The position numbers and the translations under genes are program-made. A stretch of 64,000 nucleotides of DNA from Paraspadella gotoi (lineage: Eukaryota > Animalia > Chaetognatha), in NCBI GenBank assembly GCA_051294375.1, contig CM119263.1, positions 765,756 through 829,755 on the forward strand. The letters run 5' to 3'. The notes under the pieces were generated by a model. The model did no database searches. It worked only from the letters and a program-made list of their open reading frames with translations, and was not told where the DNA came from. This document shows positions 1-64,000 of this stretch, piece after piece. Each line of letters starts with the position of its first letter. Within the stretch, counting starts at the first letter, position 1.

Positions 1-449
1 GAAGATGACAGTAAATTTTTTACAACATGTTTTTATATTTTTGATTCAACTTTTATATGAAGAATCTGAATCTTTAATAAAAGTTAAAAAAATTTTTTTT
101 AAAAATTTACTATTTTATAAGAATATTACTACAAATATATTGTATTTTATATTCTGTTCCCGAAGTAAATACGAAAAAAATATTTTTTGTACTAGTTAAT
201 CATACTATCTTACATTTAAATATCCTTGTTTCCATCATTCAAATAATTTTTTTTGTTTCTGAGTGCTCCACTCTAGTGAATATACCGCCTCAACTGAATA
301 TATTTGATTAGCACAGAAACATGACAATATCTTACATAAATAATATATATAATAAATAATATATAATATAATATATAATTTTAATAAATGTTATAAAATG
401 AAATTGGTACAACCAATATAAAAATTATCCATTCATTTAATAAATAAGC

Positions 450-514
450 TATCTTGCCCCTGACTTTGGACAGGCTTTGTGGTGGTTTAAGGCCTCCATC
501 ACTCTTACAAGATA
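450..514 (-). ncRNA. Twister ribozyme (type P5), family C
   Basis: Same motif as 1100-1162, with a small insertion in the linker before P4. Confidence 0.7.
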
Positions 515-775
515 ATGACATAGCAGGTCCCTGCAAGATTTCAATCAAGACTCTCTCACAGTCTTGTTTATTCACTCCCAGAGTACCTGGCTTCCCTATC
601 AATGAAGTGGAAAATATTTCAAAGAATGTTTAAATTGTATGAAAAGACCACTCCCTTAAGTATTAGATCGGGGAATACTTATTGTACTCCGCACTAGCAT
701 CAAAATACAAGGAGCTGAATTTTATGAAATTGGTACAACCAATATAAAAATTATCCATTCATTTAATAAATAAAC

Positions 776-838
776 TATCTTGGCCCCTGACTTTGGACAG
801 GCTTTGGTGGTTTAAGCCTCCATCACTCTTACAAGATA
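776..838 (-). ncRNA. Twister ribozyme (type P5), family C
   Basis: Same motif as 1100-1162, with 1-nt indels that are probably read errors. Confidence 0.65.
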
Positions 839-1099
839 ATGACATAGCAGGTCCCTGCATGATTTCAATCAAGACTCTCTCAAGTCTTGTTTATTCACTC
901 CCAGAGTAACTGGCTTCCCTATCAATGAAGTGGAAAATATTTTCAAAGAATGTTTAAATTGTATGAAAAGACCACTCCCTTAAGTATTAGATCGGGGAAT
1001 ACTTATTGTACTCCGCACTAGCATCAAAATACAAGGAGCTGAATTTTATGAAATTGGTACAACCAATATAAAAATTATCCATTCATTTAATAAATAAGC

Positions 1100-1162
1100 T
1101 ATCTTGCCCCTGACTTTGGACAGGCTTTGGTGGTTTAAGGCCTCCATCACTCTTACAAGATA
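1100..1162 (-). ncRNA. Twister ribozyme (type P5), family C
   Basis: Minus strand reads UAUCUUGU-AA-GAGU-GA-UGGA-GGCCU-UAA-ACC-ACC-AAAG-CCUG-UCCAAAGU-CAGG-GG-CAAGAUA. P5 UAUCUUGU/GCAAGAUA, P4 CCUG/CAGG, T1 UGGA/UCCA, T2 AC/GU. Predicted cleavage U1137/A1136. Confidence 0.8.
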
Positions 1163-1614
1163 ATGACATAGCAGGTCCCTGCAAGATTTCAATCAAGACT
1201 CTCTCACAGTCTTGTTTATTCACTCCCAGAGTACCTGGCTTCCCTATCAATGAAGTGGAAAATATTTCAGAGAATGTTTAAATTGTATGAAAAGACTTAT
1301 AATAATGAAACAAATAATTTTGCAATTTTCATAGATTAAGACTTCGATAAAGTTGATACTATGGTGGGCTAAAATCCACCAACCGTTCATCAGCGGCCAT
1401 TGGTGCCGGAGGCAAGTCATTCGCCTCCCAACCCAAAGGTCGCACTTTCCACCAACAACAATTCACTGAAGAGACGCAACAGATTTCTCCCTATAGGAGG
1501 GGGGATGTATGGTGGACTAAAATCCACCAACCGTTCATCAGCAGCCATTGGTGCCGGAGGCAAGTCATTCGCCTCCCAACCCAAAGGTCCGGGGTTCTAG
1601 CCCGGTGGCCGCCT

Positions 1615-1689
1615 AGCAGTTAAGAGGGACGGGCGCTTAACCCGCCTGTAACATTGTTTTACAGCCTGATCCGAAGCTCAGGGACTGCT
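1615..1689 (+). ncRNA. Twister ribozyme (type P5), family A
   Basis: P5 AGCAGUU/GACUGCU, UAA-CCC-GCC, P3 UGUAA/UUACA, P4 CCUGA/UCAGG with loop UCCGAAGC. Confidence 0.75.
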
Positions 1690-2023
1690 TATATTGAACG
1701 GTTCTGTCATTAACATATAACAATAATTGCTGTCTCTTCATTGGTGAGCCCGACTTCCGAACACAACAGCAACAACACTTTCAGGCAACAAGCCTCAACC
1801 TGGCGATGCACTTTCCGCCAACAACTCATCAGGCGACATGCCTCAGCTTGGTGACGCACTTTCCAACAACAATTCACTGAGAGACGCAACAGATTTCTCC
1901 CTACGGAGGGGGGATGTATGGTGGACTAAAATCCACCAACCATTCATCACGCGCCATTAGTGCCGGAGGCAAGTCATTCGCCTCCCAACCCAAAGGTCCG
2001 GGGTTCTAGCCCGGTGGCCGCCT

Positions 2024-2099
2024 AGCAGTTAAGAGGGACGGGGCGCTTAACCCGCCTGTAACATGGTGTTACAGCCTGATCCAAAGCTCAGGGACTGCT
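2024..2099 (+). ncRNA. Twister ribozyme (type P5), family A
   Basis: Same fold; L4 is UCCAAAGC, giving one mismatch in pseudoknot T1. Confidence 0.72.
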
Positions 2100-2138
2100 T
2101 ATATTGAACAGTTNNNNNNNNNNNNNNNNNNNNNNNNN

Positions 2139-3009
2139 ATTATCCATTCATTTAATAAATAAGCTATCTTGCCCCTGACTTTGGACAGGCTTTGGTGGTT
2201 TAAGGCCTCCATCACTCTTACAAGATAATGACATAGCAGGTCCCTGCAAGATTTCAATCAAGACTCTCTCACAGTCTTGTTTATTCACTCCCAGAGTACC
2301 TGGCTTCCCTATCAATGAAGTGGAAAATATTTCAAAGAATGTTTAAATTGTATGAAAAGACCACTCCCTTAAGTATTAGATCGGGGAATACTTATTGTAC
2401 TCCGCACTAGCATCAAAATACAAGGAGCTGAATTTTATGAAATTGGTACAACCAATATAAAAATTATCCATTCATTTAATAAATAAACTATCTTGCCCCT
2501 GACTTTGGACAGGCTTTGGTGGTTTAAGGCCTCCATCACTCTTACAAGATAATGACATAGCAGGTCCCTGCATGATTTCAATCAAGACTCTCTCACAGTC
2601 TTGTTTATTCACTCCCAGAGTAACTGGCTTCCCTATCAATGAAGTGGAAAATATTTCAAAGAATGTTTAAATTGTATGAAAAGACCACTCCCTTAAGTAT
2701 TAGATCGGGGAATACTTATTGTACTCCGCACTAGCATCAAAATACAAGGAGCTGAATTTTATGAAATTGGTACAACCAATATAAAAATTATCCATTCATT
2801 TAATAAATAAGCTATCTTGCCCCTGACTTTGGACAGGCTTTGGTGGTTTAAGGCCTCCATCACTCTTACAAGATAATGACATAGCAGGTCCCTGCAAGAT
2901 TTCAATCAAGACTCTCTCACAGTCTTGTTTATTCACTCCCAGAGTACCTGGCTTCCCTATCAATGAAGTGGAAAATATTTCAGAGAATGTTTAAATTGTA
3001 TGAAAAGAC
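2139..3009 (-). mobile_element. Family C tandem repeat (assembly duplicate of 399-1296); twisters at 2165-2227, 2489-2551 and 2813-2875
   Basis: Near-identical to 422-1296; period 324 bp (2438 to 2762). Confidence 0.72.
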
Positions 3010-3327
3010 TTATAATAATGAAACAAATAATTTTGCAATTTTCATAGATTAAGACTTCGATAAAGTTGATACTATGGTGGGCTAAAATCCACCAACCGTT
3101 CATCAGCGGCCATTGGTGCCGGAGGCAAGTCATTCGCCTCCCAACCCAAAGGTCGCACTTTCCACCAACAACAATTCACTGAAGAGACGCAACAGATTTC
3201 TCCCTATAGGAGGGGGGATGTATGGTGGACTAAAATCCACCAACCGTTCATCAGCAGCCATTGGTGCCGGAGGCAAGTCATTCGCCTCCCAACCCAAAGG
3301 TCCGGGGTTCTAGCCCGGTGGCCGCCT

Positions 3328-3403
3328 AGCAGTTAAGAGGGACGGGGCGCTTAACCCGCCTGTAACATTGTTTTACAGCCTGATCCGAAGCTCAGGGACT
3401 GCT
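3328..3403 (+). ncRNA. Twister ribozyme (type P5) in family A LTR
   Basis: AGCAGUU-AA-GAGG-GA-CGGG-GCGCU-UAA-CCC-GCC-UGUAA...UUACA-G-CCUGA-UCCGAAGC-UCAGG-GACUGCU. T1 CGGG/UCCG. Predicted cleavage U3352/A3353. Confidence 0.82.
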
Positions 3404-3455
3404 TATATTGAACGGTTCTGTCATTAACATATAACAATAATTGCTGTCTCTTCAT

Positions 3456-3468
3456 TGGTGAGCCCGAC
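3456..3468 (+). promoter_or_regulatory. Primer-binding site, tRNA-Trp-like (TGGTGAGCCCGAC)
   Basis: Starts 1 nt after the LTR end; resembles the tRNA-Trp PBS TGGTGACCCCGACGTGAT. Confidence 0.75.
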
Positions 3469-3669
3469 TTCCGAACACAACAGCAACAACACTTTCAGGC
3501 AACAAGCCTCAACCTGGCGATGCACTTTCCGCCAACAACTCATCAGGCGACATGCCTCAGCTTGGTGACGCACTTTCCACCAACAACAATTCACTGAAGA
3601 GACGCAACAGATTTCTCCCTACGGGAGGGGGGGATGTATGGTGGACTAAAATCCACCAACCATTCATCA

Positions 3670-3741
3670 GCGGCCATTAGTGCCGGAGGCAAGTCATTCG
3701 CCTCCCAACCCAAAGGTCCGGGGTTCTAGCCCGGTGGCCGC
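3670..3741 (+). promoter_or_regulatory. tRNA-like module (Pol III A/B-box candidate) inside family A LTR; also at 3254-3325
   Basis: 72 nt closed by GCGGCCA/TGGCCGC; tRNA-Gly(CCC)-like TTCGCCTCCCA; B-box-like GGTTCTAGCCC in a CCGGG/CCCGG stem. Confidence 0.6.
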
Positions 3742-3743
3742 CT

Positions 3744-3819
3744 AGCAGTTAAGAGGGACGGGGCGCTTAACCCGCCTGTAACATGGTGTTACAGCCTGAT
3801 CCAAAGCTCAGGGACTGCT
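3744..3819 (+). ncRNA. Twister ribozyme (type P5) in family A 3' LTR
   Basis: Same fold as 3328-3403; P3 UGUAACA/UGUUACA. Predicted cleavage U3768/A3769. Confidence 0.78.
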
Positions 3820-4183
3820 TATATTGAACAGTTCTGTCATTAACATATAACAATAATTACTGTCTCTTCAATACAAAAATAAAAATGAAGCGCTAATGAA
3901 AATTTAATATCTCTCAAAAAGTCTTTTTTGCCGGTTCGTGTAATTCAAGGAAATAAAGAACGTTTAAATTCATTTACAAAGTGATCCTACCTAATGTTAT
4001 TCTGACCGGATCCCTGCATTTTAGTTATTCCGTTTCGTTCGTCTGGAAAATTACAATCAATGTACTTATATCATCAAACGGTTTGACGTCCGAGTTCATG
4101 TTTAAATGAAAATCGGTGTATTTTTAGCTTTGTAATTTTTTTTGGATTTTCATTTGTTACATCGCAGGACGAGAAAAACTCAC

Positions 4184-4291
4184 CCGATTTGGTTGCCTTG
4201 GCGACGAGGACGCTTCTCGAAGATTTAAAGTCAACCACTCGGATTTGTCGTTTCTCTTGTCTCGCTCTGCACTGATCTTCAGAGAGCAAGC
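4184..4291 (-). CDS. EcR: NR1H/EcR-like nuclear receptor, T-box/hinge exon (copy 1)
   Basis: AG acceptor at 4293-4292 and GTGAGT donor at 4183. Splices in phase to give GMREEC-LLSEDQCRARQEKRQ, matching the NR1H post-DBD motif. Confidence 0.8.
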
Positions 4292-4364
4292 CTTTGATCA
4301 AAAGAATCACTCGGCTAAATATTTCTCACACTTATATCACGATGAAGTCACTCCGAATACTCAC

Positions 4365-4667
4365 ATTCTTCCCTCATGCCAACTTCCCGACACTTTTGCA
4401 AGCGACACGCCTGACACTTTCGCCGCAGCCACATGTCCATCTGCGAGATGCAGCGGCCGCCATATTTGCAGCGGTAGGACTTGTCTGCACCGCGGGTGAT
4501 TGAGCGGCGGAAGAAGCCTTTGCAGCCTTCGCAGGAGAGGGCGTTGTAGTGATACCCGGAGGCGCGGTCTCCGCAGATCAGGCACAGCTCTTCCTCGCCT
4601 TTCGTCGTCCCGTGTTTTCCCAAAGCAGCGCGACCTTTCTTTGAGCTGACGACGAACTTACTCGGAT
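4365..4667 (-). CDS. EcR: NR1H/EcR-like nuclear receptor, C4 zinc-finger DNA-binding-domain exon (copy 1)
   Basis: KKG...[34 protein letters not shown]...CKYGGRC...[24 protein letters not shown] acceptor, GTGAGT donor, 303 nt, phase 1-1. Confidence 0.92.
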
Positions 4668-5001
4668 CTAGGAATCGAAAATTAAGTTTAAGGTTGAAAT
4701 GAGATGAATTTATTATAAATATGAATTTAAATATGAATTTAAAATAAAAAGAAATTAAGATATAAACGCATAAAAGCTATTTTAAATTACTTAGTTAGTA
4801 TTTTTATTATTTAAAATTATGATGTTTTATCAGTAAAATTTAGCAAAACTAGTAAAATTACGAAATGATAAAAAACGATAATGATTTTGTAATTTTTGAT
4901 TCATTTATTATGAATTTTTTTAAAATTTGTAATTATAACATATATTCTGGTGGTCCTATCACCACAGATGGATTAAAGCTGTTTCTCTCGCAGCGCCTCA
5001 G

Positions 5002-5052
5002 TGGCTCAGTGGACTAATGCACCATCCCAATGTGCGTCCCTGGTTCGAGCCC
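5002..5052 (+). promoter_or_regulatory. Pol III type-2 internal promoter candidate (A box TGGCTCAGTGG, B box GGTTCGAGCCC) in family B LTR
   Basis: Near-consensus A and B boxes with tRNA-like spacing, flanked by a GCCTCAG/CTGAGGT acceptor-like stem; repeated in the 3' LTR. Confidence 0.72.
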
Positions 5053-5060
5053 TGAGGTTG

Positions 5061-5141
5061 TCATGTAGAAAGTGGGATGGACCGGGTAACCCGCCTGTAG
5101 GCATGGGCCTACTGCCAGATCCAAAGCTCTGGACTACATGA
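5061..5141 (+). ncRNA. Twister ribozyme (type P5) in family B 5' LTR
   Basis: P5 UCAUGUAG/CUACAUGA; GUGG-GA-UGGA-CCGGG-UAA-CCC-GCC; P3 GUAGGC/GCCUAC; P4 CCAGA/UCUGG with loop UCCAAAGC; T1 UGGA/UCCA. Predicted cleavage U5087/A5088. Confidence 0.85.
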
Positions 5142-5213
5142 ACATGCTGTCTCGCTGTCGCCACGAGGTGACACCGCTGCGGGTGTGGCGCCCTGTAAAA
5201 CCAGCCTCTTCAA

Positions 5214-5245
5214 TGGTGAGCCCGACGTGATATGAACACGCAACC
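5214..5245 (+). promoter_or_regulatory. Extended tRNA-Trp primer-binding site
   Basis: TGGTGAGCCCGACGTGAT-A-TGAACACGCAACC versus the reverse complement of the metazoan tRNA-Trp 3' end as I recall it, TGGTGACCCCGACGTGAT-T-TGAACACGCAACC. Confidence 0.85.
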
Positions 5246-5514
5246 CGGGCATGATAATACTCCTCTGCCCTTGATGTGGTTTGAGCTACGCAGCTGCCAC
5301 TCAAAGCAAGGCCACCAGAATGAAGAGAGGTTCAGCGGAGAGACATGCGCTTCATCCCCCTGCTTCGTACTCTCATATGCGAGAGTCCTGGGGCGGCTGT
5401 CTGGTGGTCCTATCACCACAGATGGATTAAAGCTGTTTCTCTCGCAGTGCCTCAGTGGCTCAGTGGACTAATGCACCATCCCAATGTGCGTCCCTGGTTC
5501 GAGCCCTGAGGTTG

Positions 5515-5595
5515 TCATGTAGAAAGTGGGATGGACCGGGTAACCCGCCTGTAGGCATGGGCCTACTGCCAGATCCAAAGCTCTGGACTACATGA
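5515..5595 (+). ncRNA. Twister ribozyme (type P5) in family B 3' LTR
   Basis: Identical to 5061-5141. Predicted cleavage U5541/A5542. Confidence 0.85.
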
Positions 5596-5883
5596 ACATG
5601 CTGTCTCGCTGTCGCCACGAGGTGACACCGCTGCGGGTGTGGCGCCCTGTAAAACCAGCCTCTTCAATATCTAAATTTTTTTTTTAGCTATCAAAATTCA
5701 AAACTCGTAAATAAAATGACTTAATTCCAATTGGATCATTGTGGACTCAAAAAAAAAAGTAGTAAACAGAGAAAAGAATTTCATTGCAGAAAGTTTTATA
5801 TAGCAATTCCCTGTCTCTTTACTTAAATGATAGTAAATAAATGTTAAAATCGTGATACGGGAATTCCTCTTCACCGCCCTTAC

Positions 5884-6033
5884 CCAACGACTGCGTGGGA
5901 GCGAGGGTGTGGCAAGCTTCCGCTCCGCAGTCCGCCTTAAATCCGGCGCCGGCAAAGTGAACGAGTTGGGAAGATGGCGCCTCACGTGAGAAGGGAAATC
6001 CCGGTTCCATCGCCGCGTCGTGGGACGGACTCT
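5884..6033 (-). CDS. EcR: NR1H/EcR-like receptor, A/B-region exon (copy 1)
   Basis: CTCACAG acceptor and GTAAGG donor; 150 nt, open, phase 1-1, compatible with both neighbouring exons (ESPSHDAAMEPGF...TQSL). Confidence 0.65.
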
Positions 6034-6122
6034 CTGTGAGAAAAGAATCGGGAATGAGTCATTTCTAAGAAATCATTTCGAATTTTTCAGAATTCGTGGC
6101 GGAAAAGAAAAAAAGGTCGTAC

Positions 6123-6980
6123 CTTCGAAGGAATATTTCAAAGACTCGTTGCTGTAGAGGCATCCGTAATAAAAATAATCGGATGATTGCTGATCTTGCT
6201 GATGTTGTTGTTGAAGCAAGTGGCGTTGATGCTGAAGCTGCAGGAGTGCCTCGTCGGACAGAGTCGCAGCATCGAAGGTCTCTCGAAGATGCGTTGCTTC
6301 CATCGAGTAAGAGTCGATCTCGTGCTTTATGCTCGGCTGCCCTCGTCGCGCCTGTCGGGCTGTCCATCAGGCCGCCCGACGTGCCCAGTGGCTTGCCCGC
6401 TGGGCGTGCTCTCGAAGCGACCCGCCGGGCAGTCCGACCGAGAGGGCAATTGTTCTTCCGGAGATGGAAACGCGGCTTCAAGAGGAGGATAACCGGAAGC
6501 GAGGGTAGACGATTCCATATGAAGTCTGTGATTGTGATTATGATTGTGATGATTGTGATGATGAAGATGATGATGATCGTCCCAAGCGACTCCATCGTAG
6601 GGCAAGACTTGTGATTCTGTCTGTCGTGATTCGACATGGAATGGTTCCATCGGATGTGAATCGACTGGTAAGGGGAGGAGGAGGCGAAGATGGTAGGCGA
6701 GTGAAAGGAGGAGGTCGTGGAAGGAACCGGCGTCAACGCCGCTCCCAGGGACACGGCGTCTCTTTCCTCCAGCGCCGGTGGGCGCGCCGCTCTGCCGCAC
6801 GGCAGCGAAGCAGACGCCGCAGCCTCGCAGGAGAGAGGAGAAGAGACGCCGTAATAAGAGACGCCGTGAGCGCCGCCGACGCCGTCAGCGCCGTGAGCGC
6901 CGTGGACGCCGTGGACGCCGCCGACGCCGAGGGAAACGCCGATCGGGTAGAGAGATTCCGAGTAGTCATGGAGAGTGGCG
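6123..6980 (-). CDS. EcR: NR1H/EcR-like receptor, large His/Gln-rich A/B exon (copy 1, two 1-nt deletions)
   Basis: (CT)n-CACAG acceptor and GTACGA donor. Frame broken near 6340 and 6667 relative to the open copy 2. Confidence 0.55.
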
Positions 6981-6981
6981 C

Positions 6982-7083
<102 letters not shown>

Positions 7084-7180
7084 AAGTAATTTAATGTTGT
7101 AATGTTATAATGTTCTTTTGATATAAAGTTATTTTTTAAAAGACATCAATACGTCATCAACGACCATCACACAAAAAGAC

Positions 7181-7539
7181 CTGATTCCATTCTCATGATA
7201 AGATTCCATCTTGCAAGGCTCCTCCTCTGCCCCCTGCCGTCCAATCAGCGAGTAAGTTTGATCGACGGGCGACATTCCCGACGGAAGGTGGGATTCGCCG
7301 AGAATCGACGACGACTGGCAAGAGGGTAAGTTAATCTCGGTCTGGCACTGAGCCGGATGGCACGGCGCCGTATGGCACGGCGCAGCTTCCGGCGACTTGT
7401 CGGCGTCGTCGTCTCCGTAGCGCCATCGCCGCATTCCGGCGTGACGTCGGATTTGGCGTCGGTAACGTCGGCGCCGGAGAAAGACTCCAATCGCGGCGTC
7501 AAAATCAACGCCGAAAAATCGAGATTCGACGGCGCTCAT
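7181..7539 (-). CDS. EcR: Putative first coding exon of the NR1H/EcR-like gene (copy 1)
   Basis: ATG-started GC-rich ORF ending in a weak CAG/GTCTTT donor in phase 2, which matches the next acceptor. Confidence 0.4.
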
Positions 7540-8343
7540 TTTCCAGGAGATGCGTCAATGGTTTGTACGTAATTGAACTTATTTTCCCAAAACGCCCCTT
7601 TTCAACTTGAAATTCGGAATGGAATAAGTTTTTTTGGTTTAGAATTTAGCTTAAAGGTTCGGATTAAGGATTAGGCTACAAATTAAGTTTAGGTTTAAGT
7701 TAATAATTAGGGTTGGAGATTAGGGTAACGGATTAAGCCTAAAATTTAAAGATAAGGCCTAATCTTTAAATAGGGTTAAGGTAAGGGTTAAAAATTGAGT
7801 TAGGATTAGAGACTAAAAATAAGGTTTATATCATACCTTTTGAACTAAATTAGAATTGAAAGTAAATTTACGAATTAAGGAACAGAAATGTGGCGCTTTT
7901 GGTAAAGAGAGCACAAGTACTTTTCGGGAGATTTATACTGTTTGGTTTTATTGTTTATTCGCGAGTTCGAAAGACAAAGTGACTTTAACGTCGAAGAAAA
8001 ACAGAAGGTCGTCGACGCTGGGATTCGAACCCGGGACGACGACTTCGGTTCGCCGGCCTCTCGAGTCGGCGCCCTTTCGGGCGACGCCGGCGGAGAAAAG
8101 AGGGCGCCGATCGGGGGGAAGAGTCGATGACGCCGGTTCTAGAGCGAGAGAGAGAGAGAGAAAGAGATGGAGACGGAGTCGTGGAGGAGTTTGAAGGGTC
8201 GACGGACGGCCAGACGTACTGAGGGTTCTTTGCCCCGAGGTCGTCCTCCTCGCGAGTTGGCGACCTCGAGCGGATGATCGGAAGACGATTCCAGAGTCGA
8301 AGGGGAGAGAAGCGGGAGGTCAAGATCTTGGATCATATGTTGG

Positions 8344-8432
8344 GACGCGAAGAGGACGCGAAGAGGACGCGAAGAGGATGCGGAGAGGACGCGAAGAGGA
8401 CGCGAAGAGGACGCGAAGAGGATGCGAAGAGG
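8344..8432. repeat. 11-bp minisatellite (GACGCGAAGAG)n; duplicate at ~16738-16826
   Basis: Direct tandem units visible. Confidence 0.8.
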
Positions 8433-8714
8433 AAGCGTTTGAATTGGAAGTGAAGAGAATGGATAGAAAATCTTAAACGAAAAAAATATTTCAATTATAG
8501 TCATATTTTAATTAATAATTTCAAAAAAGTCTTCAAAATAATTATTATTTAGATTTACATTAGGAATTAGAAGGAATTAAGGAATTAAGCAATTAATTGC
8601 CATTATTAAGAAGTGAACAAATATTTTATAAGGAACTATGCGCATTTCTCTATGCGCGTTAATCTTATTGAATTTTATTCATTAATTGGTTACGAATACT
8701 TTACCATTTAATAA

Positions 8715-8880
8715 ACAACCAATATAAAAATTAATTTATTAATCTTGCTTCTATTTGGACAATGGACAGTTGGTTGAAAACCTTCATCTTTCAAGATAAA
8801 AACATAGAAGGACTTCAGAACCCAACAATTTTTTTAATCAAAACTCTACTACTAATTAGGTGGGTATTTAAGTTTGTTTA
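8715..8880 (-). mobile_element. Degenerate relic of family C repeat (duplicate at ~17110-17275)
   Basis: ACAACCAATATAAAAATTA...ATCTTG...TTTGGACA...CAAGATAA..ACATAG aligns with the family C unit; ribozyme core eroded. Confidence 0.55.
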
Positions 8881-9403
8881 CCATAGAAAGTATAAATAAA
8901 AACAAAATTATCAAAAAATAGTAGGAAGCGTGAGCATTGAGCATTTTACCAACTGAAAACTTAATATTTTTTGAGGTTATAGGAAAACAAAAATTAGATT
9001 TCGACAACTGAGTAGAACTATGGACGCCGTTTCTCCAGCGCTAAAGCGGCGCTCTTTCGACTTCCGGCGTCGATTCATCCTCCTCGGCGTCACTTTCGCG
9101 CAACTTTCCCCGTAGAAATGACGCCTCCTTATTGGTCGATAGCGCGGCCGACGTCGCCGATGAAAAGACCGTACCCGATTGGTCGGAGAGATAAGACGCA
9201 CGACTCCGATTGGACGAAAGAGATCGTGAGAAAGCGGATAAGATCTCTCGAAGCGACGAAATCTCGGCCGCTGATTGGTCCGCACGGATTCCAGGGTGGA
9301 AAAAAAAGAAACATCGTCGCAACCGGGACGCGAAAATCTATCGCTCGACTCTCGGGGAGAAAAAGCGAAGCGGGAAATTGAGCGAGAAATATGAAGGAGA
9401 GAG

Positions 9404-9481
<78 letters not shown>

Positions 9482-10498
9482 TAGCGGAAGAAGCGGCAAT
9501 CCTCTTCCAGGAAGCGGTTCACGAATAAGTAACCGCGAAAGGAACGATTGTGAAGGTGAAACAATGTGGTGAAGATCATTATTGATTTATATTGTTAAAT
9601 TGTTTTCAAAAAAAATAGTGGTGATTGTGGTGAATAGAAAAACAACTTTTGTGCAAGTGAAAACCATGATCAAAGTATTTGATTAAAAAGAATATTTTGA
9701 GGTAAAATATTTAGAATGGATAATTTAGTAGTAATATCAGTAGTATTTAGTAGTAATATCAGTAAGCGTTGGATATAAACTAAGCTAAACCTCATCTGCT
9801 CCAAACCAAAGGGGACGAGCCCAAACGAAAAGAGTGACAATCCGGTGAAACAACCGATGAGAAGCCGACCGCCTCAATCGGAAAGCAAAACCAAGGGAAG
9901 GAAATTTCTTTTCGAGTCACTGGAGGAACTTCACACTCTCAACACGGTTCCCTATTTTCTTTTCGGGGTGTCTAGGGAACCGTGTCAAAGAAGTGAAAGA
10001 ACTATATACTGTCTGGCATGAGGACTTTTTCTTTTCTCTTTCCATGGATAATTAAAAGTGATATTGAGGGCGGTTCAGCAATAATAATATGAGAAAGTCA
10101 TGCATTTTCGAATCTGGGTTTATTTTCCATACCGCGCTAAGTTTAGATAAGTTGGACCATTTTTTAAAAATCAGCTACTGTTAAATAACAGTAGCTGATT
10201 TTAGTGTTAGTTTTTCGTGTTATAGTATATTAGGCCAATGAAGAAAAAAAAATTATGTCGCGAAAAATTGGGATTTTTATCAACAGAAAATGATTTTTCG
10301 TTCGGTTGAATCACGAAATCAGATTTTTGTGAAAGTGATGAGAGTGAGAAGTGAGAAGTGAGGTGAATTTTTGAAAAAGAACTCATCGTAATTGCGAAAT
10401 CTGTGAAGCAAACTAATAAAAAACTTTACTATAAATACTTGTTACAGGAGAACTTGACGAGTAAGATTAAGAAGTAGCTCAACCGTGCTATGACTATA

Positions 10499-10746
10499 GG
10501 GATTTGATCCTTGGCTTCTTCGCTTTTAGGGGCCGGAGAAGCGGGGCAAACTGCCATCAGACGTTTTAAATAAATCTTACTTTTAATTTACATATATATT
10601 TACTTAAAAAACGATTTAATTGAATCATAATAAAAAGAGTCATCTCCCGGGATCGAATCGGGCCCCGAAAGCGAAGAAGTCGGGATCAAATCTCACAGAC
10701 CTTATTGAGTAAGGCCATGAGTTCTTGACCATTAGCTACTCGGATC
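10499..10746. mobile_element. Two inverted fragments of a possible tRNA-derived SINE
   Basis: GGATTTGATCC..CTTCTTCGCTTT..GGGGCC (10499-10534) is inverted at 10660-10692; the minus strand has an A-box-like TAGCTAATGG and a degenerate B box. Confidence 0.35.
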
Positions 10747-11035
10747 GATCCCAAGAAAGTACCTGCTTTCAAAAATATGAAAAAAAAAAATTTAAATTTT
10801 TTAAAATTTTTATGGTGAGTACTATGTATAAATATGGGCGTATGAAAAAATTGAAAAATAAAACAATCAATCATAACAATAATTGTCCGGCGCGCCCCGA
10901 GTGCTCTTTGTCAACTGCGAAGAAACATGATTACCGAAATGATTACGGTTCGGATATTCTGAGCCGCAAATTAAATTATGATAATTATGCATAGACTTTC
11001 GATTTCGTTGTTTTGGGATTTAGGAAAAACAGTTT

Positions 11036-11168
11036 TTTGAAATGTGGCAACGAATTTTTATGTAAGTCGGACATGTTTCGACTCTTTCAGTTTTAGAGTC
11101 TTCATCAGCTGTAAGAGTCGAAACATGTCCGACTTACTTGTCATAAAAATTCGTTGCCACATTTCAAA
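11036..11168 (-). mobile_element. Inverted repeat containing a minimal type-I hammerhead core; Penelope-like pLTR remnant
   Basis: ~50-bp arms. Minus strand CUGAUGA-A-GACUCU...AGAGUC-GAAACAUGUC spans 11108-11070. Confidence 0.65.
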
Positions 11169-11475
11169 TTAGCGAAACCATTTTGTTTTTTCTTAATTTT
11201 TGGAGATTTTGTCCTCAAAATGCATTTAAAGAAAATAGTGTTTTGTCGACGATACTAATAATATAAATCGAAACGCAAATGAAATTAATTAAATATTTAA
11301 AATTAGAAAACAATGAAGAAGATGAAGAAGAAAAGAGAAAAAATGAAACAAAGTTAACTTCCGAAGAAAGTAGAAAGAGGAGGAGGAGCAGTAGGAGGAG
11401 GAGGAGGAGGAGAAAGGTTTCTCTCACGCGACAAAGAGAAAAGTGAGAGTGAAGGAGAGTTAGTTAGAAAGAAGA

Positions 11476-11535
<60 letters not shown>

Positions 11536-11771
11536 GGTAGACTTAAAAAGCAATAATGAAATGTGAAAATAATAAGAGAAAAAACGAAAATAGTAGGATT
11601 ATGGAAATCAGTAATCTTTGGTTTTTCTCGTAATGATTCACATCGCACCTGTTGTCAAAGGATGGAGTTGGACATCGAGGGAACCATAAAAGTCCAACAC
11701 GTCGTCGTTGTTGTTGTTGCAATTATCGTCGGTGTCGTCGTTGTCGTCGTTTGTCGTCATCGTCGTCGGTA

Positions 11772-11802
<31 letters not shown>

Positions 11803-12105
11803 CGTCGATGTGGTCAATTCCTTATTCGCTTATTTTCATTGTAGTCAGTCATTGTTGTACAATGTAGCATTGACAATTGACATTATGTCAAAAATTGTTT
11901 TCAAAAAATTTTGACCCACTAGATAACTGACCACAACTCAGCTCACCCTTCATTCAACCACAAGACCTCACCCACTTAAACTCACCCACTCACCGTCCTT
12001 CAAAATCTTTTTTCTTTTTCCCTCTTTGCCTTCACAGTCAACAGGAATGACCAATCGTTTTTCACATAACTTATCCTCCTCTCTCTCTCTCTCTCTCCTC
12101 TCTCT

Positions 12106-12162
<57 letters not shown>

Positions 12163-12579
12163 CTCGACGGCGGTTCCTAAGCCTTTCCTGTCGGCCTCCC
12201 TTCATTCGCTCCATACATCTATTCGCTCTGTCATTAACATATAACAATAATTACTGTCTCTTCAATACAAAAATAAAAATGACGCGCTAATGAAAATTTA
12301 ATATCTCTCAAAAAAGTCTTTTTTGCCGGTTCGTGTAATTCAAGGAAAATAAAGAACGTTTAAATTCATTTACAAAGTGATCCTACCTAATGTTATTCTG
12401 ACCGGATCCCTGCATTTTAGTTATTCCGTTTCGTTCGTCTGGAAAATTACAATCAATGTACTTATATCATCAAACGGTTTGACGTCCGAGTTCATGTTTA
12501 AATGAAAATCGGTGTATTTTTAGCTTTGTAATTTTTTTTGGATTTTCATTTGTTACATCGCAGGACGAGAAAAACTCAC

Positions 12580-12687
12580 CCGATTTGGTTGCCTTGGCGA
12601 CGAGGACGCTTCTCGAAGATTTAAAGTCAACCACTCGGATTTGTCGTTTCTCTTGTCTCGCTCTGCACTGATCTTCAGAGAGCAAGC
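12580..12687 (-). CDS. EcR: NR1H/EcR-like hinge exon (copy 2)
   Basis: Identical to 4184-4291. Confidence 0.75.
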
Positions 12688-12760
12688 CTTTGATCAAAAG
12701 AATCACTCGGCTAAATATTTCTCACACTTATATCACGATGAAGTCACTCCGAATACTCAC

Positions 12761-13063
12761 ATTCTTCCCTCATGCCAACTTCCCGACACTTTTGCAAGCG
12801 ACACGCCTGACACTTTCGCCGCAGCCACATGTCCATCTGCGAGATGCAGCGGCCGCCATATTTGCAGCGGTAGGACTTGTCTGCACCGCGGGTGATTGAG
12901 CGGCGGAAGAAGCCTTTGCAGCCTTCGCAGGAGAGGGCGTTGTAGTGATACCCGGAGGCGCGGTCTCCGCAGATCAGGCACAGCTCTTCCTCGCCTTTCG
13001 TCGTCCCGTGTTTTCCCAAAGCAGCGCGACCTTTCTTTGAGCTGACGACGAACTTACTCGGAT
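12761..13063 (-). CDS. EcR: NR1H/EcR-like DBD exon (copy 2)
   Basis: Identical to 4365-4667. Confidence 0.88.
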
Positions 13064-13340
13064 CTAGGAATCGAAAATTAAGTTTAAGGTTGAAATGAGA
13101 TGAATTTATTATAAATATGAATTTAAATATGAATTTAAAATAAAAAGAAATTAAGATATAAACGCATAAAAGCTATTTTAAATTACTTAGTTAGTATTTT
13201 TATTATTTAAAATTATGATGTTTTATCAGTAAAATTTAGCAAAACTAGTAAAATTACGAAATGATAAAAACGATAATGATTTTGTAATTTTTGATTCATT
13301 TATTATGAATTTTTTTAAAATTTGTAATTATAACATATAT

Positions 13341-14060
13341 TCTGGTGGTCCTATCACCACAGATGGATTAAAGCTGTTTTCTCTCGCAGCGCCTCAGTGG
13401 CTCAGTGGACTAATGCACCATCCCAATGTGCGTCCCTGGTTCGAGCCCTGAGGTTGTCATGTAGAAAGTGGGATGGACCGGGTAACCCGCCTGTAGGCAT
13501 GGGCCTACTGCCAGATCCAAAGCTCTGGACTACATGAACATGCTGTCTCGCTGTCGCCACGAGGTGACACCGCTGCGGGTGTGGCGCCCTGTAAAACCAG
13601 CCTCTTCAATGGTGAGCCCGACGTGATATGAACACGCAACCCGGGCATGATAATACTCCTCTGCCCTTGATGTGGTTTGAGCTACGCAGCTGCCACTCAA
13701 AGCAAGGCCACCAGAATGAAGAGAGGTTCAGCGGAGAGACATGCGCTTCATCCCCTGCTTCGTACTCTCATATGCGAGAGTCCTGGGGCGGCTGTCTGGT
13801 GGTCCTATCACCACAGATGGATTAAAGCTGTTTCTCTCGCAGTGCCTCAGTGGCTCAGTGGACTAATGCACCATCCCAATGTGCGTCCCTGGTTCGAGCC
13901 CTGAGGTTGTCATGTAGAAAGTGGGATGGACCGGGTAACCCGCCTGTAGGCATGGGCCTACTGCCAGATCCAAAGCTCTGGACTACATGAACATGCTGTC
14001 TCGCTGTCGCCACGAGGTGACACCGCTGCGGTGTGGCGCCCTGTAAAACCAGCCTCTTCA
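13341..14060 (+). mobile_element. Family B twister LTR element (duplicate of 4946-5666); twisters at 13457-13537 and 13910-13990
   Basis: Same LTR/PBS/TSD structure and the same flanks. Confidence 0.85.
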
Positions 14061-14276
14061 ATATCTAAATTTTTTTTTTAGCTATCAAAATTCAAAACTC
14101 GTAAATAAAATGACTTAATTCCAATTGGATCATTGTGGACTCAAAAAAAAAGTAGTAAACAGAGAAAAGAATTTCATTGCAGAAAGTTTTATATAGCAAT
14201 TCCCTGTCTCTTTACTTAAATGATAGTAAATAAATGTTAAAATCGTGATACGGGAATTCCTCTTCACCGCCCTTAC

Positions 14277-14426
14277 CCAACGACTGCGTGGGAGCGAGGG
14301 TGTGGCAAGCTTCCGCTCCGCAGTCCGCCTTAAATCCGGCGCCGGCAAAGTGAACGAGTTGGGAAGATGGCGCCTCACGTGAGAAGGGAAATCCCGGTTC
14401 CATCGCCGCGTCGTGGGACGGACTCT
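14277..14426 (-). CDS. EcR: NR1H/EcR-like A/B exon (copy 2)
   Basis: Duplicate of 5884-6033. Confidence 0.62.
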
Positions 14427-14514
14427 CTGTGAGAAAGAATCGGGAATGAGTCATTTCTAAGAAATCATTTCGAATTTTTCAGAATTCGTGGCGGAAAAGA
14501 AAAAAAGGTCGTAC

Positions 14515-15374
14515 CTTCGAAGGAATATTTCAAAGACTCGTTGCTGTAGAGGCATCCGTAATAAAAATAATCGGATGATTGCTGATCTTGCTGATGTTGT
14601 TGTTGAAGCAAGTGGCGTTGATGCTGAAGCTGCAGGAGTGCCTCGTCGGACAGAGTCGCAGCATCGAAGGTCTCTCGAAGATGCGTTGCTTCCATCGAGT
14701 AAGAGTCGATCTCGTGCTTTATGCTCGGCTGCCCCTCGTCGCGCCTGTCGGGCTGTCCATCAGGCCGCCCGACGTGCCCAGTGGCTTGCCCGCTGGGCGT
14801 GCTCTCGAAGCGACCCGCCGGGCAGTCCGACCGAGAGGGCAATTGTTCTTCCGGAGATGGAAACGCGGCTTCAAGAGGAGGATAACCGGAAGCGAGGGTA
14901 GACGATTCCATATGAAGTCTGTGATTGTGATTATGATTGTGATGATTGTGATGATGAAGATGATGATGATCGTCCCAAGCGACTCCATCGTAGGGCAAGA
15001 CTTGTGATTCTGTCTGTCGTGATTCGACATGGAATGGTTCCATCGGATGTGAATCGACTGGGTAAGGGGAGGAGGAGGCGAAGATGGTAGGCGAGTGAAA
15101 GGAGGAGGTCGTGGAAGGAACCGGCGTCAACGCCGCTCCCAGGGACACGGCGTCTCTTTCCTCCAGCGCCGGTGGGCGCGCCGCTCTGCCGCACGGCAGC
15201 GAAGCAGACGCCGCAGCCTCGCAGGAGAGAGGAGAAGAGACGCCGTAATAAGAGACGCCGTGAGCGCCGCCGACGCCGTCAGCGCCGTGAGCGCCGTGGA
15301 CGCCGTGGACGCCGCCGACGCCGAGGGAAACGCCGATCGGGTAGAGAGATTCCGAGTAGTCATGGAGAGTGGCG
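14515..15374 (-). CDS. EcR: NR1H/EcR-like large A/B exon (copy 2, fully open)
   Basis: 860 nt, phase 2-1, no stops: ATLHDYSESLYPIG...DDHHHLHHHNHH...QQQHQQDQQ...LKYSFE. Confidence 0.62.
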
Positions 15375-15434
15375 CTGTGAGAGAGAGAGAGAGAGAGAGA
15401 GAAGAGAGAGAGAGAAGAGAGAGAAGAAAGAGAG

Positions 15435-15472
<38 letters not shown>

Positions 15473-15569
15473 AAGTAATTTAATGTTGTAATGTTATAAT
15501 GTTCTTTTGATATAAAGTTATTTTTTAAAAGACATCAATACGTCATCAACGACCATCACACAAAAAGAC

Positions 15570-15928
15570 CTGATTCCATTCTCATGATAAGATTCCATCT
15601 TGCAAGGCTCCTCCTCTGCCCCCTGCCGTCCAATCAGCGAGTAAGTTTGATCGACGGGCGACATTCCCGACGGAAGGTGGGATTCGCCGAGAATCGACGA
15701 CGACTGGCAAGAGGGTAAGTTAATCTCGGTCTGGCACTGAGCCGGATGGCACGGCGCCGTATGGCACGGCGCAGCTTCCGGCGACTTGTCGGCGTCGTCG
15801 TCTCCGTAGCGCCATCGCCGCATTTCCGGCGTGACGTCGGATTTGGCGTCGGTAACGTCGGCGCCGGAGAAAGACTCCAATCGCGGCGTCAAAATCAACG
15901 CCGAAAATCGAGATTCGACGGCGCTCAT
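15570..15928 (-). CDS. EcR: Putative first coding exon (copy 2)
   Basis: Duplicate of 7181-7539 with compensating 1-nt indels. Confidence 0.4.
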
Positions 15929-17779
15929 TTTCCAGGAGATGCGTCAATGGTTTGTACGTAATTGAACTTATTTTCCCAAAACGCCCCTTTTCAACTTGAA
16001 ATTCGGAATGGAATAAGTTTTTTTGGTTTAGAATTTAGCTTAAAGGTTCGGATTAAGGATTAGGCTACAAATTAAGTTTAGGTTTAAGTTAATAATTAGG
16101 GTTGGAGATTAGGGTAACGGATTAAGCCTAAAATTTAAAGATAAGGCCTAATCTTTAAATAGGGTTTAAGGTAAGGGTTAAAAATTGAGTTAGGATTAGA
16201 GACTAAAAATAAGGTTTATATCATACCTTTTGAACTAAATTAGAATTGAAAGTAAATTTACGAATTAAGGAACAGAAATGTGGCGCTTTTGGTAAAGAGA
16301 GCACAAGTACTTTTCGGGAGATTTATACTGTTTGGTTTTATTGTTTATTCGCGAGTTCGAAAGACAAAGTGACTTTAACGGTCGAAGAAAAACAGAAGGT
16401 CGTCGACGCTGGGATTCGAACCCGGGACGACGACTTCGGTTCGCCGGCCTCTCGAGTCGGCGCCCTTTCGGCGACGCCGGCGGAGAAAAGAGGGCGCCGA
16501 TCGGGGGGAAGAGTCGATGACGCCGGTTCTAGAGCGAACGAGAGAGAGAGAGAGAAAGAGATGGAGACGGAGTCGTGGAGGAGTTTGAAGGGTCGACGGA
16601 CGGCCAGACGTACTGAGGGTTCTTTGCCCCGAGGTCGTCCTCCTCGCGAGTTGGCGACCTCGAGCGGATGATCGGAAGACGATTCCAGAGTCGAAGGGGA
16701 GAGAAGCGGGAGGTCAAGATCTTGGATCATATGTTGGGACGCGAAGAGGACGCGAAGAGGACGCGAAGAGGATGCGGAGAGGACGCGAAGAGGACGCGAA
16801 GAGGACGCGAAGAGGATGCGAAGAGGAAGCGTTTGAATTGGAAGTGAAGAGAATGGATAGAAAATCTTAAACGAAAAAAATATTTCAATTATAGTCATTA
16901 TTTTAATTAATAATTTCAAAAAAGTCTTCAAATAATTATTATTTAGATTTACATTAGGAATTAAGAAGGAATTAAGGAATTAAGCAATTAATTGCCATTA
17001 TTAAGAAGTGAACAAATATTTTATAAGGAACTATGCGCATTTCTCTATGCGCGTTAATCTTATTGAATTTTATTCATTAATTGGTTACGAATACTTTACC
17101 ATTTAATAAACAACCAATATAAAAATTAATTTATTAATCTTGCTTCTATTTGGACAATGGACAGTTGGTTAAAACCTTCATCTTTCAAGATAAAAACATA
17201 GAAGGACTTCAGAACCCAACAATTTTTTTAATCAAAACTCTACTACTAATTAGGTGGGTATTTAAGTTTGTTTACCATAGAAAGTATAAATAAAAACAAA
17301 ATTATCAAAAAATAGTAGGAAGCGTGAGCATTGAGCATTTTACCAACTGAAAACTTAATATTTTTTGAGGTTATAGGAAAACAAAAATTAGATTTCGACA
17401 ACTGAGTAGAACTATGGACGCCGTTTCTCCAGCGCTAAAGCGGCGCTCTTTCGACTTCCGGCGTCGATTCATCCTCCTCGGCGTCACTTTCGCGCAACTT
17501 TCCCCGTAGAAATGACGCCTCCTTATTGGTCGATAGCGCGCCGACGTCGCCGATGAAAAGACCGTACCCGATTGGTCGGAGAGATAAGACGCACGACTCC
17601 GATTGGACGAAGAGATCGTGAGAAAGCGGATAAGATCTCTCGAAGCGACGAAATCTCGGCCGCTGATTGGTCCGCACGGATTCCAGGGGAAAAAAAAGAA
17701 CATCGTCGCAACCGGGACGCGAAAATCTATCGCTCGACTCTCGGGGGAGAAAAAGCGAAGCGGGAAATTGAGCGGAGAA

Positions 17780-17883
<104 letters not shown>

Positions 17884-19428
17884 TAGCGGAAGAAGCGGCA
17901 ATCCTCTTCCAGGAAGCGGTTCACGAATAAGTAACCGCGAAAGGAACGATTGTGAAGGTGAAACAATGTGGTGAAGATCATTATTGATTTATATTGTTAA
18001 ATTGTTTTCAAAAAAAATAGTGGTGATTGTGGTGAATAGAAAAACAACTTTTGTGCAAGTGAAAACCATGATCAAAGATTATTTGATTAAAAAGAATATT
18101 TTGAGGTAAAATATTCAGAATGGATAATTTAGTAGTAATATCAGTAGTATTTAGTAGTAATATCAGTAAGCGTTGGATATAACTAAGCTAAACCTCATCT
18201 GCTCCAAACCAAAGGGGACGAGCCCAAACGAAAAGAGTGACAATCCGGTGAAACAACCGATGAGAAGCCGACCGCCTCAATCGGAAAGCAAAACCAAGGG
18301 AAGGAAATTTCTTTTCGAGTCACTGGAGGAACTTCACACTCTCAACACGGTTCCCTATTTTCTTTTTCGGGGTGTCTAGGGAACCGTGTCAAAGAAGTGA
18401 AAGAACTATTACTGTCTGGCATGAGGACTTTTTCTTTTCTCTTTCCATGGATAATTAAAAGTGATATTGAGGGCGGTTCAGCAATAATAATTATGAGAAA
18501 GTCATGCATTTTCGAATCTGGGTTTATTTTCCATACCGCGCTAAGTTTAGATAAGTTGGACCATTTTTTAAAAATCAGCTACTGTTAATAACAGTAGCTG
18601 ATTTTAGTGTTAGTTTTTCGTGTTATAGATATTAGGCCAATGAAGAAAAAAAAATTATGTCGCGAAAAATTGGATTTTTATCACAGAAAATGATTTTTCG
18701 TTCGGTGAATCACGAAATCAGATTTTGTGAAAGTGATGAGAGTGAGAAGTGAGAAGTGAGGTGAATTTTTGAAAAGAACTCATCGTAATTGCGAATCTGT
18801 GAAGCAAACTAATAAAAACTTTACTATAAATACTTGTTACAGGAGAACTTGACGAGTAAGATTTAAGAAGTAGCTCAACCGTGCTATAGACTATAGGGAT
18901 TTGATCCTGGCTTCTTCGCTTTAGGGGCCGGAGAAGCGGGGCAAACTGCCATCAGACGTTTTAAATAAACTTACTTTTAATTTACATATATATTTACTTA
19001 AAAAACGATTTAATTGAATCATAATAAAAAGAGTCATCTCCCGGGATCGAATCGGGCCCCGAAAGCGAAGAAGTCGGGATCAAATCTCACAGACCTTATT
19101 GAGTAAGGCCATGAGTTCTTGACCATTAGCTACTCGGATCGATCCCAAGAAAGTACCTGCTTTCAAAAATATGAAAAAAAAAATTTAAATTTTTAAAATT
19201 TTTTATGGTGAGTACTATGTATAAATATGGGCGTATGAAAAAATTGAAAAATAAAACAATCAATCATAACAATAATTGTCCGGCGCGCCCCGAGTGCTCT
19301 TTGTCAACTGCGAAGAACATGATTACCGAAATGATTACGGTTCGGATATTCTGAGCCGCAAATTAAAATTATGATAATTATGCATAGACTTTCGATTTCG
19401 TTGTTTTGGGATTTAGGAAAAACAGTTT

Positions 19429-19561
19429 TTTGAAATGTGGCAACGAATTTTTATGTAAGTCGGACATGTTTCGACTCTTTCAGTTTTAGAGTCTTCATCA
19501 GCTGTAAGAGTCGAAACATGTCCGACTTACTTGTCATAAAAATTCGTTGCCACATTTCAAA
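19429..19561 (-). mobile_element. Hammerhead-containing inverted repeat (duplicate of 11036-11168)
   Basis: Identical sequence. Confidence 0.62.
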
Positions 19562-19858
19562 TTAGCGAAACCATTTTGTTTTTTCTTAATTTTTGGAGAT
19601 TTTGTCCTCAAAATGCATTTAAAGAAAATAGTGTTTTGTCGACGATATTAATAATATAAATCGAAACGCAAATGAAATTAATTAAATATTTAAAATTAGA
19701 AAACAATGAAGGAAGATGAAGAAGAAAAGAGAAAAAATGAAACAAAGTTAACTTCCGAAGAAGTAGAAAGAGGAGGAGGAGCAGTAGGAGGAGGAGGAGG
19801 AGGAGAAAGGTTTCTCTCACGCGACAAAGAGAAAAGTGAGAGTGAAGGAGAGTTAGTT

Positions 19859-19913
<55 letters not shown>

Positions 19914-20143
19914 CTTAAAAAGCAATAATGAAATGTGAAAATAATAAGAGAAAAACGAAAAATAGTAGGATTATGGAAATCAGTAATCTTTGGTTTTTCT
20001 CGTAATGATTCACATCGCACCTGTTGTCAAAGGATGGAGTTGGACATCGAGGGAACCATAAAAGTCCAACACGTCGTCGTTGTTGTTGTTGCAATTATCG
20101 TCGGTGTCGTCGTTGTCGTCGTTTGTCGTCATCGTCGTCGGTA

Positions 20144-20174
<31 letters not shown>

Positions 20175-20472
20175 CGTCGATGTGGTCAATTCCTTATTCG
20201 CTTATTTTCATTGTAGTAGTCATTGTTGTACAATGTACATTGACATTGACATTATGTCAAAAATTGTTTCAAAAATATTTTGACCCAACTAGATAACTGA
20301 CCACACCTCAGCTCACCCTTCATTCAACCACAAGACCTCACCCACTTAAACTCACCCACTCACCTCCTTCACAAATCTTTTTTCTTTTTCCCTCTTTTGC
20401 CTTCACAGTCCAACAGGAATGACCAATCGTTTCACATAACTTATCCTCTCTCTCTCTCTCTCTCCGTCTTCT

Positions 20473-20512
<40 letters not shown>

Positions 20513-20607
20513 GCTCGACGCGTTCCTAAGCCTTTCCTGTCGGCTCCCTTCATTCCGCTCATCATCTATTCGCATTGTTTTCTTTTCCTCGTTAATTTCT
20601 CGTTTTT

Positions 20608-20671
<64 letters not shown>

Positions 20672-21425
20672 TTTTTCTTTCTTTCTTTTTTTTTCTTTCT
20701 TTTTAATTCCTTCTATTTTCTTTCTCTCTCATTTCAATTTTTCATATTTTCCTCGGAATTTTTCTTTCTTTTTTATTTTTCTATTTTTTTCTCGTCGTGA
20801 AAAACTTTAAATCGTTTGCGTCTCGAGTGACGTTGATTTCCTTTCGATCTTCACAGTGAAAATTGTGAGTTTCTCAGGTCGCCGTGAATTTCTCAGCCGA
20901 TAGAAAAAGATGCTTTTTTAATCCGAATAGTTCTATTGATAAAGAACTGTATGTTATGTATGTATTTAAAAGTATAAATTTAGTACCGAAATAAATTGTA
21001 TCCACGGGGCAATTTGAGCCGGACCCCCTTTGTCTTCCGACTCATTTTATTTTAACTTACACATATGGATTTCTCTTTTAAAATTACGTATTTCCCATTA
21101 TTATTTTTTTTTTAAATACATCCATAAAAAGCGCGCAATTTAGGATTTAAGAGTGTCATTTTTTTTTTGCGCCGAACTATAATGTGTCCACACCACTGCC
21201 TCCGCCGCCACTCCCGCGCCCACCCGCCGCCACCTCCCACCACCATCCCCACCGCTACCCCCGCCGCCACTCTCGCCGCCACTCCCGCCGCCCACTCCGC
21301 CGCCACCCTGCCTCCCCCTCCTCGGCCGATTCCATAAAATCAAGGCGATAATTAACGACTTCCTCTTTTTCTTCCTTCATCTTTTCTCCATCGATTTCGA
21401 ACGACGGATTCGTCGACGGGAGGTC

Positions 21426-21456
<31 letters not shown>

Positions 21457-21505
21457 GAGAGAGAGAGGAGAGAGGAAGAGAGAGAGAGAGAGAGAAAGGA
21501 GAGAG

Positions 21506-21548
<43 letters not shown>

Positions 21549-21556
21549 ACGAAGGG

Positions 21557-21607
<51 letters not shown>

Positions 21608-24074
21608 AGACGGCAGACGCACACGTAACACGGACGCATGAACGCGGCGGTGCACACTGCACACTCTTTATTTTGTTGTTGTTTTCCATAGTCTCGTCGC
21701 TGCTTCCACTGCGTCAACTGCGTCACCAACGTTACACGTGACTCCGTCTCTTTGGCCGCGAATTTGATGGACGACGAGCGACGCTCATCTTCTTCGTCTC
21801 AATCCACTTGAAGCTTCGACTTTCCGTCTTGCGATACTTTCTCTTCTCTTCTTTCTTTTCTTTCCTTTATCTTCTCTTCTTTCCTTTCTTTTTCTTCTCT
21901 TCTCTCTTTCCTTTTCTATTTCCTTTCTCTTCTTTCCTTTCTCTTCTTTTCTTTTTTACTTCCTTCTCTTTTTTTTCTTTTTTTCTTTTCCCTTTTCTTT
22001 TTTCTATTTCCTCTATTTTCTTGTTTTCCTTAATCTTCCTTTTGTTTTGTTCGAAACAAAAAAACCAGAGGAACTCGCCCGACGGGGGGCGGAGGTGGGG
22101 GGACGATGGACAAAACGGACAAAAGGAAACGGCGATGGATGGACGAACGGACAATATGACGCAGACAATCAACGGACAAATGGATTGAGAGATAATGGGG
22201 GAGTTGTGATTGGCTGAGTGTCATTAGTCGTCTGGGTGGGACCGCTTGTTTTCAGGATCGACAGGAGAGTATCGTTGGTTTTTCGTAAACGCCCCGTTTC
22301 AGTTCATAATCCTTGAACCTTATTTTAACTTTATAGATAAGGAGGTAATTAGGCTTAAGATTGCTATATATAATTATTAGCAGCTTTTGGAATGGATGCA
22401 TGGGCTTGAAACCAGGCTTCAGGCTTTTCACATCTCAAGACCGTGTACGGCCGGTCCTCACGCTTCTTAGGGTATATACTATTGGGGATCAATCCCAGTT
22501 TATAATGGTCATGAGCTAACGGGTTACTAATAAAGTTGTCATGCTTAGATGTGGTGAAAACTCTCAACAAATATTTAGCCAAATCCTTATTAAAACCTCT
22601 AACCCTAATAATCCCTAACCTAAATCCTAAACTTAAAACTCATTCATTTCTGAATTTAAGTTTAAAACGGGGCAATTTTGGAAATATGCCGATGGTCGTT
22701 TGAATCGAGATTGGGGGTAAATCGAGATGGTCTCTACTCTGAGATGGACCTCGACTCTGAAGTACAACAAACTCACTGGCAATTGAGGAAAGAAAAAACA
22801 ACTATTTGAGGAAAGAAAACAACTATTTGAGGAAAGAAACAAACTGTTTCCCCAGAAAATCCTAGTTTAAATCCATCAATCCTTCCACAACGATTCAACT
22901 GTTCAAAATTGCGGCTGGTTTTCCCCCCCCCTTCAACTCGTAATTGCACCGTGCCCGCCATCTAGATGACCAGCGGATCAAAGACTAATTAACGTAAAGG
23001 GAACGAGAGAAAGAAAAAAAAAGAGAGAAAGAAAAAAAAAGAGAGAAAGAAAAAAAAAGAGAGAAAGAAAAAAAAAAGGGTTACGGGGATAAACAGGTTT
23101 TAGTTTCCATTAATTTTCGATGAAATGATTTTTCACTGCGCTTGTGATCCGTTTGCTTTTTCACGCTCTCAACTCGTTCGCCCTCCATGATTTTTCTCTC
23201 TCTTTCCTTAGTCTCTCCGCTCTTTACTCTCCTTCTTACTTCTTTCAAATATACATTTTTCGTATCCAAAATTAATGTCCAAATTAACGATTTATTTTAA
23301 TAATTAAACTTAATTTTTATTTTTTATATCTTGTATTAAATTATTTTTCTCTTATCGACGTTTCATTTCGGTCAACCTGAATTCTCGCTCTCACGGTCTC
23401 CTCATATCAAAAATAACAACGAGAAGAAGACGACGACTGATTATAAAACCAATTAATTAATTAATTGTTAATTATATTAATTAATTAATTAATTAAAAAT
23501 CAACAACGAAAGTAATGTCAGCAACGACGACTGAAAAGTAAATCTCATAAACGGTGAGTAAGACTCCCCGCGTTTTTCTCTGGTTTTCCGAAGGCTTTTT
23601 GTCACAGGATCTTGGGGTCAGAGGGTCACGGGGTCATTGGTCATAGGATCATGGGTCACGGGAGTTGTGACCGGTGTCGGACGTCGCGGGAAGAAAAAGA
23701 GGAAGAATAAGATGACGATGGAATGAAAAGGAAAATTCGTCTCGTCTCTGTTGGAAAGTGACACTTTTTCTTCCTCTGTGACCATATTTCTCAGAAATGA
23801 TTTGATTCTCAGAAATGAATTGAATTACGACACTGGAAGCGGTCAGTAAACCACGTACTCTGGCCATCTTCAGATTTATAGCTAAAAATATAATCTTATT
23901 TTTCCACTAAAAAGGTCATTTATTATTATTGAGGGAGAATTTGGACAATAATTTAAATAATCCATTGAATTCATATTCAATCTTCTTTCGTTAATAAATA
24001 AAAAAATGTCATTGTTCTTTTTGTTTGAGAAAATGTTCGTCGGTGGTTTCCTCGACGTATCCATGGTTTTGTTC

Positions 24075-24367
<293 letters not shown>

Positions 24368-25537
24368 TTTCTCAATCCTTATCAATGAATGTTCAGTTAA
24401 TTTGCTATTTTATCCCGATTTTTTTTCGGGTATTTTCCTTTTAGGGTTTCATTGTGAGTCGGTTACTTCGGAAATGACTTTAGTCACATTCAAAAAATAA
24501 AAAATTCAAAATTCACTCATCAAAATTTCCTCGAAGCGATTCACATCTATTTTGTTGAGTGACTCGACAAGAAAAGTGACGAACCTCAAAATGTGAAATT
24601 CGCGTTTAACGAAATTTCAGAATCACTAAAAATTTAAATTTAAATTTTGTATGGTTTACTCGGTGCACCTTCAAATATAAATATTCAATCTACAGTGAAG
24701 TTCGAGAGAGAGGAATTCTGGAATTACAAAAAATCCACTCTACTTGGAGAAGGAAAAACGTTGCTTGTATGAAGAGCTAAATTTAGTAAAGCTAAAACTG
24801 AAAAATCTTACAATACCTGTTGAAATACCTATACAGTACAATCATTTGATATGAAACCTATAAAAGTATTAACCAACCTTTCATATTGCGGTATAAGTTG
24901 TTATTATTATTTAAACCCTGCAATTTTTATTGGTACTAAAAGAGAAAACAGTCAGACGAAACATAATTCCTTTCCTAAACAAAAGTTGAAATCAAAAAAC
25001 AAAAACAAAAACTCTAAAAATATTATACCAAAAAGAGAGAAAGAATAAAAAGTTCAAAAATGAATTGATTAACTAAAAAACAGGCATAATAAAAAGAAAT
25101 AAAGAAAGAAAGAAATAAAAAAATAAAAGAAAGAAAGAAAAGAAAGAAAGAAATAAAAGAAAGAAAGAATGAAAGAAAGAAAGAAAGAAAGAAAGGTAGA
25201 TGTAAAAAAGAGAACGAAGAAATTAAAGAAAGAGATTTTTTTCTTATTTTTGTTTTTATGGTTTTTCGAATCGAGAGTCTCTCGTCGCAACCGAGCGTGA
25301 GCGAATAAATTTTCGAGATAAAGAAACCGCCCCCCCGCCCCCCTCCGTTCCTCTCCCCCCTCTCCGCCCCCTCCACTCCCATTAACCAAAACCCCCTGCT
25401 TCCCCTTCTCTCCCCTTTTTGCCTCACTTTCACTTCACTCTCTCTCTTCTTCTTTCTTTCCACTTTCACTCTTTATCACCTCCAGTCACTACTTCTACCT
25501 TTCCCAACACAAATGTTAATTCTTAGCTAATTAATTA

Positions 25538-26056
25538 ATTCATTCAATCAATCATTCATTCAGTCATTCATTCATTCCTACCTTCATTCATTTATTCATT
25601 CATTAATTTATTCCTTCATTCAGTTATTCATTCATTCATTCATTCATTCATTTATTCATTCATTCATTCATTTATTCAGTCATTTATTCATTCCTACCTT
25701 TTATCATTCATTCCTACCTTCATTTATCATGTTATTCATTTATTCCTTCATACAGTCATTCATTCATTTATTCATTCAGTCATTTATTCATTCCACCCTT
25801 CTTTTATTCATTCCTACCTTCATTTATTAAGTCATTCATTCATTCATTCATTCTTTCTTTCCTACCTTTATTCATTCATTCAATCATTCATTTATTCATT
25901 CATTCATTCATTACCTTCATTCATTCATCCATTCATTCTTTCCTTCCTTCCTTCCTTCCTTCCTTCCTTCCTTCCTTCCTTCCTTCCTTCCTTCCTTCCT
26001 TCATTCATTCATTCATTCATTCTTTTATTCATTCATTAATTCATTCATTCATTCAT
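25538..26056. repeat. (ATTC)n/(CTTC)n microsatellite block
   Basis: Direct inspection; noisy inverted copy at ~41725-42290. Confidence 0.9.
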
Positions 26057-26865
26057 TGCCCTCGAGGGTGAGGGCGGGAGGTAGGGAGGGGAAACCGCGA
26101 CGCCCGAGAAAATCCTCAAAAACTGAGGACAGCGACAAATCGGTTTTGGGCCAAAAACAAAAAAAAGGAAAAATATGTGTGACGCTGTGACAGGATTAAA
26201 ATTCCCCACCGTCTCTCTTTCTTTTTATTTTACTTTATTTTTCCTCTTTACTTTCTCTTTTTCTTTCTTCCTTTTTAACTGTCTCTTTATTTTTCTTTTT
26301 CTTTTTCTCTTTCTTTCTTCTCTCTTTTTCGCTTTTCTATCTCTTTTTCATTCATTTTCTCTTTCTTCTCTCTTTCGCTTTTTTTATCTCTTTTTCTTTC
26401 TCTTCTCTTTCCATCTAGTTCATTTTCTCTTTCTTTCTCTCTTTCGCTTTTCTATCTCTTTTTATTTCCATATTCCCCTTTCCAATTTTACAAAGGTTTT
26501 TCCCTCAACCACCCGCATTACTAAACTTCGCTCACCACATTAGGTCATCACTCAATAATGATAAATAAATATTATAATTACAGTTATCATTATTATCTTT
26601 CCATAAATTCTCCCTTTTCCTTCTTCCACCATTTTAAACCCTCCCTCGCACAAACCTTTGACCTTACCTCACCTCCAGCCTTTCCTCACCCCCCGTCAGC
26701 CATCGCTTCATCATCAAAAGCGCTAACGAAGAAAAAAAGGATGATGGGCGGATGAATGCCCTGGCGCGGAGAAACGAAAAAACCCGAAATCCAAACAAGA
26801 AACAAAATAGCAAAACGCGACGATGATGGATGGAATGAAGGAGAAAAGGAAAACGAGGGAGATGG

Positions 26866-26928
<63 letters not shown>

Positions 26929-27079
26929 GTTGAGAGTGAATTTGAATGGGTGGGATAGAATGGAGAAACAAGTGTCGCTATTTCCTCACTTTCTTTGCGT
27001 TATTTTCCTTCCGTGTTTGTTTCTCATCTTCTCTTCTTCATCTATTCCTCTTTCTCTCTCTCTTTCTTCTCCTCTCCCT

Positions 27080-27131
<52 letters not shown>

Positions 27132-27509
27132 CTTCTCTTTTCAGATATTAACTGTTTATTTCTTGTGGGAGCAAGAAAGAAAATCAGGGAAAATAAATTG
27201 CTGTGAATTCAACTCAATCAATTTTGACTATTTTTTTCTAGAATTTTTTTCCCGGTTGTTTTCGTGTTTCTTTAGAGTTGATCTACCTCTAGGGACGTTT
27301 ATGAATTACAATAATACAAAGTACACACAACGATTGCAATTGGACGCATTGTTCAAAAAAAGACTTTGCATATGCCCAGCAATGTTTTTTTTTCATTCAA
27401 CCGGCGAATTTAACACAAAACAATAAAAAAGGAAATAAATTGAAAAAAAAAACTTGTTATGCAGAAAGTCACTTCAAAGAAATGTTTTGATTAAATCGGC
27501 GAGAGAGAG

Positions 27510-27661
<152 letters not shown>

Positions 27662-28611
27662 CGAGAGAGAAGAGAGAAGAGGAGAGAGAGAGAGAGAGAG
27701 ATAGCGTGGATTTGTTTTGGTAATTAAAAATTTTTTGTGTACGCAGAAGGAAGTGTGGTGGTAGATAGGTCGTAGAAAAATTTTTTTGTTTTATCTTCGT
27801 GTGTGTGCTCGATACGAGTAAGGAGCGCATTCGTGAGCCATATGATTTTGATTTATTTTATTAGTAGATTGCGAGTTGCTATAGGACGCTCGGGTGATAG
27901 CACTGAGGATGAAGCAGCCATCGGGACGTGTTTGTAGTACATTTTTTTTTTTTTTTTTTCCGTCATGATGGCCAAAGAAGAAGTAGCAAATCTTAACATG
28001 GGACATGATATAACGAGCTGTGAAGATCTCAGTCAGGCGAGCATTATGCAGTTTTTTGTGTCTCTAGAGACTGATTTTTTTATTGTTTTCTTTTACACCG
28101 AGATCCGTATATAGTACACACTGCTAACTACGATAGCGGAAGCGCAGTCGTGGATCAGGTCTATTCCTCTGTTTTTGTATCAGGCATCTTGGTTTCCCGC
28201 GACGAACAGCCCGGGACGTCATAACGGGATGTGGCTTTGAGAGTGCCGTTTTTTATAGTTTTCGTATAATTGAATATTTACAGAACGGCCTACAACGCGG
28301 GTCATTGCCTTTCGAACTTCCGCGAAGGTGTTTCGTCTCTCTGTCGTGTCGATCTCAACATGCCGTTCGCGCTCTTCGCTCTTTCTCTTCTAGTCTCTCC
28401 TTCTCTCATCCCTACTATCCTATCTCCTTCTGTCTTCCATATCATTCTCTCGCTCCCGGGTTATGAGGCCATCAGGGAATAAGGTTCCAAACGAAGAGAA
28501 AAAAAAAAAAAAGAAACAAAAAAAAACAAAAAAAAAAAAAAAGAAAAAAAAAAAAAAAAAACAAAAAAAAAAAAAAAAATCCTCTGGGCGCATTCTTTTT
28601 TTTTTTTTTTT

Positions 28612-28681
<70 letters not shown>

Positions 28682-29439
28682 CCATATTTTTTATTTCAAA
28701 AAGGGTTAGTTGAATCCGGAGATGCCCGAGAGTCGGACGATATTCTAGTTTAAGTTTAACTCTTTATATTTTGTTGACACAGTTAAACTTGACTCTTTTG
28801 TTTCGACGAACTTTTTAAAGATGAGTTGGGAAAAAAATGGGAGGAGGAATTAAGGTGTGATCGAAAGTGTGAGAGCGTGAGAGTGTGAGAGTGTGAGAGT
28901 GTAAGAGTGAGAGTTAAAAATGCGATGCGGTTTCGGAAATTTTCAGGGTAAGGCGTGGGTGAGTAAGCTCGTGGATAAGTGGAGGATGCAGCGTGGTCGA
29001 TTGAGTTGGCGGTCATGGAAGAATCGTTCAGGAAAAAAAAAGAAAAAAAAGAGTAAGTGTCATGATAGCTTATTTAAATTTATTTATTAAATAACTAGTT
29101 TTAGTATTGGTTTTACAAATTTTCAAAGAACTTATTGGCGATATAGGTAAAATTATAACTATCCAGTTCCAAACAATAAAAACAACAAAAACCAAAACAA
29201 AAACAAATAAAAGACAGCAACGACGACGACGACAACAACAACCAAAACAACAACAACAACAACAACCAAACCTCTTCCTCTTTCGCACCGGAATCGATTT
29301 TTCCTCCAACTTCTCACGTAGACCATAAATTCCATCTTCTCTTCCCCCCCCCCACCTTCCACCCCCTTTCGATTCGGAGCCTCGACCTTATTTCGCTTTC
29401 TCCCGTCTTTTCTTAATATTTCTTCATCACCGGCGAGGA

Positions 29440-29650
29440 GAGGCCTGGTCTCGCCTCTCGGGTCCGTAATCAGGCGGCCGCAGCAGAGGAGCTGGTCCAT
29501 CACGCATACTCGGCGTCGTAATCCAGAGCGGCCGGCGCGGAGAGGCCTGGTCTCGCCTCTCGGGTCCGCAATCAGGCGGACCGACGCGAAGTGGGGCCCC
29601 TGGTCTGGGCTTCTGGGTCCGTAATCAGGGGCCGGCGCAGAGGGGCACCA
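29440..29650. repeat. GC-rich ~48-bp minisatellite (GGCCTGGTCTCGCCTCTCGGGTCCGTAATCAGGCGGCCGGCGCAGAGG); copies at ~53928-54150 and, inverted, ~60395-60660
   Basis: 4-5 tandem units per copy. Confidence 0.75.
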
Positions 29651-30579
29651 TGGTCATCGACACCGGCCGTATACTAGCAGGTACGTGCGACGGTGAGGAA
29701 ACACCGGTGAGGAGTCAGACGGAGCCAAGTTCCGCCTGTCGGTCTTTTTATCCAGGTTTTTTGGTCGGTCTCACTCTGCTGACTGAAACACGACTGCTAT
29801 GGTTTTGCTCCTCACGGTCTTACCATCGGACAGGCATAACGCCTTCCATGTTATCTTGCTACCAGGCCGCAACCGCTTCTGCCTGTCAGCTTTCTCACGG
29901 ACCATCTAACAATTCTTTCGATTGTTGCCTGCCGTCTTCCTCTTGTTCTTCTTGCCTGTCGGCCGATAGTCTTTTTACCGGTCCGCCTACCAGTCCGCCG
30001 GTCGGTCCGCCTGCCTGTCCGCCGCTGTCCGCCCCGTTTTCCTATCGTCCCTACCTATCCTTCTTTTCGCCGCATTCATCTTAATACTACTTCGGCAACG
30101 ACGTATTTCATATCAGCGGCCGGAAATTTCCGGCGAAGCGACGCTGACGTCGGGAATTAGGAAAACCATAACAAATTTCGAACAAGGTCTGATCAAGAGA
30201 AAGAAGAAAGAGAGGCTAGAGAGAGAGAGAGGGAGAGAGAGAGAAAGAGAGAGCGAGAGAGAGGAAAGGGAGAGAGAGGAGAGAGGAATGTTTTTTTATT
30301 TTTTTCTTTACTCTTTTACTTCGATATTATTAATATATCACATACTAATACTAACATTTTCTTCATTTTCCCTCCTTTTTCTTTCTTTCTTCTTTCCTCT
30401 TTTCTACTTTCTTTTTTTGCTCATTCTTTACATACTTTCTTTCCCATTTTTTATCTTATTTAATTTTTTTCTTTTTCTCTCCACACATACCCCACACAAA
30501 AATCTATACCTTTTCTCATTCCTTTGTATTTATCATATTATCCTTTCATATATTTTCCCTCAGCTCATTTTTCCTCCTT

Positions 30580-30905
30580 TCTTCCTCTGTCCTTCTTCTA
30601 TCTTTCCATTTTTACTCTATCCTTTTCTATCTTACTCTCTATTTTCCTCTGCCCTTTTCTATCTTCCTTCTAATTTTTCCTCTGTCCTTTTCTATCTTTT
30701 TTTATTTTTCCTCTGTCCTTTTCTATCTTCCTTCTATTTTCTCTGTCCTTTTCTACAACTTCCTTCATTTTCCTCTGTCCTTTTCTATCTTCTTTCTATC
30801 TTTCCTCTGTCCTTTTCTATCTTCCTCTTATTTTTCCCTCTGTCCTTTTCTATCTTTTTCTTTTTTCCTCTGCCTTTTCTATCTTCCTTCTATTTTCTCT
30901 GTCTC
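30580..30905. repeat. ~31-bp pyrimidine minisatellite (TTTTCCTCTGTCCTTTTCTATCTTCCTTCTA); copies at ~54995-55320 and, inverted, 59191-59510
   Basis: Direct tandem units. Confidence 0.8.
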
Positions 30906-31027
30906 TCTTCCGCGTTTGTATGATGAAGCGATTTTCGAAACGTCATCGATTTTCGCTACTAAAAATCTTCATCTTCGGTCCTCGTTTTCTTCATTAGTCT
31001 CCGGCGTTGTCGTCGTCGGTCAGTCGT

Positions 31028-31067
<40 letters not shown>

Positions 31068-31999
31068 TCGCCGTCGCCGTCGATTTGGAAGTGAATTTTT
31101 CCTTTTTTTTCAAAAATCGGCGCCCATTGAATTATTCTTGTCCCCGCGGCGCCGAAATTTCCCGGCCGAAAAGAAAGACGCGTTTCTCTCCATCAAGTTT
31201 GTCAGGCGAACGGAATGAGTTGGGGGGGAAGTTGAGTTTGGAGCGGTAATGAGCTCAGAACGTTTTAGGGAGAATAGGAGGAAGTTTGGGGAGGGAAAGA
31301 GGGTGGGGAAAGTGGTAGAGGGGGGAAAGAACGATGGGAACGGCTGGAGGATGGATGAGATCGGATGAGGATCGGAGGAGAAAGAAGGTAAGAGGATGCG
31401 ATAAAAGATGGGCATAATGTTTATGGAGGGGCTATGGGAGTGGCAAATGGCGGGGCCTGGAGAAGCATGGTAGGTATGGAGGGGCATAAGTAGAGGCTTG
31501 GAGGCATGGAGGGTATTATGCAGAAAGAGGATATGTGAGTGTGAGAATCTATGAGAATTAGTGACTCAGTGAAGCCAGAATGGTCGGTCACTCTAGCGGT
31601 GAAGTGATCGAAGGAACGATTCACTTTAAGGATTTAAATAAAAAAGCAAGAGGGACTTTAAAATCTCGGCAAGAAGCGCGAGACTCTGAAATTGTTGAAC
31701 CCATTTGACATCTGAACTCTCACCTTTCCTTTTTCCCAAATGAGAAGAGTCGTTTTAAAAACGAGGATATAATCTCGTATTATTCTCGAACGTCATCTCG
31801 GTTCGAAACGAAATTTTTCTTAAAATCCGAACACGACGCGTCGCCTATCGACCCGAGTAAAAAAATTCATCGTCTCGAAAAAGGAAAAAAAAAAGAAAAA
31901 AAGGGATAAACATGAAATGTGAAGGCTTGATAAATGGGGAGAGAGAGAGAGAGAGAGACGAGGAGAGAGAGAGAAGAGGAGAGAGAGAGAGAGAGAGAG

Positions 32000-32037
<38 letters not shown>

Positions 32038-33519
32038 ACGAACCGATGTAAGTGACGAGTCGGAATTCTTACGCAACCTTTAGGCGATCATAAAAAACAG
32101 TTCATTTCAATGAATTGGCAAAAATAACAAAAGAGTTTATAAAAAGTCACATCGATCATGTGGTGTACATGTACATTCTGAATGAATAATAGTAAAGAGC
32201 TAATGTAACAAAATATCAAGTTAACCCCGATTCAGATTGTTTTTAAAATAAAGCAGCTCAAAGCACGACTAGAATATGTCGATGCTCGAACGAGGGATCC
32301 ACGAAGTTTGGATATAAAAATAATAATAATAAAATAACAATATATAAACATTATTACAATGGTATTAATCTTTAGACTCTAACCGTCTTACGCCTCTTCT
32401 CTCGTTTTTTTAAACATTTTTCGTCTTCAAAAAAACCAAGTTCATATATCTCGACTTGAAAAATTGGAATCCAGATCGAAATCCAACTGAGAGAGAAAAT
32501 CGCGAGACAACACACAGACACAAGAAGACAAAAAGAAAGGTCGTGACAATAAATAAAAAAGTGGAGACGCCGCCATTTTGAATCTCATAAACAAACGGAG
32601 GAGAGTCGAGGTCGGCGTTAATCATTTTGAACTTCCTTAATATTTTAAAACTTAAGAAGTTTCGTTCATGAAGGAATTTTATTCTGCAAATTCGATTAAA
32701 AATTCCTTCGCTTTTTTCATCCTTTAGTAAAAAAAAAAATCATTGCAATTATTCATTGTTCACAACGCGTCTGCTGTACTTACTCACAAACAAAGCAATC
32801 ATTTCTCTCGTTGCTTGTCTCAGCTTTGTCACTGAAGACCAGAAGGATATGTCACTGCTATCATTGCGCTCTGTCCCTGCACAGCACGTCATATACCGAT
32901 TCTGTTGTCGCACTAAAAAATTTCACCGGATCATCGATTTTATTAACTTTAATGCTCACAACTCAGCAAAAAAAGAAACAAATTTAATTTTAAATTTGTA
33001 AAGTAATAACTATTAGTTTTATTACTGTTCTTTTTTATATTATTACTAATAGTATAGTATGGTAACTAAATCTGCTGCGTAAAATGATGTATACACTTCA
33101 TTGAAGAAACAAAAAAGAAAAAAAAAATCTTTTCTTCTTAAAAAAAAAAACAGTGAAAAAACTTTCTTTCAATATTCTTTCTTTTTCTCTTTCTTTTCAT
33201 TAACTTTCTCAACATTTGCTTCTTCTCCCTCCCCCCCTCCCCTGTTCCCCCTTCCAACACTTTTTATCTTTAATTTTCCTCCTTAACTATAAGCAAAAAT
33301 CTATTTCGGTAACTCACTTATCACACAATAATGGGAATAAATGGAACAAAACACTGAATCACAGAAAAACATCAACTCAACAGGATAAACAAAACTAGAA
33401 AATGAAAAAAAAGGAAATGATAAGGATAAACAGAAGGGCCCTGAACAGTGTGGAAAATGGTAGAATAGAGTAATGGTAAAGTGAGTAAATGTGTAGTAAA
33501 ATGGTAAATGGTGGTAAAA

Positions 33520-33638
33520 ATCTTGAAACAGGGATGGGCCCCTTAAGCCAGCAATCCCGGCACCTGTCAAAAGTCCGGAGTAAGATAGATTATTTATTAA
33601 ATGAATGGATAATTATTACATTGGTTGTAGTAATTTCA
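33520..33638 (+). mobile_element. Diverged family C-related fragment with a degenerate twister
   Basis: ATCTTG...GGGATGGGCCCCTTAAGCCAGC...CCTGTCAAAAGTC...TAAGAT followed by TTATTTATTAAATGAATGGATAATT...TTTCA, as in family C. Confidence 0.6.
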
Positions 33639-36600
33639 TTGGAGAAGAATTTACGTTGTGCGTGACTATGTCCTTGTCGTCGTCTTCTTCAGCCGATCGT
33701 CAGATCAGATCAGTGATCAGTCGTCGTATCATATTTACATATATCTTATATTCCACATTATGGATTTCAGCATGGATTATTCATCTCAATGAACATTTGC
33801 TATTACCATAACTCATACTAACTTTTCCTCATTCTCTCTACCAATCACTATCTCTATATCTCATCCACCCTCATTAGTTTTAATCTCTCATTTGTTATTC
33901 ACTGAAGAAGAAAACGACGAATGACGAAATAATGAGACGACAACAACAAAAAAACCAACAACAACAAAATATGGAGCTAAAACGCCAGCCTCACCATACT
34001 AGAAGTCAACATATCGCCAGATTAAGGTCAATCTCATTTACATATTGTGTAGTTGTTATTATATTTATATTATATTACATTAGATATATTGATTATATAG
34101 GATAACAAACACAATCACCTCAACAGAAAATATTATTAAACTTACCACAAGTAAATTAAACCGAAAACTACAAAATGTCCAAACTCACAATAAATTAAAC
34201 CAATGCGACGCGATAACCGCAACAACGTCACTGACTTCAGGATTGCTCGAGTCGCGTCCGGAAAAAATAGAAAGGAAAAAGAGAAAAAAGAGTGGATTAT
34301 TTGGGAAAATAACATAAGAGTGCATCCGTGGCAGCCGTGGCAGCGTGCACGGCAGCCGTGGCAGAGAGAGGTGGGAGAAGCATAAATCCTATCTTGTAAC
34401 AGCTTTAAAATCGCTTTTGAGACAAAAAGGGGAAAATAAGGGCGCGTCGGTCCGTCGTCGTCGTCTTCGTCGTATCGTCGTCTGTCCTTGTCGTTGTCCC
34501 GTCGTCGATACCCCGATTCAGTACCATCTCGTCGTTCGTCGTCTTTGTCGGTGAAAAAGTCGTTCGCCGTCGTCGTTGTTGTCGTCATTGTCATTTTCTT
34601 GTCATTATAAATTAATGTTTTTAAGTTGTCATCTTTTTTGTTGTGTCAATTTAATCGTCCTCGTCTTATCACAAACCTAATCTTCTATCCTTAATCCTAA
34701 CCTTAAGCCTAATCTCTAATCCTAATCCCTAACCTTAACCTTTAACCTAATCTTTAACTAAAAACTGATCTATTCCCAATTTAAGAGATGAAATGGGACG
34801 TTCTGGGAAAATAAGGGCCGAAATCATCGTTATTCTTCTGTCCTCTTTGTCATCCGAGAAGAAAGGAAATCGTCCTGTCGTCGTCGTCGTCGTCATCGTC
34901 GTCGCTGAGCAGAGCAGAAAAGAGCATGAATGCTAACCCATTAAATCGCATTGACGCACGAAACCAACATAAACGATTCGCGCGTTGAGATGAGAAAGGG
35001 AGCCGCCGACGACGCCGGCCTCCTGGTAAACAATGGGATCGGCGGCGGAAGAAGAAAGCGGCGTCGATGGCGCGGAAATCGTCTCGAAGACGACGTCAAA
35101 ATTAGTCATAAGTCGCTGCCGAAGGAGGAAAAAAAGGACAAAACGAAAAATGAAATTGTGGAGTCGTATGGTAATGAGAGGGAGTTGAAAACGAGTTGAA
35201 ACATTACAAAGGTTAACATTAATTTATTTATAAATTTTTATTTAAATTTATTTTTTTAGCAGAGGGCTAGTGGGAGGTTTTTTGGTTTAAGCTAATATAA
35301 TTCTAAAAATAAGTTGCTGAGAGGTTAGCTTACACTATAGTTAATCACAAACATGGAATTATCACATAAATTAAGGCGATTTCCAAATTGTAAACGTCAA
35401 CGTGTTTTACAAAACGAAACAGGTTTTTTTAATTAAAATATTAAATATAAACACTGATGTATATTCAAAATTGTTTTCTTTCCTTTGCGGACAAGGATTT
35501 AAAAAAAGAAAGAACAGAACTTTTCCGCCAAGAGTTAAATTATGCAAGTTGGCGACTGACTCGACTGACGTTACGACGCCCTTCAAGACTTTTTGTTCCT
35601 TTTTGACGTTGAAATGCAACAGTTTAATTTCATTAAACTCAATAACACTTGAGCATCCTTTTCTGTGCTCTCTCTCGTCGTCACTCTCATACCTCTTCTC
35701 CTCCTGCTCTCTCCTCTCTCTCCTCTCTCTCTCTCTCCTCTCGTTTTCTTCTCTCTCTCTCTCTCTCTCCTGTAGTCTGAGTCTTCTTCCTACCTCTCTT
35801 TCTCTTCTCTCCCTTCTCTCTCTTCTTCACTTCATCCTTCTCTCTCTCCTCTCTCTGACTATCAAGAGAGTCGGTCTGAGTTTCGTGCTTCTTTTTTATT
35901 TCCTTTTTTCCCCTTTTTTCTATATTTCATATTTTTTTCTCTTTAATAGTGACATAAGAAATAAACGATTTTATTTATATAATTCACAGCGTCTAAAGAG
36001 TTAGATTTAATTTATAAACAATTGAGTTTATCATCTTCTTTTTATTTTTATTTAACGTTTTTATTTTTTATTTTTCTCGGTTTCCTTTTTTAAATTTTAT
36101 TTCTTTAAAAGCAAAGATAAAGCACAACCCCTATTACAAATAGTAATTTTTAGAAGTTACGAAATAATAGAATGTGGCATATATTTTTCACTTTGTTATT
36201 CAGTTTTTCATAGTAACTTAGTCATATTCAAAAATTCTACCTTGTCAACTCGACCTTTTGTTTTAATTCCCGCTTGAAGAGTAAATTAGATGGAACATCG
36301 TACTATTTGTTTCAAGAAAAAAAAAAGAACAGTTTTTATTATCAGTCTGAAGGTCCAAGCCAAGGGCAATAAGAAAATCTTAAATTTTTTAATAACATTA
36401 TATAAAATTTTATATAACTTAAACTAAGGGTAATTGCGAATCTCCCATGTGCAAACGCAAAGTATTTAGAAATAACTCTAAAATTAAGCACCAGATATGG
36501 TAAAACTCCGGTCTTGTGTATGCGTTGACAATGTGAAGTGACACCTTCGTATTTCCGTATTCAAGGGTCCGTTTGCCATGATTGTATTTCAAAGGAAAAA

Positions 36601-37579
36601 ACACATATTTTCGAGAATTTTTCGACTTTCAATTACAGATTGGGCGGATTTTGCGTTCAACTCCTAAACGATGAAAACGAATGAAAATATTCAATTTCTT
36701 TCCTTATTTTAGTAATATATTTATTCTGTTACTATCTACTTTACGATTTTGATTATATAACCAAAATTCTCTTAAAAACTTAAATATATGAGAAAATATT
36801 AGTGAACAAAATTAAAATTGCAAAATTGCCTTCAAATTGAGCGGCCTTACAACACGTAAATCGTGTCATTTTAGACTGAGTAAAACAGAAAAAAAAAGAA
36901 AAAAATTTAGCTATAAATATTTTACGCATCGATAATATTTATTTGTTCACGGATCAACTGAATTCAATGGGCAAAATGTGGGACAAACAACATCTGAGAG
37001 AACAAGAAATCACGTTTCGATTTTTCGCAAATAATAATAATAATAATAATAAAAGTTATGAGCTTTTTTTTTGGGACAACAATTAGCGTCAATAGCTTCG
37101 CGACGAGTACAAATGAACTATTAGCAAGAAAGAGTAAACGAATGACGACCTACTTCTTCTTTTCGAGCGCTGTCTATACTCGTCTCTATACTAGTCCATT
37201 AACTTCAGATTAACAATGTTCGCTCTATATCTTTTTTTTTTTGTTCAAATGATTTATATATAATATTTTTTTTAATACAAAAAATAAATCGATTCGTTCG
37301 GGTGGGTCAAGTTAAAATGTTTAAAATTAAACTATGCTTTATCGAGCTCATCGTATCAAAAATTTAATATAAAACTACTATCGTTTTTACACTTTTAAAT
37401 AATTTCATTCCGCGTGTTTTTTTTTATCGCCGAAATGCCTCATAGAGGAGCGAGTCTTTAAAATTTATTGTCAGTCTCGTCGCCAGGGAAAAACAACAGT
37501 TGGCGGTGACACCTTGATAGCGACGATGAGCGACGATGCGCGATACCAAAACGAAAAACTATATAGCGGGTTTCAACTT

Positions 37580-37615
<36 letters not shown>

Positions 37616-37744
37616 AGAGACGAGAGAGCGAGAGAGAGAGAGAGAGAGATAATACTGGATTTGTAAACCTCTCTACTGGACAGAGAACGAGAGAATATAA
37701 ACCAACGGTTAATGGCACAGTCTAAAAACGGAGAGAGAGAGAGA

Positions 37745-37796
<52 letters not shown>

Positions 37797-39247
37797 AGAG
37801 GGAGAGAGGAGGAGAGAGAGAGAGAAGAGAGGCACCAGAAGGTTCGACGTCTGGGATAAATATATTTAGATTGGTGTTTTGCTTTTTTTTGTTTACATTT
37901 ATATTTGTTTGAATCGATTAAAAAAAACGACGAAAGGGGATAAGTTATAAAACGTTTCGAATCACGAGACGCTCGGTTAAAACGCTGCGATTCAAAACCT
38001 TCCGAGAATCACAGTTCGGCACACTCACAAGATATTACACTCTGTGAATATAACGAATGAGGCGACAGAGTTTTTGAGAAAAAAACAAAACAAAAGGGAC
38101 CTTAGAGGGGCGCTGGGGTGGGAAAGGAGGCAAGTTGGTGTGGCCGGGAAGGGAAGAGAGATCGACCCAGAGGCCTTGCCGAAGGGCGGGACTGGCTGGG
38201 GAAAGGCGGGAGGGTCTTCAGGGGCTCGGGGGAGAGGCGATCCGGGACGGGAAGTCAGTCGAGAAAGAGGGGCTCACGTCATGTCCCAAACTCCGCCAAA
38301 AAGTGGAGGTAGCTGAGGCGTTGGTCCTGGAAGCGTGAACAGCATCTTTGAGTGCTGTGGCTGAAGGAAGAAGAAAGGGACGTAGANNNNNNNNNNNNNN
38401 NNNNNNNNNNNNNNNNNNNNNNNNNNNNNNNNNNNNNNNNNNNNNNNNNNNNNNNNNNNNNNNNNNNNNNNNNNNNNNNNNNNNNNTAATTAAACTTAAT
38501 TTATTATATTTTTATATCTTGTATTAAATTATTTTTCTCTTATCGACGTTTCATTTCGGTCAACCTGAATTCTCGCTCTCACGGTCTCCTCATATCAAAA
38601 TAACAACGAGAAAGACGACGACGATTATAAAACCAATTAATTAATTAATTAATTATTTAATTAATTAATTAATTAAAAACATCAACAACGAAAGTAATGT
38701 CAGCAACGACGACTGAAAAGTAAATCTCATAAACGGTGAGTAAGACTCCCCGCGTTTTCTCTGGTTTTCCGAAGGCTTTTTGTCACAGGATCTTGGGGTC
38801 AGAGGGTCACGGGGTCATAAGATCATGGGGTCACGGGAGTTGTGACCGGTGTCGGACGTCGCGGGAAGAAAAGAGGAAGAATAAGATGACGATGGAATGA
38901 AAAAGGAAAATTCGTCTCGTCTCTGTTGGAAGTGACACTTTTTCTTCCTCGTGACATATTTCTCAGAAATGATTTGATTTCTCAGAAATGAATTGAATTA
39001 CGACCTGGAAGCGGTCAGTAAACCACGTACTCTGGCCATCTTCAGATTTATAGCTAAAATATAATCTTTTTATTTTTTCCACTAAAAAGGTCATTTATAT
39101 TATTTGAGGGAGAATTTGGACAATAATTTAAAATAATCCATTGAATTCATATTCAATCTTCTTTCGTTAATAAATAAAAAAATGTCATTGTTCTTTTTGT
39201 TGAGAAAATGTTCGTCGGTGGTTTCCTCGACGTATCCATGGTTTTGT

Positions 39248-39295
<48 letters not shown>

Positions 39296-39930
39296 GTCAA
39301 TATTCATCGAAGCGAAATAATGAATTCGACGGAAAAGACTTTTTGTCTTTCCTCCTTTTCTCTTCACGAAAGATAAACCCGCTAATTCACCATTCTAACT
39401 CTCTCTCTCTCTGAGGAAGGAGGGCCAACGCTAGGGTAATTAGACCCACGTCTGTCTATCATCTTATATACTTGCATCGACCACGGCCGTGCTCTGACAT
39501 CCTCCACGAGACATATACATACACACCGCTCTCTCTTCCCCTGAAAATTTACCGAAACCGCCATCGCATTTTAACCGCTCTCTCACTTCTTAACCACCTC
39601 TCACACTCTCACACTCTCAAAGCTCTCACACTTGTGTGCGATCACACCTTAATTCTTCCTCCCATTTTTCCCAAACTCATCTTTTAAAGTTCGTCGAATC
39701 AAAAGAGTCAAGTTTAACTGTGTTCAACAAAATATAAAGAGTTAAAATTAAACTTAGAATATTCGTCCGGACTCTCGGAATCTTCGGATCACTTACCTTT
39801 TTGAAAAAAAAATCGTAGAGGATTTTTTTTTTCGTCTCGGAAACTTTGTTCCCTGAGAGAACCGAAGTTTCGAGACGCGGAACAAAGTTTTTTACGACCC
39901 GTACCAAAATAAATCCACTCTCTCTCCTCT

Positions 39931-39980
<50 letters not shown>

Positions 39981-40037
39981 TTCTTCTCTCTCTTTCTTCT
40001 CTCTCCTCTTCTCTTTTTCTTCGCTCTCTTCTCTCTG

Positions 40038-40078
<41 letters not shown>

Positions 40079-40107
40079 CTTCTTCCTTCTTCTCTCTCTT
40101 CTCTCTC

Positions 40108-40150
<43 letters not shown>

Positions 40151-40805
40151 ACTCTCTCCTCTCTCTCGCCGATTTTAATCAAAACATATTCTCTTGAAGT
40201 GATCTTTCTGCATAACAAGTTTGTTTTTTCAATTTATTTTCCTTTTTATTGTTTGTTTTTAAATTTTCGCCGGTTGAATGAAAAAAAAAAACATTGCTGG
40301 AGCTGATGCAAAGTCTTTTTTTGAACATGCGTTCAATTGCAAATCGCTGTGTGTACCTTTGTATTATTGTAATTCATATAACACGTCCCTAGAGTGTTCA
40401 ACTTCTCAAAGAAAACACGAAAACAATCCGGGAAAAGAAACAATCTAGAGAGAAAATGATCGCTCAAAATTTGATTGAGTAGTGAACTTCACGCAATTTA
40501 TTCCTGATGTTTCTTTCTGCTCCACAAAAATATAACAGATTAACTAGTCGAAAGGAGTTAGAGAGAGAAGAGAGAATCGAGATCTATGAGAGCGATTGAG
40601 AGAAGAGATGAGCAGGGAGAGAGACGGACTATCGAGGGAGAGGAAGGAGAGTATAGGAGAAAGGGAAAGATGGGAAGATGAGAGGGGGGGAAATGAGAAA
40701 CAAAGCACGGAAGCGAAACAATAAACGCGAAGAAAGTGAGGAGAACTACGCGACCAGCTGTGCTTCTGCCATTCTATCCCAACCCATTCAAATTCACTCT
40801 CTTCT

Positions 40806-40870
<65 letters not shown>

Positions 40871-43800
40871 CTCTCTCTTTCTCCATCTCCCTGTTTATCC
40901 TTTTCTCCTTCATTCCCATCCCATGGCATCGTCGCGTTTGCTTTTTGTTTTCTGTTGGATTCTGGGTAGAAAGTTATCAGTATTACTCCGCAGACCAACG
41001 GGGCATTCATCGCCATCATTCCTGTTTTTTCTTCGTTAGCGCTTTTGATGATGAAGCGATGGGCTGACGGGAGGGTGAGGAAAGGCTGGAGGTGGGTAAC
41101 GGTCAAGGTTTGTGCGGGGAGGGTTTGAAAATGGTGGAAGAAGGAAAAGGGAGAGAATTTTATGGAAAGATAATAATGATAACTGTAATTATAATATTGT
41201 ATTTATCATTATTGAGTGATGACCTATGTGCGGTGAGCGAAGTTTTAGTAATGCGGGTGTGCTTGAGCGGGAAAAAACCTTTTGAAAATATGGGAAAGGG
41301 GAATGATGGAAATAAAAAAGAGATAGAAAAGGATAAGAGAGAAAGAAGAGAAAAATGAACTTAGATGAAAGAGAAAGAGAAAGAAAAGAGATAAAAAACA
41401 AGCGGAGAAGAGAGAAAGAAAGAGAAAATGAAATGAAAAAGAGATAGAAAAGCGAAAAAGATAGAAAGAAAGAGGAAAAAAGAAAAAGAAAAAATAAAGA
41501 GACATTTAAAAGAAGAAGAAAAAAAGAGAATAGTAAGAGGAAAAATAAAGTAAAATAAAAAGAAAGAGAGACGTGGGGAATTTTAATCCTGTCACAGCCG
41601 TCACACATATTTTCGCTTTTTTGTTTTTGGCCCAAAACCCGATTTGTCGCTGTCCTCAGTTTTTGAGGGATTTTCTCAGGGCGTCGCGGTTTCCCTCCCT
41701 ACCTCCCGCCCTCACCTCGAGGGGCAATGAATGAAATGAATAATGATATGAATAAGATATGAATGAATGAATGAATGAAGGAGAAGAAGATATGAGAAGT
41801 GAAAGGAAGGAGGAGGAAGGAAGGAGATAGAAGGAAGAAGGAGAAAAGAATGAGATGAAGATGAGTAATGAATGAATGAATGAATAAGATGAAGATGAAT
41901 GGTAAAGTAGGAAAAAAGAATGAATGATGAGAAGCAAAATAGTAGTGATAAGAAGGAATGAATAAATGTAATGCTGAATGATAAATGATGAACTGTGAAA
42001 TTGGAATAAATGACTGAAACATGAAGGTAGGAATGAGATAAAAGGGTGGAATGAATTAAATGACTAATGAATAAATGAATGAAGGTATTGAAGGAATAAA
42101 TGAATATGAAATGAATGTAAATGAATAGTAGGAATGAAGGGAATTAAATAGTAAGGACATTGATAATGACTGAATTTTAGATGAGTGAAGAAGAAAAGGT
42201 TGAGGAATAGAATAATGGATCGCATGAGCTCGACATAGAATCTGCGATTGGCTGAATGACTGATTGTGAATGAATTTAATTAATCATCGCTATTAGACAT
42301 GTGTGAACGTGTGTGAGCTGAGAGAAGAGAAATTGAAGAGGATCTGAAGGGAAAGAGTAGAAGTAAGAAAGAGGAGAGAGCAGTAGTGAAAGATGAGGCA
42401 AAAAGGGCGAGGAGGAGAACAGACGAGGTTGGTTAATGGATGGGGGCGAGAGAGGGGAGGAACGGAGGAGGGCGGGGCGCGCGTTCTCTTATCTTACGAA
42501 AATTTATTCGCTCACGCTCGTTTGCGACGAGAAGACTCTCGATTCGAAAAAACCTAAAAAAAAAATAAGAAAAAAAATCTCTTTCTTTAATTTTCGCTTT
42601 CTCTTTTTACATCTACCTTTCTTTCTTTCTTCTTTCTTTCGGATTCATATATTCTTTCATTTATTCTTTCTTTCTTTTCTTTCTTTCTTTTTTTTATTTC
42701 TTTCTTTCTTTATTTCTTTTTATTATGCTTTTTTTAATATCAATTCATTTTTGAATTTTTATTCTTTCTCTCTTTTGGGTTTAATTATTTTTAGAGTTTT
42801 TTGTTTCTTTGTTTTTGATTTCAACTTTTGTTTAGGAAAGGATTTATGTTTCGTCTGACCGACTGTTTTCTCTTTTTAGTACCAATAAAAATTGGAGGGT
42901 TTAAAATTAATAATAATCTAAATAGTGTATACGCAATATGAAAAAGAGTTGGTTATTAGCGTTTATAGAGCCGCTTCCAATTCATATGTCCGCTCGCGCC
43001 TTCGCATACAATCGCGCGCGGCGCGCGGCGCGGGCGCCGCGCGCGCGGTGCGCGTGAGGCGTGTACATTCCTGAAAACCACTGATTCTCATTGGTCAGTA
43101 AAAAGGGCGCTGTGTAGATTCTCAAGTGTGTGTGACCTTCTTCATCACTTTAGAACTTCCCAGGTTAAATTTCTATGAGTTTAAAAACACCCTTTTCGGG
43201 GCGTAAGACATGATTTCTTCAATGCCTTGTCAATCTATATCTTCATTATGGCACCTCTTTGATATATAAAGTGCTTTGAATGTATATATATAGAGATAAT
43301 AGAAGTTGAGTGTGGAAAGATCGCCACTCTCATATATAGATAACACATAACACTGTACTATATATATATACACATCTCTCTATGTTCAAGACGCCATCAT
43401 TCACTCAGATACATACTTTATATACATATATTTGATACGGTTTCACTGCAATGAAGTGTTCTTTGCCTTCTTTTTCTAATATGGTCTCACTCACTCGCGG
43501 TTCTTTGCGCTTTTTCCTCCTCTTTTCCTCCTTACTTCTCACGCTGTACTTGAGCTTTGCCCCACCCCGATCCTCGACCTTTTTTTTCTCACCTCTCAAT
43601 TCATTCCCTTTTTCCCCTTTTTTTCTTTCCAATTTTCACGGCCCAACCTCACAAACCCACATCCCCAAATTTGCTCTTTTTTTGCCTCTTCAACCCTTCA
43701 TCTCTTTCTCTCCCTTCTCCCTTTTCTTAGTGTTTTCCCTTTTCCTATTTTCTTGTCACTACGGTTCTACATTGAGCCCCAAATCAAAAGAAAAATATTT

Positions 43801-46800
43801 AAAATGCATTATAAGAAAGAAAATCAAGTGGTGAGCGGCATTGATTTTTCTTTCATTTTCGTCTTGCCTACGCACATTTATGTTTACATCGGACAGATTT
43901 TCGGAGAGAAAATTTTTCCGCCAAATCTCGCTCAGATTTGCAAAAAAAACAAAGTCCTGAGTGCTGTTCCAGTGGATATAAAAAGGATGCAGGTTTTTTG
44001 ATTTACTCAACGGCGCAGTATGTACCTCATCTTTTTAAATTAATAAAGAGCTTGAAAATATCTCTTTATAAAAATATAATGCAGAGTCACTAAAAAAGTT
44101 CACAAACAATATATAAAAAGACGTCTAAAAAATTATTTGGTGGCTAAACCAGGAAAGTTTTTTGATGAATTTTATAGGTGGTAAAAGTCTTATCAATAGG
44201 CTATTATTTTCTGGTTAATTTACAAACAAAACCAATTTGATTTATTTGTGTGCCTTTAACAAATTATGATAAACGCTAGAGAAACTGCAACTTTGTTGAC
44301 TTTGTTAGCTTGGTAAATTAATTTTTAGGCCAAACTATAAATGATTTAACGCGCTAATAAATTTTACCCAGAGTAAAGATAAGAAAGAACGGATTTCCAA
44401 GCTAAAAAAATTTTTCTAACTTTCGTGTGCATTCAAATCAGAAGTCGTAAGGTTAAAAATGGACCAAAAATGGATTTTGGCTAAAATAGTGGCCAAATGG
44501 TTCCTCTATTTTATCATTAGGAAACGCGGTAGGAGTTTTTTTAACTAAAATCCTTTTCGTTCGGCCTAATTTGTGGTGTGCTTGGATTGTTTAATCAATA
44601 TTTGTAAGTACAACTGAACAATAGTTGGCGCAGATTCCTTGTTTTTTTTTCTCTAAATGCAATCGTTTGTAACGCGCGAATCAAACCTGTACTGTATTTA
44701 GGGCACAATGACGAAAAAGTGCCCCGTACGTTACTGTCCGTGACATAAAAACTCTCACCTTCAATATTATCTATATTTCTTTTTATTTTTTGAAACGTTA
44801 TAGTTTCATTATGTTGATATCCAAGATATCGATGGCAAAACTCTTTTTTTTTTGTTTTTTTAGGGATAGAGACTGAATTATGGGTTGAAAGATTGATAAT
44901 TTTTTATATATAAAAAGTTACTTATTCAATATTTTTATTCATAGAATTGTAATAAAAAAAAAAAATATTAAAAAAATAATAGTACTAATAGTTAGTGTTT
45001 ATGTCTCAAATTGAGATGCTGGAAAAAAAAACCTCATTTTTTAAAAATTCGATCGGGAAGTGGGGGTAACTAAGGCTTACCCAATGGCGCATCCCTCACG
45101 CGCGGATTGTTCTCTCAAATATTTTTTTTATTTAATACAATTTGAAAGGGAAAAACGAAAATTTGAAATCGCAGGTTACAGAAAGGGTACAGATAATTCT
45201 TTGGACTTTTTGACATGATAACCATGGAACCTTTTATATCTTGTAAAATGTCGCGGGCAGTAAAAAGAAATCTAAAAAATTCATCATAAGTCAGTCAATG
45301 AACCCTTTCCAATGGGCTATTATGAGAAACTATTTTTATTTTAAAATGATTGATAAATATAATATAAATTCCTTGCTCATATTTAAAAAAAATTCTCAAT
45401 CAATTTAACACCAATGATGTGTGTTGCTTTGTCAAATATGTTACCAGCTATATAATTTACAACTTTATTATGATAACAAGCGGTCTGTCAAAGCTTTTAG
45501 TGCAGCTATAAGATAATCGAAAAAGACGATTTTTGTTCACAGATCAAGAAGGTAGATGCGTCCAGACTGTTTATATTTCAAGCTTTGAAAAAACATATTT
45601 TCGTATGGTTTTTTAATATTTACAAAAAAATACATTTTATCAAGCTAACAACATAAATTTTTTGGCTTGTTTTTTAAACTTTTAACTGATATAAGACAAT
45701 TATGGAATAAAGAAAATTAATAATTAAAACAAAATGTAATTCTAATCCTTTTCAAATAACATAAACCGATAAGAACCTTGATCTTCCATATGCTCTGCCT
45801 TCACTCTCGCCAAATTCTACCACGGCCGCGGCTAATAACTGTGATCATGTTTTTACTCTGATTTACAAATGAGAGAGCAGATAGAGAGATAGATACGACC
45901 TGGGGGAAGATATATATATATATAACTCTTTTTTAGAAAGGTGTCCCATGATTAGGGCTTATTAGATACACAACTCCTCTCGCCTCAATCCTGCTATATA
46001 TAACATATATAACAAAGATTATCTAACTCACTCTCTCTCTGTAAGAAGAGTGTGGAGACGCAGTTACACCAATCTTTTGTTTAAATAAAAAATTTCGGCG
46101 AAGCCGGTTAGGATATTTTGACTGCGTATTGCTAACATACATATATATATACAAAATTACCGAGAGGTGTGAGACGCACCTCCTCCGTTTCTCTGTTCAC
46201 ATTACTCGCGCCAGTGTACTGCACTTTCAGATGTACCCATTGTATAATAATTTATTTATTTATTTCCCCCAAAAAGCCTAATTAGAAAGCTTGAAATTTC
46301 TGTCAAATTGGTTCGGAAAAAAAAAATTTTGTCCGACCTTATGCTCATTTGAGAATAATGGTTTTGCATCATGAAAATCAAAATATCAAAAAAATAAAAA
46401 AAATCAGCCTCTAGAAAAAAATCAAAAGGCTAGAGGCTTGATTTTTGTTTAGAATTGCAAAAATTTCTTTCCTGACCTCATAATCCAATTTTATTTCAAG
46501 TTTAAAAATATTTTGTTTCCTCTCCTTCTCTCTCTCCTGTCTCTCATTTTAATTAAAATGTTTTTAGAGTGTGTGAGTGGTATTGCTTTTGAAAGAATTG
46601 AAAAAAAGTTGAAATATAGTAATTGCAGATATATGAGTAAAATATATAATATAGCGAGGCGGAGTAAGCAGAGGAAAACTTCCATCTATACACAAGTCTT
46701 GTAAATGAATTTCATTATTGTTATTTAGATTATTACTAGTTACCAAACGAGAGGCACACTAGAGAAGCTTTTCACTCTCTCTCGCGCGCGCGGAGTGCTC

Positions 46801-49041
46801 ATGGTAAAAAAATAGTGTGCACGTAACCAAGCTGTACTACGTGGCGGCGGGGGCGGCGCGCATACATATATGACGCTCGATCATCGCCGTCTCAGAGATA
46901 TGTCTCCTGCTTCGAACTTCATATATATTAAGACTCAGAGTATCTATGTTCGTGGCTCCAATAAAATGCTCCTCGAGGATCTTCTGTGTAAGCGTTTGAG
47001 CTATATTGCTTCATCTTTTTTACTATTTTTGATCTTAGTTAGGCTTTTCTGTTGATGAGGTCTAAGGGTTGATGGTCAGATACAGTATGTCCCAGTAGTG
47101 TATATCCAACATTATTTACATAAAGTAATGATCAATTAATTTGGCTCAGAGAAAACCCAATTTTAAGGAATAAAATCAGCACGAGGACCGTTTCGCCCAC
47201 GTTATTTTTCATTTGTGCCATACGGTATTTCAACAAGGTATTGTTAAGATTTTTTCTGTTTTAGTCTTTACTAAAAATTTAGCTCTTCATTTCAAGGCAA
47301 CGTTTTTTCTTTGGCTCCACGTAGAGTGGATTTTTTGTAAATGTCAGAATTTCTCTCTCGAACTTCACTGTAGAATTGAAATATTTATATTTCGAAGGTG
47401 CATCCGAGTAACCATACAAAAAATTTAAATTTAAATTTTTAGGATTCTGAAATTTCCGATTTAACGCGAATTTACATTTTGAGGTTCGTCATTTCTTTGC
47501 GAGTCACTCAACAAAAATAGATGTAATTCGTTGGGAAATTTGATGAGTGATAATTTACCGGAATTTTAATTTTTTTTTATTTTGTGAATAGTGACTAAAG
47601 TCATTTTTCCGAACGTAACCGACTTCCACAATGAAAACCCTAAAAGGAAAATATACCGAAAAAAAATCGGATAAAAATAGCAAAGTTAAACTGACATTCA
47701 TTGATAAGGATTGAGAAATGGGAGAGAGAGAAGAGAGAGAGAGACGAGAGAGAGAGAGAGGAGAAGAGAGAGAGAGAGAGAGAGGAGAGAGACGAGATGA
47801 ACAGAGAGAAGAGAAGGAGAGAGANNNNNNNNNNNNNNNNNNNNNNNNNCTCTCTCTCTCCCTTTTCTCAATCCTTATCAATGAATGTCAGTTAATTTGC
47901 TATTTTATCCCGATTTTTTTTCGGTATTTTCCTTTTAGGGTTTCATTGTGAGTCGGTTACTTCGGAAATGACTTTAGTCACATTCACAAAATAAAAAATT
48001 CAAATTTCACTCATCAAATTTCCTCGAAGCGATTCACATCTATTTTTGTTGAGTGACTCGACAAGAAAAGTGACGAACCTCAAAATGTGAAATTCGCGTT
48101 TAACGAAATTTCAGGAATCACTAAAATTTAAATTTAAATTTTGTATGGTTTACTCGGTGCACCTTCAAATATAAATATTCAATTCTACAGTGAAGTTCGA
48201 GAGAGAGAATTCTGGGAATTACAAAAAATCCACTCTACTTGGAGGAAAGAAAAACGTTGCTTGTATGAAGAGCTAAATTTAGTAAAGCTAAAATTTTTCT
48301 CGTTCGTGAAAAAACTTGTAAATCGTTTTGCCCGTCGTGGAGTGACGTTGATTTTCCTTTCGATTCTTCAAAACAGTTGAAAAGTTGTGAGTTTTTCTCA
48401 AAGGTCGTCCTGAATTTCTTCTCAGTGATAGAAAAAGATGCCTTTTTTATCGAATAGTTTCTATTGATAAAGAACTGTATGTTATGTATGTATTGAAAAG
48501 TATAAGTTTAGTACCCGAAATAAAGTTTGTATCCCGGGGGCAATTTGAGCCGGACCCCCTTTTGTCTTCCGACTCATTTTATTTTAACAGTTACACCTAA
48601 TGGATTTTCTCTTTTAAAATTACGTATTTTCCCATTATTTTTTTTTTTTTTTTAAAATACATGCATAATAAAGCGCGCAAATTTAGGATTTAAGAAGTGT
48701 CATTTTTTTTGGCGCCGACTATAATGTTGTCGCCACACCACTGCCTCCGCCGCCACTCCCGGCCACTCCGCCGCCCACCTCCCACCACCATCCCCACCGC
48801 TAACCCCCGCCGCCATCTCCCGCCACTCCCGCGCCACCCCTCGCCTCCCCCTCCTTCGGCCGATTCCATAAAATCAAGGCGATAATTAACGACTTCCCTT
48901 TTTTTCTCCTTCATCTTTTCCTCCATCGATTCGAACGACGGATTCAGTCGACGGGTGAGGTCAGAGAGAGAGAGAGAGGAGAAGACGAGGAGGAAGGGAG
49001 AGAGACGAGGAGAGAGAGAAAGAGAGAGAAGGGAGAGAGAC

Positions 49042-49078
<37 letters not shown>

Positions 49079-52000
49079 ATGAGAGAGAGGAGAAGAAGAA
49101 GGAGAGAAAGACGAGAGGAGAGAGAAGTGAGCAAGTAACAGCGAGAGGGACGAGCGCAGACGCCATCTGAAATAAGCGCATCCGAGCTGAAGCAGAGGAA
49201 AAGAGCGGGCGCACCGTAACAGCTGAGCAGTGCACACTGCACACTCTTTATTTTTTGTTGTTTTTCCCCATAGTCCTCTGTCGCTTGTCTTCCGACTGCG
49301 TCAAACTGCCGTCACCAACGTTACACGTGACTCCGTCTCTTCTTTGCCGCGAATTGCATGGACGCGACAGCGACGTATCATCTTCTTTCGTGTCCCTCAA
49401 TCCCACTTGAAGCTTCGACTCCTCTGAACTTTCTCTTCCTTTCTTTCTTCTTTCCTTTATCTTCTCTTTCTTTCCTTTCTTTTTTCTTCTCTTCTCTCTT
49501 TCCTTTTTCATTTCCTTTCTCTTCTTTTCCCCTTTCTCTTCTTTTCTTTTATCTTACTTCCGTTCTCTTTTTTTTCTTTTTTCTTTTCAGCCTCTTTTCC
49601 ATTTTTTCTATTTCCTCTATTTTCTTGTTTCCTTAATTTCTTCCTTTGTTTTGTCGAGAATCAAAAAAAACCAGAGAGGAACTCGCCCGACGGGGGGCGG
49701 AGGTGGGGGGGACGATGGACCAAAAACGGACAAAAGGGAAAACGGCGATGGATGGACGAAACGGACAATATGACGGACAGGAACAATCAAACGGACCAAG
49801 GATTGAGAAGATAATGGGGAAGTTGTGAATTGGGCTGAGTGTCATTAAGTCCGTCTGGGTGGGACCGCTTGTTTTTCAGGAATCGACAGGAGGAGTACGT
49901 TGTTGGCCTTTTTTCGTAAAACGCCCCGTTTCAGTCATAAATCCTTGAACCTATATTTTAACTTTATAGATTAAGGAGGTAATTAGGCTAAGATTGCTAT
50001 ATTATAATTATTAGCAGCTTGTGAAATGGAATCATGGGGCTGGAACCGCAGGCTTCAGGGCTTTTCCAACGCTCTCAAGACCGTGTACGGCCGTCCTCAC
50101 GCTTCTTGCAGGTAATACTTGGGGATCAACCAGGTAATATAATGGTCAATACATAAGAGCTATTAGTGTCATGCTTAGAATGTGAGTTGGAAAACTCTTA
50201 AACAAATATTTAAGCCAAATCCTTTATTAAAACCTTCTAACCCTACATAAATCCCCTATAAATGTAACTAAAACTCATACATTCTGAATTTAAGTTTAAA
50301 ACGGGCAATATTTGGAAAATATGTCCCGATGGTCGTTTGAATCGAGACTTGGGTAAATCGAGCATGACTCTACTCTGAGATGGACCTCGGACTCTGAAGT
50401 ACAACAAACTTTCACTCTAGGGAGAAACAATATTTAAAGAACACGAGGAAAGGAAAACAACTGTTTTTCCCCAGAAAATCCAGTTTAAATCCATCAACTC
50501 CAAGATTCACTGTTCAAAATGGCGGCTGGTTTCCCCCCTCAACTCGTAATTGCAACCGTTGCCGCCATCTAGATGACAGCGGATCAAATGACTAATTAAC
50601 GTAAAGGGAACGAGAGAAGAAAAAAAAAGAGAGAAAAGAAAGAAAAAAGAAGAGAAAGAAAAATAGAAAAAGAGAAAGAAAAAAAAAAAGGGTTACGGGA
50701 AAACAGGTTTAGTTTTCCCAATTAATTTTCGTATGAATATGATTTTTGCACTGCGCTTGTGATCCGTTTGCTTTTTCACGCTCTCACTCGTTCGCCGCTC
50801 CATGATTTTCTCTCTCTCTTTTCTAGTCTCTCCGCTCTTTATCTATCTACCTTCTTACTTCTTCAAATTAACATTTTTCGTATTCCAAAATAATGTCCAA
50901 ATAACGATTACTGTATGACTTTATTTTATTTTTCTTTTTCTTTTTCTCTTTCTTTCTCTCTTTCGCTTTTTCTATCTCTTTTTCATTTCATTTTCTCTTT
51001 CTTTCTCTCTTTCGCTTTTTTTATCTCTTTTTCTTTCTCTTTCTCTTTCCATCTAGTTCATTTTCTCTTTCTTTCTCTCTTTCGCTTTTTCTATCTCTTT
51101 TTATTTCCATATTTCCCCTTTCCAATTTTACAAAGGTTTTTCCCTCAACCACCCGCATTACTAAACTTCGCTCACCACATTAGGTCATCACTCAATAATG
51201 ATAAATAAATATTATAATTACAGTTATCATTATTATCTTTCCATAAATTCTCCCCTTTTCCTTCTTCCACCATTTTAAACCCTCCCTCGCACAAACCTTT
51301 GACCTTACCTCACCTCCAGCCTTTTCCTCACCCCCCCGTCAGCCATCGCTTCATCATCAAAAGCGCTAACGAAGAAAAAAAGGATGATGGGCGGATGAAT
51401 GCCCTGGCGGCGGAGAAACGAAAAAACCCGAAATCCAAACAAGAAACAAAATAGCAAAACGCGACGATGATGGATGGAATGAAGGAGAAAAGGAAAACGA
51501 GGGAGATGGGGAGAGAGAGANNNNNNNNNNNNNNNNNNNNNNNNNCAGACGCAAGTTTTATACAAAGTTTTTTCCCTCAACACAACCCGCAATTGACTAA
51601 ACTTCGCTACACCACATGCCTAGTTCTATCAACTCAATAGACTGTTATAAATATACCATATATAACTTACAGTAATCCAGATGTATTATCTTTCAATAAA
51701 TTAACTCCCCTTTTTCTCTTCTATCCACACATTATAAAGACAACACTCAACTCGCACAGGAACTTTAGACCTTTACGCTTCCTCAGCGGCGTAATTCACT
51801 ACACCACCCCCGTCAAGCATCGCTTGCAATCAGCAAAAGCCAGCTGAACCGAAGACTAAAAAAGAGAATGATGAGGCAGGAGAATGAATGGCCCTGGCGG
51901 CGGAGAAATCGAAAAAACACCGAATCCAAGGAACCAAAAAGAAACAAGAATAGCAAAACGCGGAGCGAATGGAAGGACGCATGGGAAAATGTAGAGAGAA

Positions 52001-52824
52001 AAAGGGAAGAAGACGAGGTAAGAGAATGGAAGGAGGAGAGAGAGACGAGAGAGACCAGAGAGAGAGAGATGAGAGAGAGAGAAGATGAGAGAGAGGAGAA
52101 GAGAGAAAGAGAGAGAGAGAGGACGAGAGAGAGAGAGAGCGGAGGAACGAGAGAGGAGATAAAGAGGAGAGCAAAAAAGAGAAAGAGAGCTTAGAGACTC
52201 GTAACAGGGTACGAGAGAGAGAGAGAAGAGAGAGGGAGAAGAGAGGAGGAGAGAAAATTTGAAATGGTTGGGATAGAATGGAGAGAGAACAAGTGATCGC
52301 GTAATTTCCTCACTTGATCTTGCGAGTTTTGATTTCCTTCCGTGTTGTGTTTCTTCTCTCTCTCTACTTCTCTCTCTCTCTCGTCTCTCCTCTCTCGTCT
52401 CCTCTCGTCTCTGCTACATCTCTCTCTCTCTTTCAGATATTAACTGTTATTTCTTTGTGGGAGCAAGAAAGAAAATCAGGGAAAATAAATTGCTGTGAAT
52501 TCAACTCAATCAATTTTGACATTTTTTTTCTAGAATTTTTTTCCCGGTTGTTTTCGTGTTTCTTTCGAGAGTTGATCTACCTCTAGGGACGTTTATGAAT
52601 TACAATAATACAAAGGTACACACAAGCGATTGCAATTGGACGCATTGTTCAAAAAAAGACTTTGCATATGCTCCAGCAATGTTTTTTTTTCATTCAACCG
52701 GCGAATTTAAAAACAAAACAATAAATAAGAGGAATTAAATTTGTGAAAAAAAAAACTTTGCTTATGACAGAAAGTCACTTCAAGGAATATGTGTTTGATT
52801 AATTGAGGGGCGAGAGAGAGAGCG

Positions 52825-52900
<76 letters not shown>

Positions 52901-55439
52901 GAGAGAGAGAGAGAGAGAGCAGAGAGAGAGAGAGAGAGAAGAACGAGAGAGAATGAGATGTCGGAGAGAGGAGGGGGAGAATAAGAGTGAGGAGAGCGAG
53001 AGGGAAGAGGGGAGAAGGGAGGAACAAGAGAATAGCGTGGAGTTGTATTTTTGCGTACGGTCGTGACGAAAATTTTTTCCCGCTCTCGAAACTTCGGTTC
53101 TCTTCAGGCGAACGAAGTTTCCGGACGAAAAAAAATACCTGCGACTTTTTTTTTTTCAAAAGGTAGAAGGGTGCTGAGTCCATTTCGAGATCCGAGAGAT
53201 CGGCGCGAGTATTACGTTTTAGCGAGTATTAATAACCCTTTATATCTTTGTGACACAGTTAACTTTACTCTTTTGGTTTCGACGAACTGTTTTAAGATAG
53301 AATGAGTTGGGAAAAAAATGGGAGGAGGAATTAAGGGTGTCGTGTGGATCGAACAGCGTGGTGAGAGCGTGAGAGTGTGAGAGTGTGAGAGTGTAAGAGG
53401 TGAGAGTTAAAAATGCGATGCGGTTTCGGAAATTTTCAGGGTAAGGCGTGGGTGAGTAAGGCTCGTGGATAAGTGGAGGATGCAGCGTGGTCGATTGAGT
53501 TGGCGGTCATGGAAGAATCGTTCAGGAAAAAAAAGAAAAAAAGAGTAAGTTGTCATGATAGCTTTTTAAATTTATTTATTAAATAACTAGTTTTAGTATT
53601 GGTTTTACAAATTTTCAAAGAACTTATTGGCGATATAGGTAAAATTATAACTATCCAGTCCAAACAATAAAAACAACAAAAACCAAAACAAAAACAAATA
53701 AAAGACAGCAACGACGACGACGACAACAACAACCAAAACAACAACAACAACAACAACCAAACCTCTTCCTCTTTTCGCACGACGGAATCGATTTTTCCTC
53801 CAACTTCTCACGTAGACCATAAATTCCATCTTCTCTTCCCCCCCCTTCCACCCCCTTTCGATTCGGAGCCTCGACCTTATTCGCTTCTCCCGTCTTTTCT
53901 TAATATTTCTTCATCACCGGCGAGGAGAGGCCTGGTCTCGCCTTCTCGGTCCGTAATCAGGCGGCCGGCGCAGAGGGCCTGGTCTCGCATGTCTCGGGTC
54001 CGTAATCAGGCGGCCGCGCGGAGAGGCTGGTCTCGCCTCTCGGGTCGCAATCAGGCGGCCGACGCAGAGGGGCCTGGTCTGGCTTCTCGGGTCCGTAATC
54101 AGGCGGCCTGCGCAGAGGGCCTGGTCTCGCCTCTCGGGTCCGTAATTCAGGCCGGTCGGTGCGACCGTGCGACGCGAGGAGTCGACGAGCCAGTCCGCCT
54201 GTCGGTCTTTTTACCAGGTTTTTGGTCGGTCTCTCTGCCTGAGCTGACCGACCCACTGTGTTGGTTGCTGGCTCCACGGGTCTTCCTGCCGGACGGCTCG
54301 CCTTCCTGTTTCTGCTCCAGGTCCGCCCGCCTGTCTGCCTGTCAGCTTTCTCAACGGACCATCTAACAATTCTTTCGATTGTCTGCCTGCCGGTCTTCCT
54401 CTTGTTCTTCTTGCCTGTCGGCCGATAGTCTTTTTACCGGTCCGCCTACCAGTCCGCCCGTCGGTCCGCCTGCCTGTCCGCCCGCCTGTCCGCCCGTTTT
54501 CTATCGCCCTACCTATCCTTCTCTTTCGCCGCATTCATCTTAATTACTTCGGCAACGACGTCATATTCTTCGCGCCGGAAATTTCCGGCCGAAGCGACGC
54601 TGACGTCGGGAATTAGGAAAACCATAACAATTTCGACAAGGTTGATCAAGAGAAAGAAAGAAAAAGAGAGCGAGAGAGAGAGAGAGGGAGAGAGAGAGAA
54701 AGAGAGAGGGAGAGAGAGAAAGGGAGAGAGAGAGAGAGAGGAATGTTTTTTTATTTTTTTCTTACTCTTTTACTTGTCTTTAATTCTCTATTCTATTTCT
54801 TATATTTTCCCTCCTTTTTCTTTCTTTCTTTCTTTCCTTCTTTTCTACTTTCTTTTTTTTTCTGTCTTTTAATCTTTCTTTATCCCTTTTTTTCTTTTAT
54901 TTTTTTCTTTTTCTCTCCCTACCTTCCTTTCCTTTCCTCCTTCCTTTGTTTCTTCTTTTCACTCTTCATTTTTCCCTCCAGCTCTTTTTCCTCCCTTTTC
55001 CTCTGTCCTTTTCTATCTTCCTTCCATTTTTCTCTATCCTTTTCTATCTTACTTCTATTTTCCTCTGCCCTTTTCTATCTTCCTTCTATTTTCCTCTGTC
55101 CTTTTCTATCTTCTTTTTATTTTCCTCTGTCCTTTTCTATCTTCCTTCTATTTTCTCTGTCCTTTTCTAACTTCCTTCAATTTTCCTCTGTCCTTTTCTA
55201 TCTTCCTTCTATTTTCCTCTGTCCTTTTCTATCTTCCTTCTATTTTTCTCTGTCCTTTTCTATCTTTCTTCTTTTTTCCTCTGTCCTTTTCTATCTTCCT
55301 TCTATTTTCTTCTGTCCTCTCTTCCGCGTTTTTATGATGAAGCGATTTCGAAACGCTCTCGATTTTCCGCCTAAAAAATCTTCATCTTCGGTCCTCGTTT
55401 TTCTTCATTACGTCTCCGGGCGTTCGTCGTCGTCGTCGA

Positions 55440-55474
<35 letters not shown>

Positions 55475-55799
55475 CCGTCGCCGTCGATTTGGAAGTGAAT
55501 TTTTCCCTTTTTTTTCAAAAAATCGGCGCCCATTGAAATCTTGTCCCCGCGGCGCCGAAATTTCCCGGCGAAAAGAAAGACGCGTTTCTCTCCATCAAAG
55601 TTTGTCAGGCGACGGAAATGAGTTTGGGGGGGGAAAGGTGGTTGAGTGGAAGGTGTTTGGGGAATAGGAGAAGTTGGGGAGGGAAAGAGGGTGGGGAAAG
55701 GTGGTAAGAGGGAAAGAAGCGGACTGGTGGATTGCGCGGCTGGGGATGGGATGGGATGGTCGGATGGGATCGAGCGAATGAGATCGAAAGTGGTCATAT

Positions 55800-56100
55800 G
55801 TTATGGAGGGCAATGGAGTGGCACGTGGAGGAGCATGGAGGGGCATGGAGGGGCATGGTGGGCGTATTGGAGGGGCATGGAGGGGAGCATGGTGGGGTAT
55901 GCGGGGGTATGGAAGGAGGCATGGAGGGGCATGGTGGGGTATGGAGGCGGCAATGGAGAGGCATGGAGTGGCAATGGAGGGGCATGGAGGGCGCATGGAG
56001 GGGCATGGTGGGGTATGGAGGGGCATGGAGGGGCATTGGTGGGTAATGGAGGGGTAATGGAGGGGCATTGGGGTGGGGCTTGGAGGGGCATGAGAAGGCA
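55800..56100. repeat. (GGAGGGGCAT)n 10-bp minisatellite
   Basis: Direct tandem units. Confidence 0.8.
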
Positions 56101-59100
56101 TTGAGGGGTATATAGAAGCAGAATAGAGAGATATGGTGAGTTTGAGAGATAGCTATTGAGAAATTAAGTGACTCGTGGAGACAGAAATGGTCGGTCATAC
56201 TTTAGCGGTGAAGTGAATCGATAGGAACGATTTCAACCTATTAAGGATTTAAATAAAAACCAAAAGAGGGACTTTAAATCTCGGAAGAACGCGACTCTGA
56301 AACTTGGTTGGAACATTTGACATCTGAACTCTTCCTCTTTCCTTTTTCCCAAATGAGAAGAGTCGTTTATAAAAACGAGGAATATAATCTCCGTTTTTTC
56401 TACTTCGTCGTGCCTCCTCGTGTGTCTGATCAACACGCGAATAGTTTTCCCGATTCACAATCCGAAACACGACGCCGTCGCCCTACTCGACGGGAGCCGC
56501 GAGAACATAGATAAATAAGTACGGTATGAACGAGTCCCTGAGAGAAGAAAGAAGAAAAAAAAAAAGTATAAGAGAAAAAATATAGAGAGGGCGAGGTACG
56601 GAGACAAGCATCGGGAGGAATTTTGGGTTGTAATCGTGGGCAGGGTTTATGAGATAAATGAGAGAGGGAGAGAGAGAGGGACGGAGAGAGAAGAGAGAGA
56701 GAGAGAGAGAGAGGAGAGTACGGGTATTTGTAGAGTTATGTAAAAGAGGCGAGTCAAGACGGCCGTGTAGATAGTATTGAGAGAAGTGTTAAGAGAGCTA
56801 TGGAGAGAGACGCGAGGAGAGAACTGTTGTGTTTTCTATTAAAGGGGTTTGCCATTTTTTTAAGGGTAAGGACCACTAACCGAAATGACTAAAAGTGACG
56901 AATCTACGCTCGGTTACTATTTCTTTACGTCGAAACCCTTTCTCATTACGCGTAATCATACATGAACGAGGTGCTTCGACGGATTATTTCGCAATCACTC
57001 TATAGATATATTGAGGTGGCCCTAGGAAAAATATTGCGAGGGCCTAAAAATTTGTAGGGAAATTTAAAAATTATTATTTTCCTTTTCTCAATTACCTAAA
57101 AAAAATAATTCACTTTAATTCTCTCTCAATTATGTCTGATTAAACTTGGGAGATGTGTTATTTGTATGTTGGAGTTAAGTAAACTCTGTTAATTTATAAA
57201 ACGGTATTTATTAATAAATATCGATGGTTATATTTAGTGAGATTTAAGGTACTGGAATAATAGGAGGGTTAGGTTTGTTATTATAGGACTATTTGAGGTT
57301 AGAGAGTAATTCAATAATTTTTTAGGATCTTACGTTATTGGGTAATATAATTGGTGTTCTGAAATTTTAAGGAGATAAAGATTAGAAATTTTTATGGCTC
57401 CTAAGCTAACGCAAAGTCCAGAAATGTAATTAGAGAGAGTAAAAGGAAATTTAACAATGATTTTGCGAGACTATTGTTTTAAATTAACGAAAATGCAATT
57501 AGTTTTAACAATTTATGTGTGGGTTTTCTTCTTTCGTGTGTGTTTTTCTTACGTTAGTAATGTAACGATCGAGAAATCGTGAAATTCTTCGGCGAGGCTT
57601 TGGATATAAAATAATATATATAATAATAACAATATAATCAGAATACATTATTAACAATGCGTATGTAATTCTTGTCAGGACTCTACCAGTGCTACGGGCC
57701 TCTTCTTCTCGTTTAAACATTTTATTCATATACAGAGAGCCGTACATTTAAGATCTTAAAAATTCCACATAAGTTGATAAATTCTCGATTGATTTGAAAT
57801 CGATTCCCAAAACTGCAGAGAGATATATCTAGACGACAAACAACAACAGACGACAACAACGACGACAAAAAGAAAAGGTCCGTGGACAATAAATAAAAAG
57901 TGGACGGCACCGCACCATTTTTGAATCTCATAACAAAACGGCAGGAGAGTCGAGGGTCGGGTTAATCATATTTTGAAGCTCCTTAAATATTTTAAAACTT
58001 AGAAGTTTCTCGTTCATCGAAGAGAATTTGATTCTGCAAATTTCGATTAAAAATTCTCATTCCCTTCTTTTCATCTCTCTTTAAGTCTACTTTCTACATA
58101 CAAAAAATCCTTCATAATCTGCATTTCTGTGGCATCCGTGATTGTCAGGCCGGAAATCAGAATTTTGTTATACGCGTCTGTACTTACTCACAAGCATCAT
58201 TTTCTCTCGCTTGCCCTTGTATAGCCAACTTCGTACAACTAAATTAAAAGTAAAGGAGAGAACAAACAGAGAGTATACAAGGTTTCAGCGCTATGCTCAC
58301 CCTGGATGGGTAAGGTCGAGAGTTGCGGAGTCATGTGGCTCTTGTGAGCGGGAGAACCTTTGAGGTGTGCAGAACTAATTGCGCGCATGCGGAAACTCCC
58401 CATAGAGACGTCATCATACTCACACTATTGTCCATTGACGAAGGTAAGTTGCCTTCTTTGTCGCTCGCCATAAAATATGTGCAAATAATGAGGTCGAACT
58501 TACCCCAGATCATCACCGGATGTATCCGAGTATTTTAAATTTAGTACATTATTTACATGCTCACCCACTCACAAAAAAAGAACAAATTCTAATTTTAAAT
58601 TGTGAAAGTCACTACCACTAGTTGAAAGAAATAGGTTTTATTTTAATTTTGAGAGTACCTGGTCCGTGCTTGTAAAAGGTAATTACGGTTTACTCATTTT
58701 ATAATTTAACGAACATCACTAGAAAGATATGTGAGTGACGCAGCATCAACTTTTTTTTTCAACATTGAGACTGTAAATCTGACTCGTATAAGCAAAAGTG
58801 ATGTAAACATAGCAATACATATTTCATTGATTGAAGAGGAACCTAAGAACCACAGGGATTTCTTCTTTGGGTCTTTTACTCATTTTCATAATCTCTGGGT
58901 AATAATTCATCTGTTCTTTCTTATCTTTTAATTAAAGTAATAACTATTTAGAGTTTATTGAGTCTTTATTTAAAGTTAATTATTTTATTAATTATTTAAA
59001 GGTTATGAGCATATTTTAAAAGCGAGTAGAACTAGACCTGAAGGAGAGAAAATGAATTGAACAGACATACAGACGAGCAAGTCCTAATTATATATATAAT

Positions 59101-62100
59101 AAATAATTCAAACTTGAACACTCACTTTAAAACGGGCTATTTTTCTTTGAAACCTCAGTGTCTTTNNNNNNNNNNNNNNNNNNNNNNNNNAGAAGGAAGA
59201 TAGAAAGGACAGAGAAAAAAAGAAAAAGAATAGAAAAAAGGACAGAGAAAAAGTAGAAGGAAGATAGAAGAAGGACGAGAAGGGAAATAGAGAGGGAAGA
59301 TAGAAAGGACAGCAGGAAAATATGAAGGAAGATAGAAAAGGACAGAGAGAAAATAGAAGGAAAGATAGAAAAAGGAACAGAGGAGAAAATAGAAAGAAGA
59401 TAGAGAAAAGGACAGAGGGAAAATAGAAAGAAGATAGAAAGGCAGAGGAAAATAGAGTAAGATAGAAAGGATAGAGAAAAAATGGAAGAAGATAGAAAAG
59501 GACAGAGGAAAAGGAGGAAAAAGAGCTGGAGGGAAAAATGAGAGTGAAAGAGAAGAACAAAGGAAGAAGAGAAAGGAAAGGAAGGTAAGGAGAGAAGAAA
59601 GAGAAAAAAATAAAAGAAAAAGAAGGATTAAAGAAAGATTAAAAGACAGAAAAAAAAAGAAGTAAAAAGAAGGAAAGAAAGAAAGAAGAGAAAAGGAGCG
59701 GAAAATATAAGAAATAGAATATAGAGAATTTACAAGACAGTAAAAGAGTAAGAAAAAAATGAAAAAAACATTCCTCTCTCTCTCTCTCTCCTTTCTCTCA
59801 CTCCCTCTCTTTTCCTCTCTCTCCCCTCTCTTCTCTCTCTGCGCTCTCTTTTCTTTCTTTTTCGTTGATCAACCTTGTCCGAAATTGTTTATGGTTTTCC
59901 TAATTCCCGACGTCAGCCGTCGCTTCGGCCGGAAATTTCCGGCCGCGAAGAAATGGACGTCGTTGCCGAAAGTAGTGATAAGAATTGAATGCGGGGCGAA
60001 AGAGAAAGGATAGGTAGGGCAGATATAAAACGGGCGGACAGGACGGGGCGACAGGCCAGAGGAGCGAGCGGGCGGACTGCGTAGGCGGAACCGGTTAAAA
60101 GACTCATCGGGCCGACAGGCAAGAAGAACAAGAGGAAGACCGGCAGGCAGCAGACAATCGAAAGAATTGTAGATGTGTTCCGTTGAGAAAGCTGACAGGC
60201 AGACAGGGCTAGGGCGGACCTGGAGCAGAAACACACGAGGCGAGCCGTCACGCAGGAAAGACCGAGTGGAGGCAAAACCCAATCAGAGCCGGTCCAGTCC
60301 AGGCAGAGAGACCGACCAAAAAACTGGATAAAAAAGACGACAGGCGGAAACTGGCTCGTCGACTCCTCGGTCGCGCACGGATCGCACCGATCCGGCTGAT
60401 TACGGACCCGAGAGGCGAGACCAGGCCCTCTTGGCCAGGCCCGACTGATTACGGACCCAGAGAAGAAGCCAGACCAGGCCCCCTGCGGTGCGTCGGCCGC
60501 CTGATTGGCGGACACCAAAGAGAGGCGGAAGACCAGGCTCGCGTCCGATTGACCGCGACCAAGATGCCCGCCGTCCTGATTTACGGACCCAGAGCAGTGC
60601 GAGACCAGGCCCCTCTGCCGCCGGCCGCCTGATTACGGACCCGAGAGGCGAGACCAGGCCATTTCTCCTCGCCGGTGATGAAGAAAATTTAAAGAAAAGA
60701 GCGGGAGAAGCGAATAGGTCGAGGCTCCGAATCGAAGGGGAGTGGGGGGGGGGGAAGAGAGATGGAATTTATGGTCTTACGTGAGAAGTTGGATGGAAAT
60801 CGATTCCGTCGTGCGAAAAGAGGAATGAGGTTTGGTTGTTGGTATGTTGTTGTTGTTTTGGTTTGTTGTTGTCGTCGTCGTCGTTGCTGTCTTTTATTTT
60901 GTTTTCGTTTTGGTTTTTGTTGTTTTTAGTTGTGTTGAACGTGGATAGTAATAATTGTACCTATATCAGCGCAATTAGTTACTTTGAAAATTTGTTAAAC
61001 CAATACTAAACTAGTGTATTTAATAAATAAATTTAAAGTAAGCTATCAGACACTATACTTCTTTTTTTTCTTTTTTTTCATCCTGAACGATTCTTTCATG
61101 ACCGCCACTGCAATCGACCCACGCTGCAAATCCTCCACTTATCACTGGGCTACTCACCCACGCCTTTACCCTGAAAATTTCCGAAACCCGCATCGCATTT
61201 TTAAAACTCTCACTTCTACACTCTCACGACTCTCACATCTCAAACGCTCTCACACTTTCGATCACAAGCCTTATTCCTCCTGACCATGTTTTTTCCCATC
61301 ATCCTTTTAAAAAGTGACGTCGTCGAAACAAAAGAGGTCAAGTTTAGATGTGTCAACAAATAAATTAAAGAGTTAAACTTAAAGACATAGAATATCGTCC
61401 GACTCTCAGATCTGCGGAATCACTTACCTTGAAAAAAAAAATCGACAGGAATTTTTTTTTCCAGTCTCGGAAAACTTGTTCCCTGAGAAGAACCGAAGTT
61501 CGAGACGGGAAAAAATCTATTTACGACCGTACCTAAATAAATCCACGGCCTCTTCTCTCTCTCTCCTCTCTCTCCTCTTCTCTCTCCTCTCTCGTCATCT
61601 CTCTCACTTCTCATCTCTCTCTGCTCCTCTCTGATCTCGTACTCTTCTCTCTCTCCTCTCTCTCAGTCTCTCTCTGCTACATCTCTCTCATCGATGCATC
61701 TGCGATCGTCACTCTATCTCTCTCACATCTCGCCCGGATTTACATCAAACAATTTCTTGAAAGTGGACTATTACTGGCACATAACCAAGTTTTTTTTCGC
61801 GAATTGGTATATTATTCCACTTTTTTATTGTTTTTGTTTTTAATTGCAAGCCATGGTGGTATGCGAATTTTTTGAATGAAAAGAAACAACATTGCTGGGC
61901 GATAGTGCTAAAGATTCTTTTTTGACAATGCGTCAATTGCAATGCGCTCTTTGTGTGTACCTTTGTATTAATTGTACATTCATAAACGCGTCCCTAGAGG
62001 TAGAATCAACTCTCTGAAAGAAACACGAAAACAACCGGAAAAAATTCTAGAAAAAAAATGTCAAAAATTGATTGAGGTTTGAAATTCACAGCAATTTATT

Positions 62101-62192
62101 TTCCCTGATTTTCTTTCTGCTCCGCACAAAAGAAATAACCAGTTAATATCTGAAAGAGAGATGAGGGAGAGAGAGAGAGAGAGAGACGGGAA

Positions 62193-62225
<33 letters not shown>

Positions 62226-63459
62226 GAGAGGAGAGAGATTTTTCAAACGGTAAAACCGAATTGACCTAAAGTGACGAATCGCCTCGGTTAGCTATTTCTT
62301 TACGTCGAACCCTTTTTACGCGCTAAATTCATAAACGATGACGCATGTCTTCATTGTTTCAACTATGAATAATATTGGAAAAATAGAAAAAATAAAAAAA
62401 ACATTTTCTTTTCTCAAACTAAAAAAAAATTCACTTATCACGATTCCAGAGTTTATTGTTTTGGTGTAATCTTTTAGAACTATTCTATGTAATGTAATGT
62501 AACGTAATGTAGGGTTGTTATATAAAATATTCCCAAAATTTTAACCCCGAAATTCATGATTTTTGTCTATAATTAAAAATCATTTATAAAGCTCCAGTCT
62601 CAAGATTAAGAGAACTATCGAGACATTCGTTATGGTCTCGGGCTCGAACGATGGATCTCGCGAGGCTTTGGATATAAAAATAATAATAATAATAATAACA
62701 ATATAATAAACATTTATTACAATGGTATTAATCTTTAGACTCTAACCGTCTAGCCTCTTCTTCTCGTTTAAACATTTTTTCGTCTTCAAAAAAACCAAAG
62801 TTCAAATTCTCGACTTGAAAATTGAATCCGATCGAAATCCAACTGAGAGAGAAATCGACGACGACAACAACAACGACGACAACAACGACGACAAAAAGAA
62901 AGGTCGTGACAATAAATAAAAAAGTGGAGGACGCCGCCATTTTGAATCTCATAAACAAAACGGAGGAGAGTCGAGGTCGGGTTAATCATTTTGAACTTCC
63001 TTAAATATTTTAAAACTTAAGAAGTTTCGTTCATGAAGGAATTTTGATTCTGCAAATTCGATTAAAAATTCCTTCCTTTTTTCATCCTTTAGTAAAAAAA
63101 AAAATTCATTGCATTTTCATTGTTCAACGCGTCTGTACTTACTCCACAAGCATCATTTTCTCTCGTTGCTTGTCTCAGCTTGTCACTGACCGACAAGGCT
63201 TGTCACTGCCTATCATTGCCGCTCTGTCCCTGAGAGTCATTCCGATTCTGTGTCGCCTAAAAATTTTCACCGATCATCGATTTTTATTAACTTTAATGCT
63301 CACAACTCACAAAAAAAGAAACAAATTTAATTTTAAATTGTAAAGTATAACTATTAGTTTTATTACTGTTATTTTTATCATTATTACTATAGTATAGTAT
63401 TAACTAAATCTGACTCGTAAAATGATGTAACACTTCATTGAAGAAACAAAACCAATATT

Positions 63460-63510
<51 letters not shown>

Positions 63511-63758
63511 CTTTCCTCCCTTTGCCTCCCTCTCTTTCTGGTTCGTCCCTCCCATTGACTTGGAACAAAGACTCGCAAATCATGTGACTCCACAAAAAAA
63601 TGGGTAAATAAGAAAAAAATGAAAAGAAAGGAAAGATTAAGGATAAACAGAAAAAGAGAGGAATGAAAAAAAGGAAATAAAGGAAAAATGCTAAAGTGGT
63701 AAATGGTAAAGTGGTAAATGCTAAAGTGATAAAAGCAAAAATGGTAAATGGTGGTAAA

Positions 63759-63871
63759 ATCTTGAAAAAGGGATGGGGCCCTTAAGCCAGCATCGCCTGT
63801 CAAAAGTCAGGAGTAAGATAGATTATTTATTAAATGAATGGATAATTATTACATTGGTTGTAGTAATTTCA
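63759..63871 (+). mobile_element. Diverged family C-related fragment with a degenerate twister (redundant copy of 33520-33638)
   Basis: P5 AUCUUG/UAAGAU, GA-UGG-GGCCCU-UAA, P4 CCUG/CAGG with loop UCAAAAGU; ends AATTTCA. Confidence 0.6.
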
Positions 63872-64000
63872 TTGAGAAGAATTTACGTTGGCGTCGATAT
63901 CGTCATTGTCGTCGTCTTCTTCACCGTCGTCGTCGTCGTCGTCGTCGTCGTTCTTTTCTCTTTTCTCTTATGGTTTTCGCTGGATTTCTCTTCTTGAACT

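Follow-up and report, generated by a model that had tools for sequence, protein, structure and literature searches.

The 64,000-nucleotide window of the Paraspadella gotoi genome analysed here (contig CM119263.1, positions 765,756 to 829,755) contains a short element whose LTRs combine a tRNA-like module with a predicted twister ribozyme fold, which raises the question of what kind of mobile element this is and what the ribozyme fold may do for it. The reading put forward here, to which we assign a probability of about 0.5, treats the element (family A) as a mini LTR retroelement of the Helenus type: non-coding, present in many copies and with a type-P5 twister fold in its LTRs, it likely works as an animal LTR retrozyme.

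The order of parts given for family A in the original prediction (LTR, tRNA-like module, twister, PBS) is found in full, each part at its predicted place (Table 1), but some of the boundaries shift. The interval 3073-3870 does contain two LTRs, an interior and a target-site duplication (TSD); it starts, however, with a third, truncated LTR and a 67-nt interior remnant, and the two-LTR part measures 650 nt (3221-3870). The truncated LTR and the remnant (3073-3220) look like a deleted LTR-interior unit of a three-LTR tandem. Recombination or template switching can also produce such tandems with no circle involved (PMC7215508), a point against the retrozyme reading.

A small hairpin opens each LTR (z -2.8 on folding), as had been described, but the LTR does not begin at its TGGTGG: it begins with TA, 2 nt further 5'. 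This start follows from the position of the TSD and from junction contigs that stop at 3637, and it likewise places the TG behind the purine tract (3635-3636), previously listed together with the tract, in the interior. The left end is not the usual TG in either family, TA (3073) and TC (4946) preceding TGGTGG in A and in the second family, B; some published Helenus LTRs likewise begin with TA (PMC10886601). Between LTR1 and LTR2 of family A there are 8 differences in 234 positions. At 3662, 3679, 3803, 3830 and 3859, three of which are CpG sites, an A of LTR2 stands opposite a G of LTR1, and there is no C-to-T difference; CpG decay or one-strand deamination during copying could account for these changes.

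Table 1. Features of the family A element and of the two families compared with it (positions in the window)
Feature	Position	Strand	Description	Basis or remark
Left TSD	3069-3072	+	ATAC	same 4 nt at 3871-3874
Truncated extra LTR	3073-3154	+	first 82 nt: hairpin and 5' part of tRNA module	2 and 3 differences from LTR1 and LTR2
Interior 3' remnant	3154-3220	+	last 67 nt, with purine tract	aligns to 3569-3636
LTR1	3221-3454	+	234 nt, TA...CTCTTCA	8 differences from LTR2
tRNA-like module of LTR1	3254-3326	+	A box 3262-3273 (7/8), B box 3306-3316 (8/9)	
Type-P5 twister fold 1	3328-3403	+	predicted cut between U3352 and A3353; P1 palindrome GCGC 3347-3350	descriptor match without T1 mismatch; helices in fold
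Predicted cut-to-cut unit RNA	3353-3768	+	416 nt	inferred from the two cut sites
Interior	3455-3636	+	non-coding, 182 nt; 48-nt repeat at 3495-3587	
PBS	3456-3468	+	complementary to tRNA-Trp(CCA) 3' end, 12/13 nt	compared by eye with bee tRNA-Trp end, Fig. S2 of PMC10886601
Polypurine tract	3623-3634	+	followed by TG linker 3635-3636	sequence
LTR2	3637-3870	+	234 nt; 5' hairpin 3639-3658; tRNA-like module 3670-3742	junction contigs end at 3637 and 3870
Type-P5 twister fold 2	3744-3819	+	predicted cut between U3768 and A3769; P1 palindrome GCGC 3763-3766	one T1 mismatch
Right TSD	3871-3874	+	ATAC	X1 contig bridges 3847-4599
Family B element	4946-5666	+	267-nt LTRs (1 difference), ATAT TSD, predicted twister cuts at 5087 and 5541 (predicted unit RNA 454 nt), P1 palindrome CCGG	
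Family C	2139-3009	-	324-nt tandem repeat, same twister subtype, P1 palindrome GGCC	comparison set, outside the element

Sequencing contigs indicate that family A occurs at many sites. At least 143 distinct contigs in run X1 leave the reference exactly at 3637 (a second pass gave 125 in X2 and 142 in X1), as do 58 in X4 and 27 in X9, and the left flanks are AT-rich and mostly end in ATAT. On the right side, 91 X1 contigs depart from the reference at 3870, 39 at 3871 and 35 at 3873, and most of them continue with GTAT or ATAT. Thus, the target is RTAY-like, slightly wider than the ATAY originally described; at the one locus of each family, the TSD is ATAC for A and ATAT for B. The summed depth of the family A LTR in X1 is about 13,000 times that of a neighbouring intron, a figure that is not a copy number. 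That older subfamilies exist is shown by a 328-nt contig, whose solo LTR carries 42 differences. X10 (organism B), with 2 low-depth contigs, was left out, and DNA pattern scans of viral contigs, metagenome contigs and prokaryote genomes gave no match.

Judged by its sequence features, the chassis of family A is that of Helenus (TRIMp3; Kojima 2024), in which LTRs, a tRNA-like module, a PBS and a 4-bp TSD are combined in elements of 311-1263 bp with two LTRs and a non-coding interior (PMC10886601). Size, LTRs, boxes, PBS, polypurine tract and 4-bp TSD all agree. Helenus elements are likewise non-coding TRIMs with tRNA-derived A and B boxes in each LTR and, in animals, a 4-bp TSD; they occur also as solo LTRs and tandems, a Gypsy helper has been proposed for them, and Helenus-2_SyJa has a tRNA-Trp PBS (PMC10886601). 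The PBS reference used here is the bee tRNA-Trp end from the Helenus supplement (PMC10886601); family A matches it at 12 of 13 positions and family B at 17 of 18, and the single mismatch is common to both. No credible Pfam match was found in the frames of the family A interior. What differs from Helenus is that in A and B a twister comes after the tRNA part: this fold behind the tRNA module is what is new, the LTR, tRNA-like module, PBS and TSD design being already known.

The tRNA-like module was scored against the A and B box consensus. At tRNA spacing, the family A match was reached in 15 of 5000 shuffles and the family B match (A box 7/8, B box 9/9) in 1 of 5000. ARAGORN called no tRNA at its default threshold and called the family A module only at a lowered one. 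A functional tRNA was rejected: the family B module adopts a rod-like fold and has an incomplete T stem. A TTTT at 3371 in LTR1 could stop Pol III; the absence of TTTT elsewhere is not significant, as 19% of shuffles also lack it. The imperfect boxes of A (7/8 and 8/9) and this TTTT count against the retrozyme reading.

Behind the module, each LTR contains a fold like that of the type-P5 twister (RF02684), with the strand order P5-P2-GA-T1-P1-UAA-P2-T2-P3-P4 and the loop NCCN-AA-GC (PMC6154101 and Rfam consensus). In descriptor and alignment, the predicted pseudoknots T1 and T2 and helices P2, P4 and P5 are present, and the core letters (U-A cut site, catalytic G and loop-4 AA) are invariant in A, B and the tandem repeat family C. 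Unlike the reference type, P1 is here a loopless palindrome and not a hairpin, P2 is shortened, and A and B lie below Rfam reporting: Rfam found no twister in either, even at E up to 10, and no hammerhead match in the element, where the twister fold takes that place. Family C scores 25.8 bits (E 0.015) against RF02684, below the gathering cut-off of 37.6. That Rfam is blind to the A and B motif, and that its P2 has no more than 2 bp and a further pair spanning a bulge, are further points against the retrozyme reading. A descriptor with seven fixed letters (GA, UAA, AA) and pairing rules, written after the motifs had been seen, has 14 matches in the 64-kb window, all in families A, B and C, compared with a mean of 0.14 and a maximum of 2 in 100 block shuffles; when the family A LTR was shuffled, 1 of 20,000 sequences gave a match.

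Cleavage is predicted from this fold at one site in each LTR, and the 416-nt spacing of the two predicted cuts equals the unit length originally proposed. The T1 pairing CGGG/UCCG of the original prediction holds in LTR1 only, LTR2 having UCCA and thus a mismatch; at position 3803, however, 84-98% of the depth has the T1-pairing base, so the LTR2 mismatch is a minority state.

Comparison of the families argues that the fold has been maintained. Families A and B have little primary sequence in common over the whole LTR, as had been noted (56% identity, against a mean of 46% and a maximum of 52% in 200 shuffles), but homology is detectable (71% over 112 nt, E 4.5e-8). P5 and P4 pair as first written, with compensatory changes between A and B: in a gap-free register, both sides have changed in 5 of 6 shared P5 pairs. 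Among A, B and C, compensatory changes occur in P5, P4, P2, T1 and T2, family C contributing a double change at one P2 pair and at one T2 pair. An alignment of six motifs, with P4 of C shifted by one column and two degenerate motifs (33519 and 63757) taken in, has 84.3% of its cells paired, against 70.8% when shuffled and 29-45% when slid, and of its 27 pairs 10 have both partners altered; these pairs were counted on the same sequences from which the structure was derived. Among the best 40 of 87 supported variants of A copies, none falls on GA 3757-58, UAA 3768-70 or AAGC 3804-07; most are CpG decay (19 of 37 LTR rows), and all six non-CpG variants above 10% in 3670-3819 in this small sample keep pairing or sit in loops. 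These observations support the argument of the original prediction against a chance fold: family A is an element family that has been conserved and has diversified.

That the fold is nevertheless due to chance, or the element to misassembly, is very improbable: the descriptor and covariation controls oppose it, and the LTR, the LTR-PBS joint and the right junction of the 3073-3870 insertion are all present in sequencing contigs. Such an explanation could point to the missing Rfam match in A and B and to the duplicated blocks and N gaps of the window. Blocks 424-2113 and 3833-12226 each have an almost exact copy adjoining them (99.1% and 98.3%); the second copies of A (1360-2113) and B (13341-14061) lie within these block duplications, one of which is beside an N gap, and the window thus holds one independent locus per family. 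The back-to-back, near-identical duplications at 424-3833 and 3833-20573 differ by small indels, one of them spans a 25-N gap and the second starts inside an A LTR; they are probably assembly artefacts. The LTRs of family B differ from each other at 1 of 267 positions.

Family C, which occupies 398-1296 and 2139-3009 on the minus strand, has one type-P5 twister fold per 324-nt unit, and no LTR or PBS was seen in it. From its sequence it looks like an animal non-LTR retrozyme in which a twister replaces the hammerhead. Single degenerate relatives of the C twister lie on the plus strand at 33519-33592 and 63757-63821; they are 79-84% like C over about 120 nt and have a GGGCCC palindrome at P1, and their P2, T1 and T2 pairs are broken.

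The presence of the same twister subtype in this adjoining non-LTR repeat lends some substance to the idea that the ribozyme is a passenger: the LTR would have captured either a SINE made up of tRNA and twister parts or a fragment of a repeat of Penelope type or C type, and the element would move as a plain TRIM with the twister inactive or irrelevant. Helenus itself is thought to have arisen by SINE insertion into an LTR (PMC10886601). A passenger is nonetheless improbable, given that A and B are 56% alike, yet every core letter is kept and P5, P4, T1 and the palindrome covary, and that the common variants of A copies spare the core (among the best 40 of 87).

The P1 palindrome suggests how an active twister could be used. 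Directly behind the T1 strand, A has GCGC, B has CCGG and C has GGCC, each a perfect palindrome and each different from the other two; if they are independent, the chance of this is about 2e-4. Being loopless, such a palindrome can form at most 1-2 bp within one copy, and no hairpin, compared with 4-6 bp between two copies, a pattern pointing to cleavage by paired copies. Twister P1 has been reported to be dispensable, but cleavage without it to be inefficient, and type I hammerheads of animals are described as cleaving as dimers when one helix is weak (PMC7761336). Several B variants of equal depth (probably one contig) at 5081-5104 have an altered P1 region that is still self-complementary over 6 nt, and the cut-site base is also altered.

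Folding models differ among the families in this respect. Unconstrained co-folds of two C motifs give a strand-swapped dimer with P1 between the copies; for two B motifs the outcome is likewise a swapped dimer, with pairing across the P1 region. The corresponding co-fold of two A motifs has no inter-copy P1, and the probability of this helix in the precursor ensemble is 0.007 for A and 0.145 for B in models that omit pseudoknots; the values for A count against the retrozyme reading. Swapped dimers have lower energies (-46.3 versus -37.8 kcal/mol in A, -56.9 versus -46.6 kcal/mol in B), but any hairpin RNA gains energy as a swapped dimer, so these energies are not independent support. The dimer step therefore rests on covariation and not on energies.

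Under the retrozyme reading, Pol III transcription would begin at the tRNA-like module of the 5' LTR and continue past the interior into the 3' LTR. Since the palindrome of each P1 has no loop and cannot be closed by one copy alone, P1 would form between the two LTR twisters by strand swapping, and they would cut at 3352/3353 and 3768/3769. The released 416-nt RNA would have no terminal redundancy, and ordinary LTR strand transfer needs a terminal repeat in the RNA. P5 would hold the ends together and a host ligase would close the circle, which would retain one twister with poor cutting activity. A Gypsy-type helper would then prime at the tRNA-Trp PBS, copy round the circle and rebuild two or more LTRs, and the rebuilt DNA would insert at RTAY-like sites with a 4-bp duplication. 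Ligation to a circle followed by copying by a Gypsy helper appears to be the most economical reading of the last steps, one that we hold to be about as probable as its contrary; circle copying by a Gypsy helper has been proposed for plant retrozymes (PMC7761336). The fuller proposal, a Pol III-driven animal LTR retrozyme whose twisters are active only as a strand-swapped pair joined by the palindromic P1, is tentative and falls somewhat short of even odds. If it is true, cleavage and closure into a stable circle would be restricted to full two-LTR transcripts, and solo LTRs in host transcripts would stay uncut.

A linear cycle of the kind proposed for Helenus would also make use of the twister. 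Here it would act as an end-former that cuts slowly, or in one LTR only, and replaces a T-run terminator; a terminal repeat (for example the 100-nt tRNA module) would be kept, and normal strand transfer would proceed without a circle. In most of the published Helenus LTRs examined, the place behind the tRNA part that the twister occupies in A and B is taken by a T-rich stretch, and ordinary LTR replication has been proposed for Helenus (PMC10886601). A strand-swapped dimer would, however, build both active sites at once and favour double cutting, and P5 would keep the cut ends together; both points speak against the linear cycle, which is less probable than the retrozyme reading.

The predicted circle was also considered in folding models and contigs. 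The circular fold of the 416-nt unit has -126.5 kcal/mol and was equalled by 1 of 100 shuffles, and P5 re-forms across the junction in the circular folds of both A and B; with only 55% of its bases paired, the A circle is a point against the retrozyme reading. The joint by which the 416-nt unit goes back from 3768 to 3353 was found in DNA run X1. A junction read of this kind cannot diagnose circles, because reading through any single LTR gives an identical sequence. In X9 and X4, contig depth passes the predicted cut without a step, and contigs cannot show RNA ends, level or strand. The LTR-to-interior ratio is about 12 in X4 and X9 versus 4-5 in X1 and X2, the opposite of what abundant unit circles would lead one to expect, but poly(A) selection would lose circles, and the ratio was counted neither for nor against them. 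CpG-decay variants amount to 0.8% in X4 and X9, 2.6% in X2 and 6.7% in X1.

Retrozymes are divided in reviews into plant LTR and animal non-LTR forms, both hammerhead-bearing, the animal ones having neither LTRs nor PBS nor polypurine tract (PMC7761336); a 2026 preprint makes the same split, and the word "twister" occurs 0 times in it. Family A resembles the plant LTR retrozymes in being non-autonomous, with one ribozyme per LTR, a PBS and polypurine tract, a 4-bp TSD, and solo and multimeric copies, and differs from them in that theirs is a type III hammerhead, their primer is tRNA-Met, their circles of about 700 nt have been shown experimentally and their hosts are plants (PMC4918200, PMC7761336). 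Without a hammerhead, family A is not a member of the retrozymes as defined, but it likely works like one. Perere-3 of Schistosoma mansoni, with its T-variant twisters, offers another parallel, a twister serving a retrotransposon with a weak or variable P1; it is, however, a non-LTR RTE element with one 5'-end ribozyme whose P1 is formed with the flank, and it has no LTR, PBS or circle (PMC8501958). Cassandra TRIMs share the Pol III promoter inside the LTR and the tandem LTR-interior arrays, but they are 5S-derived, belong to plants and have no ribozyme mentioned in the source (PMC7215508). Literature covered largely at the level of titles and abstract openings, most subscription journals and Repbase apart, yielded no twister-bearing LTR element, animal LTR retrozyme or natural dimeric twister.

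Published Helenus sequences contain a possible counterpart. The LTRs of two wasp elements, Helenus-2_SyJa-LTR and Helenus-2_SyUm-LTR, appear on inspection by eye to contain the core of a type III hammerhead behind the tRNA part, with a GUC triplet, a CUGAUGA and GAAA core and complementary loops I and II, and both have a tRNA-Trp-type PBS (PMC10886601). This hammerhead goes unmentioned in the main text examined, where "twister" occurs 0 times and "ribozyme" once, in a reference title (PMC10886601). No twister was seen by eye in the published animal Helenus consensus sequences, and the twister loop words tccaaagc, tccgaagc and tcctaagc occur 0 times in the supplement, in which line breaks may hide matches; the fungal sequences were covered by motif search only, and of the 5 occurrences of ctgatgag in the supplement, 4 were inspected (PMC10886601). 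If the retrozyme reading of family A is true, both halves of the retrozyme rule would be broken, by an LTR type in an animal and by a twister; twister ribozymes would have a second role in retrotransposons, and family A would provide a natural dimer-gated twister, of which the literature covered gave no published case. Together with the hammerhead-bearing wasp Helenus, it would then define a recurring animal class of tRNA-promoter LTR retrozymes with interchangeable ribozymes, and published Helenus and other TRIM libraries are worth rescanning for ribozymes.

The elements A and B flank, on the opposite strand, a minus-strand exon at about 4365-4598, which lies 0.5 kb from element A. The exon codes for a domain of the C4 zinc-finger type (Pfam E 1.8e-25) that most resembles ecdysone and bile-acid receptors, and most of its highest-identity named matches (80-83%) are ecdysone receptors of molluscs and other lophotrochozoans, which marks the host as animal and probably lophotrochozoan. 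X9, which was guessed to be an RNA run, has one 1944-nt contig that covers this exon only, as a spliced mRNA would. Family C has the same orientation as the exon. Compared with solved structures, this DNA-binding exon has two small insertions.

Follow-up and report, generated by a model that had tools for sequence, protein, structure and literature searches.

The 64-kb stretch of Paraspadella gotoi DNA analysed here (the window) contains, at 4946-5666, a 721-bp island of 56% GC within AT-rich DNA, and the question is what kind of mobile element it represents and how such an element might be propagated. A preliminary description had proposed a new class of element, a miniature LTR retrotransposon with a complete type-P5 twister ribozyme in each LTR. 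On the reading favoured here (probability about 0.55), the element, termed family B, is of the Helenus type, carries a predicted twister lacking stem P1 in each LTR, and likely moves as a retrozyme.

Anatomy of the element and its relatives in the window

The island is a real non-autonomous, gene-less miniature LTR retrotransposon, with the following parts.

4942-4945, no strand: left target-site duplication (TSD) ATAT, identical to 5667-5670
4946-5212, + strand: 5' LTR of 267 bp, starting with TC (not TG) and ending with CA, delimited by sequence comparison and contig ends
4990-5060 (start approximate), + strand: tRNA-like head, a predicted Pol III internal promoter, with box A at 5002-5012 and box B at 5042-5052
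5061-5141, + strand: predicted twister in P5 order, without P1, by comparison with the Rfam RF02684 consensus
5213-5399, + strand: non-coding internal region of 187 bp between the LTRs
5214-5231, + strand: primer-binding site (PBS) for tRNA-Trp, 1 nt past the LTR, 17/18 match
5390-5399, + strand: G-rich tract (putative plus-strand primer, 5390-5397), then a TG that is missing at the integrated left end
5400-5666, + strand: 3' LTR, with a second head (boxes at 5456 and 5496), a second predicted twister (5515-5595) and a predicted cut at U5541^A5542
5667-5670, no strand: right TSD ATAT, identical to 4942-4945
5676-5685, + strand: run of ten T in flanking host DNA, belonging to this insertion only, the first site past the head at which Pol III might terminate

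The two LTRs agree at 266 of 267 bases (single mismatch C4994/T5448), and the longest stop-free frame of the element is 85 aa; inspection by eye of the 96 ORFs of the window revealed none resembling a reverse transcriptase. The PBS, TGGTGAGCCCGACGTGAT, matches the 3' end of tRNA-Trp (Kojima Fig. S2) and its motif occurs four times in the window, against 0.07 expected, while the G-rich tract directly ahead of the right LTR, GGGGCGGC, is not pure purine. Taken alone, the ATAT duplication would be a weak signal in so AT-rich a flank; it is backed by a sister family (family A), whose corresponding borders show ATAC duplicated, likewise 4 bp, so that paired TSDs are documented for two independent insertions. 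The predicted unit between the two cut sites, 5088-5541, is 454 nt long by coordinates, and most copies seen in sequencing reads have one additional C and one additional G (about 456 nt), the latter in the G-rich tract at 5390-5399. The preliminary description is thus borne out in its account of the anatomy, including the length and non-coding nature of the element, its near-identical LTRs, the tRNA-Trp PBS, the G-rich tract, the TSD and the 454-nt unit.

The relatives of the element in the window are as follows.

13341-14060, + strand: second family B copy, inside an 8.4-kb duplication
3073-3870, + strand: family A element, with LTR starts at 3073 (truncated), 3221 and 3637, all inside one ATAC duplication
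3328-3403 and 3744-3819, + strand: predicted twisters of family A, giving a 416-nt unit
3456, + strand: Trp PBS of family A, with the same start as the family B PBS
1360-2113, + strand: duplicate of the family A element, interrupted by an assembly gap

The copy at 13341-14060 has the same flanks as that at 4946-5666 and lies within the duplication; it is therefore not a second insertion, and the window shows a single family B insertion. Family A has its parts in the same order, with LTR ends TCTCTTCA; in the 3073-3870 element a deletion fuses the first LTR to the internal region, and the internal region contains a 48-bp tandem repeat. In both families TG precedes the internal LTR copy and is absent from the integrated left end (4944-4947, 3071-3074), which begins with TC or TA (one per family), in agreement with the left boundary at 4946 that had been proposed. 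The missing left TG would fit an integrase that trims 2 nt from the end of the cDNA.

Assignment to the Helenus (TRIMp3) group

Helenus elements are TRIMs with a tRNA-like segment in the LTR, a PBS and a polypurine tract (PPT), and 4-bp TSDs in animals, defined in the passages of Kojima 2024 (PMC10886601) that describe the group by two LTRs, a length of 311-1263 bp, a box A of the form TRGCY..YGG and a box B GGTTC. The preliminary description had missed the corresponding head in family B, where box A (TGGCTCAGTGG at 5002) and box B (GGTTCGAGCCC at 5042) are present in each LTR. A strict box B pattern is confined on the + strand of the window to the four family B LTRs; the matching segment of family A has a cloverleaf-like fold, in which an acceptor-like stem of 7 bp is accompanied by a hairpin like a T arm. 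ARAGORN called no tRNA, and the head, with boxes at 5002-5012 and 5042-5052, is tRNA-like and not a called tRNA. The remaining characters also agree: 721 bp with LTRs identical at 266/267 positions and stop-free frames of at most 85 aa, a Trp PBS matching at 17/18 with a G-rich tract at 5390-5397, and 4-bp TSDs (ATAT in family B, ATAC in family A). The head in each LTR thus points to a Helenus-type TRIM, and family B fits this group (TRIMp3) by the published criteria, the likeness being one of layout; what had been put forward as a new element class appears instead to be a ribozyme-bearing variant of a known one. Pol III transcription of the published Helenus elements is described as unvalidated in the parts of that paper bearing on it.

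Family B and Helenus/TRIMp3 elements are both short non-coding TRIMs with tRNA-like boxes A and B in the LTR, a PBS, a PPT and, in animals, a 4-bp TSD. They differ in that the family B head is placed within the first half of its LTR, where box B leaves 160 nt still to come, is not succeeded by a T run, and belongs to an element whose left end is TC (TA in family A). All animal entries of Kojima DataS1 (PMC10886601) were inspected by eye: in most, the head is near the 3' end of the LTR and a T run usually comes next, except in the fish families, which have none; in most wasp and bivalve entries, a T run is present after box B. In family B, no run of T>=4 is found on the + strand within the element, an absence with a 28% chance of arising.

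No twister was seen by eye in the animal DataS1 entries, in agreement with a motif search, which misses motifs split between lines. Two entries from Synergus wasps, Helenus-2_SyJa and Helenus-2_SyUm, combine a Trp PBS with a hammerhead after box B, consisting by eye of CTGATGA and GAAA cores, a GTC site and stems of 7, 4 and 6 bp, stem III being open; it is apparently of type III, and its loops I and II are complementary over 12 nt. The Synergus elements and family B thus share the Trp PBS and differ in having a hammerhead and a predicted twister, respectively. In the paper text of Kojima 2024 (PMC10886601), as far as covered here, no ribozyme of Helenus is named. By analogy, these elements suggest that a ribozyme after the head may be a recurring design in Trp-primed Helenus, and that ribozyme-bearing Helenus may form a wider group. 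In family B itself, neither strand contains CTGANGA, and no Rfam hammerhead was found.

A Trp PBS and a 4-bp TSD are also features of the CsRn1 clade of Gypsy elements (PMC2582038, in the part describing the clade), and the presence of both in family B upholds the link to CsRn1-type elements drawn in the preliminary description.

Structure of the predicted twister

The predicted motif of the 5' LTR, all on the + strand, consists of the following parts.

5061-5068/5134-5141: P5 stem, predicted pairing
5072, 5074, 5075/5090-5092: P2, 3 bp with a bulge
5076-5077: conserved GA
5078-5081/5120-5123: pseudoknot T1, UGGA against UCCA in the loop, 4/4 pairs
5087-5089: UAA, with the predicted cut at U5087^A5088 (N^A position)
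5093-5094/5126-5127: pseudoknot T2, GC against GC in the loop, 2/2 Watson-Crick pairs
5097-5102/5107-5112: P3, a stem without counterpart in the Rfam model
5115-5119/5128-5132: P4, 5 bp with an 8-nt loop L4

The core motifs (GA, UAA, GC, the 8-nt L4 and both pseudoknots) occur in the P5 order of Rfam RF02684, and L4 is identical to the Rfam P5 consensus at 7 of 8 positions. The departures are a 5-nt linker (5082-5086, forming at most 1 bp) in place of P1, where the consensus has an 8-bp hairpin, and a P2 5' strand of 3 nt vs 4 nt in the consensus. The claim of a complete type-P5 fold therefore stands for the core motifs and pseudoknots and fails for P1, which is absent, and for P2, which is reduced to 3 bp; similarly, a twister oriented like the PBS had been claimed for each LTR, and the motif is present in both with that orientation, but the full fold is not. 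The cut positions proposed earlier, U5087/A5088 and U5541/A5542, hold as predicted sites.

Rfam searches gave no twister at the gathering score on the element, and none at E<=10 on the element, the 96-nt motif or family A, so that the covariance-model match to twister-P5 that had been suggested as a check did not materialise; the RF02684 threshold is 37.6 bits, and a bacterial positive control scored 54.9 bits. No tRNA or other credible family was found, with weak matches such as PyrR205 far below the cut-off. The miss likely results from the lost P1, the 3-nt P2 strand and the extra P3. Published tests found P1 to be dispensable and P2 defects to be tolerated, and the pseudoknots and catalytic bases to be sensitive.

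ViennaRNA folds P5, P3 and P4 directly, with probabilities of at least 0.93 in the circle, one terminal pair excepted. With pseudoknots left out of account, a P2 register displaced by one base comes out 6 kcal/mol more stable than the canonical one; in this register, G5076 and the T2 bases are buried. Pairing of the head loop (5022-5029) with the GA strand (5073-5080), an 8-bp match, has a probability of 0 in the nested fold.

Conservation and specificity of the motif

Between families B and A, 14/14 core positions are identical, vs 42/65 and 44/65 of the other motif positions (about 65%), a contrast with p values of 0.008 and 0.016. The P5 sequences differ between the families, yet pair over 8 bp and 7 bp. 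In all, 82 of 84 cells expected to pair do so, with double changes in T1 and P4, and slid controls pair in 26-48%; the covariation is not significant, its observed level being reached by 68 of 500 shuffles (5 distinct rows). T1 pairs at 4/4 positions in family B, has one double change in the family A 5' LTR and contains a C-A mismatch in the family A 3' LTR. Variants found in reads cluster in the linker, at N-1 and in the P3 loop, or are wobbles (5111, 5115, 5127); a third read variant differs in the linker, at N-1, in P3 and by a wobble in P4, and none of its listed changes falls in GA, AA or CCCGCC. Some low-depth read contigs disrupt pairs.

A descriptor of our own matched 6 of 8 LTR motifs and nothing else in the 64 kb, missing two family A 3' LTRs that carry the C-A in T1. 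Its background was one match in 20,000 LTR shuffles, one in 30 window shuffles and 0/46 control loci. It was composed after the motif had been seen, and of 8 Rfam P5 loci its strict form recovers only 1 (2/8 when loosened); it thus shows specificity and not family membership. In both Rfam-positive loci that it parses, P1 is a hairpin of 13-21 nt and the P2 strand has 4 nt. Of 19 pattern-scan matches in metagenome contigs, all were rejected as chance (P4 of 0-2 bp), and a pattern scan of viral contigs gave 0 matches. A scan of genome contigs for the positive control gave one Rfam match among 20 of 28 loci scanned. Separately, three Rfam twister-P5 matches (L051, L054, L055) spaced about 485 bp apart were observed on one bacterial contig (G251:C47:21577-22598), a tandem layout that could release unit RNAs.

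Folding of the unit circles is more favourable than that of shuffled sequences (z -2.2 and -3.4). Overall, the motif is likely to be a real twister, possibly a slow one.

Insertion sites and evidence from sequencing runs

The stretch was found in 10 public runs from 4 studies, 9 of which contain half or more of its words; no run containing the stretch is recorded as RNA. In run X1, 1,176 contigs aligned, with summed depth of 12,000-75,000 within the element vs about 20-70 in most flank bins, and in run X5, 989 contigs aligned; the read-contig depths in these runs are not copy numbers. Loose contig ends stop at 4945/4946 and 5212-5214 in many contigs, and in X5 unrelated flanks are present before 4945/4946 (7 and 8 contigs) and after 5212-5214 (10, 10 and 7 contigs; agreement 0.45-0.52). 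Family B is clearly highly repeated, with many different insertion sites, and the further copies that the preliminary description had proposed to look for are seen as distinct flanks at both LTR ends. No empty-site joint was found in the 4 runs inspected.

In runs X3 and X9, spliced host mRNA is present together with element contigs that bridge the cut site by 87/125 nt and 45/54 nt, respectively. These contigs are not decisive, as bridging is expected from RNA that is uncut or religated as well as from carried-over DNA, and the circle junction has the sequence of the LTR, so contigs containing it look like LTR. Several candidates for circle evidence were discounted. A 424-nt contig of X6 passes through both LTR borders, and the LTR-to-internal depth ratio is near 1 in X3 and X6 and 3 or more in X7 and X9, but DNA of a high-copy repeat would give the same picture in both cases; contigs also break at 5073-5102, around the cut site as centre, for which common variants at 5103-5105 are the simpler explanation. 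The biofilm run X10 contains only short look-alike pieces at low depth.

A 3,622-nt contig of X9, at depth 160, aligns with window 5051-5134; its twister-like motif has diverged, no tRNA head adjoins the motif, and a homolog of the downstream hairpin is present; it is a candidate for a longer or autonomous relative, or for a host transcript with an insert.

Proposed propagation and alternative explanations

In the proposed mechanism, Pol III would start near 4990 from boxes A and B and read to the first T run past the 3' LTR; no T4 lies in the path of such a transcript within the element, and it would end at the flanking T10. Both predicted twisters would cut (5087/5088 and 5541/5542), and the unit RNA thereby released, about 455 nt long, would lack a terminal repeat and end in a 5'-OH and a cyclic phosphate. 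A 454-nt unit RNA without terminal repeat could not be copied by ordinary strand transfer, a difficulty that ligation by RtcB would solve: RtcB would join the ends, and the circle would rest partly in the register-shifted P2 that hides G5076. tRNA-Trp would then prime a CsRn1-type Gypsy reverse transcriptase on the circle, which would run more than once round it, so rebuilding both LTRs, and the integrase of the partner would trim 2 nt (the left TG) and insert the product with a 4-bp duplication. A double cut leaving no R region is the reason given for circles in plant retrozymes (PMC4918200, in its treatment of the RNA), and RtcB circularises both animal retrozyme RNA in vitro (PMC7229834, in the relevant part) and twister-flanked Pol III RNA in cells (bioRxiv 10.1101/2020.09.11.294140, likewise). 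Counting against this explanation are the missing Rfam match, the absent P1 and 3-nt P2 strand, the non-significant covariation, the T1 mismatch in family A, the more stable shifted P2, and the pairing of most of the PBS in the predicted circle.

The most serious alternative, to which we would give roughly one chance in four, is that an active but slow twister replaces the T-run terminator, yielding RNAs that keep the 5' LTR site intact and are cut at the 3' one. Such RNAs would span about 4990-5541 with a terminal repeat of about 100 nt, and would be copied by ordinary strand transfer, circles being absent or by-products. The ribozyme indeed sits just past box B, at the T-run position of most wasp and bivalve Helenus (by eye), in an element devoid of T>=4, and the weak P2, missing P1 and competing register all predict slow cutting. 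The bridging contigs of X3 and X9, found with spliced host mRNA, would also follow, but they are equally expected of a religated circle or of library DNA, and the motif is identical in the two LTR copies, so that the 5' site would not be spared for long. The read data cannot tell this leaky terminator apart from the circle model.

It is rather improbable that the motif is a non-cleaving relic, or a structure for packaging or stability, in a plain Helenus TRIM. That view would account for the missing covariance-model match, the two departures from natural P5 twisters, the non-significant covariation and the T1 mismatch in one family A LTR; it sits poorly with the retention of unpaired catalytic positions and both pseudoknots while other positions are about 65% alike, and with the hammerhead in the same place in wasp relatives. 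Very improbable is a SINE-like, tRNA-headed non-LTR retrozyme in which a 1.6-unit tandem copy mimics LTRs, as might be suggested by the combination of tRNA head and ribozyme (as in schistosome hammerhead SINEs), the left end without TG and the G-rich tract that is not pure purine. Against it stand the PBS 1 nt past the CA end in both families, the G tract preceding the LTR start, the 4-bp duplications and the sharp ends shared across many contigs, while animal non-LTR retrozymes are described in the pertinent part of PMC7229834 as having no PBS or PPT and longer TSDs. The family A copy with three LTRs is no proof of a circle, since the zebrafish Helenus LTR-11_DR, in which no ribozyme was seen by eye, forms tandem arrays as well.

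Relation to known ribozyme-bearing elements

The favoured Helenus-type retrozyme is paralleled by the plant LTR retrozymes, which, in the sections of PMC4918200 on their structure, are like family B non-coding elements with a PPT and a 4-bp TSD. They have, as is predicted for family B, a ribozyme per LTR oriented like the PBS; their unit RNA lacks R after the double cut, as that of family B would, and a Gypsy partner is inferred. The plant elements have a type III hammerhead, a tRNA-Met PBS and 600-1000-nt circles shown experimentally (PMC4918200, same sections), whereas family B is from an animal and has a twister-like motif, a Trp PBS, a unit of about 455 nt, a Pol III-type head and circles that are only predicted; in plant retrozymes, the corresponding portion of a 2020 review recognised no promoter. 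Family B accordingly shows the LTR-PBS-PPT layout, 4-bp TSD and non-coding character of LTR retrozymes, with a twister-like motif of PBS sense in both LTRs as its putative self-cleaving motif, and not the hammerhead per LTR.

Animal non-LTR retrozymes have in common with family B the animal host and, if the predicted cuts take place, a small ribozyme-bounded unit and RtcB-compatible ends, and differ in their type I hammerhead, tandem repeats, lack of LTR, PBS and PPT, and longer TSDs (PMC7229834, in its descriptive part). An association of twister variants with an animal retrotransposon is reported for Perere-3 (Liu et al. 2021, PMC8501958), an autonomous non-LTR element with one 5' ribozyme. 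Relative to twister P5 (RF02684), the order of GA, T1, UAA, P2, T2 and P4/L4 is common, and family B has no P1 hairpin, a 3-bp P2 and an additional P3, and lies below Rfam detection. The Tornado system combines, as would family B, a Pol III transcript, two twisters and RtcB ligation to a circle (bioRxiv 10.1101/2020.09.11.294140); as outlined there, it is engineered, uses an external U6 promoter and loses its ribozymes from the circle, unlike the family B circle, whose junction would recreate one permuted twister.

Neither an LTR element with a twister nor a ribozyme in Helenus was found in searches of the open-access PMC and bioRxiv literature, and the earlier statement that no LTR+PBS+TSD element using twister is known finds no contradiction there. 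Animal retrozymes are stated to lack LTR, PBS and PPT in the parts of PMC7761336 and PMC7229834 that characterise them, the former also mentioning unpublished type III hammerheads in insects; twisters are reported in non-LTR elements, with 5' trimming the only role in retrotransposons shown in the accounts concerned. As far as these searches go, plants are the only organisms in which the layout has been described, and with a different ribozyme (hammerhead). A broader proposal, at even odds, is that animals harbour Pol III-driven LTR retrozymes, a natural Tornado design, in which the ribozyme slot in a Trp-primed lineage of Helenus takes either a P1-less, circularly permuted twister, as here, or a hammerhead, as in the Synergus wasps, and abundant circles of 416-456 nt are copied by Gypsy elements. 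If this is true, an animal LTR element with a twister per LTR would link Pol III TRIMs and ribozyme circles; the twister would gain a defined job; and a natural minimal permuted twister missed by Rfam would imply that more are probably hidden. With promoter, cut sites and primer known, so short an element would also allow one to ask whether a circle templates an LTR-type reverse transcriptase, which for plant retrozymes is still only a model in the accounts consulted.

Other features of the window

Near-identical tandem duplications (98-99%) are present at 3833-12226/12227-20573 and 424-2113/2139-3833, one of them beside an assembly gap, and may be assembly artefacts. A 324-bp tandem repeat (about 2.8 copies) occurs at 398-1296 and 2139-3009, with an inverted relative at 63759-63872. 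Outside the elements, a perfect box B motif occurs on the - strand at 8021-8031 and 16412-16422, and is possibly a SINE or tRNA remnant. An exon resembling the DNA-binding exon of the ecdysone receptor is present at 4365-4598 (- strand), with a duplicate near 12760-12995; its best matches are mostly spiralian, up to about 80%, and the exons adjoining it in spliced contigs are absent from the window. The elements of families A and B both lie on the strand opposite to this exon.
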